A stretch of DNA of 64,000 nucleotides, taken from the IMG/VR virus record IMGVR_UViG_3300014208_000026, positions 96,001 through 160,000 of that record; one strand, written 5' to 3'. The notes beneath the pieces were generated by a model. That model was not told where the DNA came from. It was given only the letters and a program-made list of their open reading frames with translations, and searched no databases. How positions within the stretch are numbered: the first letter of the stretch is position 1; the number at the start of each line of letters is the position of its first letter. This DNA is from a virus (Duplodnaviria; Caudoviricetes). Of this stretch, positions 1-64,000 are shown piece by piece. Position numbers and translations under genes: made by a program.

Positions 1-3000
1 CGTGGGTTCCTTCAGTCTCTGTTGCCAGGGCTCAAGACGGCTTCAAAGACGGCCGGATTGGCGGATGATCTCGAAAACAGGGTCCAGGTTCTAATCAAGG
101 ACTATGAAGCAGCCCTGTCCGATCCCAAGGTCCGTAACAACTATCAGGCCATGGTTTCAATCGGGCAGGCTTTTAAGGATTGGTTCCTGTCGAAGTTCCA
201 AACAGGGTTGGCGAGGACTCCAGTAGGGGGTAAGACGGTCAAGAAGGCCGTTGATATGTTCCTGTGGATGGCTACGGCTGCTGTACACCAGGACGGGAAG
301 ACCAAGCGTTTGCGTGAGGGCTGGGACGAGTTCAAGCCTTTCGTTCCGGAACTGCTGAGGCTCTTTTCTCCCGAGGGACACCTTTCGGTCGAGACCGAGA
401 TCCAAGGAATCCATGCCGCGTACCTGAATCCAAAGGGACTGGCCACGCCCACTTTCAAGAAGTACGTGAAGGCCCTGGACGTCCTGTTTGGTTCCCTGCA
501 GGGCTGGAGAAAGAGGGCTCTCGTTGGAAACTTGAAAGTCGCCCTGGCTGGGGCGGATAGTTTCCGCGGGACCGCCTCTGGCAAGTACGTTACGGCCGAG
601 GATACCCTGTACGTGCGAGCTACACCCAACGTTCTGAAAAGAACTCCCGGGAAGTACGCCTCTCCCGACTACATTCTCATCCACGAGTTGGGGCACCGGT
701 ACGAAAAGAAGGTTGGGGCCAGTGTGGATTTCGACAGGGAAGCATGGCGCACGACTAGGTATAGCCTCACAGAGAGCATGTCCGGCCACTCTGAAGCTTT
801 TGCAGAACTGTTTGCCCTCGGGCATTTCGGTATCACCGAGTTGTCAGGCAAAGATTTCGGGAGCACTCTGGAGAAGTTCGAGAAGCTCATGACTACGGGA
901 AAGATGGCGTCCGTTACAGACAAGCTGTTCCGTCTGTACGAACGGCGGGGCGAGCTTCATTCGCAGTGCGGAATGCCGGACGGGGATGAGAGGTTCGTTT
1001 GTCCTGAGTGCGGCAAAGTGATTCAAGCAAAGTGCCCGGGTCCGCCCGAAGGAAAAACGGATAGGGCGGTGGTTTGCCGTGACTGTGAGCAGAACCTCAG
1101 GGGCACGACCGGACAGGTAAAAGTCGGAGGGATCATTGAGGCCCCTCCCAAGTTGGTGGAAGAGATCACGAAGTGGGCGTTCCACGTCACGGCGGAGAGC
1201 CGGATTCAGAATATCGATGAGACCCTAGAGTACCAGTTCAGGAACACCCCTCCGGAGAAACGCTCGAAAGGGCATAACGATCTGATAGCAAAAGAACGAC
1301 AGGAACAAGATTTCCTCAAAAAGTACCTCTCTAGCGAATATGCCGGTTGGGGGACCAAGCACCATTTCCGTGTGGCCGAGTACCTAGCAGGATGGAAATA
1401 CTTAGGACTTGGAAAGAAATCGGGTGGGTCTAGGGAGTACAACGACCAGACAACAATCGAAGTCATCCTAGTCCGTTATAACTACAAAGGCTACAATAAT
1501 GGCAGGGGTGGTTCCTGGGACAAAGATGCAAAAACTCTTCGGGTGTTCCTGCCCTATAGTTTGAAGCTTCAGCAGGACATCAGCGGTCTGGAGAATATGG
1601 TTGAGCATGAGTGCCGACATTTTGCTCAGTCCTACCTCCAAGATGCCATAGGGGTTGCGGAGGCAGGGTTTCCCCCCAGGAAGATTCGGACACCACAGTA
1701 CCAGCAGAACACCTCTCAACCTGGGCATAGGGGAGATCCCTCTCTCGAAGATCACAACCTCGATGATGTTGAGTTTTTCACGGACCTGGGGAGTGCGATC
1801 CGGGAGTTTAAGTTAGGGGTTTCTTTGAACAAGATTCCCAAGAAATCGTGGGATGAGGCTTTGGACGTATTCACGGGCGTAAAGGATAGGGTGTCGGGGG
1901 CTGCTGTTCTTGAGTCTGTCTTTTTCTATCACCTCAAGCACAATGAGAAGGCTCGTGGTAAATACCTCCGTGCGATCAAAGAAATCCGAAAAGCCATGCA
2001 GTACAAAGGTGGTAGGGCTGTCCTGGCTTCTACCGCTTCTCCTTTGCTCCAACTGAACGCCTCTGCCAGCAACCTGGAAACTCTCCTGGCCCAGTTGATT
2101 GAAGGAGCCCAGGACGCCAAGGCACTCGAAACTTCAATCGGGTTTAACCTTCGTGATCTCCCCAAAATGCTGGCCGAGGCAGTCCACAGCGACGATGATT
2201 ATCACAACGGGGAGTCTGTCCTCCAGCACACCAAGGAGGTTTTATCGGACCTGGAAGAGCATCTCGAAGGGCTCGACGCCATCCAGAAGCAAGTGTTCCG
2301 GCTGGTGGCGGTGCTCCATGACCTGGGTAAGCCCGTGACCCACGAGTTCGTGGAAGGGCACCACAGGTTCCAGGGACACGCTGATGTATCTTTGGAGATT
2401 GCCAAGGCCCTTCTCCAATCGTTCGAGGCGGAAGCCTCCGATCTGGTTAAGCAGATTCTGTTGCTCGTGAAGCACCACGATACCTTCCTCACCCTCATCA
2501 ACAACCGCGGGAACGCCACTTCCCCCGCCTACTTGAAGAAGTTCATGGCTAAGGAGATCGGGACGAAAGAGATCCTGTTGGACCTCGCTCGGTTTGCAAA
2601 GGCGGACTCCGCCCGAAGCAAGACCCTGGACAAAACCCTCAGCGATATCGCGGTTGTGCTGGGGGACGTAGACCGGTGGTTCGTCTTACAAGCGGAGAGG
2701 GAAGCCCAGAGGATTGAGCAAGAAGCACTGGCCTCAAAGAATCTTGTCGAGAGAAAGGACGAGATTCTGACCCTCTTGGAGTCTGCTGTGCCAGGGTCTT
2801 CGCAGCACTACCCCAATATCCAGGCTATCAAACGCGCTCTGGGGATGGCTAAGCAGTTTAAGGCCATTCGAGAGCTGGAGGACGTTTTGGGGCATAGGAA
2901 GACCGCAGCAGAGAGAGTCGCCTCCAGGTTCTTGAAACAGGCTACGAAGACGCCCGCCGAGAAAGAGGATGAGGCTGTTTCCGATCTGGTCAAGCCGGAC

Positions 3001-5820
3001 CCTAAATTAAAACCCCCCCGCTATGACCTTCGTAAGAGGCGGTTGGATACGGCGGACCCTGACCTGGATACCAGCAAAGAGGACAAGGACCTCTCTTTGA
3101 ACTATAAGAGGGTGGCTTTCGAGTGGTACACGGGACTCCCTGCGCTAGCCTCCCCTGCGAGGATTGCTTCCGCTTGGGTCTCAGCCGGAGTTGGAAAGAC
3201 CAAGCCCAAACAGACCGGTAAGAGCCAGAAGCGTTTGGAGAAGAAACAACGCAAGAACCCTTTGGCTTTGAAACCCGTCCCAGGATCTCCGCCTCCGCCT
3301 GCTCCTGGTTCGGCTAAGAAGACGGAAGAGCCGGAGCACAAGGCCGGAGACGTGTGGGAGACGGAAAAGGGCTGGACGGCCAAGAATCCAGACGGTAAGG
3401 CCCACGTCTTTACGGAAGAGGACGGTAAGGATCGGGCCCAGGCTTACGCCAAGGGCAAGGAGTACGAGGAAGAGGAAGATAAGAAGCCCGGATCCGAAGA
3501 GATGAAGCCCCCTGGAACGCTCAGCGCTAAAACCTGGGCTAAGCTGAGCCCTCTTCTAAAGAAGGACACCATCACAGAGGAAGATTTCCGGACAGCGTTG
3601 GGTACGGATAATATCTGGGGAACCATCAATCAACTAGATGGTCATATGACGGAGGATGCTGATGGTAACTGGCACCCTAAAACTCCGAAAGAATCTGAGA
3701 AGCCTAAACCTGAAAGCGAAACCAAGGAGCCGGATGAAGTAGCGCCGGAGGACAAGGCCCTCGATGATTTAGACAAGGATCAAGACGACAAGGATCTCGA
3801 TGATCTTGACAAGGAAGAACCCTCTGTCGAGGATTGGGTTCGAGGGATGAAGGATAAGGCCGGGTTCAAAGAGACGGTTAAGAGTTTGAAGAAGGTGTTT
3901 GATTCTGCAAAAGGTGAACTGTCAGGGGCAGAGGACTCCCTGTCTGTAGATAACGATATGGTCAGGGTCGTTCTTGAAGGTTTGGCTGTCCCTAAAGGGG
4001 TGTTTAAGACGGTTGGTGACATTCGTGATTTTGTGCAATCTGAGAAGACGCACGCCAAGCTGGTAGGAAAGCCGAAGGAGCCTGAGAAGAAACAAGAGCC
4101 TGAGAAGAAACAAGAGCCTGAGAAGAAACAAGAGCCTGAGAAACAGCTCCTCCCAGACACTAAGACGGAACAAGATAAGGGGAAGGGCGCTCCCGATACC
4201 GGTAACCCTGACAAGACCGAGCAAGATAAGGGGAAAGGTGCTCCCGCTTCCACTAACCCCAATGAGGATCCGGACCTCGATTCGTTGGACGATGAGCATT
4301 CCAAGAAAAGTAAGATAGGGGATTGGGTTGACTGGATGCCCAATGAGAAAGAGTTTGTCAAAGCAGTGGCTGGTCTCCATAAGGCTTTCGACCCGAAAGA
4401 GGGTCCGTTGGCTGCTTTGTCTACGGACACCTCCACGGAGGATCCTACTGTAGAAAAGGCTCTCGACGAGATCGGTGTTCCCAAGGGGACTTTCAAGACG
4501 GTCGGGGACGTAGCAGAGTTTCTCCAGAGTGAGAAATCCTATGCTGCCCGAGCCGGAAAGGCTCGCGCTAAGGCCGAAAAACACCTTTCGAAACTGGATG
4601 CTTTGGATAAGAAGAATATTGTCCTGAAGGGGCGAATGTTCCTAGAAGAGCAGGCGGAAGCTGGAAAAACAGACGAAGATCCGTTTAACGAAAGTGAGTA
4701 TGCTTTCGAGTTGGGGTTGCCTGACTCTGCATTCAAGACCTTGGGGCAGGTTAAACGTTTCATCGACGAACTCAGCGCCAAGGAAGGCGGCGAGCCTACA
4801 GAGGCTCAGAAAGAGAACCGTAAACGCCAGAAACAAAGAGACAAAGAGGTTAAGCAGAAAGCGTGGGACAGTCAGGTGAAGCAGCAAGAGTCTATCGGGA
4901 AAATCCTGAAGGGGATCGTTCCTGGCCCACGGTCCAGCGAAGACATGCATGCTCTGTCCAACCAGACTTTCGAGGCCGCCCATGCCCTGAACACAGAGGG
5001 CCGAACCGCTATGCTGTCGGAACTCAACAGCGAAGCCGCCCGTTACGACAAAGACTCTCCGGAGCACAAGCAGGTACAGAGGGCGATTGACGGTGTGTGT
5101 CTAGCACAGATTCTGAAGAACGAGGACGTCTCAGGGAGGCCCGAACCTTCGGAGTCTTTCATCCAACTCGCCAAAGTCCTTCATAGGAACGGTCATGCAG
5201 ACACTCTTCTGAATACAGTCGAGGACTTCACCTCTGCCGACAGTCGGAAGTACATTCACGACGCGATGGCAAATATGAGCGAAGCCGAGTTCGTCAAGTT
5301 CGCCGGAGGACACGACGGTCCGATGAAGGAACTTATCTCGACCATGACCGACCCGATGCTTTCAGAGGAACAGCGGGGCATGGCTCGCGAGTTCATGCAG
5401 GATGCAGCCCTTACCAACATGACTCTAGGGCATGCCCTAGTAGTTACCCACCTCAGGGGCCAGGAAGAAGGGGGCCAAGAAAGCCAAAGCAAAAAGAAGG
5501 CGCCTCAGTCTCAAGAGCAGAGGAGAGAAGCCGTCGCTAAGGTTGTCAACGCGGCCATGCAAGACCCTGCGTACACGCATTCTCGGGATCAGTGGCTTAC
5601 CTGCACCAAGACCGGTAAGTTCTTCGATGAGTGCAACGAACTCGCAGGCGAGACAAAACTTCGTCATGCAGCAGTTCTTCTGAAACATGCAGAAAAAGAG
5701 TTCGGTCCTATGTCTGACACGAATCCTGCCAAAGCCTTGATAGATAAGGCAATTAAGGACCACGATCCCACCGTTTTGGACATGGATACAGAGCCCGGCC
5801 TGATCAAACCCGCCGCCTAG
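1..5820 (+). CDS. Large multidomain protein (>=1932 aa, open at the 5' window edge): two HExxH zinc-metallopeptidase-like domains, CxxC zinc ribbon, HD phosphohydrolase, acidic/Lys-rich repeats; probable internal virion protein
   Basis: Frame 1 has no stop from base 1. Motifs: IHELGH...RYS...EAFAELF; CPECG...CRDC; EHECRH...DDVEF; HNGESVLQHT...LHDLGKP...HHD; RKTAAERVASRFL. Sits directly upstream of the head operon. Confidence 0.8.
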   Translation, partial: RGFLQSLLPGLKTASKTAGLADDLENRVQVLIKDYEAALSDPKVRNNYQAMVSIGQAFKDWFLSKFQTGLARTPVGGKTVKKAVDMFLWMATAAVHQDGKTKRLREGWDEFKPFVPELLRLFSPEGHLSVETEIQGIHAAYLNPKGLATPTFKKYVKALDVLFGSLQGWRKRALVGNLKVALAGADSFRGTASGKYVTAEDTLYVRATPNVLKRTPGKYASPDYILIHELGHRYEKKVGASVDFDREAWRTTRYSLTESMSGHSEAFAELFALGHFGITELSGKDFGSTLEKFEKLMTTGKMASVTDKLFRLYERRGELHSQCGMPDGDERFVCPECGKVIQAKCPGPPEGKTDRAVVCRDCEQNLRGTTGQVKVGGIIEAPPKLVEEITKWAFHVTAESRIQNIDETLEYQFRNTPPEKRSKGHNDLIAKERQEQDFLKKYLSSEYAGWGTKHHFRVAEYLAGWKYLGLGKKSGGSREYNDQTTIEVILVRYNYKGYNNGRGGSWDKDAKTLRVFLPYSLKLQQDISGLENMVEHECRHFAQSYLQDAIGVAEAGFPPRKIRTPQYQQNTSQPGHRGDPSLEDHNLDDVEFFTDLGSAIREFKLGVSLNKIPKKSWDEALDVFTGVKDRVSGAAVLESVFFYHLKHNEKARGKYLRAIKEIRKAMQYKGGRAVLASTASPLLQLNASASNLETLLAQLIEGAQDAKALETSIGFNLRDLPKMLAEAVHSDDDYHNGESVLQHTKEVLSDLEEHLEGLDAIQKQVFRLVAVLHDLGKPVTHEFVEGHHRFQGHADVSLEIAKALLQSFEAEASDLVKQILLLVKHHDTFLTLINNRGNATSPAYLKKFMAKEIGTKEILLDLARFAKADSARSKTLDKTLSDIAVVLGDVDRWFVLQAEREAQRIEQEALASKNLVERKDEILTLLESAVPGSSQHYPNIQAIKRALGMAKQFKAIRELEDVLGHRKTAAERVASRFLKQATKTPAEKEDEAVSDLVKPDPKLKPPRYDLRKRRLDTADPDLDTSKEDKDLSLNYKRVAFEWYTGLPALASPARIASAWVSAGVGKTKPKQTGKSQKRLEKKQRKNPLALKPVPGSPPPPAPGSAKKTEEPEHKAGDVWETEKGWTAKNPDGKAHVFTEEDGKDRAQAYAKGKEYEEEEDKKPGSEEMKPPGTLSAKTWAKLSPLLKKDTITEEDFRTALGTDNIWGTINQLDGHMTEDADGNWHPKTPKESEKPKPESETKEPDEVAPEDKALDDLDKDQDDKDLDDLDKEEPSVEDWVRGMKDKAGFKETVKSLKKVFDSAKGELSGAEDSLSVDNDMVRVVLEGLAVPKGVFKTVGDIRDFVQSEKTHAKLVGKPKEPEKKQEPEKKQEPEKKQEPEKQLLPDTKTEQDKGKGAPDTGNPDKTEQDKGKGAPASTNPNEDPDLDSLDDEHSKKSKIGDWVDWMPNEKEFVKAVAGLHKAFDPKEGPLAALSTDTSTEDPTVEKALDEIGVPKGTFKTVGDVAEFLQSEKSYAARAGKARAKAEKHLSKLDALDKKNIVLKGRMFLEEQAEAGKTDEDPFNESEYAFELGLPDSAFKTLGQVKRFIDELSAKEGGEPTEAQKENRKRQKQRDKEVKQKAWDSQVKQQESIGKILKGIVPGPRSSEDMHALSNQTFEAAHALNTEGRTAMLSELNSEAARYDKDSPEHKQVQRAIDGVCLAQILKNEDVSGRPEPSESFIQLAKVLHRNGHADTLLNTVEDFTSADSRKYIHDAMANMSEAEFVKFAGGHDGPMKELISTMTDPMLSEEQRGMAREFMQDAALTNMTLGHALVVTHLRGQEEGGQESQSKKKAPQSQEQRREAVAKVVNAAMQDPAYTHSRDQWLTCTKTGKFFDECNELAGETKLRHAAVLLKHAEKEFGPMSDTNPAKALIDKAIKDHDPTVLDMDTEPGLIKPAA
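4078..4146 (+). repeat. 18-bp coding tandem repeat GAGCCTGAGAAGAAACAA (EPEKKQ) x3 plus a partial copy
   Basis: Read directly in the sequence, in frame within the large ORF. Confidence 0.95.
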
Positions 5821-5844
5821 AACAAAATTCTTTCAATATCTTCT

Positions 5845-5864
5845 CTATAAAGTCTCCGTAGTAG
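5845..5864 (+). promoter_or_regulatory. Putative late promoter, CTAT-N12-GTAG class
   Basis: Matches a motif found upstream of nine structural-type genes. Confidence 0.65.
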
Positions 5865-5929
5865 TGAAGGGCTTTGTGGTTTTGAGCCACGAGCACGTTC
5901 TAACCATGACTTCAAGAAGGAGATTTCGA

Positions 5930-6517
5930 ATGGGAAAGCTGACGCAGAAGGGGGCGCTCCTCGTGACTCGTGACATCAACAAGCTTGCGGCTCTCTTGGA
6001 GGCGGACCACGCGACCCTCGGGATTTCCCAGAAGGTTGCCGCCAATATGGTCGAGCGGCTGGATCGTGTCGCGGACCATATCGAGCGTGTTGCCGGTCTC
6101 GACCCGCAGGACGAAGAGAAGAAGGACGCTATCCTGGCGTCGTTCGACCCCAGCAATATCGGCGAAGAGCAGTCCGGTCCGATCGAGACGGTCGAAGCGG
6201 ATGAGCCGTTCATGCAGGGTGAGTTTACCCAGCAGGAGAATCGTGAGCTGGCCGACCGTCAGGAAGCGGGCGCTTTGGGCACCACTCCGATTCTCACTCC
6301 GCGGGCTCCGACTCCTGGCAAGCAGGCCGAGCTGAAGACCGCCGCTGAGGCGTTCCTTCGCCTCGCCAATGCCGAGAACGTCAAGGTCGGTGCCTATCTG
6401 AAGCAGCACATGGCTGCTGAGAAGGCCGCTGCTGAGGCTAAGGCCAAGACGGCCGCCGAACTCAAGTCGAAGCAGGCTGCTCAGGGTAGCGGTCACGGTT
6501 ATCGGCTGGACGCCTAG
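5930..6517 (+). CDS. Hypothetical head-associated protein (195 aa)
   Basis: AAGGAG RBS before ATG 5930; strong codon bias; two KTAA motifs; in the head operon. Confidence 0.75.
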   Translation: MGKLTQKGALLVTRDINKLAALLEADHATLGISQKVAANMVERLDRVADHIERVAGLDPQDEEKKDAILASFDPSNIGEEQSGPIETVEADEPFMQGEFTQQENRELADRQEAGALGTTPILTPRAPTPGKQAELKTAAEAFLRLANAENVKVGAYLKQHMAAEKAAAEAKAKTAAELKSKQAAQGSGHGYRLDA

Positions 6518-6542
6518 TCTCTTTCTTTTGGGAGGTTCCCTT

Positions 6543-7160
6543 ATGAGGGAAACTAAGAACAAGAAGAGAGCACAACTGATCACCGACTACCAAGCTCGGG
6601 CCTCCGAGTTTGCGGTTGGTACCAGGGTGGCGCCGATCGGCGTGGACGTCTATTCCCATACGGGAGAGGTGAAAGCCGTTTTCCCCGCTATCGGTATGGT
6701 GGACGTGGAGTTCGCTTGGGGCTCGCAGCGTTTCCCTGTTGAGGACCTCAATATCATCGAAGACGCTCCGCTGGCCGCCCCTCAGCACGATTCTATTCCT
6801 GGCGGTCCGGCAAAGGTTTCCGTTCCTGGCGGTCCGACTCCCAAGACTGCGGCCCAGCGGCAGAAGACCGCCAAGCGGGTTGCCGAGGCTTTCGTAATGG
6901 CTTCCATCACGAAGAACGCTCTCTACTGGGGTGACAGGGATCGGAAGTACCGTGCGACCAAGAGGGAACTGGGTGAGGGCAATTACTTCTGCCCGAAGCA
7001 TCGTGACGTCCCGCTGCGTCCCGCCGTGTTCATGCGGGAGAACGGTAAGAGCCTGCGTCTCATGGGTTGCCCCGAGTGCATGTTCCTTATCCGTCGAGAC
7101 GATATCTGTCACGAGAAGCCCGTGGTGAACGTGACTGTGGAAATCGAGGGGGCTGAATAG
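6543..7160 (+). CDS. Hypothetical head-operon protein with C-terminal CPKH...CPEC zinc finger
   Basis: GGGAGG RBS before ATG 6543; KTAA and KTAKRVAEAF motifs; abuts the protease gene. Confidence 0.75.
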   Translation: MRETKNKKRAQLITDYQARASEFAVGTRVAPIGVDVYSHTGEVKAVFPAIGMVDVEFAWGSQRFPVEDLNIIEDAPLAAPQHDSIPGGPAKVSVPGGPTPKTAAQRQKTAKRVAEAFVMASITKNALYWGDRDRKYRATKRELGEGNYFCPKHRDVPLRPAVFMRENGKSLRLMGCPECMFLIRRDDICHEKPVVNVTVEIEGAE

Positions 7161-10100
7161 ATGGCTTTCCTGAAGTTCGCAAATGCACGAATCATCACGC
7201 CGGACCTTGGTGGTCAGGCGGGGTGGAAAAAAGTGCGTACCGCGGCTAAGAAAGCTGACGTGTCCCCCGACCTTTTGGAGCAGGCCAGCGGTATTCTCGG
7301 GAAGCCTTTCAATCCCGATGACTACCTGCTGACTCACTGCACCATCGTTTCGAGCGTCGACGTGGAGCCTGTTCCTGGGGCCAAGATCGGTAAGATCAAG
7401 GAGAACGGCTTTACTGTCAATCGTATCTACGGTGACTACAGGATCACTGAAGACACTTTGGAGCAGATCAACGCGAACAAGGATGCATGGGCCCGTGGTG
7501 TCATTCTGAAGTCCTACCAGACGTTCAGGGGTGGCCAGAATTTCTGTTTTGCTCCTGGCACTGAAGTTCTGATGGCTGACGGAACTTACCGTCCTATCGA
7601 GAAGGTAGTGGCAGGGGACGAAGTGATCACGCATACGGGTGAGGCTCATAAGGTCACTCAGACTTTTGTTAGGGATTTCGAAGGCCCGATTCAGGCTCTC
7701 TACGTAGACCGATTCAAGGATCCTCTTCTCGTTACGGGAAATCATCCGTTCAGAGCCATTTCTGTCACAGCTTCTCAGTTGACCTCTTACTCTGGAGCTA
7801 AGCTTTCTAGTCAGGTTCGCTATCGAAGAGATCAGATAGTAGACTCCCTTCGGGATGGAGAGGGTCATTTTGGTAAGGCGTTTCCGGCAGTCCGCGAGAT
7901 CAAAACTCTCCTGGCTAAAAGCGCTATGCTAGCCGGGGACATTGCAGAAGCGATGGGCCATAAGAGAACTTATTCTTCTGTCATCATTCAGAGAGTTCTA
8001 AAGCGGCACACAGACCAGTTTTTTTCCCGTCCTTTGCTTGTTTCAGAGTATCCGTCTTTACAGAAGGGGCGGTGGTGCAGTCGAGTGTGGGCTGTTAGAG
8101 AAGACGCCCCTGATTTGCCGGATACTGACGTGAAGGCAGACAAAGATTGGGTAGCTGCTGAGCATTTCAAAGCCGGGGATTTCATTCTCGGCCCAGAGCA
8201 AAAGTTAGGGCAGATATCCGAACCTGAGAAGGCCACTCTTCTTGGTTATTACCTTGCAGAAGGGTGCCGTCTTGATCCTCATAAGGATTATGGGGTGTGT
8301 TTGGTTTTCGGGGCACATGAGCGAAATCTCGTAGAGCATGCTGCGAAGCTGGCTGAAGGGTGTTTCCCGGGAACTACGGCTCATATTCAGAATCCTAAAA
8401 ATGGGGCTTTGAGAGTAGATTTGCGCGGTTCTGAGATTTGTAAGTGGATGGTTCGAAACGGCGGCATTTATTCTGAATCAAAGCGTCTCCATCCGGACGT
8501 TTTCTCTTGGGACAGAGAATCTCTTTTGAGAATGTTTGCCGCGTGGATGGCTGGAGACGGGGATCATCACAAAGGAACCTTACGTCTTCGTGGAGTTTCC
8601 GTGTCTCATGAGCTTGCACAGCAAATGCACAGAGTTGCTGAGTTGTGTGGGATAAAATCTTCTGTTGTTTTTACGCGCCAAAAAATTGGCGAGGTTTGTA
8701 GTCAAGTGACAATGGTTATTGGGGGTGAGCCTCGCGTTTTCAACGTGATTCCTCGGCACCACGTGTGGACTGTTTTGGTATCTAAAGACTCCACTCCTGA
8801 AGTTACTTGCCGGAATATTCGGTGGGGGGTTCCTCTACACGTTGTTGAAGATGTGCACAAACGTCAGGAGTTTGCTTGGTGGGGTGGTTGCAGGGTTCAT
8901 AGGGTAGATTCTAATGAGTCTATCCCCTATAAAGGTAAAGTGCATAATATAGAGGTTGAGGAAGATCATTCCTATGTAGTCGATTATGGTATTGCGGTAC
9001 ATAATTGTGAGCACATACAAATCACGGAACTTTCCAAGGGCCGCATCATCGATGCCGTAGCCCGTGACGTTGGGAATTCGATTTACGTGGATATCCTGAT
9101 TGCTACGGACAGGAAGCACACGGACCTCATTCGGGATATCAAGTCGGGTAAGATGGGCACCCTCTCAATGGGTTGTTTCCTCCCCGGGACTCAGGTGTCT
9201 CTGGCTGACGGTAGTCGTGTAGCAATCGAAAACGTGCAGGCTGGAGACAAGGTTCTGACGCATAAGGGCCGTGCTCGCGAAGTGCTGAACAAGCAGGTTC
9301 GTGAGGGCGTGTGGAACATCCGGCGTATTCAGGTAGCCGGGGTTTCGGCTGTGATCACTGCAACGGACAATCACCCCTTCTACGTGCTTCGTGACGAGTG
9401 GGAGTGGATTCGGGCCGACGAACTTCAGGCAGGAGATCTCCTGTGTGTTCCTGTGGGGGATCAGACCGCTTCTGTTGTTCTTTCTATTGAGTCTGGTACC
9501 TACGAAGGTCCTGTCCATAACATGGAAGTGGCGGAGGACAACTCCTATGTTGTGGAGGGAGTCGCTGTTCACAACTGCACGACCGATTTTACTATCTGCA
9601 CCAAGTGCGGGCACGTCGCTGTCGACGATACTGACCTCTGCAGCCACATTAAATACGAGAAGGGCAACACCTTCTATTACCCCGATGGGAAGAAAGGTAT
9701 TGTTGCAGAGTTATGTGGGCATTCTTCAATCGATCCGACCGGAGGCGTCTATTTCATCGAAGCCTCTTGGGTTGGTAAGCCCGCATTCCTTGGCGCTGTG
9801 CTCCGTAACATCATCGAGGCCAGGGAAGTGTCGCCCTCTACCCGTAAGAAGGCTATGGAGGTTCTCTCCTCCCTGCCCCCGCAGTGGACTACGAATGGCC
9901 GTAAGAAGGCCGCCAGCATGTACCTCAGTGCTTTCGACGACGGGATGGATGAAGGGACCGAAGAGGCTCCGGCTGAATCCGAAGGAGCCCCTGCAGAGTC
10001 CGAAGGAGCCGCGTCTCCCTGGTCCGATCTCGAAGACAAGATGGTCCAGAAGATTCTCCAGAACGTCGAGAAGAAGCTGTCCGACCAGCTAGGTCCGGAC

Positions 10101-10475
10101 GGTAAGTCTGTGCCTTCTGCTCAGTCTGAGACGGCCCCGAACAACAACATCATCAAGCAGGCTGTCAAGAAGACGGCGGCTCAGTTCTACAACAACACTC
10201 TCTCCGCCATGCTCCGTACCGCTTCTTCGGATGCGGATCTCATGGATCGTGTGGCTGCATTGAATACTGCGTTCGGGATTTCCATCCCCGTGCCTCTGTA
10301 TCGTGCGGCTTTGAAATTCAGCGGTAGGAATACCACGCTGAAGGGTTATGTCGCCTCGTGCGAACGTGCTTTAGGCAGAAAGGTCGAAGCCGGGGAGGCC
10401 AAGACTTTAGTGCGTTTGGGGAAACTGCTGGAGCAGTTCTCCAATAAAACGGCAGCGAAACAGCAATCACGGTAG
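7161..10475 (+). CDS. Prohead maturation protease precursor (1104 aa; about 483 aa after removal of two inteins)
   Basis: Spliced exteins give NF^CEH and LSMG^CTTDFTICTKCG...FIEASWVGKPAF, the His/Ser pattern of HK97-type prohead proteases. Position upstream of scaffold and MCP. Confidence 0.85.
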   Translation: MAFLKFANARIITPDLGGQAGWKKVRTAAKKADVSPDLLEQASGILGKPFNPDDYLLTHCTIVSSVDVEPVPGAKIGKIKENGFTVNRIYGDYRITEDTLEQINANKDAWARGVILKSYQTFRGGQNFCFAPGTEVLMADGTYRPIEKVVAGDEVITHTGEAHKVTQTFVRDFEGPIQALYVDRFKDPLLVTGNHPFRAISVTASQLTSYSGAKLSSQVRYRRDQIVDSLRDGEGHFGKAFPAVREIKTLLAKSAMLAGDIAEAMGHKRTYSSVIIQRVLKRHTDQFFSRPLLVSEYPSLQKGRWCSRVWAVREDAPDLPDTDVKADKDWVAAEHFKAGDFILGPEQKLGQISEPEKATLLGYYLAEGCRLDPHKDYGVCLVFGAHERNLVEHAAKLAEGCFPGTTAHIQNPKNGALRVDLRGSEICKWMVRNGGIYSESKRLHPDVFSWDRESLLRMFAAWMAGDGDHHKGTLRLRGVSVSHELAQQMHRVAELCGIKSSVVFTRQKIGEVCSQVTMVIGGEPRVFNVIPRHHVWTVLVSKDSTPEVTCRNIRWGVPLHVVEDVHKRQEFAWWGGCRVHRVDSNESIPYKGKVHNIEVEEDHSYVVDYGIAVHNCEHIQITELSKGRIIDAVARDVGNSIYVDILIATDRKHTDLIRDIKSGKMGTLSMGCFLPGTQVSLADGSRVAIENVQAGDKVLTHKGRAREVLNKQVREGVWNIRRIQVAGVSAVITATDNHPFYVLRDEWEWIRADELQAGDLLCVPVGDQTASVVLSIESGTYEGPVHNMEVAEDNSYVVEGVAVHNCTTDFTICTKCGHVAVDDTDLCSHIKYEKGNTFYYPDGKKGIVAELCGHSSIDPTGGVYFIEASWVGKPAFLGAVLRNIIEAREVSPSTRKKAMEVLSSLPPQWTTNGRKKAASMYLSAFDDGMDEGTEEAPAESEGAPAESEGAASPWSDLEDKMVQKILQNVEKKLSDQLGPDGKSVPSAQSETAPNNNIIKQAVKKTAAQFYNNTLSAMLRTASSDADLMDRVAALNTAFGISIPVPLYRAALKFSGRNTTLKGYVASCERALGRKVEAGEAKTLVRLGKLLEQFSNKTAAKQQSR
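7545..9005 (+). mobile_element. Intein with LAGLIDADG homing endonuclease (487 aa)
   Basis: Starts CFAPGTEVLMADG; block B VTGNHPF; LLGYYLAEG and AWMAGDG motifs; ends VHNIEVEEDHSYVVDYGIAVHN followed by C+1. Confidence 0.95.
9174..9575 (+). mobile_element. Mini-intein (134 aa, no endonuclease)
   Basis: Starts CFLPGTQVSLADG; block B ATDNHPF; ends VHNMEVAEDNSYVVEGVAVHN followed by C+1. Confidence 0.95.
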
Positions 10476-10490
10476 AAGGAGGAACGAGCA

Positions 10491-11870
10491 ATGAAACGAC
10501 AGCGTAGTACCTGGGTCAAGAAGGCTTCGGCCGCCCCGGCGGTCCCGTTTGAGTCCGGCGGTCACCCTGCTGAGCAGCCCGATCCGAACGAGCACGATTA
10601 CGAGAACGGGGACACCTCGTCTTGGAACGAAGATCCCAAGCCCGGCCCCTACACGCAGAGCGGTCACCCTGCGACCCCCGATGAGGGCATTACTCATCCG
10701 GCCGCCAAGAAGGCTCGCCTTACTCCGAAGCAGGCTGCTGTCATGCAGAAGCGTGCTGAGGTGAAGGCCGCCAAGTGCGTGAAGATGGCGACTGCTTTCC
10801 TCGGCGAAGACGCCGACGAAGGCGACGTTGAGGATCAGGCTCTCGCGTTCATGGATCTCGACGACGCCAAGGTTGAGGCTTCCCTGAATCGCCTGAGCGA
10901 GGATGTCCCTGAGGACGAGGAAGCGGACGACGACGAAGAGGCCATGCTCGCCGCCATGCTCGCCGAGGAAGAGGAGAAGGACGACGAGGCCGACGACGTC
11001 GAGGAAGAGCCTGAGCCCGAGACGGACAAGACCGCTTCGCTGAAGCGGCGTCTCGCCAAGGCGGAAGCTCAGCTTCGCAAGCTGGCCGAAGAGGATGAGC
11101 CTGAGGAAGAGGACGACCCCGAGGTTGCCTCCCTGAAGAAGCGTCTCGCCAAGGTTGAGGCTCTTTTGAAGAAGGCTACCCGTAAGGCCGCCGACGACGA
11201 GCCCGAAACCGAGGAAGAGACCGAGGACAAGACTGCCGGTCAGAACGAGCCCGACGCTTTCTATACCGACAAGGGTAAGGAAGCCGATGATGGCAACGAG
11301 GATCTCGACGACGAAGAGAAGGCCATGCTGGCCGAGATGACCGCTGAGGAAGACGACGGCGACGAGGATCTCGACGACGAAGAGAAGGCCATGCTCGCTG
11401 AGATGCTGGCTGAGGAAGAGACCGAAGAGAAGCCCGAGGAGACTGAGGCTGAGGAGCCCGAGGAAGCCGAAGGCAAAGAAGCCTGCGACGCTTGTGACGG
11501 TACCGGCGAAGACCTCGACGGGATCGATGACATCTTCATCGACGACGCCGATATGGTCCCCGAACTGGAAGAGCCGATTGTCCTTGACGGCGACCCCATG
11601 GGCATGCTGGCCGATGACGTCGAGTTCACCCCGGAAGACGAAGCCGATCTGGCTTCCCTGTACGCTTCTGACGAGACCGAGGAAGTTCCTGTCGAGAAGA
11701 CGGCCCGTGCCAAGACGGCTTCCCGTAAGGTTGCCCCGAAGCCCGTTCCGAAGAAGGTCAGCACTGGTGCCAAGAAGCTCGGTAGCGTCCGTACGGCGTC
11801 GACCGAAGCCAGCTCGCTTGAGAACATCTGGGAAAGCGCTCCGGACGTTTCGGACGTGTTCAACCAGTAG
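10491..11870 (+). CDS. Putative capsid scaffolding protein (459 aa, highly acidic)
   Basis: Between protease and capsid genes; Asp/Glu-rich; repeated coiled coil ASLK[RK]RLAK and EDLDDEEKAMLAEM; hydrophobic C-terminus LENIWESAPDVSDVFNQ. Confidence 0.7.
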   Translation: MKRQRSTWVKKASAAPAVPFESGGHPAEQPDPNEHDYENGDTSSWNEDPKPGPYTQSGHPATPDEGITHPAAKKARLTPKQAAVMQKRAEVKAAKCVKMATAFLGEDADEGDVEDQALAFMDLDDAKVEASLNRLSEDVPEDEEADDDEEAMLAAMLAEEEEKDDEADDVEEEPEPETDKTASLKRRLAKAEAQLRKLAEEDEPEEEDDPEVASLKKRLAKVEALLKKATRKAADDEPETEEETEDKTAGQNEPDAFYTDKGKEADDGNEDLDDEEKAMLAEMTAEEDDGDEDLDDEEKAMLAEMLAEEETEEKPEETEAEEPEEAEGKEACDACDGTGEDLDGIDDIFIDDADMVPELEEPIVLDGDPMGMLADDVEFTPEDEADLASLYASDETEEVPVEKTARAKTASRKVAPKPVPKKVSTGAKKLGSVRTASTEASSLENIWESAPDVSDVFNQ

Positions 11871-11972
11871 TCCTACGACTTTTCGAAATCGGGGCTGAAG
11901 CCTAGTAAGCCCCGAAGTTCGAAGAATCGACAGATGCAAATCAGATTTCGATAAATACCTTCAATTAGATGC

Positions 11973-11992
11973 CTATAAGACAGACGTATTAG
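11973..11992 (+). promoter_or_regulatory. Late-promoter variant CTAT-N12-TTAG upstream of the decoration/MCP genes
   Basis: One mismatch to the recurring motif. Confidence 0.5.
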
Positions 11993-12087
11993 TGGAGAGG
12001 ATGACCTGCTTGGGGTGGGTCACTGGGGAGGGTTGAAAGACCCAAACCACCTCGTACTTCGCTGGTGAACAATGTTCGGAGGAAATC

Positions 12088-12756
12088 ATGCCCCTGAATG
12101 GACAGCCAAGCGGAGGGTGGACTGAGTCGAGTTCGTCTCTTAGGCTTCTGCACGTCGGAGTCCGTAACTCCGTCGGCGAGCTGTGCGACGACGCTTTCAC
12201 GCAGACTAACCCCCCCAACGTGGCAACTGCTGCTGGTGTGAGTGCTCAAGCGGACACTTCGGTGTTTGGTGTCCTGTCCGGCTCGGTCGCGTTCGCGCGT
12301 CCCGACGTCGGATCCAACTTCATTGGTGGACCTGCTCCGATGACCGTCGATGGAACGATCAATCAGACCTTCGTCCGCCCCCTCGGCTGCTTCCTGAATC
12401 ACGCTGTCGGTTATGCGTGGGAAAACCAGCCGGGTCTTGCTTCGGGTAAGGGTCCCTACGTTTCGGCGTGCGGCACTTACGCGAACGCCCTGTTCGAGGA
12501 CAAGTGCATCGCGACGGCGGGTGCCGTCACGGTCGGCGACCCGCTGTACTACATCACGGGTGCCCAGCTTGTCGCTTCGCTGAACGGCTACCTGATGCCC
12601 GCCAACGGGCACACGGGTGGCGTCCTGATCGCCTATGACATTGATGGTCTGGCGTTCCAGGCGACGTTCGGTGCGGCTGCCACCACTGTAATCGGCGTTC
12701 TCAAGATGCCCGCGGATAGCGAGCAGAATGAGATCGTCTATGATCAGCGCATCTAG
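12088..12756 (+). CDS. Putative capsid decoration/cement protein (222 aa)
   Basis: GGAGG RBS; Gly/Ala/Val-rich beta-type sequence; immediately upstream of MCP; strong codon bias. Confidence 0.65.
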   Translation: MPLNGQPSGGWTESSSSLRLLHVGVRNSVGELCDDAFTQTNPPNVATAAGVSAQADTSVFGVLSGSVAFARPDVGSNFIGGPAPMTVDGTINQTFVRPLGCFLNHAVGYAWENQPGLASGKGPYVSACGTYANALFEDKCIATAGAVTVGDPLYYITGAQLVASLNGYLMPANGHTGGVLIAYDIDGLAFQATFGAAATTVIGVLKMPADSEQNEIVYDQRI

Positions 12757-12767
12757 GGAGGTATAAG

Positions 12768-13643
12768 ATGACTAACGTAAGTACCGCCCAGAAGCAAGAG
12801 ATCATCAGTCGCTACATCACCAGCCCCCAGGGCCGCGTCAAGCTGGCTGCCAGCATGACCCAGCCGCTTCGTACTCGGCGTGATTACACGTCGGTCGGCC
12901 GCAAGACTTTCCTGGTCGAGCAGCTTCCCGATGGCGCCTTGCCGCTGTACGATAAGGACCCCGACGTCACGGCGTTCGTGGTCGGCGAAGAAGGCGAGAA
13001 CATCCTGGCGGTCACGAAGCCTCGGCGCGTGATCTTCCCGCTGTTCGAGATCGCTTCGCTCCCCGAGATTCCTCTGACGCAGATCAAAGAACGTCGCTTC
13101 GATCTCATCGAGCGTGCTCAGGATCTGGCCCGTGCTCAGATCCAGGCCGCTGAGGATGAGCGCGTGTTCGCAATTCTGGACGCCATTGCCGTGGCGGGCT
13201 TTGATAGCCTTCCTGGCCAGATGAACCCTGACATCCCCGTCATTGCCCCCATCAGCCCGGCCGTCCTCGCGGATGCGTTCGCTCTGATCGAGGCTCATGA
13301 CCTTCGGGTTGCTCGTGTGTTCATGAATGCCCGCGATTACTCGGACCTGCGTAAGTGGGGCCGTGACATCCTGGACATCGAGTCCCAGGCTGCGCTGCTG
13401 AAGACTGGCCTGATGGCGACCCTCTGGGGCGCTCAGATCATCGTCAGCCGCCTTGTCCCCGTGGGCACCGTGTATGTCACTTGTGAAAGTGACATGTTTG
13501 GACGCATCCCCGTGCGTACGGAACTTACGGTTTTGAGTGCGGACGATCCCCGTGCGCGCACGATTGGGTTCTCCTGCTTCGAAAACCTGGGCATCGGGGC
13601 GTACAACCCCCGTGGCCTCACCCGTCTCACCGTAACCCGCTAG
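12768..13643 (+). CDS. Major capsid protein, HK97 fold (291 aa)
   Basis: GGAGG RBS; PLRTRRDY...GRK...PLFEIASLP...RRFDLIERAQ...AAEDERVF...LWGAQIIVS...ENLGIG pattern of large-phage MCPs; followed by a strong terminator. Confidence 0.9.
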   Translation: MTNVSTAQKQEIISRYITSPQGRVKLAASMTQPLRTRRDYTSVGRKTFLVEQLPDGALPLYDKDPDVTAFVVGEEGENILAVTKPRRVIFPLFEIASLPEIPLTQIKERRFDLIERAQDLARAQIQAAEDERVFAILDAIAVAGFDSLPGQMNPDIPVIAPISPAVLADAFALIEAHDLRVARVFMNARDYSDLRKWGRDILDIESQAALLKTGLMATLWGAQIIVSRLVPVGTVYVTCESDMFGRIPVRTELTVLSADDPRARTIGFSCFENLGIGAYNPRGLTRLTVTR

Positions 13644-13688
13644 TCGGCGTTATTGTTGGGGTTTTTGACCCCGACTGGTGAAACCAAG

Positions 13689-13721
13689 AAAGCCCGGTGG
13701 CTTCGGTCACCGGGCTTTTTT
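13689..13721 (+). terminator. Rho-independent terminator after MCP
   Basis: AAAGCCCGGTGGC-TTCG-GTCACCGGGCTTT stem-loop with T tract. Confidence 0.9.
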
Positions 13722-13974
13722 GTGTCTGAAATAGGGACTCGCTATCCGGGCCTGTTCTTCAAAATCCCCTCATAGCATTTTCCGGTAGATGTTTGTTTAG
13801 ATCCCGATCCGTGCGGGCAGGTTTTAAGCCAGAGCCTCTCAAGGGTCCGGTCTTATTTGTTATCGGATGTTGAACTTTTTTCTGTTGCCCTGCCCCGCTA
13901 TAGAGTATAGTTATAACGGAACAGGAAACCGTCGGTGCCAGTTCAGCCGAGCCCGACCAGGAAAAGGAGTTCAC

Positions 13975-16900
13975 ATGAAGTTGACCCCCGAAATTCTCAA
14001 GGACCTGTATCTGGTGCAGTTGAAAACGGAGACTGAAATTGCCGGTATGTTCGGAACTTCCCAAGTCCAAGTTGGGCGCCTTCGTAAGAAGTGGGGCATA
14101 CCGACTTTGGGTAAGACAGGACGCCTGGAAAAATTGCTGCCTCCAGTTCTAACTTCCGAACAGGAAGAGGTTCTAATAGGGTCTCTGTTAGGGGATGGTT
14201 GTCTTAAAGGTATTTCGGAAAAGACGGCTCTGTACACGGAGACTCACGGACCTTCCCAATACGCCTATCTCGATTGGAAAGCCGAAATATTAGGTCCTTT
14301 TGCTCTAAGTGTTTATCCGACGATGAAAAGAGTAGGGGATAAAGAGTTTCCAGGTAGAGGCTTTACTACGCATGCTAGCACTGTTCTCAGGCCCTATTAC
14401 GATATGTTCTATCCTGCTCCGTCCCGTAAAAAGGTTTTTCCGGTTGATCTCTCCAAGAGGTTGACCCCTCTGGCTCTGGCAGTTTGGTATATGGACGACG
14501 GAAGTCTGGCAGGCACACACACTGCACGAATAGCTTTCGGACTGGACCCTTTAAGTCTGGAAAGGGCTTTACAGGCGCTACGTGATTTAGGGTTCAATCC
14601 TGTAGCCTACGGTAAAAAGGGCAATCAGGCTATTTGGCTCACGGGGGATACTCATCTGTTTTTGGACTTGACCGGCAAATACGTCTCAGAGCACATGCCT
14701 CAAAAGCTACCCTGTTGGACGGAAAGGCAGAAAGGAGATTTGAATGCCGAGAAATTAACACCGGAGCTGGCGGCTGAATTGTATTCTGGAAACTCTACAG
14801 TTGAGGATATTGCTGAAAAGTTCGGTGTCGGTACAAGCACCGTGAAACGCCGTTTGCGGGATGCTGAAACTCCGATGAGACGGTCTGGCCCACGTGATGC
14901 AGAGCCGGGGGATACTGCCATGCAGCCCCTTAGAGTTAAACCGAGTTTTCAGGAATGCGGGGTGGTTTTACCATGCCCTGACTACAACGGCCCTATAGAC
15001 AAGAGCAATTATCAGTGGGCAAAGAAAGCCGGATTGACTCCAGATACTCTACGGGTGATATATGCTAAGTACGGTGATGAAGAGATAGCTGAGCTATTCG
15101 GGGTTTCAGGTGTAGCCGTTGGAGTTCAGCGTAAGAAATGGGGCATTGAAAGTATCAGTGCCAGACAAAGAAGAGACAAGGTGGAACGCAAGGGTTTGCC
15201 CTCGCTCGACAACCTCACGCCTGAAGGGTTGAAGGTTCTTTCCAAAACTATGGGGGACCAGAAGATCGCTGCTATGCACGGAGTACAAAAGCCTGCGGTT
15301 TCTCGACTGAGGGAGCAGTGGGATATAGCGGCAACGTCTAAGTCTGAACGGGCCACTTCTGAAACGATACTGACGGATGAACAGAAAGAAGCCTGTATTG
15401 GAACACTTCTAGGGGACGCTCATCTTACAGAAAGCGGTAGCTTGAGAGTTTCGCACAGCCACGATCAGATCGGGTATCTGAAAGCTTTACGCGCTATTCT
15501 GGTTCCTTACGCTAGACCGATTCATTATTCTGAGTCTAGTATGCCTAGTGGCCAAGTGTGTTTCACTTTCGGTTTCAAGACGGTTCAGCATATGTGGTTG
15601 AAAGAACTCCGTAACATCTTCTATCCAGAGCCGGAAAAGGTGAAAGTATTCCCAGAGAGTATTATCCGCACTTTAACACCCCTATCACTGGCATACTGGT
15701 ATTTCGATGACGGTCACTGGGGTGATGTTCTATATATAGCCTTGGGTCCCATCTCAGATTATGAAAAAGAGTACATTCCAGTTTGGCTGAAAGACCGTTT
15801 TGGCTTTGACTCCTACATAAAGGGGAAACCCAACTGTCGACTGCTGTTCATTCGTGGGGCTTCTCATGAGATTTTCTTCAATCTGATCCGAAACTACGCC
15901 ATTCCAGATATGCTGTACAAGTTCCCGCCGAAGTACCGTCCTGCGGGTATTCTTCCCATCCACCCCGTTAGGACAACGCCGCAAATCAAGATCCCTCCCG
16001 ATCTGCTGGAGGGTTGTGAGGACTGGCTCTCTAAGACCTCTGTACAGCAAGAACAGACAGTCGATGATCTGTGCGGTTTCTGGCGGAGCCAGGGTTTCCC
16101 CCACTGTGAAATCCGCCCCGAGGAGCTGATTACTCTTTTGGAAGTTACTCCGGATCAGATAATCCATGAAGGTGTGATTCGACCCCGACAAGTCGGGCAA
16201 TCCCTTTGTCATGCTTTCATGCCTCATATCTGGAAGGCCCGTTCCAGGAGCAGTGAGCAAAGTCCTTTCGACCTATTCTCTGATGACACTACGCTCAAGG
16301 GAGCTTTGCGGTATCTGTTGGAGAAAGGCAGTAAGCCAACGGCTGCGGGATTGCGCGGGGCTCTTCGTTACTGGAGGTACTCAGGAGTTTACAATTTCCG
16401 GCCCTCCGCAGCTAAGGCTTTGGTGGACACCTATTGCGTTCCTGGAGGCACAGTGTGGGATCCCTGCGCTGGTTACGGCGGGCGTCTCTTGGGTACTTTG
16501 CTGTCCAGGAACTCCCCGAAGTACATTGCTTGCGAACCACAGTCTGAGACCTTCTGCCGACTGCAAGAGTTGGCAGGCTGGTTAGAGAAGTATCTCCCTG
16601 ACATTTCTTCCCGAGTGCAGTTGAACCACGTTCCCGCTGAGGAGTTCAAGTTGCCCGAGTACGTCGACATGGTTTTCACTTCTCCGCCGTACTGGCAGCA
16701 GGAGGTTTACGGAGAGGAAGAGACCCAATCTGGGATTCGGTACAAGACCTATGAGGCGTGGTTAGAGGGCTTCTGGAAGCCCGTGCTTCGACAGGCGGTA
16801 GCAAAGCTGAAAGCTGGTGGCTGGTTGGTTTTGAACGTCGACACTTTCGTTGCCAACCACAAGACCTATGACCTGCCTGGGGACACGATCGCTATCTGCA

Positions 16901-17667
16901 AATCGTTCGGGTTCGACAGGGAGCCGGAGACGTTGCGTTATGCTATGAACGGGGACAATTACGAATCAGTATTGTGTTGGAAGAAAGCGGTGGCTGTGGT
17001 TGAGGATTCTGTTCCCGTTCCCATTCCGTCGGTTCCGAATCAAGTGATTGTTTCCCGTTGTGAAAACTGCGGGATTACGGTTCCTATTGGTGGGATCAAG
17101 GACGGTAAGTGCCCTGAGTGCCGTGTTCCAGGAGGGCACCGGACGTGCTGTAAGGGCTGTGGCGAAGTGTTCCAAGCCGTTCGAAAGGACCGAGAGTTCT
17201 GCGATGAAGCTTGTAGGGCTCGTTGGCGTCGCAGAGAATTCCGCAAAGTCCATCCAGCCAAGACCACCCGCACCTTCACATGCCAGTTCTGTGGCAAGAA
17301 GTGGGAGTCCTCGGAACTTGGATCGCCAAACAAGTGTACCGAGTGTAAGGCCGCCAAGGAACTCGCGAGCCGAACCAAGGTCTGCCAGTACCGTCATTGC
17401 GGCCAGACTTTCGTCGACACGTCGGAAAAGAACAGCATGAGTTACTGTCACGTGGAACACCGCCGCAGAGAGAAGCTTCTTCGTTCCGGAATGGCCCCTG
17501 ATCTGAGCTATTTCACGAAGCCGGATCCCGTGCTCGACACGGCTACTCCTGCAATGCCCGCAAGCACTGACAGCCCGACAAGTCAGCCCAGCGTGTCTGA
17601 CTTGTTTGGCATGCCTCCCCGCTCGGACCCTAAGATCCACAGTTCTGATTCCGACTACTCCATTTAG
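13975..17667 (+). CDS. Fusion: HTH repeats + two LAGLIDADG endonuclease domains + SAM-dependent amino-DNA methyltransferase + C-terminal CxxC zinc fingers (1230 aa)
   Basis: AAGGAG RBS at ATG 13975; LIGSLLGDG...LAVWYMDDG; CIGTLLGDA...LAYWYFDDG; NFRPSAAK; motif I WDPCAGYGG; motif IV FTSPPY; several CxxC pairs. Confidence 0.85.
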   Translation: MKLTPEILKDLYLVQLKTETEIAGMFGTSQVQVGRLRKKWGIPTLGKTGRLEKLLPPVLTSEQEEVLIGSLLGDGCLKGISEKTALYTETHGPSQYAYLDWKAEILGPFALSVYPTMKRVGDKEFPGRGFTTHASTVLRPYYDMFYPAPSRKKVFPVDLSKRLTPLALAVWYMDDGSLAGTHTARIAFGLDPLSLERALQALRDLGFNPVAYGKKGNQAIWLTGDTHLFLDLTGKYVSEHMPQKLPCWTERQKGDLNAEKLTPELAAELYSGNSTVEDIAEKFGVGTSTVKRRLRDAETPMRRSGPRDAEPGDTAMQPLRVKPSFQECGVVLPCPDYNGPIDKSNYQWAKKAGLTPDTLRVIYAKYGDEEIAELFGVSGVAVGVQRKKWGIESISARQRRDKVERKGLPSLDNLTPEGLKVLSKTMGDQKIAAMHGVQKPAVSRLREQWDIAATSKSERATSETILTDEQKEACIGTLLGDAHLTESGSLRVSHSHDQIGYLKALRAILVPYARPIHYSESSMPSGQVCFTFGFKTVQHMWLKELRNIFYPEPEKVKVFPESIIRTLTPLSLAYWYFDDGHWGDVLYIALGPISDYEKEYIPVWLKDRFGFDSYIKGKPNCRLLFIRGASHEIFFNLIRNYAIPDMLYKFPPKYRPAGILPIHPVRTTPQIKIPPDLLEGCEDWLSKTSVQQEQTVDDLCGFWRSQGFPHCEIRPEELITLLEVTPDQIIHEGVIRPRQVGQSLCHAFMPHIWKARSRSSEQSPFDLFSDDTTLKGALRYLLEKGSKPTAAGLRGALRYWRYSGVYNFRPSAAKALVDTYCVPGGTVWDPCAGYGGRLLGTLLSRNSPKYIACEPQSETFCRLQELAGWLEKYLPDISSRVQLNHVPAEEFKLPEYVDMVFTSPPYWQQEVYGEEETQSGIRYKTYEAWLEGFWKPVLRQAVAKLKAGGWLVLNVDTFVANHKTYDLPGDTIAICKSFGFDREPETLRYAMNGDNYESVLCWKKAVAVVEDSVPVPIPSVPNQVIVSRCENCGITVPIGGIKDGKCPECRVPGGHRTCCKGCGEVFQAVRKDREFCDEACRARWRRREFRKVHPAKTTRTFTCQFCGKKWESSELGSPNKCTECKAAKELASRTKVCQYRHCGQTFVDTSEKNSMSYCHVEHRRREKLLRSGMAPDLSYFTKPDPVLDTATPAMPASTDSPTSQPSVSDLFGMPPRSDPKIHSSDSDYSI

Positions 17668-17706
17668 GTTCCCTGGCCTCCTGGCACCTAACCTCCGGTT
17701 ATCCGC

Positions 17707-17726
17707 CTATCCTTTCCTCTCTGTAG
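17707..17726 (+). promoter_or_regulatory. Putative late promoter CTAT-N12-GTAG
   Basis: Exact match to the recurring motif. Confidence 0.65.
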
Positions 17727-17750
17727 GGCCACCTCCCGGGTACTTCGTAA

Positions 17751-18905
17751 ATGCTCCTGTCCGACCGAGTTGCTTCTCGCTGGTTATCGGAGATATCGAA
17801 GAGATCTAAAGTGTCTCTCCATGCCCTCTTCTCCCAGGCAGTGGAAACTTACGAAAAAGCCGGTAATCCCGAACCCCTGTTGGCTTTTCTGCCGGTGTTC
17901 AAGACCACTCTTGGCGTAACTGAGACCGCTCAGGAGATCGGGTATTCTCGTTCTATCGGGGCAGATTGGTACTACGCTCTCGGCCCGCAGAAGCGGAACA
18001 AGATTAAAGACGTTGTGCGGACTCTGTTTGACCTCGAACGGAACCTAGGGAGCACGTTCTATACGCATCCGATTCCTTCTACGCTCAAGGCTCTGCAAGG
18101 GCTGGTGCCTACGATGTTGTGGCTGGAAACTCAGGTTCAGGAACAGGACTCTGAAGTTCCTCACGGTCCTTTCGTGCTTGTCCAGATGCCTGGAGTTTCT
18201 CAGAAGGCTTGGGGCGGGGCCCTTGAAGCCCTGGACAAAGCCACCGAACTCATCCGTAAGAAGTTCCCGCAGCTTCTGTACGGTAAGGTGTTCGTCACTC
18301 CTAGCGTCAAGGGCGGTAAGGCGGGGACCGTGGCCATGTACATGCCCTCTACCGATATCATTTACCTGTCTTTGCGGGCTCAGAAGACTGTCGGGGACGT
18401 CCTAGCTTTGGTTCATGAGTTCGGGCACAGGTACGACTATCGGTTCTGGCGGGATAAGGATGCGAAGCAGGAGTTTTTCAGTCTGTCGTCTGACACCGTG
18501 TACGAGAAGATTCCGATAGACCCCGCTCTTAAGAAGAAGCTGGTTGAAGAGTTCCTGGTAGCTATGCGATCGTACCGCTCGGGTAAGAAGCCTGTCCATT
18601 GGTCTGATCTGCTTACGCAGTTCACTCAGGAGTCCAACAAGGATTCTAGGAGGCGGTATATTCTGCGGGACTTGTCACAGAAGGCTATCAAGGGAGGGAC
18701 CGCCGAAGAGAAGGCCCTACGGGACAAGTTCTTGGAGATCGGGCCTAACGAGATCGTGACGGACAAGATTCTTCGGGGACCGCTGGCCGTGACCCCCTAT
18801 GGTGCGACGGATTGGAAAGAGAACTTCTGTGAGGCGTTTGCCCATTTCTTGGTGGGTAAGCCTCTCCCTCCTGAGATTCAGTCTTTCATGGAACATCTGA
18901 AGTAA
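17751..18905 (+). CDS. Zinc-metallopeptidase-like protein (HEFGH, lethal-factor-like) with N-terminal DRVASRWL tag
   Basis: LVHEFGHRYD...VTPYG...KENFCEAFAHF; same motif set as the first domain of the 1932-aa protein. Confidence 0.7.
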   Translation: MLLSDRVASRWLSEISKRSKVSLHALFSQAVETYEKAGNPEPLLAFLPVFKTTLGVTETAQEIGYSRSIGADWYYALGPQKRNKIKDVVRTLFDLERNLGSTFYTHPIPSTLKALQGLVPTMLWLETQVQEQDSEVPHGPFVLVQMPGVSQKAWGGALEALDKATELIRKKFPQLLYGKVFVTPSVKGGKAGTVAMYMPSTDIIYLSLRAQKTVGDVLALVHEFGHRYDYRFWRDKDAKQEFFSLSSDTVYEKIPIDPALKKKLVEEFLVAMRSYRSGKKPVHWSDLLTQFTQESNKDSRRRYILRDLSQKAIKGGTAEEKALRDKFLEIGPNEIVTDKILRGPLAVTPYGATDWKENFCEAFAHFLVGKPLPPEIQSFMEHLK

Positions 18906-18947
18906 CCCGTCATTTCTTTTTTATCTCCCAAAAAGCACTCTCTCACC

Positions 18948-18957
18948 GGTACAGTAA
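18948..18957 (+). promoter_or_regulatory. GGTAYAGTAG-class promoter-like motif (variant GGTACAGTAA)
   Basis: One mismatch to a motif seen upstream of seven other genes. Confidence 0.45.
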
Positions 18958-18986
18958 GGCTACTCGCCGATTTTGGGTATACTTAT

Positions 18987-19328
18987 ATGAGCAGGTCGAA
19001 TAAAGTCCAGAACAGCCAAATTGATTGTGAAGTAGCGGTCCCTGACCCTCTGGTTATGGGGGTCTATGCCAATGCATTCCGCGTGGTCGGTGAAGTAGGG
19101 CACGATTGCCTGTTGGATTTTGCTGTCTACTCAGCCGACAAGCAACGAGCGGAGGTTGTGTCGAGGGTACGGGTTCACCGCAGTTTCCTGGCCGACTTGC
19201 ATCGTAGGCTGGGAACGGTGCTTTCGCCGGACGCTTCCGTTTTGCCTGGAGATAGCGATAGCGACTATCCAGACCAAGAAACGGCGGAGGGGATTTTGAT
19301 CATGCCCGGGAGCAGCAAGAAAAACTGA
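18987..19328 (+). CDS. DUF3467-like small protein
   Basis: GVYANAFRV...LLDFA...V.RV pattern recalled for DUF3467. Confidence 0.55.
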   Translation: MSRSNKVQNSQIDCEVAVPDPLVMGVYANAFRVVGEVGHDCLLDFAVYSADKQRAEVVSRVRVHRSFLADLHRRLGTVLSPDASVLPGDSDSDYPDQETAEGILIMPGSSKKN

Positions 19329-19350
19329 GGCTCGGTCGGGCGGTTTGGTG

Positions 19351-19360
19351 GGTACAGTAG
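19351..19360 (+). promoter_or_regulatory. GGTACAGTAG promoter-like motif
   Basis: Exact motif upstream of the 19390 gene. Confidence 0.5.
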
Positions 19361-19389
19361 AAAACGAGAACTTGGGAGGAAAGAAGATC

Positions 19390-21024
19390 ATGCCAGTAGC
19401 TATTCAGTTCGTGACCGGACAGTTCCAGGAGTTTCGGGTTGCCAAGGGGTTCCATTTTGGGCCTCTCGCTCGGGACATGGCCCTGGACGAGGTGTTTGAG
19501 TTCGACGGGCGGACTCTCAAGGTTGGCGGTGAGACGTGGCCTGCGGAGAAGCTGAAAGGCGCTATCCTGGCGGGTTGGATTGTGTTGTCCAGCGACGTGG
19601 ATTATGTGCCCCCCCGTCCGCAGCCTGCGGGTGTATCAGTCCGTCCGGCGGACAACAGTGTGAAGGGTAAGGCTCCCTCGGATATGACGACGGTGGGTCA
19701 TGAGGAGCGTGAGGTCGGGCTTCTGAAGGACTTTACGGAGAGAAGCAAAGCGGCACTGACGGGGGCTCAGCAGAAGGCCACGCGGATGGTTGCGGCCCAT
19801 GCCCGTGCGGGGGACACTGCTGAAGAGATCCTGGGCGGTGAGGTTGCTGTCTCGCCTAGGGGTACTTCTAAGTACGCGATGAGTTCGCAGGATGATGAGC
19901 GGCAGGTTCGGCGTTTGACTCCTTGCACCCCGCAGGGGGTTGCGAGGGCGGCGGCAGAAGCGGCCCAGGGGGGTGGCAGGGCTAGGACGGCTTCTCGGAG
20001 CAGCACTATGATTGAACCCCAGGAAGGGGTTCCGGTGCGTTCGGTGACTTCTTTGCGTTCCAAGCAGGACAGCACCCTGATTACCGGCACCTCTGACATT
20101 CAGCGGGGGATTCGGGAAGCCCACGATACGGCTGTGGCCTCTACGACGCAGACGGTTCGTCGAGAGCTTACTCCGCAGGAGTACGCCAAGGTGCTGGCGG
20201 CTCAGAAGGGGAGGGAGGCTGCTTTCAATGCTGCCAAGGCCTCGGGTATGACGGCGGAGCAGGCCAAGGAACTGTTGGCTCAGCACGCTCGGGTTGGGGA
20301 TGATCTGGCTGAGATCATCGATGAGCGCCCTGTTGCTACCGAGGCAAAGCCCGTGCTCGACGCTGCTTACTGGCAGGCCTTGATGAACATGGCCTTCACG
20401 AAGTGTGGCGGGGATCCCGACACTCTCCAGAAGGTCATGGGAATCATCATGCAGTGGCGGGAAGCCGAAAGTGCGGATCCCGACCTGGAGAAGGCGTGGG
20501 CGGCTATCGAGGATATCCTGAATCCTCCGGCGTTCGTGCCCGACGCGGTTTACTGGCAGGGTTTGATGAGCAAGGCGTTCCAGGAGTGTAGCGGGGATCC
20601 TGCCAAGCTTCAGAAAGCCATGGGGCTGATTATGCAGTGGCAGAAGGAAGGTTCGGCGGCTGATCCTGACGTCGGTATGGCGTGGGAGATTGTCGAAGTT
20701 GCCATTGCGGAACCGGATATCGAAGTGGCTCCGGCTTCCTCCCTGCCTCAGGGCGGGGACATTTCTGAAGAGCTTTACGAAGAGGGTGAGCCGGTCGACG
20801 AAGAAAACCATAGCGAGTGGGATACGAACCTCCAGTATGCTAAGCGCATCAAGCTGGCCTTGGAGAAGTTCGGCAATGACCAGAAGGCCCTCACGCACAT
20901 CATCTCCGTAGAGACTCGGGACGGCAACGGTTCCAAGAGTTCGGCGGCTGTGGTTGAAGCCCTCCGCAAGCGTCTTCAGGAGCTTCTGACTTCCGACGTG
21001 GTCATGACCCCCGCCGTTTCCTAG
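19390..21024 (+). CDS. Hypothetical protein (544 aa) with a duplicated ~50-aa helical repeat
   Basis: GGGAGG RBS; DAAYWQALMNMAF...QW...ADPD and DAVYWQGLMSKAF...QW...ADPD. Confidence 0.75.
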   Translation: MPVAIQFVTGQFQEFRVAKGFHFGPLARDMALDEVFEFDGRTLKVGGETWPAEKLKGAILAGWIVLSSDVDYVPPRPQPAGVSVRPADNSVKGKAPSDMTTVGHEEREVGLLKDFTERSKAALTGAQQKATRMVAAHARAGDTAEEILGGEVAVSPRGTSKYAMSSQDDERQVRRLTPCTPQGVARAAAEAAQGGGRARTASRSSTMIEPQEGVPVRSVTSLRSKQDSTLITGTSDIQRGIREAHDTAVASTTQTVRRELTPQEYAKVLAAQKGREAAFNAAKASGMTAEQAKELLAQHARVGDDLAEIIDERPVATEAKPVLDAAYWQALMNMAFTKCGGDPDTLQKVMGIIMQWREAESADPDLEKAWAAIEDILNPPAFVPDAVYWQGLMSKAFQECSGDPAKLQKAMGLIMQWQKEGSAADPDVGMAWEIVEVAIAEPDIEVAPASSLPQGGDISEELYEEGEPVDEENHSEWDTNLQYAKRIKLALEKFGNDQKALTHIISVETRDGNGSKSSAAVVEALRKRLQELLTSDVVMTPAVS

Positions 21025-21025
21025 T

Positions 21026-21045
21026 CTATAGCTTTCCTCTTGTAG
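21026..21045 (+). promoter_or_regulatory. Putative late promoter CTAT-N12-GTAG
   Basis: Exact match to the recurring motif. Confidence 0.65.
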
Positions 21046-21067
21046 GACCTACGAGAGGAAATTTCCA

Positions 21068-21463
21068 GTGAAGCCTGCCAATGCAAGTAGTCAAAGTGCC
21101 TGGGCTCTCCTGACAAACGGAGTGACTTCGGCCAGAGTTAGGACTCACCGTCTCCAGCAGCTTGTCAGTCGAGTGTTGAAGATGATCGAAGATTCGGAGG
21201 AGAAAGAGCATCTCTACGAAGTGGCGGGGGATATTATCATCGCCCTGCCCGAAGGTCTTACGGCGGTAGCTTCCGAGCTGGATCAGACTTCGTACGCTCT
21301 CTCCCTGTTGGGGCAGGAGTTCCTGAAGGATCGGCTCCCCCTGGCAGACAAGAAAGAGATTGAGGACGCGGTGGAGTCTGTTACCATGACTCCCCCAAAG
21401 CAGGATAGCCCTGCTAGCTCCGCTAAGCGGGTTGCCAGTCGATTCCTCAAAGGCCAGGAGTGA
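21068..21463 (+). CDS. Hypothetical helical protein with C-terminal KRVASRFL tag
   Basis: GAGGA RBS before a GTG start; follows a late-type promoter. Confidence 0.7.
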   Translation: MKPANASSQSAWALLTNGVTSARVRTHRLQQLVSRVLKMIEDSEEKEHLYEVAGDIIIALPEGLTAVASELDQTSYALSLLGQEFLKDRLPLADKKEIEDAVESVTMTPPKQDSPASSAKRVASRFLKGQE

Positions 21464-21469
21464 CTAGCG

Positions 21470-21784
21470 ATGACTGACCCCCACGGGCTCCAATTGGAAC
21501 AAGAGGGCAGGGCCCTTCTTCTGGAGGGAGATGAGGACCTTGTTCTCAGGTTGCGGATCCTCGAAGGGCACTTTGACGACGACGGCAAAGAAATGCGGGT
21601 GATCAAGGTTCTCCTGGTAGGCCCCTTGGAGGGTCCTCTGCACCACAAGCAGATTGCGGAAGAGTTAGTGAATGCGGCTCAAGATGTTTATCAGCGGCAC
21701 ATGGACGATTTCCATCCTACCGAGGGGTTTTCCCAGAAGCTTCTAACGGTGGCCGTTAAACAAGGGGCTGGTAAAAAGAAGTGA
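21470..21784 (+). CDS. Hypothetical protein (104 aa)
   Basis: Fills the operon between coupled genes; overlaps the next start. Confidence 0.6.
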   Translation: MTDPHGLQLEQEGRALLLEGDEDLVLRLRILEGHFDDDGKEMRVIKVLLVGPLEGPLHHKQIAEELVNAAQDVYQRHMDDFHPTEGFSQKLLTVAVKQGAGKKK

Positions 21785-23430
21785 GTCGACGTAGAGCCTA
21801 TTCGCCTCCTACCTCTGAGTTGCCTGGGTACAAGACTCTGGTAACGGAGGATTCCGAGAAGGGGTTGCCAGGGACTACCTCTCTGCCTTCTTCCGAAGAT
21901 TCGGGGGGGAAACAGGACCCGGAGCATATCGAGCGGGCTCTTCCTATGCCCCCGAAGCGCCGAAACTTGGAGGTCAAGAAACAGGAGTTCAACACCCCTT
22001 ACCGTCCTGACGACAAACCTGTTCAGCCTCGTACCCGTTCTACTCCCGGGGAAGAGTATGATCATCCTTACATGGAACAGGGGACGGGGATTATTCAGCG
22101 TCGTCCTGGTATCACTGCCGGACTGACTACTCCGTACCCTTCGGCTACGGACAGACAACGTGACCAGAAGGGGGATGCAAAGAGATTTTATCGGCGGAAC
22201 TACCGAAAGAACCGTGGCAAGATTCTCCAGAGGGCCCGAAAGCGGTATCTGAAAATGAAGCACCGTCCTGCATACAAGAGGGACGTCGTAAGGCGTAGGG
22301 ATCATCCTGAGAAGTTCGAGCGGAGACCTTCGGGAGGATTCAGTTCGCCTGCTGAACGGGCTCGGGAACAAAGAGAAGAAGCCAAGAAGGTTGCCTCCCT
22401 ACAGCAGTTGCAGGGACTTTGGTTCAATGACCTTCCCCTTCTTAGCTTGGACGTGGATTCCGACACGGGGGCTGTTCGTTTCACGACTTCAGAAGGCTCT
22501 TACGACCTCCCCCTCGACAGCTTCGTCAATCAGGTGGATTTCGAGTCTCGTGGGATCATGAAAGGGTTCTTTGAGTACGTCGACACTCTCTTCGAATATA
22601 CTGAGAACGGGGACGACGCTTGGTGGCTAGAAGAGGATACTCCTTCTATGGTCGAACGGGTCGCCAGAAAGTACGCGGGAGACGTTATGTTGTTCGACCG
22701 GAAGCCTCCCGAGGATCGGGACGGGGCTGAGATGGACATTCCGAACGGAGGGACTACCTGGGTGGTTCCTACCCACACCCAACCGAACGTGAATGAGAAG
22801 CCGGACAAGCAGATTCCGGCTTACGACTTGAACATAGACCACGAGGTCATGGACAACCCTGGCTCCGCTCGGGTAATCCCTGACAATCACGACTTCGTGA
22901 ACAACAAGGGGGCCTCTGCTGTCCAGAGGTTATCCAAGATTGCTGTTCGAATGGCAGAGATTGTGGAAGCTACGAGTCCGAAGGTTAGAGCAAAGTCCGT
23001 TGGATTGAGGGTCGTGCTTTCCCGAGTGAACCGGAAGAGCTTGTCGTGGCGGTTCACGGTGCAAGGGTCTGACGAGCCTTACACGGTGTTGATGAAGGCT
23101 CTCCCGAAGGGTCCTGGAATACGGAACCTGAAGAACACGGACGTGTTGGTTTCCTGTTCCTGTCCTTTCTGGCGTTGGCAGGGGCCTGAGTATCATGCCA
23201 AGCAGAAGGGTTATCTGTACGGGACGCCTGTTGGAACTGCTTCGACGCCGGATATCAAGGACCCGAACAGGGAACACCTTGCATGTAAACACACAATTGC
23301 CGTCCTGGCTTTCGCTGAGAACTACCGACTGCCTGGACGCGATTGGAAACTAGGGTCGGTGCTAATCGACCTGGAACGGGTTTGGAGAATCGCGGCTCGC
23401 GTTGCCGGCCGGTATAATAGAGGGGAGTGA
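21781..23430 (+). CDS. SWIM-type zinc-finger protein (549 aa) with a very basic segment
   Basis: VSCSCPFW...ACKH; RRNYRKNRGKILQRARKRY; two RVAx[RK]Y tags. Confidence 0.7.
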   Translation: MSRRRAYSPPTSELPGYKTLVTEDSEKGLPGTTSLPSSEDSGGKQDPEHIERALPMPPKRRNLEVKKQEFNTPYRPDDKPVQPRTRSTPGEEYDHPYMEQGTGIIQRRPGITAGLTTPYPSATDRQRDQKGDAKRFYRRNYRKNRGKILQRARKRYLKMKHRPAYKRDVVRRRDHPEKFERRPSGGFSSPAERAREQREEAKKVASLQQLQGLWFNDLPLLSLDVDSDTGAVRFTTSEGSYDLPLDSFVNQVDFESRGIMKGFFEYVDTLFEYTENGDDAWWLEEDTPSMVERVARKYAGDVMLFDRKPPEDRDGAEMDIPNGGTTWVVPTHTQPNVNEKPDKQIPAYDLNIDHEVMDNPGSARVIPDNHDFVNNKGASAVQRLSKIAVRMAEIVEATSPKVRAKSVGLRVVLSRVNRKSLSWRFTVQGSDEPYTVLMKALPKGPGIRNLKNTDVLVSCSCPFWRWQGPEYHAKQKGYLYGTPVGTASTPDIKDPNREHLACKHTIAVLAFAENYRLPGRDWKLGSVLIDLERVWRIAARVAGRYNRGE

Positions 23431-23454
23431 TCAACTCCCAAGGACCTTTCAAAA

Positions 23455-23853
23455 ATGCCAGTCTACGAATTCAAGTGCCAGAACGAAGAGTGTGCTTCTG
23501 ATTTCGAGGTTGTTCTCAAACTTTCCGCTTACGACACACCTCAGGTCTGTCCGGAGTGTGGTTGCGAAAAGACGCAGCGGAAGATTTCCAATGTGGGATT
23601 CATCTTGCAAGGTCCTGGCTGGCCCAGCAAAGCGGACCGCGTGAACAAGCAAATGCTCGCTCGACGGGAGAAGGTCGGACGAAGAGAGAACCAGTTGAGG
23701 AACGAGGCTCCTGGTGTGGCTCTGGTACCTAATGTCGACGGGGAGCGGACGGATTCCTGGTCTGAGGCTCAGAAGTTGGCCAAGGATAAGGGTAAGGATA
23801 CTAAGAGCTACACTCCGATGATCGAGAAAGAGAAGGCCAAGAAGCTCATCTAG
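23455..23853 (+). CDS. FmdB-family zinc-ribbon protein
   Basis: MPVYEFKC...C...FE...CPECG...RKIS...F.LQG.GW. Confidence 0.85.
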   Translation: MPVYEFKCQNEECASDFEVVLKLSAYDTPQVCPECGCEKTQRKISNVGFILQGPGWPSKADRVNKQMLARREKVGRRENQLRNEAPGVALVPNVDGERTDSWSEAQKLAKDKGKDTKSYTPMIEKEKAKKLI

Positions 23854-23874
23854 TCGGACAGCCCCCTTTTTTCC

Positions 23875-23895
23875 CTATAGAGCCTGTCTGGGTAG
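23875..23895 (+). promoter_or_regulatory. Putative late promoter CTAT-N13-GTAG
   Basis: Exact match to the recurring motif. Confidence 0.65.
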
Positions 23896-23923
23896 TGGAT
23901 CTAACTACCTGGAGACGATTCAA

Positions 23924-24373
23924 ATGGCTACTCTGAGAAGTGCGTGTGTGAAGTTGGCTTACGAGAATCCGGAACTTCGTCCTCTGTTGATGCCTTTGAT
24001 CAAGTTGGCAGGGAATCCGCCTAAGTACCAGGACTATGCGAAGGATAAGCAGAAGGCCGGAGAGAAGCCGTTGGACAAGGATGTCTGGGAGAGGAAGGTT
24101 CTCCACAAGAAGGGCCCTGTTAGTCCCTCCGGTCAGACGAAGGTAAAGATCCCCTGGGAGTTAGAGGATGTTCTGCACGAGTGGGGTGGCACAGGAGGCC
24201 CTCTGGATGATTTGGTTTCCAATAGGGCCATCACGTCTGACTCGCTGGACAGGGCAGTCAAGCACATCAAAAAGACATTGGCAGATCCGGATACCTCAAA
24301 AGGGGAGATTCGAGCTTTGAATAAGGCCATGCAGCTACTGAAGCCCGTTTTGGACAAGCACGAAAAGAAGTAA
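23924..24373 (+). CDS. Hypothetical protein with shared N-terminal leader (LRSACVKLAYENPELR...IKLAG)
   Basis: GGAG RBS; leader shared with the 32578 and 58539 genes. Confidence 0.75.
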   Translation: MATLRSACVKLAYENPELRPLLMPLIKLAGNPPKYQDYAKDKQKAGEKPLDKDVWERKVLHKKGPVSPSGQTKVKIPWELEDVLHEWGGTGGPLDDLVSNRAITSDSLDRAVKHIKKTLADPDTSKGEIRALNKAMQLLKPVLDKHEKK

Positions 24374-24386
24374 CTCGTTTTTCAGC

Positions 24387-24406
24387 CTATGGGCGCTCTT
24401 AGGTAG
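24387..24406 (+). promoter_or_regulatory. Putative late promoter CTAT-N12-GTAG
   Basis: Exact match to the recurring motif. Confidence 0.65.
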
Positions 24407-24427
24407 AGACTGTGTGAGGGCTTCGAA

Positions 24428-25117
24428 GTGTTGAACGTCGTTCAAAGACTTCCGAACTTTGTGGATCTGGCGATCCCGCGTAAAGCGGGGGTTACAGAGT
24501 ACCGTATCTCAGGGCACTATGACTTGGACACGGCTTTTTCGGCGCCGGTCCCTTTCATCACGATTGCTGCAGGCGGAAGTTTCCGGTCCCCTGCTCTGTG
24601 CAAAACGAAGAGGGGTCAGATCGCTGAATCGAATCGCGGGCTCACTCGTGTCAAGTTTGACCCCGACGATTATGCAAATCCCGTGACGGGACTTCCGGCT
24701 GACCCTGAGACAATTTATCTGGTGTTGGAAGAGTGGTCTACTGCCGCAGGTGCCTGGGTTCGCGATGGGGGTGTAAAGATCGTGCCCTGGGTGGGGTTCT
24801 TCAACACCCCCAGGCCTCTGTTGACGTACCAAGGGACTGCTCCTGTTGTGGCTGGGGTGACTATCGGGGATCTACCTCCCGTGGGTTCTTTGTGGGTTAC
24901 CATGCCCCGTATGACACGGTGGGGCAAGCTCCGGAACCAGGACGAGGATGTTACGCTGCTTTTCTCTCAGAGCCCCACGGAACAGCTTATTGAGCTGGAT
25001 CCCGAGGAACATTTTGAGTTCTTCGAATCGGGGCCGAAAGAGATTTTGCTGGTGTCCGGTGGGCCGACTGCGGTGAGCTTCACTGCAAGGTTTGCCATCG
25101 AGAATGGTGGTCAATAG
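24428..25117 (+). CDS. Putative virion structural protein (229 aa, beta-rich)
   Basis: GTG start; follows a late-type promoter; composition of a structural protein. Confidence 0.55.
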   Translation: MLNVVQRLPNFVDLAIPRKAGVTEYRISGHYDLDTAFSAPVPFITIAAGGSFRSPALCKTKRGQIAESNRGLTRVKFDPDDYANPVTGLPADPETIYLVLEEWSTAAGAWVRDGGVKIVPWVGFFNTPRPLLTYQGTAPVVAGVTIGDLPPVGSLWVTMPRMTRWGKLRNQDEDVTLLFSQSPTEQLIELDPEEHFEFFESGPKEILLVSGGPTAVSFTARFAIENGGQ

Positions 25118-25122
25118 TTGGC

Positions 25123-25142
25123 CTATAGTTGCCATGTAGTAG
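25123..25142 (+). promoter_or_regulatory. Putative late promoter CTAT-N12-GTAG
   Basis: Exact match to the recurring motif. Confidence 0.65.
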
Positions 25143-25161
25143 AGAACTGACCGAGAGGTGA

Positions 25162-25902
25162 ATGATGCTCTACAGTGTATACGTGAATTTGGCTCGGGCG
25201 GATGTACCGCCCGGGATTCTCCAGCTTCTGGACCTTGATCCCAACACCTCTCAGCCGCATGGTGTTATCGATCCTCCGGGGCAGACACGGTACGTGTCGT
25301 TCCCGATGGAAAACGACGTAATCCATGTGGTCTCCAGCGGTGGCGGTGGTGCAACCAAGACGACATACCAGACCACTTGGGGTCTGGCTACTTATCTGAT
25401 GGACAAGGTGAACGGCGGTGGTTTGGGTGCGGGGCCAAACTTCCCTGCTCTGACGCCTACTCAGGCACGTACTGCGGCCCTGGCGCTTCAGACTCGGGCT
25501 GCCAGCGGACTGGCTTTGACCCTTACGGATATCAATGCCGTGCTTGCGGCAGTGCTTGCAGCTACGGCGTTGACGACGGGTGGTTCGGTCGGTACGGTTG
25601 AAGAGGTTTTGCGTATTCTGGCGGGCGAGCGTTTCTATCTCCCCGCCGGAACGGTTGTGCAGCTCGTTGGCCCCCCGATTGCATGGCAGGGTTCACATGG
25701 TGCTTTCGTCGGTATCGACGGCACTTCTGCTATCACTCTGCACAATCCTCCGAGGATTCGGAATCTCGTGATTAGCGGGGCTCTTTACGCTTCCATCGCC
25801 AATGGACACATCTATGAACTCACTCAGGCCACGTACACTTACCTGGGTGTTACGGGGCGTGCAATCACGGTTTATGACGTCAGCGGCAACGTGCTGGCGT
25901 AA
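25162..25902 (+). CDS. Putative virion structural protein, paralog 1
   Basis: GAGGTG RBS; aligns by eye with 25920 (TVEEVLRILAGERFYLP; TYLGVTGRAITVYD). Confidence 0.7.
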   Translation: MMLYSVYVNLARADVPPGILQLLDLDPNTSQPHGVIDPPGQTRYVSFPMENDVIHVVSSGGGGATKTTYQTTWGLATYLMDKVNGGGLGAGPNFPALTPTQARTAALALQTRAASGLALTLTDINAVLAAVLAATALTTGGSVGTVEEVLRILAGERFYLPAGTVVQLVGPPIAWQGSHGAFVGIDGTSAITLHNPPRIRNLVISGALYASIANGHIYELTQATYTYLGVTGRAITVYDVSGNVLA

Positions 25903-25919
25903 GAAGGGAGTAGAAAATC

Positions 25920-26687
25920 ATGGCAGTACCCCAGTTCTACATTTGCAAGGTTCGCAGTGACGTCCCCGCGGCCCTCCTTCAGACGAAGGATCTCAAGCCG
26001 AATTCTTCTCAGCGCCATCCGGTGTATGAGAGTGCAGGGCAGACGGGCTACCAGAGTTACATGCCGGACAATACCGCCCTGGGCACGCTGGTTGTAGGTC
26101 CGCCCAAGGCGACTTCCTCGGCGGCTTACGGCCTGTCCGCGTACCTGCTCAACAACGTCGAGAATGTTCACGTTGTGATGGGTGTTCCTGAAGCTTTGAA
26201 CCTGACGATCGTTCAGGCGGCTGCGATTGCGACGGCTCTCATTGCCCGTAAGAATGCTGGAACGGCTCTGGCTCTGGCAAACATCAACACGGTGATCAAT
26301 GCCGCAGCGGGCGTGACGGACTCCGACCTCAATGGTGTTGTTGCGGATTCGCACTCGACGGGCACTGTCGAAGAGATCCTCAAGATCCTCGCGGGCCATC
26401 GTTACTATCTCCCGTCCGGTGTTGAGATTTCGGACGGCGGTGGCAACTTCGATCCTGACGCGACCCGCGGTTGGTTCGTGGGTGTGGATAACCTGACGGC
26501 AGTTACGAATGTTGAGCCGGGGCATGCATCGAACCCCAGCCGCATCCGCCCGATTTACATCAGCGGTTCGGCTTGTTCCTCGCTGGTCTCCGGTGATCTC
26601 GCGAAGATGCAGTCCGCGTCGTTCTCTTACCTGGGCACCACGGGTCGGGCCATCTCGGTGTACGACTACCTGGGCAACGTTGTGTAG
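25920..26687 (+). CDS. Putative virion structural protein, paralog 2
   Basis: GGGAG RBS; TVEEILKILAGHRYYLP; SYLGTTGRAISVYD. Confidence 0.7.
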   Translation: MAVPQFYICKVRSDVPAALLQTKDLKPNSSQRHPVYESAGQTGYQSYMPDNTALGTLVVGPPKATSSAAYGLSAYLLNNVENVHVVMGVPEALNLTIVQAAAIATALIARKNAGTALALANINTVINAAAGVTDSDLNGVVADSHSTGTVEEILKILAGHRYYLPSGVEISDGGGNFDPDATRGWFVGVDNLTAVTNVEPGHASNPSRIRPIYISGSACSSLVSGDLAKMQSASFSYLGTTGRAISVYDYLGNVV

Positions 26688-26769
26688 TTGCGGTTAGAGG
26701 GGGTGTCTGACAAGGTGTTATTCACCCCCCCTGGATTTAGAACAGACAGATGAAAGGGCCTGAAAAATC

Positions 26770-27012
26770 ATGAGCACTACCATTCCATTCAAGACCTCGG
26801 ACCTGCACTTCGCCGCTTTCCTCAAGGTGGCCGAAGTCCCCTTCCTCGAAGCCAAGGCGGACCCGGGCGAGCGTCGGGTGTACTTCTACTTTGAGGCCAT
26901 CGCCGATATCCTGGACTTCAAGCGGGACTACTTCAACCGCACCGCGAAGGTGAGTGCTTTGACGTTCGGCGAAGAGATCAAGGCCCTCAAGAGCCTTATC
27001 CACAACCTCTAA
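26770..27012 (+). CDS. DUF5659-like small phage protein
   Basis: F.TSDL.FAAFL...RV.F.FE pattern recalled for DUF5659. Confidence 0.55.
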   Translation: MSTTIPFKTSDLHFAAFLKVAEVPFLEAKADPGERRVYFYFEAIADILDFKRDYFNRTAKVSALTFGEEIKALKSLIHNL

Positions 27013-27030
27013 GAGGCAGGTACTACGTAA

Positions 27031-27375
27031 TTGTCGACTACAGCCGTCATAGGTAGGGCGTTCACCTTCCAAGTCCGGTTTGTAGACGGCACAGGCACCC
27101 CTATTGACCCTCCCGATCCGACCATTACTGTTTTCCGGTTTTCTGGGGATAGTAAGGTCCTGTTGATTGATGCGGCTGCTATGTTCCCTGCGGACCCCGT
27201 AGAGGTGGGCCGGTACGTTTACCCCTACACGATTCCTGACACTCTGGAAGACGGGGATACTATCTATGGGGATATGGCGGGAACGGGTGCGGAGTTCGTT
27301 GAGGTAGAGGTATCCCTGCTGGCTCCCGACGCGGAAAGGGGCAGGGTGATTTCTAGATTCGTGCGGGGCGGCTAG
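27031..27375 (+). CDS. Small Ig-like putative structural protein
   Basis: TTG start after GAGG; GRYVYPYTIP...GD pattern resembles the N-terminus of the 28366 protein. Confidence 0.55.
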   Translation: MSTTAVIGRAFTFQVRFVDGTGTPIDPPDPTITVFRFSGDSKVLLIDAAAMFPADPVEVGRYVYPYTIPDTLEDGDTIYGDMAGTGAEFVEVEVSLLAPDAERGRVISRFVRGG

Positions 27376-27384
27376 TTTCTGAGC

Positions 27385-27394
27385 GGTACAGTAG
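27385..27394 (+). promoter_or_regulatory. GGTACAGTAG promoter-like motif
   Basis: Exact motif upstream of the methyltransferase. Confidence 0.5.
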
Positions 27395-27433
27395 ACAGGC
27401 AAGAAATCCGACCTCTCTACTGGAGACGTTTCT

Positions 27434-28264
27434 ATGACCATTCAGCAGCTCTTTGGTTCTAATCCCGATTCCATCGGAGTCCGTTTACAGGAATCCTCCG
27501 AGCTTCTCGATTCCCTTCCGGATGCTTCTGTCCAGTTGATCGTGACGGATCCTCCGTACGGAATTTCCTACCAGTCGAACTACTGCAAAGCCGGAAAAAG
27601 AAAGCCGATATCGGCGGACTGGAATTTTCAGATCGGCCCGTTCCTCCGTTCTGCCGAGAGGGTTCTGAAACCAGGAGGGGCGATTTACCTGTTTAGTAGA
27701 TGGGACGTGTATCCTCTCTGGACCCTGAATATGCCCGCAGAACTGAAGCTGAAGAACGTGATCGCCTGGGTGAAGGATAACCACTCGGCGGGGGACTTGA
27801 CGGGGAACTTCGGGTTCAAGTGGGAGGCTATCCTGTTCATGGTGAAGGGCAGGCACCAACTCAGAGGTACCCGTTGGCCTAACGCTTGGGAGTTCCCGAG
27901 AGTTCCTTTTGCACGACAGATTCATCCAGCAGAGAAACCCGTGGCTCTACTGGAGAGGGCCATTACAGCTTCATCAGACGTAGGGGATATGGTGGTCGAC
28001 CCATTCTGCGGGTCGGGCTCTACAGGAGCGGCGGCTTGCAACCTAGGCCGTAAAGCAATCCTGGGGGACGTAGACGCCGATTACGTGCGGAGGGCTAGGG
28101 AGAGGTTGGGGTTGCCTGTTGAGCAGGTGGAGACGGAGAAAGAGATCCCTAAGGATCCGAATTGGGGCAAGGGCTCTATCGGGGTCTGTACGGATGCCCT
28201 TGAAGGTGTTCATCCTGAAGACGTGGCGGCTCTGGTCGAGTGGTTCCGGTCGACGAGGGCCTAA
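27434..28264 (+). CDS. DNA methyltransferase, N6-adenine/N4-cytosine beta class
   Basis: Motif IV TDPPY precedes HPAEKP and motif I DPFCGSGSTG. Confidence 0.92.
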   Translation: MTIQQLFGSNPDSIGVRLQESSELLDSLPDASVQLIVTDPPYGISYQSNYCKAGKRKPISADWNFQIGPFLRSAERVLKPGGAIYLFSRWDVYPLWTLNMPAELKLKNVIAWVKDNHSAGDLTGNFGFKWEAILFMVKGRHQLRGTRWPNAWEFPRVPFARQIHPAEKPVALLERAITASSDVGDMVVDPFCGSGSTGAAACNLGRKAILGDVDADYVRRARERLGLPVEQVETEKEIPKDPNWGKGSIGVCTDALEGVHPEDVAALVEWFRSTRA

Positions 28265-28304
28265 GTCTGTCTGACTCCTTTCACGTTTTTCATCCTCTAG
28301 AATC

Positions 28305-28314
28305 GGTACAGTAG
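28305..28314 (+). promoter_or_regulatory. GGTACAGTAG promoter-like motif
   Basis: Exact motif upstream of the 28366 gene. Confidence 0.45.
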
Positions 28315-28365
28315 AGAACACGGATTCTTAGCGGAGTCCTGTTTAGACTAAGGGAGTGAGGCACC

Positions 28366-29145
28366 ATGGGCGTAATTTTTTCGCAGGGAGACATTTTGGG
28401 CCGTGGGGACCTGGATGCGTTTTTCCAAAATTCTCTCGGGAATCCCCAGAATTTATTCGAGATCACCTATGCCATCTACTACGTGACCCCCGTCACCGAG
28501 GTAGAGGTTCTCATTGGTTCTGCCGCCCGTGTCCCCGTGAATCCCGCCGTGGGGGAATACTACGCGGCTCTCCAGGTTCCCGCCAGTGCCGCCGCTGGGG
28601 ATTACCGTATCCGGTGGACGTTCAGGGAGTTCGCAGGAGCACCCCAGCAGTTGATCGTCCAGGAGTGGGGGGTTGTGCTGGCAGGTACCACTACGGGGAC
28701 GAGTACGTTTTCTACGGGTGAAACAGAGATGATCTGGAAGTTGAGAGTATTTTTAAGAGATTCCAACCCAGATCGCAACTACCATTTCAGACCACCTGAA
28801 GCAGAAGGCTCGGTCGGCCAGTACAATCAAGTGTTCGGGCAGATATGGGAAGATGATGAGTTGCTTATGTATCTCGAAGCAGCTCTCGACTGGTTCAACA
28901 TGTTCCCGCCCGAGACAGAAGCATACAGCACGCTTGACCTGCTGTTACAAAGAAAGCCTGTCTGGCGAACTGCTATCATAACAGGTGCAATTGCACATGC
29001 TTGTACAGCATTAGCATTAAATTGGATCTCGGACGAATTTTCCGTGGAAGAGAATACTAATATAAAAGTACATTTAGATAGTGATTATTCGTTAGCTATT
29101 CCGATTGGGGAGCTATGGGATATTATTTATGGAGATACTAAATGA
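28366..29145 (+). CDS. N-terminal half of a putative neck/head-tail adaptor (225-aa extein) fused to a 34-aa N-intein
   Basis: Extein ends LNWISDEF, followed by SVEENTNIKV...IPIGELWD (intein block A pattern) and a TGA stop. Confidence 0.8.
   Translation: MGVIFSQGDILGRGDLDAFFQNSLGNPQNLFEITYAIYYVTPVTEVEVLIGSAARVPVNPAVGEYYAALQVPASAAAGDYRIRWTFREFAGAPQQLIVQEWGVVLAGTTTGTSTFSTGETEMIWKLRVFLRDSNPDRNYHFRPPEAEGSVGQYNQVFGQIWEDDELLMYLEAALDWFNMFPPETEAYSTLDLLLQRKPVWRTAIITGAIAHACTALALNWISDEFSVEENTNIKVHLDSDYSLAIPIGELWDIIYGDTK
29041..29142 (+). mobile_element. Short N-terminal fragment of a split intein (IntN, 34 aa, Ser1, no Cys)
   Basis: S-V-x-x-x-T-x-I...I-x-I-x-E-L pattern of Ser-initiated inteins; no other intein blocks in this ORF. 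Confidence 0.75.
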
Positions 29146-30149
29146 ATAAAAAGCAAGCTCTTTCAGTATTGAAAATGAATTTCAAATTACTTGAGACTCT
29201 TATAGAGGAGGGCATTCTTGCCTGTGATTCTTCTGGAGACATAGATCCGGAGTCTTTTGTTTGTCTTGAAGAAAACTTCCATTTTGTGTTCTGTTTAGAG
29301 TGCGGGGCTAGGGTGGCTCTTCTGAACGGTAAGCATCTTAAAAGCTGTTCAGGCATGACACAGGCTGCTTATTTAGAGAAACATCCAGGGGCCGCTGTGC
29401 TGTCGGGCATGTCCGCCGCATTCAAAACCAAGACCGAAGACCAGAAACGGGCTCAGTCCGAAAAGCTCAAGGCCAGATTCCAAACTCCCGAGGGGGAGGT
29501 TACTCGACAGCAGATTTCAGAAGCCTCAAAGAAAATGCAGGCGTCAGAATACGGGGAGATAGCTGCTGAGCACCTTCGAACAATGACCCGCAGTCCTGAA
29601 GGGCGTGCTCGTATTAGTAAGCAAATGTTTGCACGGTACGCTTCTGGGTGGAATCCTGTAAAAGACTGGCATGCTGCAAACAAAGAGGAGTCTAAGCAGA
29701 GGGCTTTTCATGCCAGGAGCTTTATCCAGAAAAAGAAATCAAAGCCTCATCTCGCTTTCAAAGCTGCGATGGAAGAAGCAGGGTTATTGGGTTTCGAGAC
29801 TGAGTGTCCTGTGGGGTATTACCACATAGATGAAGCTCGGCCCGATCTTAAGTTGTCCGTGGAAATTGATGGATGTTTCTGGCATGGTTGTGTAGATTGT
29901 GGTTTTCCAGGAACTCCTGGAATAAAGAAAACAGATAAGCGGAAAACGACTTTTCTGCTTAATAGAGGATGGACGATACTCCGCTTCAACGTGTGCGTCA
30001 TTAAAAAAGACTTGGCCGGTTGTCTAGATAAAGTAAGGCAGAGCGTGGAATCCTTGTCACAGCAGAAAACCACTCTCAAAGTACGTGCTACAATCTGCGA
30101 CATTTTCGGAGCCCATAAAGAGGAGGTGTCCAATGGCACTAAGCCCTGA
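29142..30149 (+). CDS. Free-standing Vsr/DUF559-like (PD-(D/E)XK) endonuclease with zinc finger and helical DNA-binding repeats
   Basis: FCLECG...HL; YHIDEARPDLKLSVEIDGCFWHGC...RGWTILRF; ATGA overlap with the upstream gene and overlap with the downstream start. Confidence 0.85.
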   Translation: MNKKQALSVLKMNFKLLETLIEEGILACDSSGDIDPESFVCLEENFHFVFCLECGARVALLNGKHLKSCSGMTQAAYLEKHPGAAVLSGMSAAFKTKTEDQKRAQSEKLKARFQTPEGEVTRQQISEASKKMQASEYGEIAAEHLRTMTRSPEGRARISKQMFARYASGWNPVKDWHAANKEESKQRAFHARSFIQKKKSKPHLAFKAAMEEAGLLGFETECPVGYYHIDEARPDLKLSVEIDGCFWHGCVDCGFPGTPGIKKTDKRKTTFLLNRGWTILRFNVCVIKKDLAGCLDKVRQSVESLSQQKTTLKVRATICDIFGAHKEEVSNGTKP

Positions 30150-30546
30150 AGTCAGAAAGGCCATTCGAGAAGCCTATGAGGCAGGTACCCTGCAAGTTGA
30201 TTCCGTCGACGCCGCTACCGGTAAGGTGTTCCGTGCTGTAGTTGCGGACGTTCTGCGGCACCGGACTCCCCATAAGCCTCTTGTCAGAGTAGAGGTTGAT
30301 ACGGGGCAGTGGGTCGAGTGTACTAAGGACCATAGCCTGTTTGGCAGGGATGCTGAGGGGCAGATTGTTCCGGTAGAAGCTGGAACCTTGCAGCCTGGGG
30401 CTTCGATTGTGGTGGTGAAGGACGGGCAGGCGGTAGACGTCCAGGTGATTTCCTATGAGGAAGGCGCACCCGCGGAATTTACCTTTGACTTGGCCGTTCC
30501 GGGGCCGGAGAACTTTGTACTCTCCAACGGTATTTTGGCTCACAAC
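30133..30546 (+). mobile_element. Long C-terminal fragment of the split intein (IntC, ends His-Asn, Ser+1)
   Basis: Has blocks B, F and G but no block A. Confidence 0.88.
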
Positions 30547-30774
30547 TCCTATTCGTGTGGTGGAATATCATTAGACCTAGAGAAGTCATCTAAGTATGAA
30601 TCAATCAAACAGAACGCTGAGAGTCAATTTGATAAGGCTACGGAAGCTAAAGCTAGAACAACAAAGTATGTTAGAGGATTAAAACAACAACGTTTCGGAA
30701 TGGGTGTGCGCAGTTCCTTTGGTCCGGCAACAGGTCATGGTATATTATCACCCCGCTCGTTTACGGGCGGTTAG
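30133..30774 (+). CDS. C-intein (138 aa) fused to the 75-aa C-terminal half of the putative neck protein
   Basis: Own AGGAGG RBS before ATG 30133; block B CTKDHSLF; F/G blocks FTFDLAVPGPENFVLSNGILAHN; extein SYSCGGISLDLEKSSKY. Confidence 0.85.
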   Translation: MALSPEVRKAIREAYEAGTLQVDSVDAATGKVFRAVVADVLRHRTPHKPLVRVEVDTGQWVECTKDHSLFGRDAEGQIVPVEAGTLQPGASIVVVKDGQAVDVQVISYEEGAPAEFTFDLAVPGPENFVLSNGILAHNSYSCGGISLDLEKSSKYESIKQNAESQFDKATEAKARTTKYVRGLKQQRFGMGVRSSFGPATGHGILSPRSFTGG

Positions 30775-30862
30775 TAGTAAAAATCAATAGTATAGAGTAG
30801 ACTCCGGTAGGGGTGTGTTAGATGTGTGCAATCAAAGCTGGTACTATATTTTCAATTTTTCC

Positions 30863-30882
30863 CCATAGCCCTTTCTAAGTAG
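30863..30882 (+). promoter_or_regulatory. Late-promoter variant CCAT-N12-GTAGAA
   Basis: Nearly the same as the 32538 and 58561 copies, including the downstream AA(A)CC. Confidence 0.5.
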
Positions 30883-31072
30883 AAACCACGGCGTCTGCGC
30901 GAACAGACCCGGGGCGTGACCGACAACCCTGAGAAGGGGGCTACTGATGTTCCCTTCTACCGGAAAAAATCTGCCCCCATGCCGAATCTACTTTGTTCTA
31001 TCGGGTATACTTAAGAGGCACCCTCTCGAACGAGGGTCTCTGACGCCACAAACAAGTTCGGCGAGGTGAGTC

Positions 31073-31849
31073 ATGCCTGTTACGTGCCCTTACTGTTCCA
31101 GAGAATTTTCAGGGGACAAGCTTAGTGCAAGGCATCTTTCTATATGCGATCCTTCGTGCCGTATTCCGATATTCCCCTGTCTCTGCGGACACGAAGCTAC
31201 AAGCAATACCCAAATGAAACGGCACCACAAAGTCTGTCCTGTTTGGCAGGCTCGTGATGTCGAGGCTGTCAAAAGAGCCCGTATGCGTGAAACGAGTTTG
31301 GCCCGTTACGGGGTAGAGAACGCGAATCAGACAGAGGAGGCTCTGGCCAAGAGGGCGCGTACCAATCTGGAGAGATATGGCGCAGAGAACCCTTTTTGTC
31401 GGGAGTCTTCTCTTTTTGAAGAGGTTCAGATTGGTTCTAAGGAAAACAGAGTTTATGCCACAGGGGAAGATTGCGTGTTCTCCCGTCCGGAAGTGAAAGA
31501 GAAGATTCGGAACTACTGGCAAGAGAACCATGGTGTTGTTGGGCCCCAGCAGGTTCCTGAGATTCGAGAGGCTACGCGACAGACGAACCTGGAACGTTAT
31601 GGTACGGAAGAGGTTCTGGCCGCTCCCGAAATCCGTCAGAGGATTCGAGATACTTGTGAGGCTGTTTATGGCGGCCCTGCTCCTTCGTGCAGTCCGGAGG
31701 TGATAGCGAAGCAGCTAGAAACTAAGCTGTCTCGTTGTGAAGTGCCTTGGGCGGAGGACTTGCTTGTGTCTGATACTCCGCCCGTTGAATCGGTATCTGC
31801 CCCAACCATCCTCGATCTCTTCTCCTCTTCTAAGAACCCTGCCAAGTAG
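31073..31849 (+). CDS. Zinc fingers + (T/S)xL[AE]RYG repeats (homing-endonuclease-type DNA-binding repeats); no nuclease domain seen
   Basis: GAGGTG RBS; CPYC...H...C and CLCG...H; repeats TSLARYG, TNLERYG x2, TCEAVYG. Confidence 0.7.
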   Translation: MPVTCPYCSREFSGDKLSARHLSICDPSCRIPIFPCLCGHEATSNTQMKRHHKVCPVWQARDVEAVKRARMRETSLARYGVENANQTEEALAKRARTNLERYGAENPFCRESSLFEEVQIGSKENRVYATGEDCVFSRPEVKEKIRNYWQENHGVVGPQQVPEIREATRQTNLERYGTEEVLAAPEIRQRIRDTCEAVYGGPAPSCSPEVIAKQLETKLSRCEVPWAEDLLVSDTPPVESVSAPTILDLFSSSKNPAK

Positions 31850-31934
31850 ATAGGGCCCCGTCGACCCTTTCCATCTTTGCCGCACAGCCCGTTTGCTAAT
31901 TGCTTTTTGCAGAAAGGGCAGACAGCCACAGCCT

Positions 31935-32132
31935 CCGGCTCTGCATCTTCGTGCTTAGCACCTGACCTCAACCGGCTCTGCATCGTCGTGCTCAGCGCCC
32001 AGTCTCCCCCTTACGTTCAACCCTTACTCCCAACCGGCTCTGCGTCTTCGTGCTCAGCGCTCAACCCCAACCGGCTCTGCACCTTCGTGCTTAGCACCTC
32101 ACCCCAACCGGCTCTGCATTATCATGCTTAGC
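31935..32132. repeat. Five copies of a 25-bp core CCGGCTCTGCATCTTCGTGCTYAGC, mostly at a 37-bp period
   Basis: Cores start at 31935, 31972, 32034, 32071 and 32108; spacers are 12, 37, 12 and 12 nt and C-rich. Confidence 0.93.
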
Positions 32133-32152
32133 CCCCAACCCCAACTGACTCC

Positions 32153-32181
32153 TTGACACATCTGGGGGTTTGGGGTAAGGT
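32153..32181 (+). promoter_or_regulatory. Sigma70-like promoter TTGACA-N17-TAAGGT
   Basis: Perfect -35, 17-nt spacer, TAnnnT -10. Confidence 0.65.
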
Positions 32182-32211
32182 ACAGAATGGTATTGGGTAT
32201 GGAGAAGAGGC

Positions 32212-32400
32212 ATGGAGACTCTGACCCTAAGTGACGTTCAAAAGTGCAAGAGGCTTTGGGATAAGCTACTGAAATCCCATCAGGATCTTGATGCAGCTAT
32301 AAGGGCCAGGGGTGACTCCCCTCAGATTAGAGATCTCTATCGAGAATTCCAAGAATTTAAGCTTTCCAGCCAGAGAAAGATCGGCAACCTTTTAATTTAG
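32212..32400 (+). CDS. Hypothetical helical protein (62 aa)
   Basis: GAGG RBS; downstream of a sigma70-like promoter. Confidence 0.6.
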   Translation: METLTLSDVQKCKRLWDKLLKSHQDLDAAIRARGDSPQIRDLYREFQEFKLSSQRKIGNLLI

Positions 32401-32537
32401 ATAGCTACCAGGAGTCTGCCAAGCGTGCAGGACAGCTTAGAGGACGGTTGTAAGGAGGACTCGGATTTGGTGTCGGCAGAGCCGTCCGTGAACTAGGGTC
32501 TTTCCCCAACCCCCCAACCCTCTGTTCGTTTTTCAGC

Positions 32538-32558
32538 CTATCCCCTTTCCTTTAGTAG
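32538..32558 (+). promoter_or_regulatory. Putative late promoter CTAT-N13-GTAG
   Basis: Exact motif; flanks nearly identical to 58561. Confidence 0.7.
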
Positions 32559-32577
32559 AACCTAAGGAGAACTCGTT

Positions 32578-33120
32578 ATGAAATCCCTGAAAGCTTCCGT
32601 TGTTCGACTGGCCTACGAGCACCCTGAGTTCCGTGGTGAGCTGCTGGGTGTGCTTGCAGCTCGGCAGGGCCGTAAGACCGCCGCTTCCACAGATCCCATT
32701 GGCAAAGGGAAGAATGGCTACATCGCTTTCTACAAGGGCAAGAAGGTGGAAGTGATGGCCGACACGAAGCTTCAGGCTCAGATCACGGCTGCTGCGTATT
32801 TCAAGGCGAAGAAGTCGTATGAAGTGGATGTTGAACTGGCTGAGACGGACGGTAAGCAGGTGACTCATAAACCGATGTTTGCTTCATCGGTTGAGACAGC
32901 GGCTAAGGCGGACCCAAATCCGTGGAAAGCCACGCACGAAATCACTTGGTCAAAAACTCGAAAAGCTCCTAAGAAAACAGTTAAGGTGATGTTGTCCTCG
33001 GACGGTCAAGTGTACACCAAGCCTGAGTGGGATGCTGGAGACAACGGGGATTTCAGTGTGCATAAGGGGGAATGGCAGTTCCAGGGTGAGCCTTTTGATG
33101 GCTCTGTCAAGAAGCTGTAG
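32578..33120 (+). CDS. Leader-bearing two-domain protein (180 aa); C-terminal domain shared with the 38045 gene
   Basis: AAGGAG RBS; MKSLKASVVRLAYEHPEFRGELLGVL...RKTAA; WKATH...YTKPEWDAG...GEW. Confidence 0.8.
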   Translation: MKSLKASVVRLAYEHPEFRGELLGVLAARQGRKTAASTDPIGKGKNGYIAFYKGKKVEVMADTKLQAQITAAAYFKAKKSYEVDVELAETDGKQVTHKPMFASSVETAAKADPNPWKATHEITWSKTRKAPKKTVKVMLSSDGQVYTKPEWDAGDNGDFSVHKGEWQFQGEPFDGSVKKL

Positions 33121-34203
33121 TTAGTTTCTGGCTAACCACTTTCCTACAATTTTCCTAACCAACATAGCTTTTCTAACTGCCGCCCTTTTACTCGGCCCTC
33201 CCTCATGAATCAACTCGATCTTCTCGACAGGAGCTTTCCCTACGACCTGGAAGTCCTTCACCCTGCCTGCGTCGAGGGTCTTTACGAGGTACTTTGTGTT
33301 CATGACTACCCGCCAAACGTCCCGTTCCTCGCTCGAACCTAAATCGGTTGCCAGACCGATGGCCCTATCTGCATCGGTGGTCAAGAAGATGTTCGAAGGA
33401 ACGCTATGAGCCCCTTCGTAGATTCGACGGTCTTTGGTTGGGCGGGCGGTGTAGAGGACGATCCGCTTACCTTGGTCGGAACTCCCTGGGCTACGGATTT
33501 CCTGGACCAAGGCGAAATAGTCTGCCTGTTCCTGTCCTCCGGAATCCCCGACGGGGAAGAAGTCCCTGTCTCCCCCTTCGAGCACGTCTTCCACTTCGGT
33601 GATCTTGCCGTGTTCGTCGGTAAAGACGGTGAAGTTAGCGTCGTGATCCCCCACTTCTATGCTGAAGACGTGGGAGGCTTGCATGCCTTCGTCGGTGTTG
33701 CCTGTCTCTGCTCGTATAGAAACGTGTTTCGTTTCGAAGAACGGTGCCCTAGAGATCGCTGCCTTGACTTGTGCCTGGACGGCCTTGGCATTTTTTAGAG
33801 TACCTTCCACGGTTTCTTTCTCGTACCCTGCAAATTCCTCCTTGAGTTGAGGGAAGGTTTGCGGGATGCCTTCTTCCAGTGTCTCTTCGAAGTCCATTAA
33901 CGTACGGACAAGGTGATAGAATTCGTCCCAGCGGGAGTGATCTCCTGAGTGGAGTGCCTTGGAAGAGACTTCGTTCAGCTCCAGGGCTACGGCACGGATC
34001 CCCTTCTGGTCTCGTTTACGGATGGGGTTGCCAACGTGAGGTTTGTCGAGCAGACGTTCCGCTTCCCTGGCGAGTTCCTCGGGGTTGTACTTTGTCTCGA
34101 ACTTCTTCTGGTTCCTGGCAAAGGAGTGGTCCAGGAGTTCTGCGTAGTAGTCCTTGGCCTTGGCTTCGAATCGGCTGAGGTTGATTGTCACGGTGGTGGG
34201 CAT
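33121..34203 (-). CDS. Hypothetical protein with a C-terminal ADP-ribosyltransferase-like segment and RKIVGKWL tail
   Basis: IVLYTAR...NIFLTTDADRA...VWRV...DFQV resembles the ART core strand order; follows a late-type promoter. Confidence 0.55.
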   Translation of the reverse strand: MPTTVTINLSRFEAKAKDYYAELLDHSFARNQKKFETKYNPEELAREAERLLDKPHVGNPIRKRDQKGIRAVALELNEVSSKALHSGDHSRWDEFYHLVRTLMDFEETLEEGIPQTFPQLKEEFAGYEKETVEGTLKNAKAVQAQVKAAISRAPFFETKHVSIRAETGNTDEGMQASHVFSIEVGDHDANFTVFTDEHGKITEVEDVLEGGDRDFFPVGDSGGQEQADYFALVQEIRSPGSSDQGKRIVLYTARPTKDRRIYEGAHSVPSNIFLTTDADRAIGLATDLGSSEERDVWRVVMNTKYLVKTLDAGRVKDFQVVGKAPVEKIELIHEGGPSKRAAVRKAMLVRKIVGKWLARN

Positions 34204-34225
34204 TTACGAAGTACCTAAGGGTGTC

Positions 34226-34246
34226 CTACTAGATCGGAAGCTATAG
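34226..34246 (-). promoter_or_regulatory. Putative late promoter CTAT-N13-GTAG (minus strand)
   Basis: Exact motif upstream of the 34203 gene. Confidence 0.65.
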
Positions 34247-34265
34247 GACAGATAGCTAGCGGGTG

Positions 34266-34275
34266 GGTATAGTAG
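34266..34275 (+). promoter_or_regulatory. GGTATAGTAG promoter-like motif
   Basis: Exact motif; divergent from the 34246 late promoter. Confidence 0.55.
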
Positions 34276-34304
34276 AGGGAGATTGGGAGCCAGAGGTTTA
34301 GACC

Positions 34305-34565
34305 ATGGACGGTTTTCGTAGGCACGTTTTGTCTCTTGTGACCTCTTCGGAGAAGGGCCGTGAGGTTCTCAGGGAAGTCCTGGTGCCGGTGTATGTCGAT
34401 CCCGACATGGGATCTTTTGAGCTTTTTCCCTACAAGGAATTTTGGGAAGTTGTCAGTAAGGAGTCTATGGGTAAAGGGATTCCTTTGTGCGACGCTTACA
34501 TAGAGTTGGCGTCGGAGGATTTCAGTCCTGAGACAGGGCACCCTTTTCTTCGAAGAAAGGAATAG
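34305..34565 (+). CDS. Small protein, paralog of 34572; N-terminus weakly resembles the MCP N-terminal helix
   Basis: VTSSEKGREVL...EFWEVV...GHPFLRRKE. Confidence 0.7.
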   Translation: MDGFRRHVLSLVTSSEKGREVLREVLVPVYVDPDMGSFELFPYKEFWEVVSKESMGKGIPLCDAYIELASEDFSPETGHPFLRRKE

Positions 34566-34571
34566 AATACC

Positions 34572-34922
34572 ATGAGCATCCAGTACAAACCCGTGAATGA
34601 GATCGTCGAATCGTTCGTAAAGACCGAACTGGGCAGGGAGGCTCTCCGGCAGGCTGTTGTCTGGCCCCTGGCAGTTCGATTGGGGGAAGGATACCGGCCC
34701 GAGTTATCCCCCTACGAGATTCTGTCCTCTGAAGACTTCTGGAAAGAGGTTATGCTCTACGCTTTGACCCAAGGGCTGTCGGCGACAGGGGCTTTCTTGG
34801 AGTTGGCCGATCAGAAGCCAAGTTTGGAGAAGGGACACCCGTTCCTGAGGCTGAAAGAGAAGGAGTCGGAGCCCGAGAAGGCGTGGGATAGGGAGCGGGA
34901 AGCCCTGACGGTCCTTGGATAG
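34572..34922 (+). CDS. Small protein whose first ~35 aa resemble the MCP N-terminus
   Basis: NEIVESFVKTELGREALRQAVVWPLAVR vs MCP QEIISRYITSPQGRVKLAASMTQPLRTR. Confidence 0.7.
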   Translation: MSIQYKPVNEIVESFVKTELGREALRQAVVWPLAVRLGEGYRPELSPYEILSSEDFWKEVMLYALTQGLSATGAFLELADQKPSLEKGHPFLRLKEKESEPEKAWDREREALTVLG

Positions 34923-34932
34923 GGTATAGTAG
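34923..34932 (+). promoter_or_regulatory. GGTATAGTAG promoter-like motif
   Basis: Exact motif upstream of 34962. Confidence 0.55.
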
Positions 34933-34961
34933 AGGCTGGTAGTTTAAACGAGAGGTACTCC

Positions 34962-35264
34962 ATGAAACTGTCTTTGTGCCCTTGGGAGAGTGTTCGTGTC
35001 AAGGTTTCTTTGACTGAAGTAGAGCTGCACGAGGCGGTCTTGGACTACGTGGAGAAGCTTCACGGTCTGCACAAGTTGTCTGAGGACTATGAACAGAATC
35101 TGGTGCTGACTCCCTGCATTGGCCAGGATGTTGGAGGCTTTGATTTCATCGTCAGTCCCTCTGACGAGACCGACGGTGAAAATGTCTACGAAGCTTCCTG
35201 GGATCATGGTTTGAATCCCCGCCGGAGTGGAAAGGATTCTTTGACCGAACGAGAAGCGGAATGA
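34962..35264 (+). CDS. Hypothetical acidic protein (100 aa)
   Basis: GAGG RBS; ATGA overlap with the next gene. Confidence 0.65.
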   Translation: MKLSLCPWESVRVKVSLTEVELHEAVLDYVEKLHGLHKLSEDYEQNLVLTPCIGQDVGGFDFIVSPSDETDGENVYEASWDHGLNPRRSGKDSLTEREAE

Positions 35265-35764
35265 ACAATCCCTTCGCTAGCCTTTCCGAGAAAGTACACG
35301 ACCTCGAAGTCAGGGCCTCGTACCTTGAGACGGTAGCTTCGGTGTTGGCCAATCAGGTGATCGCGCAGTATTCGCAGAGGCTCCGGTCGATGAAGCGTAT
35401 CGAGAATCTGGAGATAGAGTCCCGAGAGGTCTTATCTATTCTGGCCGATTTGATGTATGCGGTTAAGGGGCTGGGGCAGAAGCCTTGGCTGGTTACAATG
35501 CCTTCTTCGGTTCTGAAAAGGTTGCAGAAGGAACTTGATCTATATCCCGCGGACGGCGATGTGGTTGAAGGCTCTAGTAGGGGGAGCGCTTTTGCGGGCA
35601 TGGTGTGGGGCGTTTCGGTCTTCGAAATCTATATCGAGAGCGATCCGGTCATGGTCTGGGGAGACGGGAACCCGTATCACACTGAGCCGGTAGTGTACGG
35701 AGTCCAGTTGACGGATCCCGGTATTCCGGAAGTACGGATGGAGGGCTTAAAATGTACACCTTGA
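35261..35764 (+). CDS. Protein with an MCP A-domain-like segment (167 aa)
   Basis: SILADLMYAVK...LVTM...LQK...LDL...AGMVWGVSVF vs MCP AVLADAFALIE...RVFM...LRK...LDI...MATLWGAQII. Confidence 0.65.
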   Translation: MNNPFASLSEKVHDLEVRASYLETVASVLANQVIAQYSQRLRSMKRIENLEIESREVLSILADLMYAVKGLGQKPWLVTMPSSVLKRLQKELDLYPADGDVVEGSSRGSAFAGMVWGVSVFEIYIESDPVMVWGDGNPYHTEPVVYGVQLTDPGIPEVRMEGLKCTP

Positions 35765-35925
35765 AGTGGCTGATCGAAAAGTCTGGACAGGTGCAGAGAG
35801 GCACTCGTGACGGGAAATACGTTCCGGCCCGTCCGGTGGTTCATTTCTTCTTGAGCCGATTGCGGGATGCGTGGGAAGTGCTCAGAGGCAGGGCGGATGC
35901 TTTCACATGGCCTGACGGGCAGTAG
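35752..35925 (+). CDS. Small hypothetical protein (57 aa; not in the ORF track)
   Basis: GAGGG RBS, ATG 35752, TAG 35923; MYTLKWL...PARP...RLRDAWEVLRGRADAFTW. Confidence 0.6.
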   Translation: MYTLKWLIEKSGQVQRGTRDGKYVPARPVVHFFLSRLRDAWEVLRGRADAFTWPDGQ

Positions 35926-35941
35926 GGGGATATAAAAAACC

Positions 35942-36463
35942 ATGGACGACAAGCAGACCGCAGAATTTAAGGCCCTCTGGGAAGGGCCTGTCCCGTCCAT
36001 TCTTGATATTCTACAGAGGGTCGAAGATCTGGAAGCCAAGGTGAAGCACCTTGAGGACATTAATGGAGTTTTCCCCGAAGAACCAGAGGAAGTAGAGGGA
36101 CCAGAGGCACTTCTGACTGCGGATAGTCCTTGCCTTCAGCCGAACCAGTTCCTGCTCGACGCCTATCCTGCAATGGTAGAGAAGGCAGGCAAGATCCCTG
36201 TCGAAGACGATGCGGATTTAGAATCCGTCTTGGATCTGTTCTCCTCTATCGAGCGGCACCGGCAACGTACAGTTATTTTCACTTTGGGGCTGAGAGCTTG
36301 GTCTGCATTGGAGAGGTTTTTGCCTCGGTGGTTGAACTCTTTTGGTAAACTGTACGGGGCTCAGGTTCTCGTGTCTCCGGAGTTCGAAGAGGATTTGGTT
36401 CTGGTGTGGGGAGACGCGGAGGAGGTCCAGGACCGGATCGTCGTGGGCTGTAGGATGGCGTGA
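35942..36463 (+). CDS. Protein with a coiled coil and an MCP A-domain-like C-terminal half (173 aa)
   Basis: DLFSSIERHRQR...RAWSALERF and KLYGAQVLVS...LVLV align without gaps to MCP DAFALIEAHDLR...RDYSDLRKW and TLWGAQIIVS...TVYV. Confidence 0.75.
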   Translation: MDDKQTAEFKALWEGPVPSILDILQRVEDLEAKVKHLEDINGVFPEEPEEVEGPEALLTADSPCLQPNQFLLDAYPAMVEKAGKIPVEDDADLESVLDLFSSIERHRQRTVIFTLGLRAWSALERFLPRWLNSFGKLYGAQVLVSPEFEEDLVLVWGDAEEVQDRIVVGCRMA

Positions 36464-36466
36464 CTC

Positions 36467-36670
36467 ATGCCTATAACAGAAGAACGGAAGCTAGCAGTGG
36501 TAGAATCTCTGTTTATAGCTGAGTTAAACGGAGAAGACGTCCGTAAGAGGTTGTGGGACGTTCTCCGAGAGGTTTTCGGCAGTGAGGTGGATGAATTCAC
36601 TTTGGCACAGGCTGCCAAGGAAATGCACGCTAAGATCAGGGCCTCTGTAGACCGCCTACCGCCTCTATAA
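36467..36670 (+). CDS. Small helical hypothetical protein (67 aa)
   Basis: Coupled to the upstream gene; hydrophobic pattern of the N-terminus loosely like the MCP start. Confidence 0.6.
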   Translation: MPITEERKLAVVESLFIAELNGEDVRKRLWDVLREVFGSEVDEFTLAQAAKEMHAKIRASVDRLPPL

Positions 36671-36698
36671 GCGGGTGATTTCTGGTGGGGTCTAGTCC

Positions 36699-37304
36699 TT
36701 ATTCCTCTTCGTCCGGTTCTCCCTTCCGAGCGTAGAGAGCCCAGCTTCCGCCGTCAGAATTCACGTACCCGTCCCCATCGCAGCGAGTGCATTCGGGGTG
36801 GGGCTTGTCCGAAGAGTTGCCAGAGAACTCACAGTAGAACCGGCCACGCTGATGAGTCCCGATTGCCTCTGCGTCCAGGGCCACCTTACCCTCCGCAATC
36901 CAGGCCAGCACCTTCTCTGCCGGAATTGGCTCGCGAGGCTCGCCTGCCGCTCCCGTCCACCAGTCCAGGCGCCCGTGGCAGTTGCATTCCCTGTCGGTTT
37001 CTTCGAGACTGCCCTGGCGGACCAGTTCGTACGTGCTATCTCCGTCCTTGTATTCCTTTGGCCACTCGGTGGCGGGGAAGTGCCCGCTGTTCGGGGCGAA
37101 GGCATACACGGGACAGTCCAGGCCGTAGAATTCGTAACGGGCACTCCTGCCCTCTTCGACGATCCACGGCACGCTATCGGGGTCAGGGTCCGTCCAGACC
37201 ACGCAGGCGCAGTCCTTGAGCCCTTCAGGGGCGTCTTCGAAGGAGTAGCCTCCCCCGTCCAGGTCGTAGGCTTCGTTCAGGTGCTTGATGCGATCGTCGT
37301 CCAT
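36699..37304 (-). CDS. Hypothetical protein (201 aa) with Cys/His zinc-binding motifs
   Basis: ATG 37304 just after the upstream stop; CNCH and CTRCDGDG. Confidence 0.65.
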   Translation of the reverse strand: MDDDRIKHLNEAYDLDGGGYSFEDAPEGLKDCACVVWTDPDPDSVPWIVEEGRSARYEFYGLDCPVYAFAPNSGHFPATEWPKEYKDGDSTYELVRQGSLEETDRECNCHGRLDWWTGAAGEPREPIPAEKVLAWIAEGKVALDAEAIGTHQRGRFYCEFSGNSSDKPHPECTRCDGDGYVNSDGGSWALYARKGEPDEEE

Positions 37305-37306
37305 GA

Positions 37307-37495
37307 TTAGACCCCGCTTTCTCTGTTGAGGAGTTCCCAGTTGTCCTGGCCTTGCTTTTCGACGACGGCGTCCACTTTCCTGGCCCATTCGAGCATTTGG
37401 TTTTCCGCCTTTCCGTTGTCGTCGACGAAACCAAGTTCGTCTAGGGTTCCTTCTAGAAGGGTGACGTAGCGGATTCGGTAGACGGGCTGTTCCAT
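37307..37495 (-). CDS. Hypothetical protein (62 aa)
   Basis: GAGGAG RBS; operon packing. Confidence 0.65.
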   Translation of the reverse strand: MEQPVYRIRYVTLLEGTLDELGFVDDNGKAENQMLEWARKVDAVVEKQGQDNWELLNRESGV

Positions 37496-37502
37496 TTTCG
37501 AT

Positions 37503-38045
37503 TCACTCCTCGTTTATCGGGCAGTAGAGGGTTTCCAGGTCCCGCAGGCTTTTCAGAATATCGCGGGTTTCCTGTTCCACAGTCATTTCCTTTTGCCCAC
37601 TTTTGGCAGGTGTTTTGGATATCTTTACGACACGCCCCTCCTCCAGATGATCCGGAGCGTACCATGTTTCTCTCTCGTAGAAATAAGTGCATCTGTAGTG
37701 ACCTTCATCCCATTCCGATTTCGTGTAGGCAGGGCCCTCTCCTTTGCTGTTTGTTCCGTAGAGTTTTAGCTCTATGCGGTTTCCCTGTGCGTCGATCGCT
37801 ATATGGGTTGGCTTCCATTTGTTACGGATCGGTTTCACGACATACCCTGTATCGAAACGGAACCCCCGCAGGTACCACACGCCCTTTTCTCGGGCGTGTT
37901 CGCAGTCGTCGCAACCAGCGTCCCACTCGGGTTTCGTGTAGGCGGGGCCGTCGCCTCTGCTGTTCTGTTTGCACAGCATAATCTCGGTACGGTGGCCGTT
38001 GGGGGCAACCACGACGTGCGTTGCGACCCACTTTGGTTCTTCCAT
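37503..38045 (-). CDS. Protein with two copies of a WxxTH...YTKxEWD domain
   Basis: WVATH...GPAYTKPEWDAG...GVW and WKPTH...GPAYTKSEWDEG...TW. Confidence 0.8.
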   Translation of the reverse strand: MEEPKWVATHVVVAPNGHRTEIMLCKQNSRGDGPAYTKPEWDAGCDDCEHAREKGVWYLRGFRFDTGYVVKPIRNKWKPTHIAIDAQGNRIELKLYGTNSKGEGPAYTKSEWDEGHYRCTYFYERETWYAPDHLEEGRVVKISKTPAKSGQKEMTVEQETRDILKSLRDLETLYCPINEE

Positions 38046-38051
38046 GGTTCC

Positions 38052-38315
38052 CTACCTGTTTCCGGTGTTACCAAGCAGTCCGACGAGGTCTGCGTCTTCG
38101 ATGAGTTCCCTGATCTCGCCCATCGCGGGAACGTCAAGGGTTCCGCCCGGGAGCCCTTCGAGGGCTTCGAACTGTCGGGCCTGTTCGATCGTGTGCCCCA
38201 GCAGGTAACGCAGGTCGGTTTCCAGGTTTCTGGACGTCTGGACGACGGCGAAACGGGAAGCCCGAAGATTTGCTGAGATCCAGTCCCGCAAGATCTCGAT
38301 GCTGTCGGTCTGCAT
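38052..38315 (-). CDS. Small hypothetical protein, paralog of 38581
   Basis: MQTDSIEILRD...EGLPGGTLDVPA. Confidence 0.75.
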   Translation of the reverse strand: MQTDSIEILRDWISANLRASRFAVVQTSRNLETDLRYLLGHTIEQARQFEALEGLPGGTLDVPAMGEIRELIEDADLVGLLGNTGNR

Positions 38316-38317
38316 TC

Positions 38318-38581
38318 CTAATCCCCTTCGTTTTCGTAGGTGGCTCTTTCGGCGGCCCGTTCGTCCAGGTGCTCTTTGAGTTCCGTCAGGGCGGGGACAT
38401 CGAGGGTCCCTTCGGGGAGCCCTTCGTTGTACTCTAAACTGTGGACAGCCTGAGAGATTCGGTTGTACAGTCGGAGGAAGTCCCGATCAAAGTCTCCCGA
38501 GGAATCATTGATCCGATAGCGCCCGTCCCAAACGGCTTTGTCCAACAGGTCTTTCAGGATTTCGATGGTTCCGGTTTGCAT
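38318..38581 (-). CDS. Small hypothetical protein, paralog of 38315
   Basis: MQTGTIEILKD...EGLPEGTLDVPA. Confidence 0.75.
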   Translation of the reverse strand: MQTGTIEILKDLLDKAVWDGRYRINDSSGDFDRDFLRLYNRISQAVHSLEYNEGLPEGTLDVPALTELKEHLDERAAERATYENEGD

Positions 38582-38613
38582 TTTTATTCCCTACCCGCAG
38601 TGCTTACGTCCTA

Positions 38614-38651
38614 TGTATACACCAGAGCGGGGAGGAATGAAACTGAAATCG
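38614..38651 (-). promoter_or_regulatory. Putative early promoter GATTTCAG-TTTCAT-N17-TATACA
   Basis: One of six conserved copies. Confidence 0.75.
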
Positions 38652-38665
38652 TTTAGGCAGGAGGC

Positions 38666-39910
38666 TTAGTTCTTTGGAGTCTGAATAGAGAAGGAGGCCG
38701 CAGTCATCATTCGACGGGCGTAGTCCTGTACGAGCTGACGCATCTTGTCGAATCGGCAGTTTCCGATTCGGGCTTTGACGTGTTCCAGCGTTTGTTCGGA
38801 CAGATCGATGGACCTGCCTCGATAGAAGCTTTTGTCTACGAACATCCAGGCATAGCCAGAAGAAGTCTGGGCCCCGTTTGCCAGATTGAACAGTACGTGG
38901 GACACAGAGGTCATCAACTGGGCGTCGGTGAACTTTCCGTCCGCTACGTCCTCGATGATCTTTTTCATCTCTACGCAGGCGTCCTCTACGTTCTTGGGGT
39001 TGGTGGCTGCGTAGAGAACAGCCGTGCCGTTATCCCAGGAGCCCATCTCGAACATCGCGGTATCGTAGCACAGGCCCTTCTCTTCTCGAAGCCGAAGGAA
39101 CGCCAGGGAGTGCATTCCGCCGCCGATGAGATCCTGGGCAATATCATCGGCGTGGTGATTCAAACAGCTATCCTTGAAGGCGAGCCCTGGCATGAGGAGG
39201 GCTACATACGCCTGATCGGCTGCATGTTGGAAGAGGTGGGTTTTCGGGGAGGCCCACGTTCCGGTATCCGATTCGATTGTCGGAATGCTGTTTGGAGTGC
39301 CGGGTTCCAGGACGTATTGGTCCAGAACGATGGAGAGGTCGGGGTTTGCAGAGAGATCCCCGACCAGGGCTACAACTACGTTCTGTGCGGTGTAGTTGGC
39401 GGCCTTGTAGACTTTCAGGTCGTCCAGGGTCATATCGAGGATATCCTGGCGCTCACCGAGTGTTTCTCTGCCCAGGATAGGGCCGAAGTGGGCGGTCTCG
39501 GTCATGCCGAAGAAGTGGGAGGCGGGGTCATCCTCGAACCTCTGGCGTTCTTCCAGAATGACGTTCCGCTCTCGTTCGAATTCATCCTGGTCCAGGGAAG
39601 GCGTGAAGGCCATTTCGCAGAGGTAGCCGAGGGCTTCCAGGATCTTGTCGGGGGTAGTGTCGATGTAGAATGCGGTTCGGTCGTTGTCAGTGTAGGCGTT
39701 CGTGCTACCTATGGCCGCGATGAGGCGGTTCATCTCTTCATAGGATCTTTTCGCTGTCCCTTTGAAGATCATATGCTCCAGGAAGTGGGCCGTTCCCGAT
39801 CGCACGTCCTGGATGGAGCCTGAGTTGACGATGATGCGGACCGACACGACCGGTGTCGGCATATGATGCTTGATGACCCGGAACCGGCCGATTGTTTCTA
39901 CGACGGGCAT
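38666..39910 (-). CDS. M16-family (pitrilysin/insulinase) zinc peptidase
   Basis: GTAHFLEHMIFKGT (HxxEH); NAYT; ERNVILEE; C-terminal GGGMHSLAFLRLREEKGLCY. Confidence 0.93.
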   Translation of the reverse strand: MPVVETIGRFRVIKHHMPTPVVSVRIIVNSGSIQDVRSGTAHFLEHMIFKGTAKRSYEEMNRLIAAIGSTNAYTDNDRTAFYIDTTPDKILEALGYLCEMAFTPSLDQDEFERERNVILEERQRFEDDPASHFFGMTETAHFGPILGRETLGERQDILDMTLDDLKVYKAANYTAQNVVVALVGDLSANPDLSIVLDQYVLEPGTPNSIPTIESDTGTWASPKTHLFQHAADQAYVALLMPGLAFKDSCLNHHADDIAQDLIGGGMHSLAFLRLREEKGLCYDTAMFEMGSWDNGTAVLYAATNPKNVEDACVEMKKIIEDVADGKFTDAQLMTSVSHVLFNLANGAQTSSGYAWMFVDKSFYRGRSIDLSEQTLEHVKARIGNCRFDKMRQLVQDYARRMMTAASFSIQTPKN

Positions 39911-39943
39911 GGCAGGATTCCTTTTCCGAAGGTTATTGCTCCG

Positions 39944-39953
39944 CTACTATACC
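39944..39953 (-). promoter_or_regulatory. GGTATAGTAG promoter-like motif (minus strand)
   Basis: Exact motif upstream of the M16 gene. Confidence 0.55.
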
Positions 39954-40124
39954 CGAACGGAGGGATTCAGATTCGAGGGGAGTGGTTTCTCGTCAAAGGA
40001 GACGAGTTATGAGGGTGTTTCTGGTTTGTCTCGTCGTAGATTGCGAGTTAGCCTGTTTTCGGGAACCTTTTCTGGACGTATCTCGCAACGGTTGCGAGAT
40101 AGGTTGCTGGATAGATTGCGAGAT

Positions 40125-40640
40125 TCAGGCCAGGGCCCCGAGCAACAGGACCATGATCTCGTCGATCACGTCGGATTTAGCTCCAGGGCGGCCCTGACAG
40201 GTGGTCTTGACGAGTTTCTTGACGGCAGGGGTCTCATCCCTAAAGAGAATATAGACGTAGACCTCCCCCACCTTGGAAGCAGCGGCATTCGCGGGATCTA
40301 CGCGGGACAGGCTACCCGTTACTCCGACTGACACAGAGGCTCCGGTGCCCCTCATACCTACGGCGGCCATCTCTCGTGCTACCTCGAAGGAGTAGACAGA
40401 GTACTCCGCTATCTGTCTCTCCATGGTTCGTGCCCAAGCTCCTGTTTCGTCTACGGAGCGGGCCAGCCGGATTTTGGCCTCGTTGCAGTACACCACGAAC
40501 CCCTGTTTGAAGATCTCGCTGGCTCCAGGGATATCGGTGATTGCGTTCGCTAGTCCTCCACCGGTACAGGATTCGACCGTGGTGAGGGTGAGTTTCTTGG
40601 CGGCCAAGGTTTTGACAACCTCTTCAGCAAAATGGCTCAT
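40125..40640 (-). CDS. pncC: CinA C-terminal domain / NMN deamidase PncC-like
   Basis: TVESCTGG...ITDIPGASEIF...YCNEAKI...VAREMA.G...GVTG. Confidence 0.88.
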   Translation of the reverse strand: MSHFAEEVVKTLAAKKLTLTTVESCTGGGLANAITDIPGASEIFKQGFVVYCNEAKIRLARSVDETGAWARTMERQIAEYSVYSFEVAREMAAVGMRGTGASVSVGVTGSLSRVDPANAAASKVGEVYVYILFRDETPAVKKLVKTTCQGRPGAKSDVIDEIMVLLLGALA

Positions 40641-40972
40641 TCAGGAACCTCTGTGTGGGCGGTTACAACTTGCTTGAAGCCCTGGTCTGTCAGCACCTTG
40701 TCCCCAAGGAGTATTTCCGAGACGAGGACCCAGCGGGGGTCTTGGCGGCCTCTCATGGTGAGAATCCGCAAGTCCTCGTCAGGTCTTGTTTCCAGGATTT
40801 CTTCCATGGACGTGATTTTGACCATGAAGTCATATCCGGACGGGCGGATTTCATCTCCGATGTTGACGTTTTGGGCTTCTGCCCAGGCGGGGTAGTTGGC
40901 TCCCTTTTTACAAACCCAGAGCTTGAAATTCGGGGTGAGTTTCCACTGGTTGTTGAACAGGATAGGGTTCAT
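40637..40972 (-). CDS. Hypothetical protein (111 aa) with two Hint-like W-x5-IGD/LGD elements
   Basis: WAEAQNVNIGDEI and WVLVSEILLGDKV; 4-nt overlaps with both neighbours. Confidence 0.6.
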   Translation of the reverse strand: MNPILFNNQWKLTPNFKLWVCKKGANYPAWAEAQNVNIGDEIRPSGYDFMVKITSMEEILETRPDEDLRILTMRGRQDPRWVLVSEILLGDKVLTDQGFKQVVTAHTEVPE

Positions 40973-42891
40973 TCTTGGATCCTCCAATCTGCGAACAGTG
41001 CCTTTTCAGGGTCTTCATCATGGTCCTGGCCCGACTTGAAAGCCTTGCCGATCATGCGCAGCGCCTTGGCCTCGTCGGTTCCGATCGTGCGGTGCTCTTG
41101 GACCTTTAACTTCCACCACCGGACCAACCGCTCCGCCCGAGCCCGCTCCGGCTCGCTGTTTGGGTCAAGAGGATTCACGCCGTTCTGGGACAGGACCAGA
41201 TCGATGAACGGACGTTCCGCCTCGGTTTCCGTCTTCTTGAGCTGGTGCCAGTGGAACATCGGCTGGAAGAAGTCGACGTAGAACTCCCGCTGAGAGCGAT
41301 TCTTGAGGAGGTGCTCGATCACCCGCCAGGAGAGCAGATCGAAGGGCAACACCTCGCTGTCGTAAGCGCCGAAGGTGAGCCTGTTTTTTCGGTACTGCGG
41401 TTCCGGGTTGTATTTGAACGCAAAGTCAAACGTGTAGGGGTAACTTTTGAATCCCGATTCCAGGGTATGCAGGTCACCGCTGGAAGGCCAGCGGTCGATA
41501 CGCTTGTTTCCGGTCCGGCCATACAGAGGATGATGTCGATCAGAGGAATGTCGATAGTCAGGAGTACCGATCCAAAGTACGCGCTGACCTTCTCCCAGCT
41601 TGGACTGCAACCACTCGCGGTAGCTTTTCCAGGTGATGCTGTCCAGGGCGGATCCTGGCAGAATCTTGTTGCCTTCGTCGTTACGGACGAGACGGAAGTA
41701 GAGGTCGACGTGCTCAGGGTTGAAAACATCGATCTTGGGGCAGGGCAAGGGATGGAACACAGGGGACCGTTCCAGCAGGCCCTGCACGGCGATCAGTCCG
41801 CCGATATACTGCTTCAGTTGGTTCTCTGCATTCTTCTTGTCACTGCCCCAAACAGTCTTCTCCTGGTGCAGGAAATCAAACTCCTCGGTTTGCTGGAAGA
41901 AGCGGGGCCACAGTTTCACGTCCGTCCAGATTCGGTAGAGGCACTCGCCGTTTCTAATCAGGAGGTAGGTCTTCTTGTCCTCCTCCGCTTCCTGAGCCTT
42001 GAAGTAGCGTTCGGCGGGGTCCTCGTTATAGCCCCGATCCTTTTCCTTACGACGGATGCGGAGGGCTACGATCCCCTTCTGAGCAGGCAGAACTTGGTTC
42101 AAGTGGGCAGAGTCGGACGTGACCCACGAGTCGAAAGCTTCGATGGTCCTGTAGTCGAACTGGCCGATCTTCTCGGGGTTGTGAAGCCAGTCCCACAAGG
42201 CACACTCTTCGTCCATACAAAGCGTCTGCTGGTAAATCGTGATGGGCTCGGTCGCAGAGGCCGGAGTCCCTGTGGACAGTTGGAGGATCTCCTCGTGGGA
42301 CCCCAGGAACAGCTCGATGATCCAGATATTCTCTAATCGCTTCTTGACTTCGGCGTTGAGGACGGCGACCTGACTTTCCAATTCTCGCTTCTGGAGTTCC
42401 AGTTCCCCCTGCTTGCGGGCCAGCTCAAGCTGCTTGGCTTCGATCTCCGACCGCTTGGCCTGGGTGATTCCGGCCAGGGTCTGGTTTCTCACAGGAGCAA
42501 GGTCGGTAGAGCCACTCAGGGCTCGTTCGGTGGTCTGTTGGATGCTGTTCGGGAGCATCCCGATGCTGAAGTCTTCAGCCTCGTCTCCCTCGGGAGGGAT
42601 CTGGGCGATCTCTACGTGGCGTCCATCTACGATGACGGAGACGGGGATATAACCTCCCGGGAGGCTTTCGAGGTAGGTGTCTTCGAGGTAGCCCCTGGCA
42701 CTGAGAACTTGGGACTTCACCCTGTGGTCTTTGTCCGTGTATTGATGGGGGAACAAAACTCCGACACGGAACACACGGACAGCCTTGGCAAGGGAGTCAG
42801 CGGTGATGTGCTTGGGTTGCGTGGCCCCGCCATGGTAGGAGTCCAGCCCGAAGTAGTAAGCGGTCGATTTTCCGTCGTACTGGCACTTCAT
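40969..42891 (-). CDS. Large hypothetical protein (640 aa) with a central coiled coil
   Basis: ATG 42891 just after the HD gene stop; typical codon bias; no family recognised. Confidence 0.75.
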   Translation of the reverse strand: MKCQYDGKSTAYYFGLDSYHGGATQPKHITADSLAKAVRVFRVGVLFPHQYTDKDHRVKSQVLSARGYLEDTYLESLPGGYIPVSVIVDGRHVEIAQIPPEGDEAEDFSIGMLPNSIQQTTERALSGSTDLAPVRNQTLAGITQAKRSEIEAKQLELARKQGELELQKRELESQVAVLNAEVKKRLENIWIIELFLGSHEEILQLSTGTPASATEPITIYQQTLCMDEECALWDWLHNPEKIGQFDYRTIEAFDSWVTSDSAHLNQVLPAQKGIVALRIRRKEKDRGYNEDPAERYFKAQEAEEDKKTYLLIRNGECLYRIWTDVKLWPRFFQQTEEFDFLHQEKTVWGSDKKNAENQLKQYIGGLIAVQGLLERSPVFHPLPCPKIDVFNPEHVDLYFRLVRNDEGNKILPGSALDSITWKSYREWLQSKLGEGQRVLWIGTPDYRHSSDRHHPLYGRTGNKRIDRWPSSGDLHTLESGFKSYPYTFDFAFKYNPEPQYRKNRLTFGAYDSEVLPFDLLSWRVIEHLLKNRSQREFYVDFFQPMFHWHQLKKTETEAERPFIDLVLSQNGVNPLDPNSEPERARAERLVRWWKLKVQEHRTIGTDEAKALRMIGKAFKSGQDHDEDPEKALFADWRIQE

Positions 42892-42898
42892 TTTATTC

Positions 42899-43438
42899 TC
42901 AGCTTTCCAACAGCCGGTCGTACTCGGCCCACATGGCATCGCACACGCCAACGCTGTGGTAGGCGAGGTAGAAGGTTTTCCGCTCCTTGCGGTACATGTG
43001 GAACAGGCTACCGCGGTCCTGGAGGGTGGACCGGATGTTGGCAATGCGATCTGCCAGCTTCACCCTCATTCCGATTGGTACCGCGTCCCACTCTTCGTCA
43101 CTTAGAGGTGCTCTTTCATCTCGTTCTTCCCAAGCGGCGATGTCGCGGATAACAGCGGCATAGGTATCCCTTTTCCGCAGACGCCTGTTCGGCCCGAGTT
43201 CGTCCGTGGCAAACAGGACGGCACGGGCGACTGCGCTGCCGAAGATTCCCAGGAGAGTCGAGAATTCGGTTTTGGTGTCCTCCAGTACGTCGTGAAGGTA
43301 CGCCGCTGCTAGGGTCTCGTCGTCCGTGTACCCGAACTCCTTCAGCACCCCCACCACGCCATCCAGGTGGACAACGTAGGGCTCCGTGCCATATTTCTGA
43401 TCGCCGTGGGCTTTGATCGCAAACTCTCTCGCGTCCAT
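42899..43438 (-). CDS. HD-domain hydrolase, RelA/SpoT hydrolase (Mesh1/small alarmone hydrolase)-like
   Basis: AHGDQKY...EPYVVH...AAYLHDVLEDT...VKLADRIAN. Confidence 0.88.
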   Translation of the reverse strand: MDAREFAIKAHGDQKYGTEPYVVHLDGVVGVLKEFGYTDDETLAAAYLHDVLEDTKTEFSTLLGIFGSAVARAVLFATDELGPNRRLRKRDTYAAVIRDIAAWEERDERAPLSDEEWDAVPIGMRVKLADRIANIRSTLQDRGSLFHMYRKERKTFYLAYHSVGVCDAMWAEYDRLLES

Positions 43439-43465
43439 TTTCTAGAACCCTCCCTAGTCACTTCC

Positions 43466-43503
43466 CGTATACACCGAACCTGGAAGGAATGAAACTGAAA
43501 TCG
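43466..43503 (-). promoter_or_regulatory. Putative early promoter GATTTCAG-TTTCAT-N17-TATACG
   Basis: One of six conserved copies. Confidence 0.75.
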
Positions 43504-43510
43504 TACGCAG

Positions 43511-43966
43511 TCAATCTCGACAATCGGGGCAGAGGTACAGACTTCCGAGGTGGTCCTGGAGGGCAATCCAAACCTGCCAGCTAGCAGGGCCAGAGCCTGC
43601 AACTACATCGGAAGCCGTCACTTCCATCCACGGAACCCCCAGAGCGTCGAGGTCACCGGCCTTGATGCTGTCGACGGCTTTCTTGTTCCGCACCTCTATG
43701 AGAGCCACGGGGTTCCTGGCTTTGTCGAACAGGCACACGTCAGCTCTCCGTCCGTTGGATAACAGGTACTCGATGAGTACGTCATGGTACTCGGGCAGGA
43801 CTTCGTAGAGGTCGAGGATCTCAGCATCCCCGAAGTCAAACAGGACTTGATTACCGCCCTGACAGCGGACGCAGAACCGTACAACGTCTATAGGTTCCCT
43901 GTTGGACAGAGCCCTGGCTACGATGGCTTTGGCGTTTTGATGGTGGACAGATTCTGTTCGTTTCAA
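43511..43966 (-). CDS. PD-(D/E)XK nuclease-fold protein (CoiA-like)
   Basis: H..AK; EY.L.NGRRADV...LIEVR...WMEV.A; CxxC pairs. Confidence 0.7.
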   Translation of the reverse strand: MKRTESVHHQNAKAIVARALSNREPIDVVRFCVRCQGGNQVLFDFGDAEILDLYEVLPEYHDVLIEYLLSNGRRADVCLFDKARNPVALIEVRNKKAVDSIKAGDLDALGVPWMEVTASDVVAGSGPASWQVWIALQDHLGSLYLCPDCRD

Positions 43967-44003
43967 CGCAGCCTGCGCCTTTGTAGGGCCTCAGGCTATC
44001 ATT

Positions 44004-45170
44004 TTACCGCAGGAGAGTGCCTTCGAGAAAGTGAATCTTGGTTTCCACGTTATTGAGGGGAAACTCAAGGGCAATATCAATTCTGTTCATGTTCAATTGT
44101 GCTTCATTCCGTTTCTGCTCCCAAGTATCCCGCTCCGTGAGCAGTGCCTTACGGACTTCGATCAGGCGATTCCGCTCTGCTATAAGTTCCGCATGGATTT
44201 TGCGGAGAGTCTGTTGGAATGCATCTTTGGTTTCAACAGCTACGCTGAGGACTACGTTGATAGCGGTCTCAGCATCCTGTTTTCCAGGCACGTACCGGTG
44301 CATTTCTTCCAAGGCTTCCGGAGTAGGGATAGGCAACGGGGGAGTCGTGAGAGTCCCCTGCTGAGGCGGCAGTTCTCTGATCTTGGATTTATCGAAGGGG
44401 TCCACTACCTCACTGTCGTATCTCACGCCCTTCGGGACCTGATCAACAATGTAGGTTTTGATTTTGGGTTCTGGGGGTTGCAGTCCCAACCCTGTGTAAA
44501 TGAGTCTGTCCCATTCAGGGTCTTTTTCCGGCTCAGGGACCGACACGTAGTCAGAGCATTCCGGAGCCAGGAGATTCAGGACCGCTTTTTCATCCTTGGT
44601 CTGTCGGGCTTCCATTTTTGGAGGGGGCGTGGGGAGGGGGAACTCCCGAATAGTGCCGTTGGCAAGGTGCCTCAGCATCAGCCAGACACTTCGGGCCAGC
44701 AGCAGAGCCGCTTTGTCCGCGTCCTCGTCCGACTCGTAGTGATCGAATCCAATTCGGGTGCTTTCCACCCAGAGGGATACAGCGGTTTCACTACTGCGAT
44801 GTCCTTGTTCCGGACCTCCGGTCCAAACTTGGATATTGGCGCAACGCCACTTACGGCCTATCTCTCTGGAGGGTGATTCATTGACCGGCAGTTGAGAGGA
44901 AGGAGTAGGCAGGAGGGGCTGAAAAGAATGGCGTCGCACATACTCAGCGAGCCGATCGCAGCAGATATCGTGGACGTTCCTGGCTGCTCGAAGTGCTGCA
45001 GTCTGGTCCGTGAAGTGAACAGTGACCCGTTCCCCTTCCTTGTTGCTGGCCCTGTTGCCGCTGAGGAGTCGGGCGAAGAAAACTTCGAAGCTGTTCTCGT
45101 TTTTCTTGTTGGTTCCCGAGATATACTGAGTCCCGGGGAAAATGTGGCTGTCCCGCGACGAGATGGTCAT
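44004..45170 (-). CDS. Hypothetical protein (up to 388 aa) with C-terminal coiled coil
   Basis: Long ORF filling the gap; start uncertain. Confidence 0.6.
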   Translation of the reverse strand: MTISSRDSHIFPGTQYISGTNKKNENSFEVFFARLLSGNRASNKEGERVTVHFTDQTAALRAARNVHDICCDRLAEYVRRHSFQPLLPTPSSQLPVNESPSREIGRKWRCANIQVWTGGPEQGHRSSETAVSLWVESTRIGFDHYESDEDADKAALLLARSVWLMLRHLANGTIREFPLPTPPPKMEARQTKDEKAVLNLLAPECSDYVSVPEPEKDPEWDRLIYTGLGLQPPEPKIKTYIVDQVPKGVRYDSEVVDPFDKSKIRELPPQQGTLTTPPLPIPTPEALEEMHRYVPGKQDAETAINVVLSVAVETKDAFQQTLRKIHAELIAERNRLIEVRKALLTERDTWEQKRNEAQLNMNRIDIALEFPLNNVETKIHFLEGTLLR

Positions 45171-45267
45171 GGATTTGAACTCCGGCAGATTGTCCGTCCT
45201 CTATATACTCCATTCGGCGGTAAAGCGTCTATAGGTTTCGCTAGACAGGGAGCCAAAGGAAGAAACC

Positions 45268-45591
45268 ATGACTCGCCCCAAGATTTTCGAACATGCCAAG
45301 ACGGCTCTGACTGTTCTCGTGATCCCCCTGTTCGTGTGGGGGGTGGGGTTGGAACGGGAGCGGGCAACTAACCAGCAGATCCTGGTAGATCTGAGGGGCT
45401 CAGTTGAATCACTGACACAGGACCTGAAGGAGTCCAGGGAGAAGTCTGCAGCGAAAATGGCCGAAGGTAGATTAGCAGATCAGGCTATTCGTGAGGACGT
45501 CATTCGACTCGGCGGCAAGCTGGACGCTCTGAAAGAAAGCACCGTGAAGATCGAGGATCTGTTGAAAGAGATCCTGCGGAGAGGGCATTAG
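45268..45591 (+). CDS. Membrane-anchored coiled-coil protein (holin/spanin-like architecture)
   Basis: AAGGA RBS; hydrophobic ALTVLVIPLFVWGVGL followed by heptads. Confidence 0.55.
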   Translation: MTRPKIFEHAKTALTVLVIPLFVWGVGLERERATNQQILVDLRGSVESLTQDLKESREKSAAKMAEGRLADQAIREDVIRLGGKLDALKESTVKIEDLLKEILRRGH

Positions 45592-45593
45592 CC

Positions 45594-45839
45594 ATGCTAT
45601 CTGTAGTTTTGCTCTTCTCATTCCTGTGGTTGGGCCAGTCTGTTCCGGAATGCCCCCAGGGCACTGCCCCCGCTCCTGCTTTGCAGTCGGATCCTTTCGT
45701 GCTCATCCCTGCCGAAGACCCTCCCGCGATGCAGATTCAGCAGGTGGTCCAGGACGCAGATATTCTTCAGCAGAGAGTTGAAATCCTCGAATCCCTCGTG
45801 CGCCAGAATAGAGACCAGCTTGCAAGGCAGGTCCAATGA
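45594..45839 (+). CDS. Small signal-peptide-bearing protein
   Basis: MLSVVLLFSFLWLG, Pro-rich linker, short coiled coil. Confidence 0.55.
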   Translation: MLSVVLLFSFLWLGQSVPECPQGTAPAPALQSDPFVLIPAEDPPAMQIQQVVQDADILQQRVEILESLVRQNRDQLARQVQ

Positions 45840-46051
45840 AAAAGGGCGAACGGGTCTACGAGTATCAAACCCCTGACGGTAAGGTCTTCTGGTCTTACGA
45901 GAGACTCCCGAATATCACGACCAACAACATGCGGCTTATCCTGCAAAGTGTAGTGGGCCAGCACATTAACAATTTCCTCCATGCTGTCAGGCAACGAGGC
46001 GTAGAGATCCGGCAAGCTGAGGAAGCGTCTCTGGAGTCCGAGGCCGAGTAA
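45836..46051 (+). CDS. Hypothetical protein (71 aa)
   Basis: ATGA overlap with the upstream gene. Confidence 0.6.
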   Translation: MKKGERVYEYQTPDGKVFWSYERLPNITTNNMRLILQSVVGQHINNFLHAVRQRGVEIRQAEEASLESEAE

Positions 46052-46118
46052 AAAATCTCCCGTCAGTTCCGATCGGGCCGGTACTATTACCTTCGAACAC
46101 CGCTTTGGAGAAGATTCA

Positions 46119-46478
46119 ATGGCAGACACCACGGACAACGTCGTAGACATGAGCGCCCACAAGGCCAAGGACCCCAGCATCGTTGGCTCCCTGAATGAAG
46201 AGGAGCAGCAGCAGGTAACGTTCCTGAGCCAGCGAGCCCAGGCTCTCACCAATCAGATCGGTGAGATTTCGATTCGACACTCGCGTCTCCTCGGGGCTTT
46301 CGGTGAAGTGGAGCAGCAGGCCCAGCAGACCATGATGGCAGCGGCCAAGCGTCTCGGTGTGCCGGACGGCCGTCAGTTCAACATCCTGCCTTCCGGTGAA
46401 GTGCAGCTCGTGCCGATCAAGGCTCCCGCTCCGCAGCCTCAGCCTGTCCACAAGACCGAAGACGCTCCCACCGTCTAG
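46119..46478 (+). CDS. Coiled-coil hypothetical protein (119 aa)
   Basis: GGAG RBS; strong codon bias. Confidence 0.7.
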   Translation: MADTTDNVVDMSAHKAKDPSIVGSLNEEEQQQVTFLSQRAQALTNQIGEISIRHSRLLGAFGEVEQQAQQTMMAAAKRLGVPDGRQFNILPSGEVQLVPIKAPAPQPQPVHKTEDAPTV

Positions 46479-46507
46479 TTGACACTCCGCCTTTCCCGTG
46501 CTATCTT
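46479..46507 (+). promoter_or_regulatory. Sigma70-like promoter TTGACA-N17-TATCTT with TG extension
   Basis: Perfect -35, 17-nt spacer, TGn-TATCTT. Confidence 0.65.
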
Positions 46508-46526
46508 CCCAAAGTAACAGTCTCAG

Positions 46527-46709
46527 GTGCTCTCGATGCACACCAGCGACAAGTACGACGCAGTTGCGGAGATCCTGCACGAGAAAAGGTTGAATGCTAC
46601 CAGCAACTTCCACAAGACTCTCCTAGGCGTCCTGGAAAGTTGTGTTCGTGAGACTACCCCAGACAAAGAACACGACTACAGGATTCCGGAGCCCTCTCCC
46701 TCCCGCTAG
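46527..46709 (+). CDS. Hypothetical protein (60 aa)
   Basis: Downstream of a sigma70-like promoter; start uncertain. Confidence 0.45.
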   Translation: MLSMHTSDKYDAVAEILHEKRLNATSNFHKTLLGVLESCVRETTPDKEHDYRIPEPSPSR

Positions 46710-46763
46710 TCGTCCTATAGGTTTCGGTTCTATGGGTTACACCTACGGAACCGGAACTATCCA

Positions 46764-48146
46764 ATGGCTCCTCCCAACTGGGCCCCCGCACTTGGCGAAT
46801 ATCCCACCCCGCCCATAAACGGGGCTGTCATGTCCCCCTATATCCAAGGGGCTCAGGATATCCGTTGGGACAATCCCGCCCTGCTGACAAGCAACACCTC
46901 TTTCAACGTCGTCGGCGTGAACATTTATCGCTCGGATGTTTCCGACCGCGGACCCTTTGTACGAATCAACGACGCTCCCGTGGGGGGTTCTTTCTATCGG
47001 GACTACACGGACAACATCCTCGTCTCGAAAGAGATCATCCCCTGGGACACGGGTTGGCAGTTCAAGGGGGACGCTCCAAACAACCGACAGTGGATTTTCT
47101 GGACCCGATATCCCATCGTCAAGCGGGTTACGGACGGACCTTTCCAGACTCCGACGTACGCGAACTCGATTTTCGACGTTTCAGTTACAGTAGACGGCGA
47201 GCCCGCCTATATCCACCAAGTTTACGGTGAAGGGCACCGAGTAGAACTGGTCAATCAGTGGGGGGTGGAGCCTGGGACCGAAGAGTATTTCAGCCCGAAC
47301 CTCCCGACTGCTACGAGTGAAGTTGCGGTCACCTACTACACGAGCCGGAACTTCGTCCGGTCCGGCCTCGACGCCAAGATCACATACCGCCTGACAACCG
47401 TGGCGTTGAACGAAGCCGGTACAGGGTACATTGAGACACCGCTGACGTTTGCCGAGCCTCTCTCCAGTGTTGCTGTCGAGAAGCTTAACTACATTTGGAA
47501 AGAGGCCATCCGCCGGAACTCCTGGATTCGAGATCAGTGTGGGGAGCGGGTGAAGCTGTTCATCCGGAAAATGTCGGGGGTTCGGTGTTTCTGCGGACGT
47601 GCGCCCGAAGAGGTTACGTACGCCGACCAGCCCTCCCAAATGTGTACTGTGTGTTACGGAGCCGGTTGGGTTGGGGGGTATGAAGGGCCTTACGATATCA
47701 TCATCGCTCCAGAGGATGGGCAGAGGGCAATCGCCCAGACCCCTCAGGGTCGTAAGCAGTCTTTGAACTACGAAGTGTGGACCGGTCCCTCCCCTCTGGT
47801 TACGCAGCGAGACTTGATCGTGAAGCAAACCAACGAGAGGTATTCCATCGGGCCTGTGACCCGTCCGTCGAGTCGAGGAAACATCCTGCAGCAGTCGTTC
47901 TCCATTGCTTACCTGGACCAGCAGGATATTCGGTACCGTGTTCCTGTGCCGGATCCTGCTCACCAGACTTTCCCGCAGACACGGTACACACCGAAGCCCG
48001 AGCTTTGGGACAAAGGCGGCTTGGACGGAGATCCTTGGCCGGTCGGCCCGACTGCGGTCAACCCGATGGTGGGGGATAAGGACGGGGTTTCCGTGGATAG
48101 ACAGCAGAGAGGTCGTACTCCTGCCTGGGAAAATGAAACTTGGTAA
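46764..48146 (+). CDS. Putative head-completion/neck protein with FN3-like N-terminus and CxC...CxxC motif
   Basis: VVGVNIYRSD; RCFC...MCTVCYGAGWVGGY; RYSIGPV; in the tail operon. Confidence 0.6.
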   Translation: MAPPNWAPALGEYPTPPINGAVMSPYIQGAQDIRWDNPALLTSNTSFNVVGVNIYRSDVSDRGPFVRINDAPVGGSFYRDYTDNILVSKEIIPWDTGWQFKGDAPNNRQWIFWTRYPIVKRVTDGPFQTPTYANSIFDVSVTVDGEPAYIHQVYGEGHRVELVNQWGVEPGTEEYFSPNLPTATSEVAVTYYTSRNFVRSGLDAKITYRLTTVALNEAGTGYIETPLTFAEPLSSVAVEKLNYIWKEAIRRNSWIRDQCGERVKLFIRKMSGVRCFCGRAPEEVTYADQPSQMCTVCYGAGWVGGYEGPYDIIIAPEDGQRAIAQTPQGRKQSLNYEVWTGPSPLVTQRDLIVKQTNERYSIGPVTRPSSRGNILQQSFSIAYLDQQDIRYRVPVPDPAHQTFPQTRYTPKPELWDKGGLDGDPWPVGPTAVNPMVGDKDGVSVDRQQRGRTPAWENETW

Positions 48147-48156
48147 AGGTTTTTTC

Positions 48157-48708
48157 ATGGCACGATCCGCTTTTCGCGTGAAGTTCACGCCCAAGAGAAA
48201 GGTCTATGGAACCCCCTGGTCCAAGATGGCTGGAGGTGTCGAACTTTCTCTGGAGGTTCTGAACCGTCTCGGGAAAGCCATGGTCAAGGAGATCCGGAAG
48301 GAAGCGAGACGGGCTTTTGCTATGCGAGGGGTTAGTCCTGGAGGCAAAATGGGACTCCCCGCCAGTCACAAGTTCTACGAGTCCATCAACTATCGGATTT
48401 CTGGGAAGCGAACGGTCGAGATCGTTTCGAACTGGCCCTGGATGGATGCTTATCTGGAAGGAAGAGACCCCTATCCCATGACGTGGCTCTCTCAGGAGAA
48501 GGGGGTTACGAAGGTCCCTCTCATCGATAAGTCGGGGGAAGTGATTATCCGGATGGCTCCCTTGCAAGCCAAGGATGCCTGGATTCATCCAGGAGTGGCA
48601 AAGTATTCGTTCATCGAACGAGGGGTGAAGAAGGGCAGGGAGAAGATGGCGGAGATCATTCGGGAAGAGGTCGCTCGATTGCTTCTCGAAGGGGATCCTT
48701 TCAGCTAG
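48157..48708 (+). CDS. Putative tail-completion/neck protein (basic, 183 aa)
   Basis: ESINYRISG...IHPG...FIERGV pattern of neck/gp10-like proteins; position. Confidence 0.55.
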   Translation: MARSAFRVKFTPKRKVYGTPWSKMAGGVELSLEVLNRLGKAMVKEIRKEARRAFAMRGVSPGGKMGLPASHKFYESINYRISGKRTVEIVSNWPWMDAYLEGRDPYPMTWLSQEKGVTKVPLIDKSGEVIIRMAPLQAKDAWIHPGVAKYSFIERGVKKGREKMAEIIREEVARLLLEGDPFS

Positions 48709-48724
48709 AGAGGAATAGATACCC

Positions 48725-49915
48725 ATGTACTTTAAGCTTTCCAAGGCCGTCAAGAACCGAATCATCGAGGAGCTTCGTGCTTTTTGGGGCACGCACCCCG
48801 AGTACGAAGGTATCGCCGAGAACATTCAGGGCAAGTACGCTTTCAAGGAGCGTCCCCAGTACGGAATCATTGTCAAGGTTTCTTCCGCAAACAGACTGGC
48901 CCTCTCGGCAGACAACTACCAGGGGATCGACCGCAGCTACGTGCTTCTGACCAACGTGGGGTTGAAGACAGGTTTGGCGGTCGAGTGGGTCCGTGAGGAT
49001 TCCATCGCGATTCAGAATAACGGGGGCGTGTTCCCCTCCCCTCCTGGTGTCTACTATATTGCGGTCGACGAGAATGACCGATTCAAGTTTTTCGTGGACA
49101 CTCTACTGGACGCTCGGAATGAAGCCCTGGTCATGAGCGATTCCACCACGGGGGTCTTGCAGCAGACTCCTGTGCAGAAGACCCTGCGGTTGACCGAAAT
49201 GCCTTCTCGGTTCGTTTACGAAGAGGATATCAACTACACGGTCGACTACACGACGGGGGAGGTTACGCTTACTGCCCCTCTGACTCACCAGCGCTATCTT
49301 GTAGCGGACTACCGGTATGCGGCTCCTACGAGGGGCCCTTTTACGATTCACCAGGACTACGCGGACCACACAACCATCCCAGGTTGCGTGATTGCATTTG
49401 GGCGTCGGAACCGTGCTGGGGATGTGCAGGCCGTCATGGTGCAGGAGACTAGACTTCCTGCGGCTTTGGAGTATGGCGGACGGTGGGAAATGTCCCTGGA
49501 CCTGGAGATTGTAGCCCGTGACGTTCTGGCCCAAGAAGAACTCACGGATATGACCATGATCTATCTGGATGGGGTGCTCAAAAGCAGACTGTCTTTCGAG
49601 GGGATAGAGATCACGGAGATTTCCGGAGGGGGAGAGTCTGAAGAACCTTATGACGACACGGGGGACGACTACTACTTTGGTGCGACCATCGGGCTCACGA
49701 TCCAGACCGATTGGTCTATTGCGGTGCCTCTGGCAACGTATCTTCAGCAGATCACTCCCACGACTTCTGTCCAGGCCCGACAGATTGCGGGGATGACTGA
49801 CGATGAGTTGACGGGGGTTGTGGGGAATATCCAGCTTGTCGAAAGCTTGGGGCTGAGGGCTGTACGGGATCCTTTCTTCCTGAATCGGACGGGTTCTTAC
49901 GCCTGTCTGCGGTAA
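48725..49915 (+). CDS. Putative tail terminator/tail-completion protein (396 aa)
   Basis: GAGGA RBS; KERPQYGIIV...LDLEIVARD...EELTD; position before the sheath. Confidence 0.55.
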   Translation: MYFKLSKAVKNRIIEELRAFWGTHPEYEGIAENIQGKYAFKERPQYGIIVKVSSANRLALSADNYQGIDRSYVLLTNVGLKTGLAVEWVREDSIAIQNNGGVFPSPPGVYYIAVDENDRFKFFVDTLLDARNEALVMSDSTTGVLQQTPVQKTLRLTEMPSRFVYEEDINYTVDYTTGEVTLTAPLTHQRYLVADYRYAAPTRGPFTIHQDYADHTTIPGCVIAFGRRNRAGDVQAVMVQETRLPAALEYGGRWEMSLDLEIVARDVLAQEELTDMTMIYLDGVLKSRLSFEGIEITEISGGGESEEPYDDTGDDYYFGATIGLTIQTDWSIAVPLATYLQQITPTTSVQARQIAGMTDDELTGVVGNIQLVESLGLRAVRDPFFLNRTGSYACLR

Positions 49916-49956
49916 TCGGTCTATATCCTCCTCACTAATAGGGGAGGTACCCAATC

Positions 49957-50406
49957 GTGCCCATCTACGACTACCAGTGCTCCTGCGGGAAACAGTTCGA
50001 GAAGTCCGTCCGCTTTGCGGATAAGGACACCCCTCAGGAATGCCTCTGCGGAAAGAAAGTTCCTCGGGTTGGAGTGCCTGACACGGTAGCTTTCACGTTC
50101 AACCAGAAGACCTCCGGTATGGCTCCGCAGAACACGGGGGTTTCTTCTTTTGACGCCAACGCGGACAGGATCATCGGGACGGACGCCAAAGAGAAGTGGG
50201 CTCTCATCACCAAGAGGGTGAGGGACAAGCGGACCATTCTCCGTGACAACCCTGATGTGACTCCGGATCATATCACCCGATTGCCTGACGGGCACTATTC
50301 CCTTCAACCAGAACCTGAACGTCGGTCTCGGGCAGTTCTCAATAATGAGGCTATTGAAGCACTAAGAGTGAAGAGGGGCGCGACCTCTCCGACAACCTCC
50401 CGATAG
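49957..50406 (+). CDS. FmdB-family zinc-ribbon protein
   Basis: MPIYDYQCSCGKQFE...ECLCG; GGGAGG RBS; CTAT-N13-ATAG promoter variant at 49921. Confidence 0.8.
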   Translation: MPIYDYQCSCGKQFEKSVRFADKDTPQECLCGKKVPRVGVPDTVAFTFNQKTSGMAPQNTGVSSFDANADRIIGTDAKEKWALITKRVRDKRTILRDNPDVTPDHITRLPDGHYSLQPEPERRSRAVLNNEAIEALRVKRGATSPTTSR

Positions 50407-50522
50407 GGAGGACAGATAGATTCCCTAATGAAAACATGTTGTGCTGTTTGCGTTCCTCCTTCGGGAGGCCAGATGAAAATGGACGTGAGGTAATTGAACA
50501 ACTCTGTTGAGAGAGGTACAAA

Positions 50523-53500
50523 ATGGGTTTCCCCGGCAAGCAGTACGCGCCCCCTGGTGTCTACACTGAGACCACCACCGAGAATCCGGTCAGTGCGGTT
50601 CTCACGGGACTGAAGCTCCCCGTTTTCATGGGTGAGGGTAACGAGAACCTTGTGCAGACGGCACTTGAGGTTGTTCGTGGTTCTTCCGCTTCTGTGGACC
50701 AGCAGGTCGTGCAGGAGGACATGGACGGGCGTGCCGTGGTTTCGATCTCCGGTACTGGAGTCGTGACGCTCGGTGCTTTCGACGGTGTTCTGGACCGTAT
50801 CCAGGTTCGTAATTTCCCGCTGGTGTCCGGAGACGGCACTGGGGTTACGACCAACAGCCGCAACGCTGTGACGGTCACGATCAACCAACAGCCGATCGTC
50901 ATTCGGGCGGTTACTGGCGTCAATGGTGTCATCCAACTGGCCCAGGCTCCTGCTCTCGGCGATGTTGTAAGGGTTACTTACTTCTTCGACCGCACCGACA
51001 CTCTGACGACGGACACCGTCTCGGGTCAGGTTACAACGGACCCCGCGACGATCTATGGTGTGGTTGGTGTTGCGGACGTCGATGTGGGCGGGACTGAGAC
51101 TTTCGATTTCCTTTCGACGAACAACCAGTTGGTCCTGACGGTTGACCGCGAAGTGCAGACCACGATCACGATTCCGGTTGGGTCGTACTCGGCTCGGATG
51201 GTTGGGATCATCCTCGATTCTGCTGGTGTTGGTACTCTGACAGCTACTCGTTACGAAGACAACTTCGGTAAGTCGGCGGTTGTGCTTGTAGCGGACAATG
51301 ATATCACCATCGGGGCTGGCTCCGCCAATGCTGTACTCGGTCTCGTGGCAGGCCAGACCACGGCTCGTAACCGTACCTTCTATACCTACAACGGCCCCAT
51401 CGTCGACGGTTCCAACGGTGGTGTGACTACGACCGACCCGGGGACGGTGACGGTTCGTGTGGACGGCACTGCTGTAGTCCCCACGTCGGTGGACGGTTCC
51501 AGTAGGGCTGTGACTCTCCCCTACGCTCCGGCATCGGGTTCTACTGTCACGGTTACCTACTACTTCAATACGTGGCAGGACACTTTCGATTACCTCGCCC
51601 ACATTGGGGTTACGGACGTGACCCGTTGCGGTATCACGGCGGACCGCTCGGACTTCGTCGAGGGCGCTGACTTTGTGCTTCATGACGACAAGATCGTGTG
51701 GGGTACGGCTGCTCTCGTGGATGCTGGGACTACGGTATCGGGTTCCGGTTCCTTCGGATCGAACCAAATCACGCCGACCCTCGTGGACGTGCGGGCTTAT
51801 CTGGAGACCTGCAATACGGTCGTGGATACTTCGGTCACTCCCTCTGTGGTCAGCAAGCGAGTGTTCCAGCTTCCGTACCAGCCCACTACAGGTAACGGTC
51901 GCTCCACCCCGCTGGGTTCGAGCCTGTTCCAGTCGGTGTCGAATAACCGCATTGGTCTTCCGACTGATCGCCCTGACCTTGTGCTGGCTTACTGGGGTTA
52001 CAGCGTCCAGGATGCTCTGTCCCGAGGTGCCGTGACGGTAGTGAAGGTCGATTCGACGAACTCGACTTTCACGCTGGCTTCGGATGTGCCTCCGGATGCT
52101 AACGTCTACGCCACGTTCTACTACAACACGATCACGGACGCGACCTACACGATGACGTGTGTGACCCCCGGGGCCTCTGGTATCGGTACTTACACGGTTC
52201 AGGATTCCGCGGGTGATGACGTCTACGGTCTGACTTACAACACGGGTAGTAAGGGTTCCTCGCTGACGGGTATTGCCATTCAGTTCCCTTCGGGTTCTGA
52301 GTACACTCCGGATTTCAGGTTCGAGAGTGGGAGCCAGGGTCCGGTTGAAGAGGCAATTACCGTCCGGTTCGCCGCAACTCAGGACAAGCTGGCCAAGTAC
52401 GCTACTCCGGGTTACGGGCCTTACTACCCGATCTCGGGGGCTTCGGATCACGTGGGCCTTACGGTTGACGCCGCAGCCTACAATGTGGATCTTTCCACTC
52501 CTTCGGGGATTGCTGCAACGGGCGGTGGTTTCTTCGCCACCCTCGTCGGTGAAGAGGTCGTCTATACAGGTGGCGGGACAGCGGGTATCGTCGGTAGGAA
52601 CTTTGAGTTGGATGCCAACGAAGAGTTCAACCTGAAACTCGACGGGGTGACTTATACTGCGTCGTTCCCGATGAAGGCTGCTGCGACCCGTACGGTTGCG
52701 GACATGGCGTCTTACATCAACCGTGCAGTGGTTGGTGAGACAGGGGCTGCTCAGGCTGGTGGAGCAGCATCTATTACTCTGGCTTCCACGGCGAGTGATG
52801 TGGATGACTACTACGTAGGTTGGACGGTTTTCGTTAAAGCCGGTCCTGCGAACCACGACGTGCGAATCATCACCGCTTATAACGGCGGAACGAAAGTCGC
52901 TACGGTAGCTTATAACTTCACGGGCATACCTCTCATTACCAACACTTATACCCTGAGAAACATCAAGAGCGCGATGGGTGTTGCTCAGGCCAATATTGGT
53001 GGGTTGTCGACCGTTACTTTGGACACTTCGGCCAGTGCGGTAAATGACTACTACGTGGGATGGAAAATCTTTGTGACTACGGCTCTTGGAGTCTACTACG
53101 ACGAGAAGACCGTCACAGACTACGATGGGGCTACGAAGGTAGCTACGGTGAGTTCGGCTTATGGAGTACTTCCTGCTGCTACAGACCTCTACTACCTGTA
53201 TGATTTGACTCCCGTTCGTGCTAAGTACACCGCGGCAGGGCATTTTACTGGTAGCTACACCGTAGCTCTCGCTTCCGGTTTCCACACCCTTCGTTTCACC
53301 TATACCGGCTTCCCGACTACAGCAGCGAACGTCGTTGCTACCATTGCGGATGGGACTTACACGCCTTCCGCCCTTGCCGCAGCGGTAGGGGACGCCATCA
53401 ACAAGGCTTTGAGAGCCCATGCCAGTTTTGCTCTGGATCCGCCTCCGACTGTGGACGTTACGCTCAATGGTTCGGGTCAGTTGGAGTTCGCTTTCACCAA

Positions 53501-55991
53501 GTCCCCGTTGGACAGCAGTGCCGTGTTTGAGTTCGTTGCCACGGCGGCTCTTGCCGATGACTTCTCTCCCGTCGCCGGTATTTCTACGGATGATGCCACT
53601 GGTAAGGGTCAGGCCAAGATTATCGACGGTGCGGTGTCGACCTATTACTCGGACAGTAATGCCACGGAAGCGGCCCAGGATCGCTTGATCCTTCGTAACC
53701 GCCTTGTCCCTGGTAGTGCTCTGGGTAGCCCGTTGCCCTTCGCGGCCATGGCACAAACGGGTATTGAGGTTCTGGCGGGTTCGGCTAATGCCAAGGCGGG
53801 TCTCACCACAGGTTCTACGGGCGAGGCCGGTTGGAAGGCGACGGTTCTGCCTGCAACTCTGGTCGGTTCTGCCGTGGATACCGCCCTGACGGCTACCGTG
53901 CCTCAGGTTACGTTCTATGCTGATGGCGGCACTACGGATCAGAACAACATCTTCAAGTTCAATTTCGAAGGTACTCCTATTCAGGTTACCTTCGCAGATT
54001 CCACCGGAACGGCCATTGCGGCTGGAGCGTCGGCGGTTGTGCCTCTCTGCAATGACGGTGTCGCGACTGATTGGGTGGTTAAGCAGATCGCTGATGCCAT
54101 TGACACAGCCTTCGGTCTGGTTGCAGGCACTTCTCTGACCAACGGGTATGTTGCCCTCGAAGGAGATGCTGTCCGTTTCATGGGTAGTGTTTCCGATACC
54201 ACATCCGTAGTGACTATTGGGGCTGGTAATGCAAACTCCCTTCTGGGGTTCGTTGAAGGTACTACGGCGGTCCGCACTTCGGCTACGGCCAAGGCGATTG
54301 CCTCGGCTTGTATGAACCAGAACGATGTAACGGCTCCCGCTCTCACTGACTGGTTGAACACTAAGTTCACGGCGCCGGATGCTTCCAGTTTCGCAAAGGA
54401 GGCTCTGGCTTCCACGATCCTGGACGATGCTGGCCGTGAGTACTTGTTCTTCGAAAGCCAGGGTGCTCCTGGTGCTTACGGGTCCAGCACGAGCGTCTAC
54501 TGGACTGCCAGCATCACGGATTCCGTGCTTCTGCATGGGACTGGGGTCAATGCTGAAGTCGGTGATGGCGCTGTTGGTGACGACGGGGTCTCGGGCTACT
54601 TCGTGACCTCTTCGGTTTCTGACGGTTCGGGCTCGGCTAACACCTCTGTGTTCAATGCCGTTGCTGGTACCAGCTATGGTCAGGACGGCGTGGTTGGTCA
54701 GACCTATCGCGACGACGTTACGGGTCTGACGTTCACGGTTCTGCCTCTGGCTGGCGGGCAGAAGTACCCCACTGGGGTCAATGCCACGTTCCAGTTCCAG
54801 TGCCGTAAGACCTTTACGACGAATTCGAACATCCCGATCACGACGATCCCTGGTATCGAGCTTCTCGTGACGAACACCGCTTCGGTCGGGGCTGCGAACA
54901 CGGCCCTGCTTTCCACCTACCACCGGTCCGGCAATGAGCCTGGAATCGGGGAGTACTACTACGCGACCTACATTTACACGAAACAGAACTTCAGCACTGC
55001 TCTCTACACGAAGCTTTCGATCATCGAGCAGGCATTCGGAGAGACTAGCCCTGACAACCCCGTTTCCTTGGCCGCTCACCTTGCCATGCTGAACGGGGCG
55101 GTCATCGTCGGGATCAAGCAGATTCTGAAGGGCGAGAATGGGGTCCAGGGTACCGTGACGGCTTACAGGGATGCCATTGACGAACTCGAAGGTTCGCTCC
55201 CTGGTTCGGTCTACCCCGATATCCTGTGCTCGCTCCGTGGGGATAACCTGGAGCTGTACCAGTATCTCCTCCGGCACTGCGACTTGATGAGCAGCATCCG
55301 CTATCGGGCGGAGCGCACTGCGGTGTGCGGTACGGCCAGTGGCACCTCTCCGACCACGGTCCAGTCGTGGGCTCAGAACATCGGTGGGGCTCGGTTCCGC
55401 ATGATGTACCCCGATTCGGCCACGCTGAACCTGACGGATGCCCTGAACGTGACCACCGAATACTTGGTCGACGGTCCGTTCTTGGCTGCGGCTCAGATTG
55501 GGCGAGTTGCCTCTCCCAACGTGGACGTGGCGACTCCGTGGACCGGCATGAACCTCGTTGGGTTCACCGGCCTGGGTCGGAACCTCGATATCGTGACGAT
55601 GAACCAGATTGCTCAGAAGGGCGTCACGCTCGTCGAGTCTCGTCCCCCGAACCTGCGTATTCGGCACGGGCTCACGACTGACATGACCAACAATCTGACG
55701 AAGATCCCGACGATCTACCAGATCACCGATGAGGTCCAGCAGCGTACCCGTGACGCCATGGAGAAGTTCATCGGTGTCAAGTTCCTGCCGGGTATTCTGA
55801 GTCAGATCGAAGGTCGTCAGGCTCAGGTGTTCAAGTTCCTCGTGGACGCCCAGATCATCTCGGCTTACACGGGGATCCATGCGAGCATCGATCCTTCAAA
55901 TCCTACAACTGCGGACCTCAGCGCTGCATTTTCTCCTATCTTCCCCCTCGAAATGATCCTGGTCCGCTACTTTTTGCGGAGCAGCCTCTAG
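50523..55991 (+). CDS. Contractile tail sheath protein, very large (1822 aa)
   Basis: N-terminal PPGVYTE; C-terminal sheath-like domain ending FIGVKF...FSPIFPLEMILVRYFL; GAGG RBS; beta-rich central insert. Confidence 0.88.
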   Translation: MGFPGKQYAPPGVYTETTTENPVSAVLTGLKLPVFMGEGNENLVQTALEVVRGSSASVDQQVVQEDMDGRAVVSISGTGVVTLGAFDGVLDRIQVRNFPLVSGDGTGVTTNSRNAVTVTINQQPIVIRAVTGVNGVIQLAQAPALGDVVRVTYFFDRTDTLTTDTVSGQVTTDPATIYGVVGVADVDVGGTETFDFLSTNNQLVLTVDREVQTTITIPVGSYSARMVGIILDSAGVGTLTATRYEDNFGKSAVVLVADNDITIGAGSANAVLGLVAGQTTARNRTFYTYNGPIVDGSNGGVTTTDPGTVTVRVDGTAVVPTSVDGSSRAVTLPYAPASGSTVTVTYYFNTWQDTFDYLAHIGVTDVTRCGITADRSDFVEGADFVLHDDKIVWGTAALVDAGTTVSGSGSFGSNQITPTLVDVRAYLETCNTVVDTSVTPSVVSKRVFQLPYQPTTGNGRSTPLGSSLFQSVSNNRIGLPTDRPDLVLAYWGYSVQDALSRGAVTVVKVDSTNSTFTLASDVPPDANVYATFYYNTITDATYTMTCVTPGASGIGTYTVQDSAGDDVYGLTYNTGSKGSSLTGIAIQFPSGSEYTPDFRFESGSQGPVEEAITVRFAATQDKLAKYATPGYGPYYPISGASDHVGLTVDAAAYNVDLSTPSGIAATGGGFFATLVGEEVVYTGGGTAGIVGRNFELDANEEFNLKLDGVTYTASFPMKAAATRTVADMASYINRAVVGETGAAQAGGAASITLASTASDVDDYYVGWTVFVKAGPANHDVRIITAYNGGTKVATVAYNFTGIPLITNTYTLRNIKSAMGVAQANIGGLSTVTLDTSASAVNDYYVGWKIFVTTALGVYYDEKTVTDYDGATKVATVSSAYGVLPAATDLYYLYDLTPVRAKYTAAGHFTGSYTVALASGFHTLRFTYTGFPTTAANVVATIADGTYTPSALAAAVGDAINKALRAHASFALDPPPTVDVTLNGSGQLEFAFTKSPLDSSAVFEFVATAALADDFSPVAGISTDDATGKGQAKIIDGAVSTYYSDSNATEAAQDRLILRNRLVPGSALGSPLPFAAMAQTGIEVLAGSANAKAGLTTGSTGEAGWKATVLPATLVGSAVDTALTATVPQVTFYADGGTTDQNNIFKFNFEGTPIQVTFADSTGTAIAAGASAVVPLCNDGVATDWVVKQIADAIDTAFGLVAGTSLTNGYVALEGDAVRFMGSVSDTTSVVTIGAGNANSLLGFVEGTTAVRTSATAKAIASACMNQNDVTAPALTDWLNTKFTAPDASSFAKEALASTILDDAGREYLFFESQGAPGAYGSSTSVYWTASITDSVLLHGTGVNAEVGDGAVGDDGVSGYFVTSSVSDGSGSANTSVFNAVAGTSYGQDGVVGQTYRDDVTGLTFTVLPLAGGQKYPTGVNATFQFQCRKTFTTNSNIPITTIPGIELLVTNTASVGAANTALLSTYHRSGNEPGIGEYYYATYIYTKQNFSTALYTKLSIIEQAFGETSPDNPVSLAAHLAMLNGAVIVGIKQILKGENGVQGTVTAYRDAIDELEGSLPGSVYPDILCSLRGDNLELYQYLLRHCDLMSSIRYRAERTAVCGTASGTSPTTVQSWAQNIGGARFRMMYPDSATLNLTDALNVTTEYLVDGPFLAAAQIGRVASPNVDVATPWTGMNLVGFTGLGRNLDIVTMNQIAQKGVTLVESRPPNLRIRHGLTTDMTNNLTKIPTIYQITDEVQQRTRDAMEKFIGVKFLPGILSQIEGRQAQVFKFLVDAQIISAYTGIHASIDPSNPTTADLSAAFSPIFPLEMILVRYFLRSSL

Positions 55992-56023
55992 TCCTTGATT
56001 TCATTCAGGTTTCCTAGTTTCTG

Positions 56024-56052
56024 TTGACTCAGGCTGCCATCGGGTCTATACT
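56024..56052 (+). promoter_or_regulatory. Sigma70-like promoter TTGACT-N17-TATACT
   Basis: Near-consensus elements with a 17-nt spacer. Confidence 0.7.
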
Positions 56053-56055
56053 CCT

Positions 56056-57567
56056 ATGAGGATAGGAGTAGGTGATTTGATGGGTGGTTGTAGATCCAAA
56101 GCGACTGTAGAAGAGATATTGGCAGCTTTCCATACCGATGAAGGTTTTAAGGCCGTAGCCAAACGTTTGGGTCTGTCTCCCAACACTCTTCGGCCTATAT
56201 GGCAAGAGAAATTCGGAGAAGACGCTTTCGTGAGTAGAGGGAAAGCCCTCCAAGCCCGAGCCGCAGCCAAGACCCTCAAGGAAACAGCAGGCAGTCGGGT
56301 CTATAAAAAGGAGACAGTTCCCTGTTCAAAATGCGGGATTCAAGTGTTGCTGAAAAAGACTCAAACGGCTCAGCTTAATTGGGAGGCTTTCGTCTGTGAT
56401 GCCTGTAAGTTTGATCGGGCCTGCCCGGTTTGCGGGCAACTCGTGGATGGCAAGAAGGGTCTTGCCATCCACTTCGGACACCAGCGAAATGCAGAGGACA
56501 AGGCACATACTATCTACCAGGAAACTTTGAGCGCCCGTTATTGGGGGGATCTTGTTGAAGGGGAGGACTTTGTCAGTTGTCTTTTTTGTGGTGCCCGAGT
56601 TAAAAGCTTGGTTTTGCATCTGACTGCCGCTCATGCCATGATGGTTGGGGCTTATCGAGAGAGATTCCCCGACGCCCCTATCCAGTCTCGTAAATGTTCG
56701 GAAGCCCGCTCGGAAGCTGCTCAGAACCGAGAAGACTACGGTAAAGGAGAAACTAAGGACATTATTTGTCCCGATTGCGGGGTGTCTTGGACGGGCTCTA
56801 AATTTCTAGCCCCTGAAATGCATGACCTTCGGTGCTCCTCTTGCCGTGACAAAGCTGAAAAACTTTTGAAACAAGAGACGGAGACTTATTGGGCTGGAAA
56901 AACAGAGCCAGATGATTATGTTGAGTGCCGATTGTGTGGGTGGAAAGGGTCGGTTATTTTGGGGCATGTCTTAGGAGCCCACCCTCAAGTTCCGATGCCA
57001 GAGTACAGGAAACAGTTTCCTGGTGCCCCACTGGCAGCTACCGGAGTGTTGACTTACCCTACCCATAGGATTGATCTTACCAAGGATGACCTTGAACCTT
57101 TCAAGGACGAGAAAGGTCGAGTACAAGTTGCTAAGGCAGCAGAAGCTCTCAACTGTTCGTGGGTTACGGTTCTCCACTATTGCAGAGAAACAGGTATTCC
57201 GACTCGAAACAAGTTGGCATTCCAGAAGTTGGTGCTAGATACTGTGTCTGGCCTTTTGGGGGAGCCCTACAAATGGGAGTGGCACGACCCCAGGATTGTG
57301 AACCCTCTGACAGGCTACTGTCTATTTTTTGATGGGTTTTTCTCAGGCCCCAATCTTTTGGTCGAGGTGCACGGAAGACAGCACGATGTTCAAGTGGATT
57401 ACTGGCACAAGACCAGAGATATTTTCGAGCAGATGCAAGAGAGAGATCATTTGAAAGCCAGAATGGCGGTCCAGTTGGGATTCAAGATGCTGACTATCCG
57501 TTGGAACGAGCCCTACACGGATGTGGGGTATCTGAGGAAGAAACTCGCTAGTATTGGCGTGCTGTAG
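56056..57567 (+). CDS. Free-standing putative homing endonuclease: HTH, repeated zinc fingers, C-terminal PD-(D/E)XK (DUF559-like) domain
   Basis: Two CxxCG...H...H...YR..FP.AP repeats; LFFDGFF...LLVEVHGRQH...LTIRW; ATG 56080 with GGAG/AGGTG RBS is an alternative start. Confidence 0.78.
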   Translation: MRIGVGDLMGGCRSKATVEEILAAFHTDEGFKAVAKRLGLSPNTLRPIWQEKFGEDAFVSRGKALQARAAAKTLKETAGSRVYKKETVPCSKCGIQVLLKKTQTAQLNWEAFVCDACKFDRACPVCGQLVDGKKGLAIHFGHQRNAEDKAHTIYQETLSARYWGDLVEGEDFVSCLFCGARVKSLVLHLTAAHAMMVGAYRERFPDAPIQSRKCSEARSEAAQNREDYGKGETKDIICPDCGVSWTGSKFLAPEMHDLRCSSCRDKAEKLLKQETETYWAGKTEPDDYVECRLCGWKGSVILGHVLGAHPQVPMPEYRKQFPGAPLAATGVLTYPTHRIDLTKDDLEPFKDEKGRVQVAKAAEALNCSWVTVLHYCRETGIPTRNKLAFQKLVLDTVSGLLGEPYKWEWHDPRIVNPLTGYCLFFDGFFSGPNLLVEVHGRQHDVQVDYWHKTRDIFEQMQERDHLKARMAVQLGFKMLTIRWNEPYTDVGYLRKKLASIGVL

Positions 57568-57582
57568 ATAGGACGAGAAGAA

Positions 57583-58539
57583 CTAGATCACCGCAGGAAC
57601 GCCAGCCTTCATCAGGTCCGACTTTTCTTTCGTGAGCAGGCGGTCGAGAAGAACGGCCTGATCATGGGCTCCCGTAGTTTCCATCAAGTGGACGCAGAAG
57701 GACGCCACTAACATCGGGGTCGTGAGCTTCTTGGCGACGAGGGCCAGCAGAGCCTTGAATGCCATCGGGAAGCGGAGCGTGAAGCCAGCGGTCTTTACGT
57801 TAGTATCGGTGCTGGCCAGAACAGTAGCGGCCGGTTCAACATTCCCGAGGGCCACGAAATCCGACTTCTCACGGGTGAAGAGGCGGTCGACCAGAACGGC
57901 CTGATCGTGGTAACCCTTGGTTTCGAGCAGATAGACCACAAAGGCGGCCACCGTCAGGGGGTTCGGAAGTTTGGCGGCTACGACGCCCATTAGCGTCTTG
58001 AAAGCCATGGGGTAGTGGAACACAAAACCTGCTGTCTTCACTGCTGGAGCGCTGGCGGTCTTGTCCGCTTCAGGCTCCGCCTTCTTCAAGTCCCCCTTCT
58101 TCTGAGCGAGGATCTTGTCGATTTTAACTGCTTCCGCCGTGGCGCCCAGGACGTCCAGGAGGTGAACGCAGAAAGCTGCGGCAACCAGCGGGTTGGGCAT
58201 TTTCTTGGCAACCATGGCCAGGAGAGCCTTCTGAGCCGGATTCAGCTTGAGCTGGTAGGTCGGGCCGTCAGCAGCCTTCTTGGCAATGTCTTCGATCTTG
58301 CCTTTGTTGGCTTCCCACTTAGCTTTCGCTTCGGGGCTCATGCTATCCGTGGGGTCTTTGCCCGCCTTCTTGGCAATGTCTTCAATCTTGCCCTTGTTTG
58401 CTTCCCACTTGGCCTTGGCCTCGGGGCTCATGTTCTCGGTGGGGTCCGCTCCGGCGGTCTTGAGCACGCCGAGCAGTTCGGAGCGGAATTTCGGAAGGTC
58501 GTGAGCGAGTCGGACGATGGACGCACGAAGATTCTTCAT
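57583..58539 (-). CDS. Leader-bearing repeat protein (318 aa): two 29-aa and three ~60-aa repeats separated by KTAG/KKAG
   Basis: MKNLRASIVRLAHDLPKFRSELLGVLKTAG; DPT..MSPEAKAKWEANKGKIEDIAKKA x2; P.A.K.L...VA.K...P...A.F.V.L x3. Confidence 0.85.
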   Translation of the reverse strand: MKNLRASIVRLAHDLPKFRSELLGVLKTAGADPTENMSPEAKAKWEANKGKIEDIAKKAGKDPTDSMSPEAKAKWEANKGKIEDIAKKAADGPTYQLKLNPAQKALLAMVAKKMPNPLVAAAFCVHLLDVLGATAEAVKIDKILAQKKGDLKKAEPEADKTASAPAVKTAGFVFHYPMAFKTLMGVVAAKLPNPLTVAAFVVYLLETKGYHDQAVLVDRLFTREKSDFVALGNVEPAATVLASTDTNVKTAGFTLRFPMAFKALLALVAKKLTTPMLVASFCVHLMETTGAHDQAVLLDRLLTKEKSDLMKAGVPAVI

Positions 58540-58560
58540 AGGATGTTTCTCCCTTAGGTT

Positions 58561-58581
58561 CTACTAAGGGAAAGGCTATAG
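58561..58581 (-). promoter_or_regulatory. Putative late promoter CTAT-N13-GTAG (minus strand)
   Basis: Exact motif; flanks nearly identical to 32538. Confidence 0.7.
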
Positions 58582-58596
58582 GGGGAAAATTGAACG

Positions 58597-58773
58597 CTAG
58601 GACTGAGGTTCTTGACGGGAGACGAATGTCTGACAGTAGGAGCGGGAGGCGCACTGGTCGCAGTTACAGCCCTGTTCGTGGGAATGCCCATGGGATTTCT
58701 TTCGGGAATGGGCAACCAAGCAGGCCAGCAGGTAGGCTGCTGTGAGAAGGATGAGGCCGGTTCCGGTTTCCAT
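58597..58773 (-). CDS. Small membrane protein with His/Cys-rich tail
   Basis: One TM helix then HGHSHEQGCNCDQC...C. Confidence 0.55.
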   Translation of the reverse strand: METGTGLILLTAAYLLACLVAHSRKKSHGHSHEQGCNCDQCASRSYCQTFVSRQEPQS

Positions 58774-58774
58774 G

Positions 58775-59290
58775 CTAGGCACTCTCCCTTTCTTCGGGGT
58801 ACTTCAGGAAGCGTTCTTCCCGTTCCTCTTCGTGGCGGATTCGGCAGGGGAACTGCCAGAACCCGTAGTGATCGAGGTGACCCTTGCCATACGAGAGGTT
58901 CTCGGCGATATCGCTGGAAGTACCGCAATCAAGGTCCCCACAGGTTGGGATACCACGGGGCATTTCGGAGTCTGCCGACCTGGGATGGTTCCGACAGATT
59001 TGGTTCCAGGTGTCCTGGCGGAGAGCCCTACATAGCGGGTCGGTACACTTGAAGTTTCGGATTCCGTGGGTACGGCACCCGAGGATCTTTTCGAGCAGGT
59101 AGTACAGGACGGGGTACTGATGAAGCTTGTCGGCGTCGGTCTGGTATCCGACCACTGCGGACTGCCAGTCTCCGTGACGGAGCCACAGGCAGACGTCTCG
59201 GGCGACACCACTGTTGTACCGGTACAGCCGACAGCAGTTCTCTATGCCGTCAGCATAGACTTTCTGCAGTTCGAGCGAGGGAGTGTCCAT
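58775..59290 (-). CDS. Cys/His-rich hypothetical protein (171 aa)
   Basis: ATG 59290 lies downstream of the early promoter at 59324. Confidence 0.6.
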   Translation of the reverse strand: MDTPSLELQKVYADGIENCCRLYRYNSGVARDVCLWLRHGDWQSAVVGYQTDADKLHQYPVLYYLLEKILGCRTHGIRNFKCTDPLCRALRQDTWNQICRNHPRSADSEMPRGIPTCGDLDCGTSSDIAENLSYGKGHLDHYGFWQFPCRIRHEEEREERFLKYPEERESA

Positions 59291-59323
59291 AGTGCTCTGG
59301 TCCGTCAGTCTATCCACGTTTTC

Positions 59324-59361
59324 TATATACGCCAAAGCGGGCCGGAATGAAACAGAAATCA
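59324..59361 (-). promoter_or_regulatory. Putative early promoter GATTTCTG-TTTCAT-N17-TATATA
   Basis: One of six conserved copies. Confidence 0.75.
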
Positions 59362-59748
59362 GACCGCCATTTGTCCACGAACGAGTCGGATTGTTTCTTC
59401 TGGTGTGTTGGCTTCGACGGGAGCACATTCTGCCCAGCGACCCTGGAAACAACCTGCCGTGACACTGACCCAGAACTGAAGGTAGGTTTCCTTTTTCTTG
59501 TCGGTGCAGGCATAGACCTCACGCTGTTTCTTGTCAAGTTTCCAGGTGTACTGCGGGAAAGCGGCACGGACAGCAGTGCAAAGGTCTTCGTAGTCCTGGT
59601 CAGCGGCTTTGCGGGCTTCCTCTTGCAGAGCCTTTTTGTCCCTCAAAAGATTGGAGTCTTTGATGTTGAGTGAGGAGAAAACGGCTAGAGCTTCATTCGA
59701 AGGCAGGGTCCACGTGTAGGGTTTCTTGGCCCAATCGGTCAGGTGCAT
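59359..59748 (-). CDS. Hypothetical protein (129 aa)
   Basis: GGAG RBS; operon packing. Confidence 0.65.
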   Translation of the reverse strand: MHLTDWAKKPYTWTLPSNEALAVFSSLNIKDSNLLRDKKALQEEARKAADQDYEDLCTAVRAAFPQYTWKLDKKQREVYACTDKKKETYLQFWVSVTAGCFQGRWAECAPVEANTPEETIRLVRGQMAV

Positions 59749-59751
59749 GAT

Positions 59752-59985
59752 CTAGTCTCCTTCTTTTTTCGGGTGAGCACACTTGGGGCAATAAACAGTA
59801 TGGCCCATCATCATAGCGAAGAATCCAACGGTGTATCCCCAGCCATCCTTCTCGTTTGCCTGTTCGCAGGCTTCGAGTTCCGGTGCTGCGGATTGTACCG
59901 AATAGGACTTGGATTTCGTTCCGCAAGTGTCGCAGGTCAGAATGCCCGACCGTTTCTTGCCTTTGCCCGTCACGTCAACGCCCAT
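59752..59985 (-). CDS. Small zinc-finger protein (CDTC...CPKC)
   Basis: Two CxxC pairs; operon packing. Confidence 0.65.
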   Translation of the reverse strand: MGVDVTGKGKKRSGILTCDTCGTKSKSYSVQSAAPELEACEQANEKDGWGYTVGFFAMMMGHTVYCPKCAHPKKEGD

Positions 59986-59991
59986 GTTCGT

Positions 59992-60750
59992 TTAACTCCC
60001 CTGCTGTCCGAAGATATCTGTGATGGTTGGAGCCCTGTGGTTCTGCCACAGGACCTCGACAGATTTCTTCCCGCCCGTTTTTGATTCGTTCGCTTTGATG
60101 GAACCGAATTCTTGAAAGGGGAGCCAATCGGTCCCTTCGGCTCCGTTTTCGCAAACCAGTACTTGACCTTTTCTGGTTTTGCACCAATCACCGAGGGCCT
60201 GGAAGTCGATATCTTTAGAACTGCACCGGTAGCTTTTCCCGGCTTTCAAGTACGGGGGATCGATGAAGTAAGTCGCCTCAAGGTCGGGAGTAGTCTCGTA
60301 GGAGCCCTGCTGGATTGTCCAGTGCCGAATGTGCTGTACTTGATCTGCGATTCTTCGACGAACGGTGTTCCCCCAGTCGGAGTTCGGTCGAATTCCGCTT
60401 TTCATCCACGTTGAAGGTGTCTTGCAAGGAGTAGGGGAACCACGGTTGATCCAGAAACCGATCAGCCAACGTGCCTCTTGCGGCAGTTCCGGAAAGTCGT
60501 CAGTGCTCTGGTCTGGCCCGAGATCAGGGAGGGCCAAGATTTCTTCGGGTGTGACGTGGATGAGGTAATCCCAGAGGCCGCAGATCACCTCATACTTGTC
60601 GACGAGGATTATCCTACGGTCGGAGTAGCGAAGGGAGTAACCCGCGGCACCGGCAAACGGCTCGATGATCGTGTCATGAATAGGTGCGGGGTAGCGAGGT
60701 GCGGCTCTCCACTTGCCCCCGTAGTAGAGAAAGAACGGTTTCAGGTTCAC
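59992..60750 (-). CDS. DNA adenine methyltransferase (Dam/D12-like, alpha class)
   Basis: YYGGKW; IEPFAGAAG; YFIDPPY. Confidence 0.92.
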   Translation of the reverse strand: MNLKPFFLYYGGKWRAAPRYPAPIHDTIIEPFAGAAGYSLRYSDRRIILVDKYEVICGLWDYLIHVTPEEILALPDLGPDQSTDDFPELPQEARWLIGFWINRGSPTPCKTPSTWMKSGIRPNSDWGNTVRRRIADQVQHIRHWTIQQGSYETTPDLEATYFIDPPYLKAGKSYRCSSKDIDFQALGDWCKTRKGQVLVCENGAEGTDWLPFQEFGSIKANESKTGGKKSVEVLWQNHRAPTITDIFGQQGS

Positions 60751-60752
60751 AT

Positions 60753-61928
60753 CTACTCCTTGATTAACCCCAGTTCCCGAAGAGCCGTAAAGACAAGCTT
60801 CATTTCCTGCTTCTGGAAAGCCCCAGACAAAGCCCGCAGTACAGGAACCTTCCCCACCACGGTGATATCGAGTCCCGTTGCCTCGTAAGCAGTCCGGACC
60901 TTATCGTGCCAGCGGATCTTGGAAGTCACAATCCCCACGGCTTTCTCGATTGTACCCAAGCTGGCGTCAACCTGCGACTGGTTGAATTCCTCCAGGAGAA
61001 GTTTCACGGTTCCTTCGACGGTTGGCTCAGGAGAAGATTCCAGCAGGTTCCACACGGTCGGGAGGATTCGAGACAGAGGGATAGTGTCGGACGCCCAGTG
61101 AATGCATTCCACACCCTCGGGCTTGGCCTTGTAGAGGTGCCACTTCTGCTCTGCATCCCGGAGGTAAAGAACATAACCCTCGGTCCCGTCGATGAAGGTT
61201 TGATCCCCTTCTGTTACCTTCTTGTTCGTGGCTTCCGCCTCGGTCCGCAGCTTGTTGTAGAAAGCAATAAGGTCTGCCCCGCTGGTCAGACGTGCCGCAG
61301 GTTGCAGGACAACCGGATTGGTCTTGTCAAACTGGTCGTTGGGGATCACGGAGGCAGTCTTCTGGTTCACCCCGAACAGAAGTTTCGTTGCCAGGGACTC
61401 GGGGTAGCGGATCAGGTGGGTGTTGCGTTGGCCGTACATTTCGAACGAGAGACCCAGATTCTCGTCGACGAGAGCAACGAGAGCCCGCAGGCTTTCGTTC
61501 GTGTCGAGGAGTTCCTGCCACATGGAGCGGAACGGCCCGAAGCGGGATTCCGTCAGCACGGGGGTCAGGCGGGTCTTGAAAGAGGTGAAACGATTCCCCT
61601 GTGAATTCGCGTAGTTATAAGCGAACACGTTAGACCCGTCCAATTTCAAAAACGCGATTACGTCCTGAGCGGGGGGAAAGTGGTATGACCGAGTTCCCAG
61701 GTCCGTGGAGCCAAAGGGATAGTGAAGCTTGGGGGTTCCATAGATCACTTGGGGCTCAGGCAAGTCTGCCCCTGCCACTTTGAAAAGAACCATAGCGCCG
61801 TAGCGATGGTCTGACTGGTGGCAGAGGTACCCTTCGAGGACTTGATTCCCATTGAAGGTGTCCGGTACCTCGAAGGGAGCCAGGACCGAGGTCTTGCAGT
61901 CAAGTAGTTGGGCGGCACGTTCCAGCAT
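60753..61928 (-). CDS. ATP-dependent RNA ligase (Rnl-type nucleotidyltransferase)
   Basis: KLDGSN (motif I); FEMYG; LLFG; EGYVL; YKAK. Confidence 0.85.
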
Positions 61929-61964
61929 TTCTTTTGTCTCCTACCGTTCCAGCCAGTCTTTTTC

Positions 61965-62002
61965 TATATACGCCATCCCGCTGGAAAAGGAAACTGAAAT
62001 CG
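61965..62002 (-). promoter_or_regulatory. Putative early promoter GATTTCAG-TTTCCT-N17-TATATA
   Basis: One of six conserved copies. Confidence 0.75.
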
Positions 62003-62017
62003 TCCGGCTCTGGAGAC

Positions 62018-62027
62018 GGTATAGTAG
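62018..62027 (+). promoter_or_regulatory. GGTATAGTAG promoter-like motif
   Basis: Exact motif directly upstream of the GIY-YIG gene. Confidence 0.5.
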
Positions 62028-62031
62028 AGGC

Positions 62032-62604
62032 ATGGCAAAGTGGTTTGTCTACGTAATTCAAAGCAGGGCGCCTCGGTACTCGAAATCGGGGAAGCCTCTG
62101 CCTGGATTCTTTTACGTCGGGTGTACAACGGATCCTGTCAGGAGACTCCGCGAACACAATGGTGAGCTAGCCAACGGAGGGAAATACACCTCTAAACATA
62201 GACCTTGGGTCCCGCGTGCTTTGTTCAAGTTTTACGCTGACCGTCGAGAAGCCATGAAAGCAGAGTACGCCCTGAAGCACGGCAAGCGAGGGATTGCCCG
62301 TACTCAATGGACGCCCGAGGATTCTGTTTGGTGCAGGGGGTTGGGGCCGGATGACCCTTGGGTCTTGTGCGGAGGGGCTAGGCTAGCCTCGGAAATTGAA
62401 CAGGTTCCTGACGAGTTCGGAATCGCTGTAGACGAGGCCATAGATTCCGAAACCCAGGGCTGCGAGGCTCACCAGCATGACGAGGAAGTCAGGGCCGATG
62501 GTCTCTTGCCGTCGGATGATCTCAAGGGCAGTCTTGATGCATCCGAACAGCCCGAAGCCGAAAAGCACAGTCCAGCAAAAGACAACGAAGGCGGGGTCGG
62601 TTGA
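62032..62604 (+). CDS. GIY-YIG nuclease, SLX1/UPF0213-like
   Basis: WFVYVIQS...[18 protein letters not shown]...GGKYT...RPW...AMKAEYALK. Confidence 0.88.
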
Positions 62605-62628
62605 GGTCGTGATCTCGTTCAGTCCCAT
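62383..62628 (-). CDS. Small two-TM membrane protein (81 aa)
   Basis: GGGAG RBS; own early promoter; two hydrophobic helices. Confidence 0.65.
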
Positions 62629-62665
62629 TTTCATCTCCCTTGGGTTAGGTTCCATCTACACCTAA

Positions 62666-62703
62666 GGTATACACCGTCGAAGGTGAAAATGAAACTGGAA
62701 TCG
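62666..62703 (-). promoter_or_regulatory. Putative early promoter GATTCCAG-TTTCAT-N17-TATACC
   Basis: One of six conserved copies. Confidence 0.75.
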
Positions 62704-62725
62704 TCAGTTAGAGATCGGGCAGGAA

Positions 62726-63718
62726 TCAAGACACGTAGCTGCTGAGCTTTGACACGGCCCGATTCGTGATCAGGGTGTTCGGGCCCATGATCGCCGAGTT
62801 GAAACGGTTTTCGTTCCGCTTCTCAGGAGAGCCGTTAGCTCCGGCCAAGTGGGTGACCCACTGCGTGACGGCGTTCATGGCGGCCCAACCGGTGCCCGCG
62901 ACTCCCGGGATATCCTGACCGATACCGTTTTCGAACAGGAGCCGAAGTTCGGTTCGACGGAGGGACGCCTGGAGGTTACTGGCTCCGAGCTTGACGGGAT
63001 CGGGGAGGACGTGCAGAGCAAACTCGTCCCACTTCTTCTCGTCGATCTGGACCTTGGCGAACGCCGTCATCAGTTCGCCGTAGGCCGCGTATTCCTTTTC
63101 GGCGATCCCGAGAATCTCACGGGCTTTTTCCAGTTTTCCCATGATGTTCACCGAGTGCTGAAGGCTCACGGTCCGCCCAGGTTCACGGCTGTTCATGGCC
63201 AGCGTCATAGTATTCGCGCACACTACGCGAATCGGCGTCATGAATACCTTGAGGGATCCCGTGCCGTCGTGGGTGTTGCAGAGCAGGACGAAACGTCCGA
63301 CTGCATCCCCCTTGACCGGCTCGATGACTCCAGGCAGTTGGGCCAGCAGCCAGACCTTACGCCCCTCGAAGAGGGATCCGGCGGTATGATACCTCATCTG
63401 GCCGATGGTCACCAAGCTGTCCATCAGGGAGAGAGCGGTCTCGTTCTGGATTTCGCGATAGCGGTTTCCGACGATCCCGAGGATCTTGCTGTCGGAGGCA
63501 CGACGAATGGCAAAGTTGCCATTCACCATGTCATGCGTGAGGGAGGTGTTGTCCTGGGTTCGCGTCTCGACGAAGAGCGGCACCCGTTCCACCTTCCAGT
63601 CCAGTCCCGCGAGTTGCAGAACGTCGTTGGAAAGGATCGGCTCCTCCCCCACGTACGTCCCCTTGCCATGCCATGGAGTTGCGCCTGCGAATAGCAACGA
63701 CTCTACTTGGTCCGACAT
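62726..63718 (-). CDS. DUF932/DUF945-family phage/plasmid protein
   Basis: TPWHG.G...AGLDW.V...LGIVGNRY..IQN...TAGSL..GRKVW...NTHDG..S...TPIRVVCANT...W...NAVT. Confidence 0.9.
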   Translation of the reverse strand: MSDQVESLLFAGATPWHGKGTYVGEEPILSNDVLQLAGLDWKVERVPLFVETRTQDNTSLTHDMVNGNFAIRRASDSKILGIVGNRYREIQNETALSLMDSLVTIGQMRYHTAGSLFEGRKVWLLAQLPGVIEPVKGDAVGRFVLLCNTHDGTGSLKVFMTPIRVVCANTMTLAMNSREPGRTVSLQHSVNIMGKLEKAREILGIAEKEYAAYGELMTAFAKVQIDEKKWDEFALHVLPDPVKLGASNLQASLRRTELRLLFENGIGQDIPGVAGTGWAAMNAVTQWVTHLAGANGSPEKRNENRFNSAIMGPNTLITNRAVSKLSSYVS

Positions 63719-63764
63719 TTTCGTATCTCCCCTCGTCAGTCCAGTTTTCAACCCTCACGTTTTC

Positions 63765-63802
63765 TGTATACGCCAAGTCGGTGGAAAATGGAACTGAAAT
63801 CG
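63765..63802 (-). promoter_or_regulatory. Putative early promoter GATTTCAG-TTCCAT-N17-TATACA
   Basis: One of six conserved copies. Confidence 0.75.
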
Positions 63803-64000
63803 TCAGGAAGAAATCGGGCGGTAGATAGCTGCAGAGAAAGGTGCGGGCTTTCCGTTGTTATCTGTGGCGTCACGGCGGGAGATATAATCGGGGTGACGGG
63901 CCAAGAAACAGACCATGCAGTTACACCAGCCGTCCAGGGACGTCCAGCCATGCTCTGCCGTTACGTTTGTCACCCACTCGTAGCCGTCAGGTGCCTGCCT
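63803..64000 (-). CDS. 3' part of a hypothetical gene running off the window edge
   Basis: Open frame RQAPDGYEWVTNV...IYRPISS ending at TGA 63803. Confidence 0.5.
   Translation of the reverse strand, partial: RQAPDGYEWVTNVTAEHGWTSLDGWCNCMVCFLARHPDYISRRDATDNNGKPAPFSAAIYRPISS

Follow-up and report, generated by a model that had tools for sequence, protein, structure and literature searches.

We have identified a gene of a huge groundwater phage as one of the rare double forms within a large and uncharacterised family of mobile nuclease-methylases. The gene lies in the window, the 64-kb stretch (64,000 nucleotides) of IMG/VR record IMGVR_UViG_3300014208_000026 that was analysed here. Its product, P0002, carries in one chain an HTH unit, a first LAGLIDADG module, an HTH_23 unit, a joint, two further HTH units, a second LAGLIDADG module, a helical domain, an amino-methyltransferase and four zinc ribbons (Table 1). 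We believe, with a probability of roughly 60%, that it is an active composite selfish gene which occupies a homing hotspot and carries a methyltransferase with it.

Table 1. Features of the insertion site and of the gene, in window coordinates (residue numbers refer to P0002).
Feature	Position	Strand	Remarks
Gene of the major capsid protein (291 aa); conserved left-hand anchor of the site	12768..13643	+	phrog_2522 major head protein, E 3e-50
Intrinsic terminator of the capsid gene	13689..13722	+	G+C-rich hairpin, then T run; read directly, hairpin also from a scan
Whole gene (P0002)	13975..17667	+	1230 codons plus stop
HTH unit 1 (residues 1-45, EIAGMFG)	13975..14109	+	Alignable to the HTH preceding module 2 and to the N-terminal end of the L029 fusion
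LAGLIDADG module 1 (residues 46-250)	14110..14724	+	Pfam PF03161; LLGDG 14185-14199, YMDDG 14488-14502
HTH_23 unit (residues 251-307, DIAEKFG)	14725..14895	+	Pfam HTH_23, 33.3 bits
Joint, 32 residues (308-339)	14896..14991	+	No counterpart in either parent lineage; similarity to L029 ends at 307, to P0007 starts at 340
Two HTH repeats (residues 340-455; EIAELFG, KIAAMHG)	14992..15339	+	N-terminus of the core family; end-to-end alignment with the 858-aa P0007
LAGLIDADG module 2 (residues 456-655), I-SceI-like	15340..15939	+	LLGDA 15406-15420, YFDDG 15700-15714
Helical domain (residues 656-800)	15940..16374	+	Always accompanies the methyltransferase core, stand-alone enzymes included
Rossmann-fold amino-methyltransferase (residues 801-1005)	16375..16989	+	Motif X-I NFRPSAAK…DPCAGYGG 16393-16482, motif IV TSPPY 16678-16692
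Four zinc-ribbon-like units	16990..17514	+	Cys pairs; weak zf-CGNR match
Pro/Ser/Thr-rich tail (residues 1181-1230), not conserved	17515..17664	+	No alignment past residue 1180; gap columns
Two further variable-island genes (384 aa, 113 aa)	17751..19328	+	No Pfam match
First conserved gene on the right side	19345..21024	+	Homologue directly after the capsid gene in L021 and L061

The reading frame is open from 13867 to the stop codon at 17665-17667, and the likely start is the ATG at 13975, 7 bases 3' of the ribosome-binding-site-like GGAAAAGGAG, which yields 1230 residues. An earlier note on this DNA, made from the letters alone, had described a single uninterrupted polypeptide without intein features; we likewise find one frame, and a Pfam scan of P0002 gave no Hint or intein family at E ≤ 1. 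An intein-encoded endonuclease was rejected on this ground, and because the parts on either side are domains in their own right, which occur as separate proteins too. Given that the source is a metagenome assembly and that the joint has no homologue, two or three adjacent genes might have been fused by mis-assembly or by a missed stop codon. We regard this as very improbable, since an independent Logan contig of 6114 bases from a groundwater run, which may be the source sample, covers 13741-18000, and so the whole gene, with 0 differences, since fragments from a second study agree at every base with most of the gene (14954-15000, inside the joint, being uncovered in them), and since the double architecture recurs in LR745208.1, in a single frame of 1229 codons. 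The assembly check proposed in the earlier note revealed neither a mis-join nor a missed stop. The sequence turned up in no RNA run.

All of the motifs quoted in that note are present in P0002. The HTH-like motifs fall at residues 21-27 (EIAGMFG), 278-284 (DIAEKFG), 370-376 (EIAELFG) and 430-436 (KIAAMHG); Pfam matches HTH_23 at residues 273-296, and the two repeats at 340-455 are modelled as helical bundles (pLDDT about 85-90). LAGLIDADG_2 (PF03161) matches in two stretches, with 151.9 bits against a cut-off of 25, and each module retains both acidic residues, as had been claimed, in LLGDG (71-75) and YMDDG (172-176) of module 1 and in LLGDA (478-482) and YFDDG (576-580) of module 2. The two modules are 33% identical. 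Module 2 matches I-SceI chains by phmmer (E 4e-20) and both I-SceI and I-WcaI by Foldseek (TM 0.73-0.75, 23-30% identity), and in the predicted structure, examined for module 2, it adopts the pseudo-dimeric alpha-beta saddle fold (pLDDT >90). Both catalytic aspartates occur in all 37 family rows carrying module 2 and in 55 of 56 modules from all three nuclease lineages, at 25-55% identity; the sole exception, module 1 of P0006, reads LLGNG and LDRG and is retained in frame despite having lost both. From these motifs and matches, both modules of P0002 are putative I-SceI-type single-chain LAGLIDADG homing nucleases, for which site-specific cleavage is predicted.

Like I-SceI and I-WcaI (PF03161), these nucleases combine in one chain two LAGLIDADG helices that are spaced by about 100 residues and terminate in an acidic residue each. 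I-SceI is encoded by a group I intron and has about 235 aa and no extra domains. The genes described here, by contrast, are free-standing; besides HTH units, their products carry a fused methyltransferase and zinc ribbons, and the window gene puts two nuclease modules in one chain. In WhiA, a vertically inherited regulator, a LAGLIDADG fold without catalytic acidic residues is joined to an HTH. The window gene, unlike WhiA, keeps the acidic residues in both modules and belongs to a patchily distributed family, and a WhiA-like domesticated binder was rejected on the retained residues.

The helical domain and the methyltransferase form one compact unit in the model (pLDDT 94, pTM 0.92). Stand-alone homologues of 310-360 aa cover residues 690-1010, so the methyltransferase unit is complete without the nuclease, HTH and zinc-ribbon additions; some of these relatives give weak Pfam matches to N6_Mtase and Eco57I. 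Several paralogous methyltransferases occur in some related phages, and two complete relatives have none of this kind. N6_N4_Mtase (PF01555) matches residues 897-962 with profile positions 1-60 only, at 25.4 bits, just under its cut-off of 26.7. Motif I (DPCAGYGG, 829-836) lies before motif IV (TSPPY, 902-906), as the earlier note had observed; both this order and the score set the enzyme apart from the beta class of PF01555. Motifs X-I and IV are invariant throughout the family, and across 67 sequences the Ser, second Pro and Tyr of TSPPY are invariant and the first Pro nearly so, in agreement with the S-P-P-Y/F loop of N4-cytosine enzymes. A permuted motif order follows from the profile matches to solved N4-cytosine methyltransferases, in which the C-terminal part of one chain is matched first and the N-terminal part of a second chain after it. 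Compared with beta-class N6/N4 methyltransferases (PF01555; TTHA0409, PDB 2zie; N4-cytosine 8s9m/8s9n), the S/D-PPY loop and the F-x-P…D-P-x-x-G-x-G-G SAM-binding segment match, but the C-terminal segment of those enzymes stands at the front here. The motifs indicate that the methyltransferase is probably a DNA m4C enzyme. The nearest solved folds overall are the tRNA m2G enzymes TrmN, Trm11 and Trm14 (Z 17.0-17.6), and for this reason DNA as the substrate is something that we infer.

Between residues 1029 and 1162 lie the four Cys-pair units of the zinc ribbons (1029/1032 with 1046/1049; 1059/1062 with 1076/1080; 1103/1106 with 1121/1124; 1137/1142 with 1158/His), modelled with pLDDT 75-94; 8 of the Cys are invariant and 3 nearly so in 32 family members. 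Type IIG/IIL enzymes such as MmeI, BpuSI and Eco57I use a PD-(D/E)xK nuclease, placed N-terminal to a gamma-type methyltransferase that has a target-recognition domain, and recognise short sites. P0002 resembles them in uniting a nuclease and an amino-methyltransferase in one polypeptide, with motif I before motif IV. In contrast to theirs, its nuclease domains are LAGLIDADG and a long site would be expected; Pfam, NCBIfam and PHROG scans found no PD-(D/E)xK domain in P0002, and membership of this group was rejected.

A profile search of 1.84 billion representatives gave 1040 matches at E ≤ 1e-30. Among the best 150 of these, more than 100 are single-stretch HTH-LAGLIDADG-methyltransferase proteins, as judged from their lengths and matched ranges, and only P0002 and P0006 are double-nuclease forms of ~1230 aa; the double form is known only from the window gene and LR745208.1. 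The earlier note had allowed that the architecture might prove common and already characterised. With a single nuclease it is indeed common in metagenomes, but our literature search found no published description of a LAGLIDADG-methyltransferase family, and double forms are rare. From the core family, which begins at residue 340, about 35 proteins of 830-910 aa could be aligned with residues 340-1180 (45-52% identity). The fusion in relative L029 runs colinear, over its first 315 residues, with residues 4-307 at 54% identity, and the part common with the ~650-aa lineage ends at residue 307 (…RRSGPR), where this colinearity stops. Module 1 alone is also 54% identical to L029, and the module tree places it in the lineage of ~650-aa nuclease-methylase fusions and keeps the two fusion lineages apart. 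Judged from these alignments, the double form is the front of one fusion lineage joined in frame to the whole gene of the other. Most likely, two genes in tandem at the hotspot would have become joined in frame; tandem pile-ups of 2-3 LAGLIDADG genes are found at the site in L031 and L066.

The gene that the earlier note took for the major capsid gene does match the major head protein phrog_2522. Every LAGLIDADG copy that was checked, whether fused (both lineages) or nuclease-only, directly follows the terminator of this gene in one clade of huge phages, lying 60-250 bases past the capsid stop in most occupied loci and about 500-670 in one subclade. By eye, a comparable hairpin stands 50-110 bases past the capsid stop in nearly every relative, occupied or empty. 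The insertion right after the terminator, already noticed in the letters, has its empty counterpart in L021 (capsid gene 99-971, homologue of the 19345 gene from 1150) and in L061 (2376-3248 and from 3415). The same methyltransferase fused to HTH or ROS/MucR modules is located elsewhere in the genome; genomic position follows the LAGLIDADG module, not the methyltransferase.

Occupancy of the site is patchy. Among 68 informative relatives selected by their capsid gene, 35 lack a LAGLIDADG gene there, 24 contain just a nuclease (300-330 aa) and 9 have methyltransferase fusions (7 core fusions and 2 other methyltransferase forms). On the flanking-gene tree, presence requires at least 13 changes; the core fusion, seen in 10 rows, requires 9, which does not improve on shuffled labels. 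Sister loci differ in their occupant, with nucleotide homology stopping 3-110 bases past the capsid stop. A gene that some close relatives have and others lack, at one fixed site, behaves as a mobile homing gene, and in this respect the homing element suggested in the earlier note is supported.

Patchiness could also stem from gains and losses in a generally hypervariable island. In that case the gene might be an anti-restriction methyltransferase with decaying nuclease passengers, shuffled at repeated regulatory elements, its fusions being accidents of neighbouring genes. Unrelated orphan genes do sit in the island: by tblastn in 84 related loci, the 384-aa gene has no homologue and the 113-aa gene has one in L005 only. 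Between the cassettes of L083, an element of ~125 bases similar to the region of the capsid-gene terminator is present in 4-5 copies, a sign of another shuffling mechanism, and the paralogous methyltransferases of some relatives would also suit such a history. However, the nuclease motifs are not decaying, the LAGLIDADG genes of most occupied loci lie close behind the capsid stop, the fusions persist in more than 100 clusters, and no repeated intergenic element is found within the window. We consider this history improbable.

A methyltransferase merely aimed by its companions, as the earlier note also proposed with domesticated LAGLIDADG domains, is a less likely reading than a homing gene. 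Here, the LAGLIDADG saddles, HTH units and zinc ribbons would direct the methyltransferase to one or a few long sites, for example to set a regulatory or protective mark near the capsid gene. It would suit this role that the unit of helical domain and methyltransferase is elsewhere fused to HTH_23/28/29, ROS/MucR and treble-clef zinc fingers, that module 1 of P0006 was kept after losing both catalytic residues, and that the core-family part of P0002 is modelled as compact (pTM 0.74). Yet the aspartates are conserved across divergent modules, unlike in domesticated LAGLIDADG proteins, nuclease-only genes occupy the same site, genome position tracks the nuclease, and the stand-alone enzymes need no additions. 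We therefore find the aiming role unlikely, though less so than decaying passengers.

Free-standing homing endonucleases of phages, such as the T4 seg and mob genes and I-TevI-like enzymes, belong to the GIY-YIG or HNH types, and their cleavage and co-conversion have been demonstrated; we know of none fused to a methyltransferase. The window gene resembles them in its intergenic position beside a conserved gene, its patchy family and its small DNA-binding modules (HTH, zinc finger), and cleavage and co-conversion are predicted for it. We propose that the site just past the capsid-gene terminator is the one on which an I-SceI-type single-chain LAGLIDADG lineage, each enzyme bearing HTH units of its own, has specialised. 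In a mixed infection, the nuclease would cut the corresponding site of a relative that lacks the element or has another occupant, and recombinational repair would then copy the gene into the cut relative. The methyltransferase most likely methylates phage DNA. This methylation may shield the carrier from its own or rival nucleases at the site, or from host restriction, which is the step of the model that we hold with least confidence.

Homing endonucleases and methyltransferases are the two halves of restriction-modification logic, and we know of no natural LAGLIDADG enzyme coupled to a methyltransferase. Conceivably, though we doubt it, and close to a proposal of the earlier note, the fusion is a self-immune, long-site restriction-modification-like unit, in which the tethered methyltransferase marks the nuclease target in the carrier, whereas relatives without this methylation are cut and converted; in that case the double form would be bispecific, its two modules directed against two alleles of the capsid-downstream site. 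Somewhat less plausible to us is a single-chain weapon that cuts a long site in unmethylated incoming or co-infecting relatives, while the methyltransferase would mark the same site on carrier DNA and so spare it; such a weapon would follow Type IIG logic with unrelated components. Fusion has remained stable in two of the three nuclease lineages found at the site, and both active sites persist although the sequences have diverged by roughly 50%. The capsid protein is 85-88% identical across the best 80 of 563 IMG/VR loci, and as the 3' end of its gene is highly conserved, escape by target mutation may be costly. According to PMC3827243, citing Valton 2012, LAGLIDADG meganucleases are inhibited by target methylation, and PMC11620839 describes a homing endonuclease that serves competition between co-infecting jumbo phages. 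The nuclease of jumbo phage PhiPA3 acts on a co-infecting relative, as ours may, but in that account it is intron-encoded, comes without a methyltransferase and has an experimentally demonstrated function (PMC11620839). Against a weapon, the site also has nuclease-only occupants, so homing there can do without self-protection, and insertion may split the target, making protection unnecessary. In addition, L010 and L011 are 100% identical over 4304 bases, up to the nuclease/methyltransferase domain border, and differ beyond it; a natural variant has here lost the methyltransferase part and kept an identical nuclease part.

With coupling conserved in more than 100 protein clusters and one genomic address for all checked copies, the family is a clean natural system in which to ask whether methylation gives homing elements self-immunity, how selfish genes compete for one hotspot and how they fuse. 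As tools, the enzymes would supply new long-site nucleases and perhaps also site-directed methyltransferases.

The codon composition of the window gene is a mosaic. GC3 is 0.47 to the left and 0.62 to the right of codon 633 (log-likelihood ratio 14.1), against mostly 0.60-0.74 in the checked neighbouring genes (range 0.50-0.74); no comparable split occurs in relatives (at most 0.07). In composition, both nuclease modules are thus foreign and the methyltransferase half looks resident; the 1.9 kb at the 5' end is therefore probably a later arrival. It was probably brought in by a conversion tract ending at the nuclease/methyltransferase border, and the mosaic would then be a dated snapshot of a partial conversion event. 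It is at this same domain border that L010 and L011 part. In relatives, the GC3 of the fusion equals that of its own host genome; the fusion has therefore often been resident long enough to match composition, and its transfers are infrequent on that time scale.

The double-nuclease gene is the first gene in a 5.7-kb stretch that separates the major capsid gene (phrog_2522, E 3e-50) from the next conserved gene. Its frame is open from 13867 and, from an ATG preceded by a GGAAAAGGAG box, encodes P0002; a promoter scan found no promoter upstream of it on the plus strand, and megablast of window positions 10000-22000 against phage records gave no match. Pfam recognises two copies of LAGLIDADG_2 (151.9 bits), HTH_23 and, just below the cut-off, the start of N6_N4_Mtase, an NCBIfam search returned nothing but weak HTH noise, and the domain map in the table was drawn from alignments and two structure models. 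All the motifs quoted in an earlier note, made from the sequence alone, are found in P0002 where it had placed them. That note had also seen no intein ends, in agreement with which Pfam detected no intein or Hint family in P0002; with the Hint blocks absent, an intein reading was ruled out. It had further raised the assembly as a point to verify. Since a 6114-base independent contig from a groundwater run, which may be the source sample, shows no differences from the window across 13741-18000, and fragments from a second study match most of the gene exactly (leaving 14954-15000, inside the joint, and 17137-17655 uncovered), a mis-join in the gene is unlikely, and we give almost no credence to the architecture being an assembly artefact. 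Among the sequencing runs listed as containing the sequence there was no RNA run.

Features of the window, of P0002 and of related loci, with GC3 where determined
Feature	Location	GC3	Basis
Major capsid gene	window 12768-13643		
Capsid-gene terminator, hairpin and T run	window 13689-13722		read in the sequence and hairpin scan
Double-nuclease gene (P0002, 1230 residues)	window 13975-17667 (+)		
HTH	P0002 residues 1-45		
LAGLIDADG 1 (module 1)	P0002 residues 46-250	0.47	
HTH_23	P0002 residues 251-307		
Joint	P0002 residues 308-339		
Two HTH	P0002 residues 340-455	0.49	
LAGLIDADG 2 (module 2)	P0002 residues 456-655	0.48	
Helical domain	P0002 residues 656-800	0.55	
Methyltransferase core	P0002 residues 801-1005	0.67	
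Four zinc ribbons	P0002 residues 1006-1180	0.60	
Unconserved tail	P0002, after residue 1180		
Neighbouring genes (those checked)		mostly 0.60-0.74, range 0.50-0.74	
First orphan gene	window 17751-18905		
Second orphan gene	window 18987-19328		
Next conserved gene	window 19345-21024		
Three tandem LAGLIDADG genes	L031 8006-11120		
Two tandem LAGLIDADG genes	L066, L069, L072 7973-10911		
ORF directly after the capsid gene	L022 2118-4156		
Element of ~125 bases	L083 9461-9586, 10545-10649, 11670-11797, 13956-14084		
Paralogous methyltransferase-unit genes	G002 218281-218763, 273777-274235, 277420-277890		

Because some 35 metagenomic proteins (830-910 aa) can be aligned over their full length with P0002 from residue 340 on (residues 340-1180, 45-52% identity), the family's usual form, here called core, has a single nuclease module. 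The extra N-terminal module is carried only by P0002 and by P0006, a 1229-aa protein from the 485-kb uncultured phage LR745208.1, and this LAGLIDADG-methyltransferase fusion family thus includes the double form as a rare variant. When 1.84 billion cluster representatives were searched with a profile, 1040 proteins matched at E<=1e-30. More than 100 of the best 150, as we judge from their listed lengths and matched ranges, have HTH, LAGLIDADG and methyltransferase in a single stretch (620-950 aa), so the single-nuclease architecture is common in metagenomes. It was found in none of the isolated phages of the INPHARED set. The earlier note had considered that the architecture might prove both common and already characterised: the former holds for the single-nuclease form in metagenomes, while no natural LAGLIDADG-methyltransferase fusion was found in the literature, with subscription journals partly covered. 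Homing endonucleases, homing hotspots and amino-methyltransferases are each of a known kind; within the reach of our searches, no description was found of a conserved fusion between a LAGLIDADG nuclease and a methyltransferase at a single fixed address. At its C-terminus, one core-type fusion, P0003/P0210 (1560 aa), carries an additional methyltransferase domain of the ordinary PF01555 type (66.6 bits).

Sequence comparison matches module 2 to I-SceI (E 4e-20), and in a model of residues 340-1190 (pLDDT 89, pTM 0.74) it matches the folds of I-SceI and I-WcaI with TM 0.73-0.75. Each LAGLIDADG domain had been credited with both acidic motifs, and these are indeed in place, with the aspartates retained in the window's modules. 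Across the alignment of the window and its relatives, the aspartate ending each motif is kept in 55 of 56 modules, the sole exception being module 1 of P0006 (LLGNG, LDRG), which sits on a very long branch of the module tree; module 1 of the window has both aspartates and a somewhat long branch (0.78). Judged by these residues, the nuclease modules look active, their pattern being the opposite of that of domesticated LAGLIDADG binders. Set beside this retention, and even with the exception in P0006, we consider it quite unlikely that the LAGLIDADG domains are inactive and serve to aim the methyltransferase.

In many phages and metagenomes, the part corresponding to residues 690-1010 of P0002 is a protein on its own (310-360 aa); depositors have labelled some of these proteins as DNA or N4-cytosine methylases. 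The helical and methyltransferase unit was modelled as one compact body (pLDDT 94, pTM 0.92), within which neither Foldseek nor VIA-align gave a specific fold match for the helical domain. Across 67 sequences, little or no variation is seen in the S, second P and Y of SPPY, in the SAM loop D-P…G-x-G-G-R or in an N-F-R-P segment. The family profile first matches the motif-I part, which is C-terminal in the N4-cytosine methyltransferase chain 8s9m, and next the SPPY part, which is N-terminal in 8s9n and 2zie, so the motifs are circularly permuted relative to the beta class. Searches with the methyltransferase model (Foldseek, VIA-align) returned Rossmann methyltransferases of a generic kind, the top matches being tRNA m2G enzymes, and did not tell DNA from RNA substrates; the closest folds overall, TrmN, Trm11 and Trm14 (Z 17.0-17.6, rmsd 2.3-2.8 over 172-180 residues), are tRNA m2G enzymes that share the motif order and have a D-PPY loop. 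From motifs and fold, the P0002 enzyme is predicted to methylate an exocyclic amino group. The invariant Ser of SPPY favours m4C, and sequence relatives and the many DNA-binding fusion partners suggest DNA as the substrate. Two complete related genomes are without any such methyltransferase, and thus the enzyme is accessory. In G002, the 290-kb record of locus L038, a related phage with no LAGLIDADG gene after the capsid gene, three paralogous methyltransferase-unit genes of ~410 aa lie elsewhere.

Across the top 80 of 563 IMG/VR loci, the capsid protein (291 aa) shows 85-88% identity, against just 30-60% for the proteins flanking it; the cause of the high capsid identity (L005-L084) may be a strong constraint on structure, or possibly conversion tracts from the adjoining homing site that homogenised the gene repeatedly. 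Of the capsid-selected loci open to classification, 35 lack a LAGLIDADG gene in the 7 kb downstream, as a module HMM confirmed; in 24 the capsid gene is followed by a nuclease alone (300-330 aa, or a 383-aa form), in seven by the core fusion, and in one each by a ~650-aa nuclease-HTH_23-methyltransferase fusion and by another methyltransferase arrangement. An empty site in relatives, which the earlier note had proposed to look for, was found in L021 and L061, where the homologue of the window's gene at 19345 lies directly 3' of the capsid gene. Fusions of both lineages found via the methyltransferase alone also lie directly 3' of the capsid gene, and the same methyltransferase unit, when fused to HTH or ROS/MucR modules, is located elsewhere, so the address follows the nuclease and not the methyltransferase. 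On a tree of the two flanking proteins, LAGLIDADG presence requires at least 13 changes among 70 rows, and the core fusion requires 9 for 10 rows, a fit no better than that of shuffled labels. In several sister pairs with good support on this tree the two members carry different occupants, and their nucleotide homology ends 3 to about 110 bases past the capsid stop codon (pairwise blastn). By eye, the terminator hairpin is present at nearly every locus, occupied or not. A fixed address with patchy occupancy is the signature expected of free-standing homing genes, while the pattern by itself leaves room for gain and loss in a hypervariable island.

Several loci have further peculiarities. Tandem LAGLIDADG genes of different lineages follow the capsid gene in L031, L066, L069 and L072, as if competing homing genes had accumulated at a single site. 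In L083, an element resembling the capsid-gene terminator region recurs between the downstream genes, which hints at cassette shuffling through repeated regulatory elements; no repeated intergenic elements beyond chance 11-13-mers were found in the window. The L022 ORF, which ends at the contig edge, encodes an N-terminal zinc-ribbon unit, ~380 uncharacterised residues, the helical domain and the methyltransferase, with no LAGLIDADG domain. Two orphan genes without a Pfam family complete the variable island of the window: the first has a weak PHROG peptidase match and no homologue in 84 related loci, and the second has a homologue in L005 only.

The best single change point in GC3 along the double-nuclease gene is at codon 633 (0.471 left, 0.621 right, log-likelihood ratio 14.1), at the border of the nuclease and the helical domain. 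Because the gap between nuclease and methyltransferase is at most 0.07 in ten related fusion genes, both parts of which track the host genome, the split is specific to the window and not a property of the domains. The same border is where L010 and L014, after 4304 bases 100% identical to L011, diverge from it (L011 4304, L010 6676): the L011-type contig retains the full fusion, and in L010 a nuclease-only gene of 383 aa precedes an unrelated ORF of 620 aa on the minus strand. We infer that the 5' 1.9 kb of the window's gene, adjoining the presumed cut site, arrived later than the 3' half via a partial conversion tract, which would fit homing.

We consider the gene most likely (probability roughly 0.6) to be a homing element that is active and has a methyltransferase attached, present in the window in its rare double-nuclease form. 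The methyltransferase might shield its carrier from its own or rival nucleases at a crowded site, protect it against host restriction, or serve a true restriction-modification-like exclusion of relatives. In the part of PMC3827243 that cites Valton 2012, target methylation is described as inhibiting meganucleases. That the fusion is stable in two lineages and both active sites are conserved argues for a functional link between nuclease and methyltransferase, and accidental fusions in a shuffling island strike us as very improbable. However, the nuclease-only occupants and the L010 variant, which has lost the methyltransferase, stand against the need for such a link, and we regard a restriction-modification-like weapon as an unlikely primary function.

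As for the origin of the double form, the module tree has three lineages at the post-capsid site: a core lineage (100% support), which includes module 2, the lineage of the ~650-aa fusions, which includes module 1, and a nuclease-only lineage. Residues 4-307 of P0002 run colinear with residues 1-315 of the L029 fusion, which exemplifies the second of these (54% identity, both ending at RRSGPR), similarity to the core family starts at residue 340, and the 32 residues between 307 and 340 have no counterpart in either lineage. The simplest history would be two fusion genes in tandem at the site, as in the arrays of two or three LAGLIDADG genes of other phages (L031, L066), and then an in-frame deletion that took out the methyltransferase of the first gene. 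On the module tree the second modules of the window and LR745208.1 are sisters (86% support) and the first modules have no resolved placement; in an AU test for separate transfer of the double gene, which such a transfer would need to pass by rejecting sisterhood of the flanks of these two phages, sisterhood was not rejected (p = 0.112).

Follow-up and report, generated by a model that had tools for sequence, protein, structure and literature searches.

A fractured head-to-tail adaptor gene of a huge groundwater phage, very probably rejoined by a cysteine-independent, atypically split intein

The window analysed here is a stretch of 64,000 nucleotides of phage DNA (positions 96,001 to 160,000 of the IMG/VR record IMGVR_UViG_3300014208_000026). 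Its sequence confirms the interrupted neck gene at 28366-30774 that an earlier sequence-only reading had described. The gene is laid out over three open reading frames as follows.

28366..29040, plus strand: N-extein, adaptor-like residues 1-225 ending ...NWISDEF; an Ig-like beta-sandwich followed by the helices with which the adaptor domain starts.
29041..29145, plus strand: IntN, 34 aa from Ser1 (SVEENT...GDTK), with motif N1 and the N2 helix PIGELWDII, then TGA.
29142..30149, plus strand: ORF2, a free-standing, Vsr-like/EDxHD putative homing endonuclease gene, 335 aa.
30121..30126, plus strand: AGGAGG ribosome-binding site of ORF3, read directly from the sequence, 6 nt 5' of the IntC ATG.
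30133..30546, plus strand: IntC, 138 aa, with helix EVRKAIREAYEAG, R42-H43, T64-K-D-H67, D119 and H137-N138, ending ...GILAHN.
30547..30774, plus strand: C-extein, 75 aa from Ser+1 (SYSCGGISLDLEKSSKY...), the C-terminal end of the adaptor domain; the stop codon is included.

ORF1 (28366-29145) encodes 259 aa, namely the 225-aa N-extein and the 34-aa IntN, and runs through ...WISDEF|SVEENT... to a TGA at 29143, just as first described. ORF3 (30133-30774, ATG at 30133) encodes 213 aa, the 138-aa IntC and the 75-aa C-extein, and does have its own AGGAGG. ORF2 lies in a frame different from that of both neighbours and overlaps each of them, as had been claimed: its ATG shares ATGA with the ORF1 stop, and its 3' end overlaps ORF3 by 17 nt. 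The observation that IntN and IntC share a frame also stands for the window; however, the stops between them number 17 (the IntN TGA and 16 more), not only the two listed at 29143 and 29170, and the same-frame arrangement is not conserved among the relatives compared. Since these have their halves in different frames, the shared frame is a coincidence and was rejected as a meaningful feature. The third-position GC content is 0.235 in IntN, which is very AT-rich, and 0.329 in the C-extein. No donor of these low-GC flanks was identified, because the nearest DNA relative of the locus, L103, is only 74-76% identical and thus too distant.

A search with the N-extein gave 746 homologues at E <= 1e-3. 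In 103 of the 120 closest clusters the protein is uninterrupted and reads straight through ...DEF-(D/S/N)YSIGG(I/V)S..., and a further 13 are broken at this very site and carry an IntN of 31-37 aa that starts with Ser1. Uninterrupted homologues of the joined extein, the search for which had been proposed as a check, are therefore plentiful among the closest relatives. Joining DEF|SYS restores colinearity with all 103, and the predicted joined product of 300 aa agrees with their length of 295-300 aa; the intein halves are real and lie exactly at the junction. The protein is likewise continuous across the insertion site in the Tunturiibacter phage Tunturi_5 (gp319) and in LR745208.1. The residue at the +1 position of the 103 uninterrupted proteins is D in 94, S in six and N in three.

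An independent groundwater study (run X2) contains the same DNA with zero differing letters in records covering 29054-29204 and 29930-30368, which span both ORF junctions, so the stops are not an error of one assembly. The two groundwater studies with this identical sequence date from 2018 and 2022, which suggests a persisting phage. We considered whether the interruption might be removed as RNA, that is as an intron, or be an artefact in which a contiguous endonuclease-containing intein was broken by sequencing errors or recoded. The common frame of the halves in the window would suit either, but the 17 in-frame stops, the overlap of ORF2 with both neighbours, the differing frames among relatives, the identical letters at both junctions in the independent study and the position of the intein motifs exactly at the protein junctions all argue the other way. 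Furthermore, a search of 27500-32500 with Rfam at E <= 1 returned no intron model, just two matches at chance level, in keeping with the earlier statement that there is no room for intron RNA, and an intron or artefact has almost no chance of being the explanation. No RNA data carrying the locus are listed among public runs. The locus is a real fractured gene.

The 'neck gene' label of the sequence-only reading finds support in the fold. Pfam and PHROGs hold no family for the exteins or for the uninterrupted homologues, and Foldseek against the PDB gave Ig-like matches to the N-terminal domain only; the adaptor match surfaced solely with an exhaustive aligner. An AF2 model was made of P0005, an uninterrupted homologue (mean pLDDT 76, pTM 0.46); VIA-align matched its residues 116-285 to the adaptor chains of about a dozen portal-tail structures, which took the top ranks at Z 9.0-11.2 with rmsd 2.9-5.3 Å over 101-121 aligned residues; a Z below about 13 is not decisive alone for helical domains, and the weight comes from the consistency of the adaptor matches. 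Like the adaptors of Pa223 (9nwi_A), cyanophage A4 (9k09_d), SU10 (7z47_A) and T4 (gp13, 9lu4_D), the model has a helical domain with a beta-hairpin (about 116-285). Unlike the solved adaptors it has about 105 additional residues at its N-terminus that form an Ig/macroglobulin-like domain, and the sequence identity is 6-18%. GenBank annotates the relative Tunturi_5 gp319 as a head-tail connector, which, with a major head protein gene 15 kb 5' of the locus, lends some further support to a predicted place in the virion neck, bound to the portal. An assignment of the host as a head-to-tail adaptor (neck) protein is thus supported by Z values of 9-11 for a largely helical domain together with one GenBank annotation. 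Such an adaptor is presumably essential to the phage. The 257-kb record contains no second adaptor copy, and because that record is only about 49% complete, an intact second gene elsewhere in the genome is possible.

IntC passes the Pfam family Intein_splicing (PF14890) with 47.8 bits (cut-off 35.8; E 1.7e-12), and a profile of five IntCs matches solved mini-inteins in the PDB, the best with E 2e-13. The residues of a class 1 intein are all present, namely Ser1, the block B TxxH motif T64-K-D-H67, D119 of block F, H137-N138 and Ser+1, so both nucleophiles are serine as claimed; Ser1, T64, H67, D119, H137, N138 and Ser/Thr+1 are invariant among relatives, to which the window intein has 27-37% identity in IntN (first 30 residues) and 52-56% in IntC. 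The window IntN is the most divergent of the family, with LDSD in place of the usual LPDG turn. Ser1 together with Ser or Thr at +1 was found in 20/20 split and 6/6 contiguous relatives. The window IntN also aligns with the IntNs of 12 other protein clusters and 19 loci, every one of which begins with Ser. At the NX motif, all five IntCs compared share His43, which falls on the I-R-H of the Ser1 intein PI-PkoII (2cw7) in the alignment, whereas the related Cys1 intein of LR745208.1 has Ala at this position. In Ser1 inteins this histidine usually follows Arg or Lys (PMC10189870); the preceding residue is R42 in the window, and among relatives three have Arg there and two have Glu or Gln. The earlier count of cysteines also proved right, with none in IntN and a single one, C63, in IntC. 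C63 is not conserved, the cysteine positions in the IntCs of the family being 63; 75; 62 and 70; 62 and 85; and 8.

We took an intein to be atypically split if an IntN of about 15-37 aa stands on its own ORF and IntC carries blocks B, F and G, and used the definition of the 'S2' position, a split after helix alpha1, from PMC13014065. The window IntN holds N1 and N2 alone and IntC holds blocks B, F and G, which bears out the atypical split first proposed, and IntN stops just past the N2 helix motif PIGELWDII, at S2. In four contiguous relatives (P0139, L114, L112 and L106) the corresponding ...ELxxI(x)3-5 is joined straight to the next helix. Judged by its motifs, the window intein classifies as class 1, cysteine-independent and atypically split, of S2 type.

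A predicted complex of IntN (ORF1 residues 214-259) with IntC (1-150) scored ipSAE 0.73 against 0.04 for the best of three controls; three runs shared at least 82% of contacts, the partner pLDDT was at least 69, and ORF1 residues 247-255, within IntN, touch IntC. The pass mark used is reached by 51 of 78 solved complexes and two of 108 mismatched pairs, and the pass may partly reflect likeness to known folds because split inteins have solved structures. Such a prediction demonstrates docking rather than chemistry, and would equally suit halves that no longer splice and act as tight docking domains holding the adaptor pieces together non-covalently in the neck. There is precedent, since endonuclease-split phage genes can function as non-covalent assemblies, for example the fragmented nrdA (PMC3045599). 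However, all of the chemistry residues (Ser1, TxxH, the NX His, the block F Asp, HN and Ser/Thr+1) have stayed invariant at 27-56% identity, and every intein-bearing allele has Ser or Thr at +1 against Asp in 94 of the 103 intein-free ones, a pattern that makes sense only if the nucleophile is used. In addition, about 170 leftover intein residues beside the adaptor beta-hairpin would be hard to accommodate in a 12-fold neck ring. We regard docking without splicing as very improbable; the fractured adaptor gene most likely works by protein trans-splicing.

The middle gene had been called Vsr-like, which profile comparison upholds. ORF2 begins with a MucR-like zinc finger, continues with a helical DNA-binding region and ends in a Vsr-like/EDxHD nuclease. 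In Pfam it matches DUF559 (23.0 bits against a cut-off of 20.6; 7.7e-5) and weakly ROS_MUCR (1e-4) and Vsr (0.04), and it also matches an endonuclease PHROG. A PDB search with the single sequence gave nothing meaningful; a profile was needed, and that of five endonuclease sequences found 3hrl (a DUF559 protein, 4e-6), E. coli Vsr 1cw0 (1.7e-4) and the EDxHD prototype I-Bth0305I 3r3p (7.5e-4). Residues D230, E241, D243, H248 and D265 are invariant in the alignment with relatives. I-Bth0305I (Taylor et al. 2011, PMC3239194) similarly pairs a DNA-binding region at the N-terminus with a Vsr-fold nuclease at the C-terminus, and its Asp196, Asn208/His64, His213 and Asp222 correspond to D230, D243, H248 and D265 of ORF2, E241 being the family Glu. 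It differs in being encoded in a group I intron, whereas ORF2 is free-standing in a split intein and has the MucR-like zinc finger; the profile match to 3r3p is also only modest. By its fold and its conserved E, D, H and D residues, ORF2 classifies as a Vsr-like/EDxHD homing endonuclease, with cleavage activity and a target that would follow from this likeness. The window copy reads FNVCV where relatives have WEHD or WEHE, and with this motif lost the enzyme may be decaying, although the five residues above are kept.

This loss raises the question of whether the window copy as a whole might be decaying and no longer functional, its intein or its gene being dead, in a phage that is defective or whose assembly is incomplete. 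The unusually divergent and AT-rich IntN, a truncated gene downstream (DUF7487) and the partial completeness of the record, 49%, would fit as well. Against this, none of the three ORFs is disrupted and they have start codons and ribosome-binding sites, every catalytic intein residue is present, the predicted IntN-IntC complex passes, the same sequence recurs in the studies of 2018 and 2022, and there is no other adaptor copy within 257 kb; we consider decay very improbable. The intein is under purifying selection in the family, with dN/dS no higher than 0.23 in five of six close pairs (L102/L104 0.05, L104/L109 0.06, L104/L114 0.04, L098/L099 0.23 and L112/L118 0.22; the sixth, L098/L013, gave 0.43 from few changes). 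The window copy is too divergent to have a usable value, dS being saturated against every relative.

The locus is one of a large metagenomic family that includes unsplit versions. The fractured-gene arrangement recognised in the window recurs in 20 other contigs, the three-gene layout being found in 16 from IMG/VR and four from other metagenomes (L011, L013, L015 and L016). Six further IMG/VR contigs have a contiguous mini-intein at the same site, some of them near-identical to split versions. L114 (contiguous) and L104 (split) differ solely by the endonuclease gene, inserted with ...IIKEE on one side and RMMDN... on the other; L112 and L118 are another such pair. As read from the sequences, the endonuclease gene has been gained or lost recently in these pairs. 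Besides empty sites, contiguous mini-inteins and split inteins, the family contains in-frame fusions of endonuclease and IntC, which would amount to a split intein with a Vsr-fold nuclease at a position not known to hold endonuclease domains in inteins. In one relative (L113) the adaptor gene is in three pieces with two split inteins, one Cys-type and one Ser-type, which are presumably orthogonal. The chances seem to us evenly balanced that the adaptor family displays ongoing intein evolution at a non-canonical site, running from empty to contiguous to alpha1-invaded split to fused or doubly split, and that the window intein, if active, would be the first natural S2-type Ser1/Ser+1 split intein.

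Collectively, we are confident that this is a fractured adaptor gene of a huge (jumbo) groundwater phage, in which a class 1, cysteine-independent intein would have been entered by a free-standing Vsr-like endonuclease and the halves would trans-splice to give a 300-aa adaptor. In the model that we infer, a class 1 cysteine-independent mini-intein sits in the adaptor gene at ...DEF|SYS..., and a free-standing Vsr-like (EDxHD) endonuclease gene would have entered it in the loop past the first helix, so that the adaptor is made as two polypeptides, the N-extein with the 34-aa IntN and the 138-aa IntC with the C-extein. The short IntN would dock into the near-complete IntC, rebuilding the HINT fold, after which Ser1 would undergo an N-O acyl shift, Ser+1 would attack the ester and Asn138 would cyclise. 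The intein halves would then be released, leaving a seamless 300-aa adaptor with Ser at the site where most relatives have Asp. The endonuclease may be the selfish driver, presumably cutting intein-free or endonuclease-free alleles in co-infecting relatives, with its gene copied together with flanking sequence by repair.

The layout resembles that of the fractured genes of Dassa et al. 2009 (PMC2677866), which likewise occur mainly in phage with tight ORF overlaps. However, the 26 loci described there belong to terminase and to enzymes of DNA synthesis and repair, whereas the window host is a probable virion adaptor (neck) protein, and canonical fractured genes break at the usual endonuclease site, giving a long IntN and short IntC, in contrast to the split after the first helix seen here. 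Closer in this respect are GOS-TerL and AceL-TerL (Thiel 2014; Bachmann and Mootz 2015; described in PMC13014065 and PMC11766414), metagenomic phage inteins whose natural split also follows helix alpha1 (S2) and whose halves measure 25-37 aa (IntN) and 104-115 aa (IntC). GOS-TerL also has Ser1, but both have Cys at +1 (AceL-TerL also Cys1) and are cysteine-dependent, unlike the Ser1/Ser+1 window intein. The TerL inteins are also remote in sequence (E 0.5 for the engineered consensus CatC, 6dsl_B) and lie in a different host gene. The PolB16 OarG intein (Pasch et al. 2023, PMC10189870) shares with the window intein a natural atypical split, Ser1/Ser+1, cysteine independence and the NX histidine. 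It is split after strand beta2 ('S1') with a 15-aa IntN in a PolB polymerase of a sheep-gut metagenome; the window intein differs in its longer IntN of 34 aa, its S2-type split, its host gene and the many variants of it that occur naturally.

PolB16 was, as of March 2026, the only known natural cysteine-less atypically split intein (PMC13014065). According to the same paper, cysteine-less split inteins are rare, PolB16 reacts slowly and tends to give side reactions, and the field had no other natural candidates available. With just this one named so far, the present family has practical value. The window locus and its roughly 20 relatives are cysteine-less, atypically split candidates for protein engineering, the window's IntN being Cys-free and its single IntC Cys non-conserved; if the window intein is active, thiol-free protein semisynthesis would gain natural variants numbering in the dozens. 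In terms of phage biology, a selfish element would make a virion part, presumably an essential one, dependent on repair at the protein level. As published fractured genes encode replication, repair and packaging enzymes, a structural neck protein would widen the range of tolerant genes. Furthermore, because the family has closely related contiguous and split versions, plus fused and doubly split ones, the origin of atypical split sites is open to comparative study. We found the family undescribed in the literature searched on inteins in adaptor, neck or portal proteins, on jumbo-phage split inteins and on genes with two split inteins, a body of work that takes in a minority of subscription journals. 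Within it, the gene layout is of a known kind, and the intein type and host protein are not described.

A megablast of 20 kb against GenBank phages gave no near-identical phage record. A DUF7487 endonuclease-like gene, truncated in the window, lies 3' of all six intein-bearing loci first examined. It follows 34 of 81 intein-free loci too; we rejected a tie to the intein and treat it as an independent free-standing element. On the other side of the locus, 15 kb 5', lies a major head protein gene (12768-13640; phrog_2522, 3e-50).

The window covers bases 96001-160000 of a 257-kb IMG/VR virus record with an estimated completeness of 49%; the source is hence a huge phage, and public runs place the origin of the sequence in groundwater metagenomes. 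The window has an overall GC of 0.55, and its + strand carries three closely spaced ORFs:

28366-29145, + strand, ORF1, 259 aa (N-extein and IntN)
29142-30149, + strand, ORF2, 335 aa (Vsr-like endonuclease), in a different frame, its ATG overlapping the ORF1 stop
30133 (ATG) to 30774, + strand, ORF3, 213 aa (IntC and C-extein), its first 17 nt shared with the end of ORF2
six bases upstream of the ORF3 ATG, + strand, AGGAGG

ORF1 finishes with ...NWISDEF and then 34 residues beginning with Ser, and ORF3 opens with 138 residues closing in ...GILAHN, followed by SYSCGGISL.... The ORFs, the halves and the junction lie where the sequence-only reading had placed them, and the same DNA is present in run X2, from a separate groundwater study. 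The X2 pieces span both ORF junctions with identical letters and zero differences, hence the interruption is no assembly error. The halves do share a frame in the window, as had been pointed out, but their frames differ in relatives, so the agreement is due to chance. The intervening stops that had been noted are present, but they number 17 in frame rather than two.

ORF3 residues 1-138 passed the Pfam intein splicing domain (47.8 bits; cut-off 35.8). Their alignment to solved mini-inteins begins around residue 50 of the latter, and therefore the 34-aa ORF1 tail together with the first helix of ORF3 supplies the ~50 N-terminal intein residues. The catalytic set is complete, with Ser1, T64-x-x-H67 (block B), D119 (block F), H137-N138 (block G) and Ser+1. 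His43 comes directly after Arg42, and in the alignment it falls on the I-R-H of PI-PkoII, a Ser1 intein; it is invariant among five Ser1 relatives and is Ala in a related Cys1 intein. R42-H43 thus fits the NX motif, described as a signature of cysteine-independent inteins (Pasch et al., PMC10189870). IntN is Cys-free, and C63, the sole Cys of the intein, is not conserved. Identity to relatives is 27-37% over the first 30 residues of IntN and 52-56% for IntC.

With the N-extein as query, 746 homologues were retrieved, and the junction was scored in the 120 closest cluster representatives. Of these, 103 run uninterrupted through ...DEF-(D/S/N)-YS-IGG(I/V)S... with lengths of 295-300 aa, the uninterrupted homologues that the sequence-only reading had proposed to look for; splicing at DEF|SYS would therefore yield a colinear protein of the right length, 300 aa. 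Thirteen, the window's included, end 31-37 residues past DEF with a tail that starts with Ser. In 94 of the 103 intein-free alleles position +1 holds Asp; every intein-bearing allele has Ser or Thr there, as would be expected if this residue serves as a nucleophile.

Pfam and PHROG families gave no match to the host protein. The uninterrupted homologue closest to it was modelled with AlphaFold from an alignment of 72 sequences (mean pLDDT 76); the model has an Ig-like sandwich at the N-terminus (residues 1-104) and then a helical domain with a β-hairpin. In an exhaustive structural comparison of residues ~116-285, head-to-tail adaptor chains of portal-tail complexes ranked top with Z of 9.0-11.2, among them Pa223, cyanophage A4, SU10, GP4, KHP30, VP1, T4 gp13, phage 812, PhiM1 and DEV. 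Tunturiibacter phage Tunturi_5 has a distant relative, for which the annotation is head-tail connector. Fold and annotation are the two lines of evidence that support the assignment to a neck gene. The insertion site of the intein falls after the long helix (198-222) and before the hairpin (227-234). No second adaptor gene was found in the 257 kb of this 49%-complete record.

ORF2 passed DUF559 in Pfam, with weak Vsr and MucR zinc-finger matches. A profile of five ORF2 orthologues matched the DUF559 structure 3hrl (4e-6), E. coli Vsr 1cw0 (1.7e-4) and I-Bth0305I 3r3p (7.5e-4), and the counterparts of the EDxHD active site (D230, E241, D243, H248 and D265) are invariant. Some decay of the window's copy is possible, since the conserved C-terminal WEHD/E motif of the family reads FNVCV. 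In one split relative (L011:5777-6754) only a ~60-codon C-terminal remnant of the original endonuclease gene is left, and a different Vsr-like ORF (5805-6566), only 21% identical, fills the gap: the endonuclease was replaced within the same split intein. Four protein representatives, known from protein sequence alone (P0151, 519 aa; P0156, 513 aa; P0143; P0167), carry a Vsr-like endonuclease in frame at the IntC N-terminus with no internal start codon nearby, so that the C-half of the split intein would carry a nuclease domain. Such fusions are a possible intermediate in capture of an endonuclease by the intein, at a non-canonical position.

The three-gene layout recurs in four contigs found via N-halves (L011, L013, L015 and L016) and in 16 IMG/VR contigs found via IntC. 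In six IMG/VR contigs this intein is unsplit at the same site, as it is in several protein representatives (P0139, P0142, P0148 and others). The contiguous intein of contig L114 and the split one of L104 are nearly identical, differing by the endonuclease gene between ...IIKEE and RMMDN..., and L112/L118 form a second split-versus-contiguous pair. The split thus stems directly from a free-standing endonuclease gene that sits in, or has disappeared from, the loop that follows the first helix of the intein. This is S2, where the atypically split TerL inteins are broken as well (PMC13014065).

Purifying selection acts on the intein coding sequence in five of six close family pairs, the window's own copy being too diverged for such a test: dN/dS was 0.05 (L102/L104), 0.06 (L104/L109), 0.23 (L098/L099) and 0.43 with few changes (L098/L013), and, for split against contiguous, 0.04 (L104/L114) and 0.22 (L112/L118). 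Prediction of the IntN-IntC complex, each half with 12 extein residues, gave an ipSAE of 0.73; of three controls, the best scored 0.04. At least 82% of contacts were common to the three runs, with a partner pLDDT of at least 69. Among solved complexes 51 of 78 attained this ipSAE mark, and among mismatched pairs 2 of 108. Since split inteins have solved structures, the pass may partly reflect likeness rather than evidence for this pair. Exact junction, catalytic set, profiles and fold support the proposed split intein in a fractured neck gene with a Vsr-like middle gene, and we consider it highly likely that the locus encodes a working trans-splicing system.

The arrangement is that of the 'fractured genes' of Dassa et al. 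2009 (PMC2677866), who described 26 loci in DNA enzymes and terminase, half with Vsr-like endonucleases. Among natural atypically split inteins, whose IntN measures 15-37 aa, the cysteine-dependent AceL-TerL and GOS-TerL have their break at S2, and VidaL and PolB16 have it at S1 (PMC13014065, PMC11766414). According to Humberg et al. (March 2026), no natural atypically split intein without cysteine is known apart from PolB16 OarG, and further natural candidates were lacking (PMC13014065). The window's intein has Ser at both positions 1 and +1 and a split of the S2 type; its IntN of 34 aa contains no Cys, its host gene is a new one, and its natural variants are numerous. Our literature search found no description of inteins in adaptor proteins of phages. 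Mechanism and layout belong to textbook knowledge, and what is new is the allele and this set of properties. The locus is unsurprising in principle. It is useful to protein engineers, and with its relatives it makes a good comparative system for the splitting of inteins by endonucleases.

GC3 varies along the locus, from 0.68 in the first half of the N-extein to 0.42 in the second (last 340 nt, from 28701), 0.24 in IntN (to 29142), 0.46 in the endonuclease, 0.58 in IntC and 0.33 in the C-extein (30547-30774). Low-GC extein thus flanks the insertion on both sides. Such a mosaic could have been left by co-conversion during homing, with a donor of lower GC; a search for a donor of these flanks found none.

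The gene directly upstream (27434-28264) encodes an N6/N4 DNA methyltransferase (Pfam N6_N4_Mtase, 1.6e-31); relatives have other small genes in its place. Just downstream (31073-31849) is a 258-aa DUF7487 homing-endonuclease-like protein (Pfam 9e-20; PHROG 'homing endonuclease' 1e-17). It looks truncated, being shorter than its relatives (350-490 aa) and lacking their C-terminal Vsr-like nuclease domain. Among 81 intein-free loci, 34 also have a DUF7487-type gene 3' of the adaptor gene, so this is a separate, free-standing element.

The adaptor gene is an intein hot spot. In L113:1982-5630 (IMGVR_UViG_3300035150_000015) it is in three pieces, ordered as N-extein with Cys1 IntN, a PD-(D/E)xK-like endonuclease gene, IntC with middle extein and Ser1 IntN, a Vsr-like endonuclease gene, and IntC with C-extein. 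To make one protein, two distinct atypically split inteins would have to act there, which parallels in nature the ligation of three segments by engineered inteins. In an uncultured 485-kb phage (LR745208.1; L001:6001-8375) the gene is continuous at the window's insertion site and fractured at a different one, LRDQ|CPDRDYHF, by a related, atypically split Cys1/Cys+1 intein with a 33-aa IntN and an unrelated 347-aa endonuclease between the halves. Four protein representatives (P0124, P0125, P0129 and P0133) have two inteins in this gene, and in L116/P0135 the intein occupies yet another position, close to the C-terminus (FGPF|SGRG).

The phage itself carries several more inteins. Further Intein_splicing matches fall in a 1104-aa ORF at window 7161-10475 and, elsewhere in the record (G000:C1:20743-21174, 39073-41691 and 76991-78322), in ORFs of 1539, 1627 and 1078 aa. 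A 1266-aa ORF at window 13867-17667 contains a LAGLIDADG endonuclease segment (phrog_11023, 1e-43).

Follow-up and report, generated by a model that had tools for sequence, protein, structure and literature searches.

A portable peptide tag on unrelated small proteins of a huge-phage clade, a candidate address label for head assembly

The DNA analysed here (the window, 64,000 nucleotides) comprises bases 96,001-160,000 of a single 257,181-bp IMG/VR virus record, which is linear and has a G+C content of 54.8%. The completeness of the record was estimated by CheckV at about 49%, which corresponds to a huge phage with a full size of roughly 500 kb. The window contains head genes, while the portal gene (genome 80433-82304) and the genes for the large terminase, the clamp loader and a phage sigma factor lie outside it in the same record. 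Coordinates are those of the window unless marked as genome positions. Three genes of the window carry a common peptide, called here the tag. The head genes and tagged genes discussed below are as follows:

10491-11870, + strand: scaffold candidate of 459 aa, very acidic, coiled-coil and low-complexity, two genes upstream of the major capsid protein gene
12768-13643, + strand: HK97-type major capsid protein (MCP), 291 aa, phrog_2522 (E 3e-50)
23924-24373, + strand: tagged gene P0002, 149 aa, directly downstream of the head/neck gene block
23924-24013, + strand: tag of P0002, residues 1-30, ending in K-L-A-G (E 3.5e-17)
32578-33120, + strand: tagged gene P0001, 180 aa, with the tag at its start
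32578-32670, + strand: tag of P0001, residues 1-31, followed by R-K-T-A-A-S at residues 32-37 (E 2.7e-16)
57583-58539, - strand: tagged gene P0003, 318 aa, composed of the tag, two mini-modules and three repeats
58450-58539, - strand: tag of P0003, residues 1-30, ending in K-T-A-G (E 2.9e-16)

A sequence-only reading of the window had reported that these three open reading frames share a start of about 28 residues on otherwise unrelated proteins, and that the shared part ends at a K-x-A-[GA] junction. Both observations were confirmed. The alignment of the first ~30 residues of the three proteins contains 11 invariant columns, and the junction is present in each of them (RKTAAS, KLAGN and KTAGA). 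The consensus of the tag is L-R-x-x-h-[IV]-[RK]-L-A-[HY]-x-x-P-x-[LF]-R-x-x-L-h-x-h-h, after which comes [KR]-x-A-[AG]. An HMM made from the three sequences was run on the six-frame translation of the entire record. It recovered the window copies with E values of 7e-20 to 3e-19 and five more copies, all outside the window, with E values of 8e-16 to 1e-3, the next match having E>1. After one iteration, all eight copies scored between 1e-17 and 8e-13, and the next match was at 0.18. The same eight copies formed the largest cluster in an unsupervised clustering of all protein ends of the genome. This number is a lower bound, because the record is only about 49% complete. When the tag was removed, no pair of the eight bodies was similar (best BLASTP E 0.024), so the dissimilarity of the carriers extends to the whole record and the tag is portable. 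The description of the tag as an N-terminal leader holds for seven of the eight copies; the remaining one is located at the extreme C-terminal end of the protein encoded at genome 67416-68114, and relatives also have internal and tandem copies.

The bodies behind the tag are diverse. In P0001, residues 44-89 form a small beta-beta-alpha-beta domain (phrog_19202), which occurs in other metagenomic proteins without the tag, behind quite different N-termini. The body of P0002 has no family match in Pfam or PHROGs; the nearest paralogue of its tag is that of the gene at genome 82368-82856 (64/84 nt identical). In the case of P0003, the tag is followed by two DPTxxMSPExKxKWEANK mini-modules, which are also found beside tags in metagenomic proteins, and then by three repeats of ~75 aa, each preceded by K-T-A-[GS]; one of the repeats has a tagged homologue in the relative G006. 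Residues 34-99 of P0004 give a match above the cut-off to PF25632, the fusellovirus virion protein VP2 family (E 4.6e-7). The body of P0007 bears the tag at its C-terminus in this record and at the N-terminus of its homologue in the relative G008, and thus the tag is not bound to one position. The tag itself is assigned to no family by Pfam or PHROGs, and a literature search by sequence fragments and topic found no description of it.

The structure of the tag was modelled with AlphaFold2. From a 107-row alignment, a helix at residues 3-16, a break at the invariant Pro18 and a second helix at residues 18-38 were predicted with a pLDDT of 76. In this model, the two helices are short and amphipathic. 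The prediction for full-length P0001 from a 3-row alignment was poor (pLDDT 45), with the tag unmodelled and the linker regions at low confidence. Foldseek matched the tag model to no PDB entry, and an ESM Atlas look-up with the tag returned nothing.

Four of the tag genes are located between the phage sigma-factor gene and the large terminase gene. This cluster begins just past the sigma-factor gene and a gene whose N-terminus looks NusG-like by eye. One more tag gene (genome 82368-82856) directly follows the portal gene, and another, P0002, follows the head/neck block.

The sequence-only reading had further described a CTAT..GTAG motif upstream of the three window genes, nearly the same DNA ahead of 32578 and 58539, and, from these, a reusable cassette of promoter, ribosome-binding site and leader. 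The elements concerned, together with two members of the same class that precede genes without the tag, are:

17706-17738, + strand: promoter-like element (relaxed pattern) before a non-tag gene at 17751-18905, whose product starts with RVASRWL
23866-23895, + strand: promoter-like element of P0002, a T-run, CCCTATAG, then GGGTAG (23890-23895); matrix score 38.8
32530-32558, + strand: promoter-like element of P0001, a T-run, CCTATC, 12 nt and TAGTAG; matrix score 41
34215-34247, - strand: promoter-like element (matrix and relaxed pattern) before a non-tag gene at 34203-33121 (360 aa), which is divergent from the adjoining genes
58561-58589, - strand: promoter-like element of P0003, a T-run, CCCCCTATAG, 12 nt and TAGTAG; matrix score 45.2

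The motif was indeed found upstream of all three genes, with GTAG 20-29 nt ahead of the start codon. At P0001, GTAG (32555-32558) is followed by an AAGGAG Shine-Dalgarno sequence (32564-32569) and the ATG at 32578. Upstream of P0003, a 10-bp hairpin is predicted (-13.4 kcal/mol, z -2.2), whose 3' arm includes the Shine-Dalgarno sequence. Such hairpins holding the Shine-Dalgarno sequence accompany some copies of the motif, and their significance is only modest. A position matrix made from nine seed sites gave 12 sites in the genome compared with 0.05 per shuffled genome, and 10 of the 12 lie 31-51 nt ahead of a start codon on the same strand; with the relaxed pattern, about 17-20 promoter-like sites were counted. 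Four of these precede tag genes. The others precede non-tag genes, two of which begin with RVASR[YFW]L, while the four tag genes inside an operon have no such motif. The motif is enriched at tag genes both in this record (4/8 vs 15/219 other genes, Fisher p 0.002) and in the relative G005 (4/20 vs 11/632, p 7e-4), and it also occurs in relatives without the tag. We conclude from these counts that it is a clade-wide, general promoter-like class (CCTATAG-N10-12-RGTAG) and not part of a tag cassette. The reusable cassette was therefore not borne out, given that most motif sites precede non-tag genes and that four tag genes lack the motif.

The similarity between the P0001 and P0003 loci is real: in the stretch of about 55-58 nt upstream, 44/58 positions (76%) are identical. 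In the tags of these two genes, codon positions 1, 2 and 3 are identical at 20, 23 and 7 of 28 codons, respectively. Since third positions are saturated while the upstream DNA is still 76% identical, the duplication must be old, and a recently copied promoter-leader cassette is ruled out for this pair. The retention of positions 1 and 2 against a saturated position 3 shows that the tag peptide is under purifying selection. Judging from the same comparison, the conserved upstream DNA is maintained by a function of its own. The tags of P0002 and of the gene at genome 82368-82856, which share 17/28 third positions, form a younger pair.

To follow the tag outside this record, the profile of the eight tags was run against 1.84 billion representative proteins. 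With a threshold of E<=1e-3 it matched 3,538 metagenomic protein clusters, of which 255 also passed E<=1e-10. The ten matches that were looked up were all metagenomic and unnamed, and one carrier is encoded on a 530-kb contig with typical huge-phage genes. The best 157 matches, a list biased to multi-copy proteins, contained 127 N-terminal, 62 C-terminal and 183 internal tags, and most of these proteins had 2-6 of them. Some carriers consist of 2-6 tags on charged low-complexity linkers with a few other mini-motifs and no cargo. Fusions of the tag to known domains, as detected with Pfam, are few and of different kinds, namely GNAT, RelA/SpoT, WGR, LRV and several DUFs. Of 50,697 deposited phage genomes, a single one proved to be related, namely LR745208.1, an uncultured phage of 485 kb whose MCP-region DNA is 74% identical; it has 11 tag copies, ten N-terminal and one internal. 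A tblastn search of the same phage records with a two-tag protein returned this uncultured genome as the one match, and no cultured relative.

The MCP places the record in a large clade. In the protein collection, 1,973 proteins are closely related to it, of which the best 120 listed are 83-97% identical, and 563 IMG/VR stretches encode an MCP relative. Six relatives of 199-536 kb and 38-64% G+C were compared. The MCP is 85-88% identical across the clade, including the relatives without the tag. In the six relatives, its identity is 85-87%, compared with only 34-61% for the portal, terminase and scaffold-like proteins. An HMM search over the full genome and relatives, which had been suggested as a check, gave the eight copies described above and between 0 and 23 copies per genome in nine relatives sharing the MCP, so the tag is spread within one huge-phage clade. 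The complete genomes G003 and G007, as well as G002, have no tag. Instead, a different N-terminal helix is present in these three genomes, on 32, 30 and 15 proteins. The consensus of this helix reads M-[RK]-R-[TS]-A-S-E-h-I-R-x-L-E-x-R-h-A-R-L-E-[KR]-x-[AS]-[SG], with the same [KR]-x-A-[SG] frame. Homologues of the tagged bodies in seven genomes were tagged in 11 pairs and untagged in 12. Tags are more alike within a genome than between genomes (identity 0.545 vs 0.488), a difference reached in 0/2,000 label permutations. This within-genome flavour fits one reader per phage; paralogy or duplication alone would also give it.

A partner that reads the tag was sought by comparing the tag-bearing genomes G000, G005, G006 and G008 with the tag-less G002, G003 and G007. 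The MCP is no obvious co-varying reader, because it is equally conserved (~87%) in the complete tag-less genomes. The phyletic profile gave 19 lineage-specific genes, three of which, coding for proteins of 108 aa, 142 aa and ~400 aa, are interspersed among the tag genes. The sigma factor is 52-56% identical inside the tag-bearing group vs 26-28% outside it. The tag-bearing genomes thus look like one subclade, and the profile is confounded by descent; for this reason none of the 19 genes is claimed as the reader. As a separate observation, the 142-aa and ~400-aa proteins have a fibre or beta-helix look, according to sequence patterns seen by eye.

The short motif that flanks the tag was analysed as well. 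In 289 metagenomic copies, K-[KE]-A-[AG] stands after the tag and K-[DE]-A-S ahead of internal copies. In this genome, [KR]TA[AGS] occurs 48 times compared with 10.2 expected (z 12), and 29 of the 48 sites fall within the head/packaging region (genome positions 62-122 kb), although only 24% of the residues are encoded there (p 1e-7). Four sites are in the scaffold-like protein encoded at 10491-11870, which is 34-42% identical in all six relatives. In addition, several sites are close to the termini of very large proteins. The same enrichment was seen in 5/6 relatives (z 3.0-6.9), tag-less ones included. These data suggest that [KR]-x-A-[AGS] may be a maturation-cleavage site. No prohead protease of the S77, S78 or S49 families was found in this record or in the relatives searched (among the tag-bearing ones, G005 is 94% and G006 100% complete), and Peptidase_S77 (PF03420) is missing both here and in four relatives with a completeness of 94-100%. 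Similarly, the search for ClpP was negative for this record and for the tag-bearing G005 and G006; the tag-less lineages G002, G003 and G007 alone have a ClpP-family gene, which is not in a head-gene context. The lack of S77, S78, S49 and ClpP in this record and in the 94-100% complete tag-bearing relatives counts against the proposed cleavage.

Taken together, the position at either protein end, the conservation of the tag above that of any other part of its carriers, its homogeneity within genomes and its wholesale replacement in sister lineages point to the behaviour of an address label with a common reader. Head assembly is indicated by the gene context, by the flanking motif shared with the scaffold-like and large head-region proteins, and by the VP2-like cargo. 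We therefore tentatively favour a reading that may quite possibly be right, in which the tag is a portable docking label that recruits unrelated small proteins into the assembling head, probably through one shared partner. The tag would be joined to such proteins through a short linker and read by a partner made by the phage during morphogenesis, which presumably resides in the prohead. The carriers would be recruited to the assembling head as internal cargo or auxiliary scaffold, and a maturation protease would later remove the tag at [KR]-x-A-[AGS], the motif found on both of its sides. The cargo might then be ejected into the host.

The occurrence of a different tag with the same frame in sister lineages fits a system of interchangeable address codes. 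Extended to the whole clade, this proposal becomes a 'postal code', in which interchangeable lineage-specific tags in a common [KR]-x-A-[AGS] frame would load tens of unrelated proteins into the head, multi-tag linker proteins would serve as its internal scaffold, the tags would be clipped at maturation, and the cargo would enter the host with the DNA. In this complete form we consider the proposal rather doubtful. The RVASR[YFW]L start of the non-tag genes could possibly be one more tag of such a system.

Simple cargo loading accounts less well for the cargo-less chains of 2-6 tags than a role as scaffold or network does. These chains lead to another explanation, which we regard as unlikely, namely that the tag is a multivalent sticker. 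Binding to itself or to a partner, it would build a network, either a condensate-like inner body or scaffold in the head or a cytoplasmic factory for assembly or replication, and the single-tag proteins would be its clients and not injected cargo. Many of the top matches have just this composition, with tags spaced by highly charged linkers and mini-motifs, and an architecture of stickers and spacers is typical of the linker proteins EPYC1 and CsoS2. P0003 contains one of the mini-motifs of the multi-tag proteins, and the conserved hydrophobic positions are too many for a tag that is stable by itself. Nevertheless, the present record and LR745208.1 have almost only single-tag proteins. The head and packaging gene context suits the docking label equally well, and the two readings overlap if the network is formed inside the prohead.

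The hub to which the tag docks could also be located elsewhere than in the capsid. It would then be a machine of the host or the phage, for which a chaperone, a protease adaptor, the transcription apparatus and the envelope come into question, and docking might, for example, time the activity or turnover of the carriers. The evidence for portability applies here too, and no capsid partner was found. The start of the tag-gene cluster next to the sigma-factor and NusG-like genes would be in keeping with such a hub, as would the fused GNAT, RelA/SpoT and WGR domains, which are typical of host-manipulation enzymes. On the other hand, enzymes are no less typical among the proteins that phages package, as in the case of T4 Alt. 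Tag genes adjoin the portal, terminase and neck genes, and the flanking motif is common to the scaffold-like and large head-region proteins. We find this explanation distinctly unlikely.

More improbable is the absence of any addressing role, with the tag being an ordinary small structural unit, such as a HEAT- or LRV-like repeat or cap, spread by duplication and domain shuffling. Its pattern of helix, P-E-L and helix loosely resembles LRV and HEAT repeats, and paralogy can account for the similarity within genomes. Only 2/89 larger carriers have true LRV or HEAT repeats in another part of their sequence, and the Pfam LRV and HEAT models do not match the tag at E<=1. The tag stands singly at protein ends, next to disordered linkers and at either end of the same body (P0007), and it is far more conserved than any attached body. 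Moreover, in the sister lineages a similar number of proteins bear another end tag. An export or RiPP-type leader, recognised by a transporter or modifying enzyme and removed at a site resembling G-G or G-A, is very hard to credit: most copies are N-terminal and end in A-G or A-A, as such leaders might, but the bodies are 100-300 aa long, C-terminal, internal and tandem copies exist, double-glycine leaders are not resembled, and no transporter or modifying enzyme was found among the neighbours scanned with PHROGs and Pfam.

If the tag is a shared address label, it would single out, among the hundreds of small proteins of unknown function that huge phages encode, a group with linked functions (8 members in this record and as many as 23 in a genome), and it would offer a direct handle for finding their common partner. 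Because sister lineages combine a different tag with the same frame and the same MCP, comparison of their genomes could reveal the reader and possibly the specificity of the protease. If the tag loads capsid cargo, a clade known only from metagenomes would have a natural counterpart of the T4 capsid-targeting sequence that is portable and much longer, and the tag could serve to package foreign proteins in HK97-type shells.

By sequence or defining features, the tag is not a member of the T4 capsid-targeting, phiKZ/SPN3US, P22, encapsulin or microcompartment systems. With the T4 capsid-targeting sequence (CTS), it has in common a short peptide on unrelated proteins of a large phage, followed by a short site, and the loading into the prohead core that is proposed here. 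By eye, we see no resemblance between the tag and the CTS. The CTS is carried by IPI-IPIII and Alt and is sufficient as a fusion tag in T4 (Mullaney and Black 1996, as cited in PMC10052503). It is ~10 residues long, strictly N-terminal and cleaved by gp21 (S77) at L/I-x-E. In contrast, the tag has ~28 residues in a predicted helix-Pro-helix arrangement, is also C-terminal, internal or tandem, and is set in a [KR]-x-A-[AGS] frame in genomes where no S77 protease was found. In phiKZ and SPN3US, propeptides of 20-254 aa are removed from head and ejection proteins by gp175/gp245 at [AGS]-x-E (PMC10052503, PMC5694885). The common points are a giant phage, many head proteins with removable regions (putative in our case) and a motif recurring in scaffold-like regions. 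Unlike the tag, these propeptides have not been described as one shared sequence; their motif is different, and their processing was demonstrated by mass spectrometry, while here it is inferred. The small HK97-type MCP (phrog_2522) is also not what we would expect of a phiKZ-type MCP.

The P22 scaffolding protein ends in a basic helix-turn-helix of ~30 residues that docks on the HK97-fold coat in the procapsid and carries fused cargo. Like the tag as modelled, this coat-binding domain is a two-helix unit of ~30 residues; unlike the tag, it is part of one scaffolding protein only, whereas the tag is shared by a series of unrelated carriers. The two could be matched neither by sequence nor, with Foldseek against the PDB, by fold. 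The encapsulation peptides of microcompartments are short, linker-attached, located at either end of unrelated cargo and read by the inner face of a protein shell. The cargo-loading peptides of encapsulins, also short and linker-attached, are read by the inner face of an HK97-fold shell (PMC8346489). Both kinds share with the tag the attachment at either protein end through a linker, and the microcompartment peptides also share with it the amphipathic helix, which is modelled in our case. They differ from it in serving cellular compartments and in their consensus, and the encapsulin peptides have no putative cleavage-site frame. The microcompartment shell protein family (BMC, PF00936) has no match in this record, which is ~49% complete. 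Finally, the Rubisco-binding motif occurs once on client proteins and in tandem on the linker protein EPYC1, at varied positions, and its reader is the Rubisco small subunit. The tag resembles this motif in having both single-tag and multi-tag carriers, and the motif differs in belonging to a eukaryotic organelle with a known reader.

Three relatives of the phage (G003, G007 and G002) lack the helix-Pro-helix tag, the peptide of about 28 residues common to eight otherwise unrelated small proteins of the record, and have a major capsid protein (MCP) that is ~87% identical. Clustering of protein ends showed that 32, 30 and 15 of their proteins, respectively, carry a different N-terminal tag. This alternative tag has the consensus M-[RK]-R-[TS]-A-S-E-h-I-R-x-L-E-x-R-h-A-R-L-E-[KR]-x-[AS]-[SG], and the [KR]-x-A-[SG] frame is common to both tags. 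Among the genomes compared, a ClpP-family protease gene was restricted to the lineages without the helix-Pro-helix tag, and no ClpP-family homologue was detectable in the tag-bearing genomes. The features of the relatives are as follows:

Loci L093-L127 and L190-L202: alternative N-terminal tag of G003, G007 and G002
G007, 80907-81554: ClpP-family protease gene
G003, 97119-97763: ClpP-family protease gene
G002, 163450-164100: ClpP-family protease gene

Fifteen copies of another short motif, R-[VI]-A-[SGAQ]-R-[YFWH]-x, were found at protein ends or between domains of large proteins encoded by head-region genes. The [KR]-x-A-[AGS] pattern is contained in it. The sites include:

Window 2914, 17766, 21428 and 23398: R-[VI]-A-[SGAQ]-R-[YFWH]-x motif
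Genome 17299, 62350, 69041, 83982, 86944-90860 and others: the same motif

The transposase-like gene at genome 93936-95126 (L002:17936-19126, in a stretch of the record outside the window; phrog_506, E 5e-117) directly precedes a 2,229-aa gene that extends into the window.

Across phages whose G+C content spans 38-64%, the MCP (window 12768-13643) shows 85-88% identity, while other core proteins of the same phages are 25-61% identical. The constraint on the MCP is unusually strong for a capsid protein. The long open reading frame directly 3' of its gene (window 13867-17667) matched a homing endonuclease of the LAGLIDADG type (phrog_11023, E 1e-43). DNA-binding proteins matched it as well, and methyltransferases did so weakly. 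The reading frame is possibly a mobile insertion adjoining the capsid gene.

Tag genes have short 5' leaders in which hairpins were predicted (z ~ -2.2 to -2.5), the 3' arm containing the Shine-Dalgarno sequence. These hairpins may control translation or may just belong to the promoter.

Window 58541-58575, minus strand: leader hairpin of a tag gene
Window 23880-23935, plus strand: leader hairpin of a tag gene

A 1,858-aa open frame (window 50304-55880, minus strand) lies antisense to nearly the whole of a 1,822-aa gene (50523-55991, plus strand), and codon-usage scoring retained the plus-strand gene.

In the interval from the sigma factor to the terminase, three genes alternate with four tag genes:

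Genome 62290-66322 (L001:6290-10322): interleaved genes of 108, 142 and 403 aa

The presence/absence comparison placed these three genes in all four tag-bearing genomes and in none of the three that lack the tag. By eye, the C-terminal beta-rich domains of the 142- and 403-aa proteins are alike, and the 403-aa sequence looks like that of a beta-helix protein. In the tagged protein P0004 (L001:6628-7293), body residues 34-99 matched Pfam PF25632 above the cut-off (E 4.6e-7), which is the family of the fusellovirus virion protein VP2.
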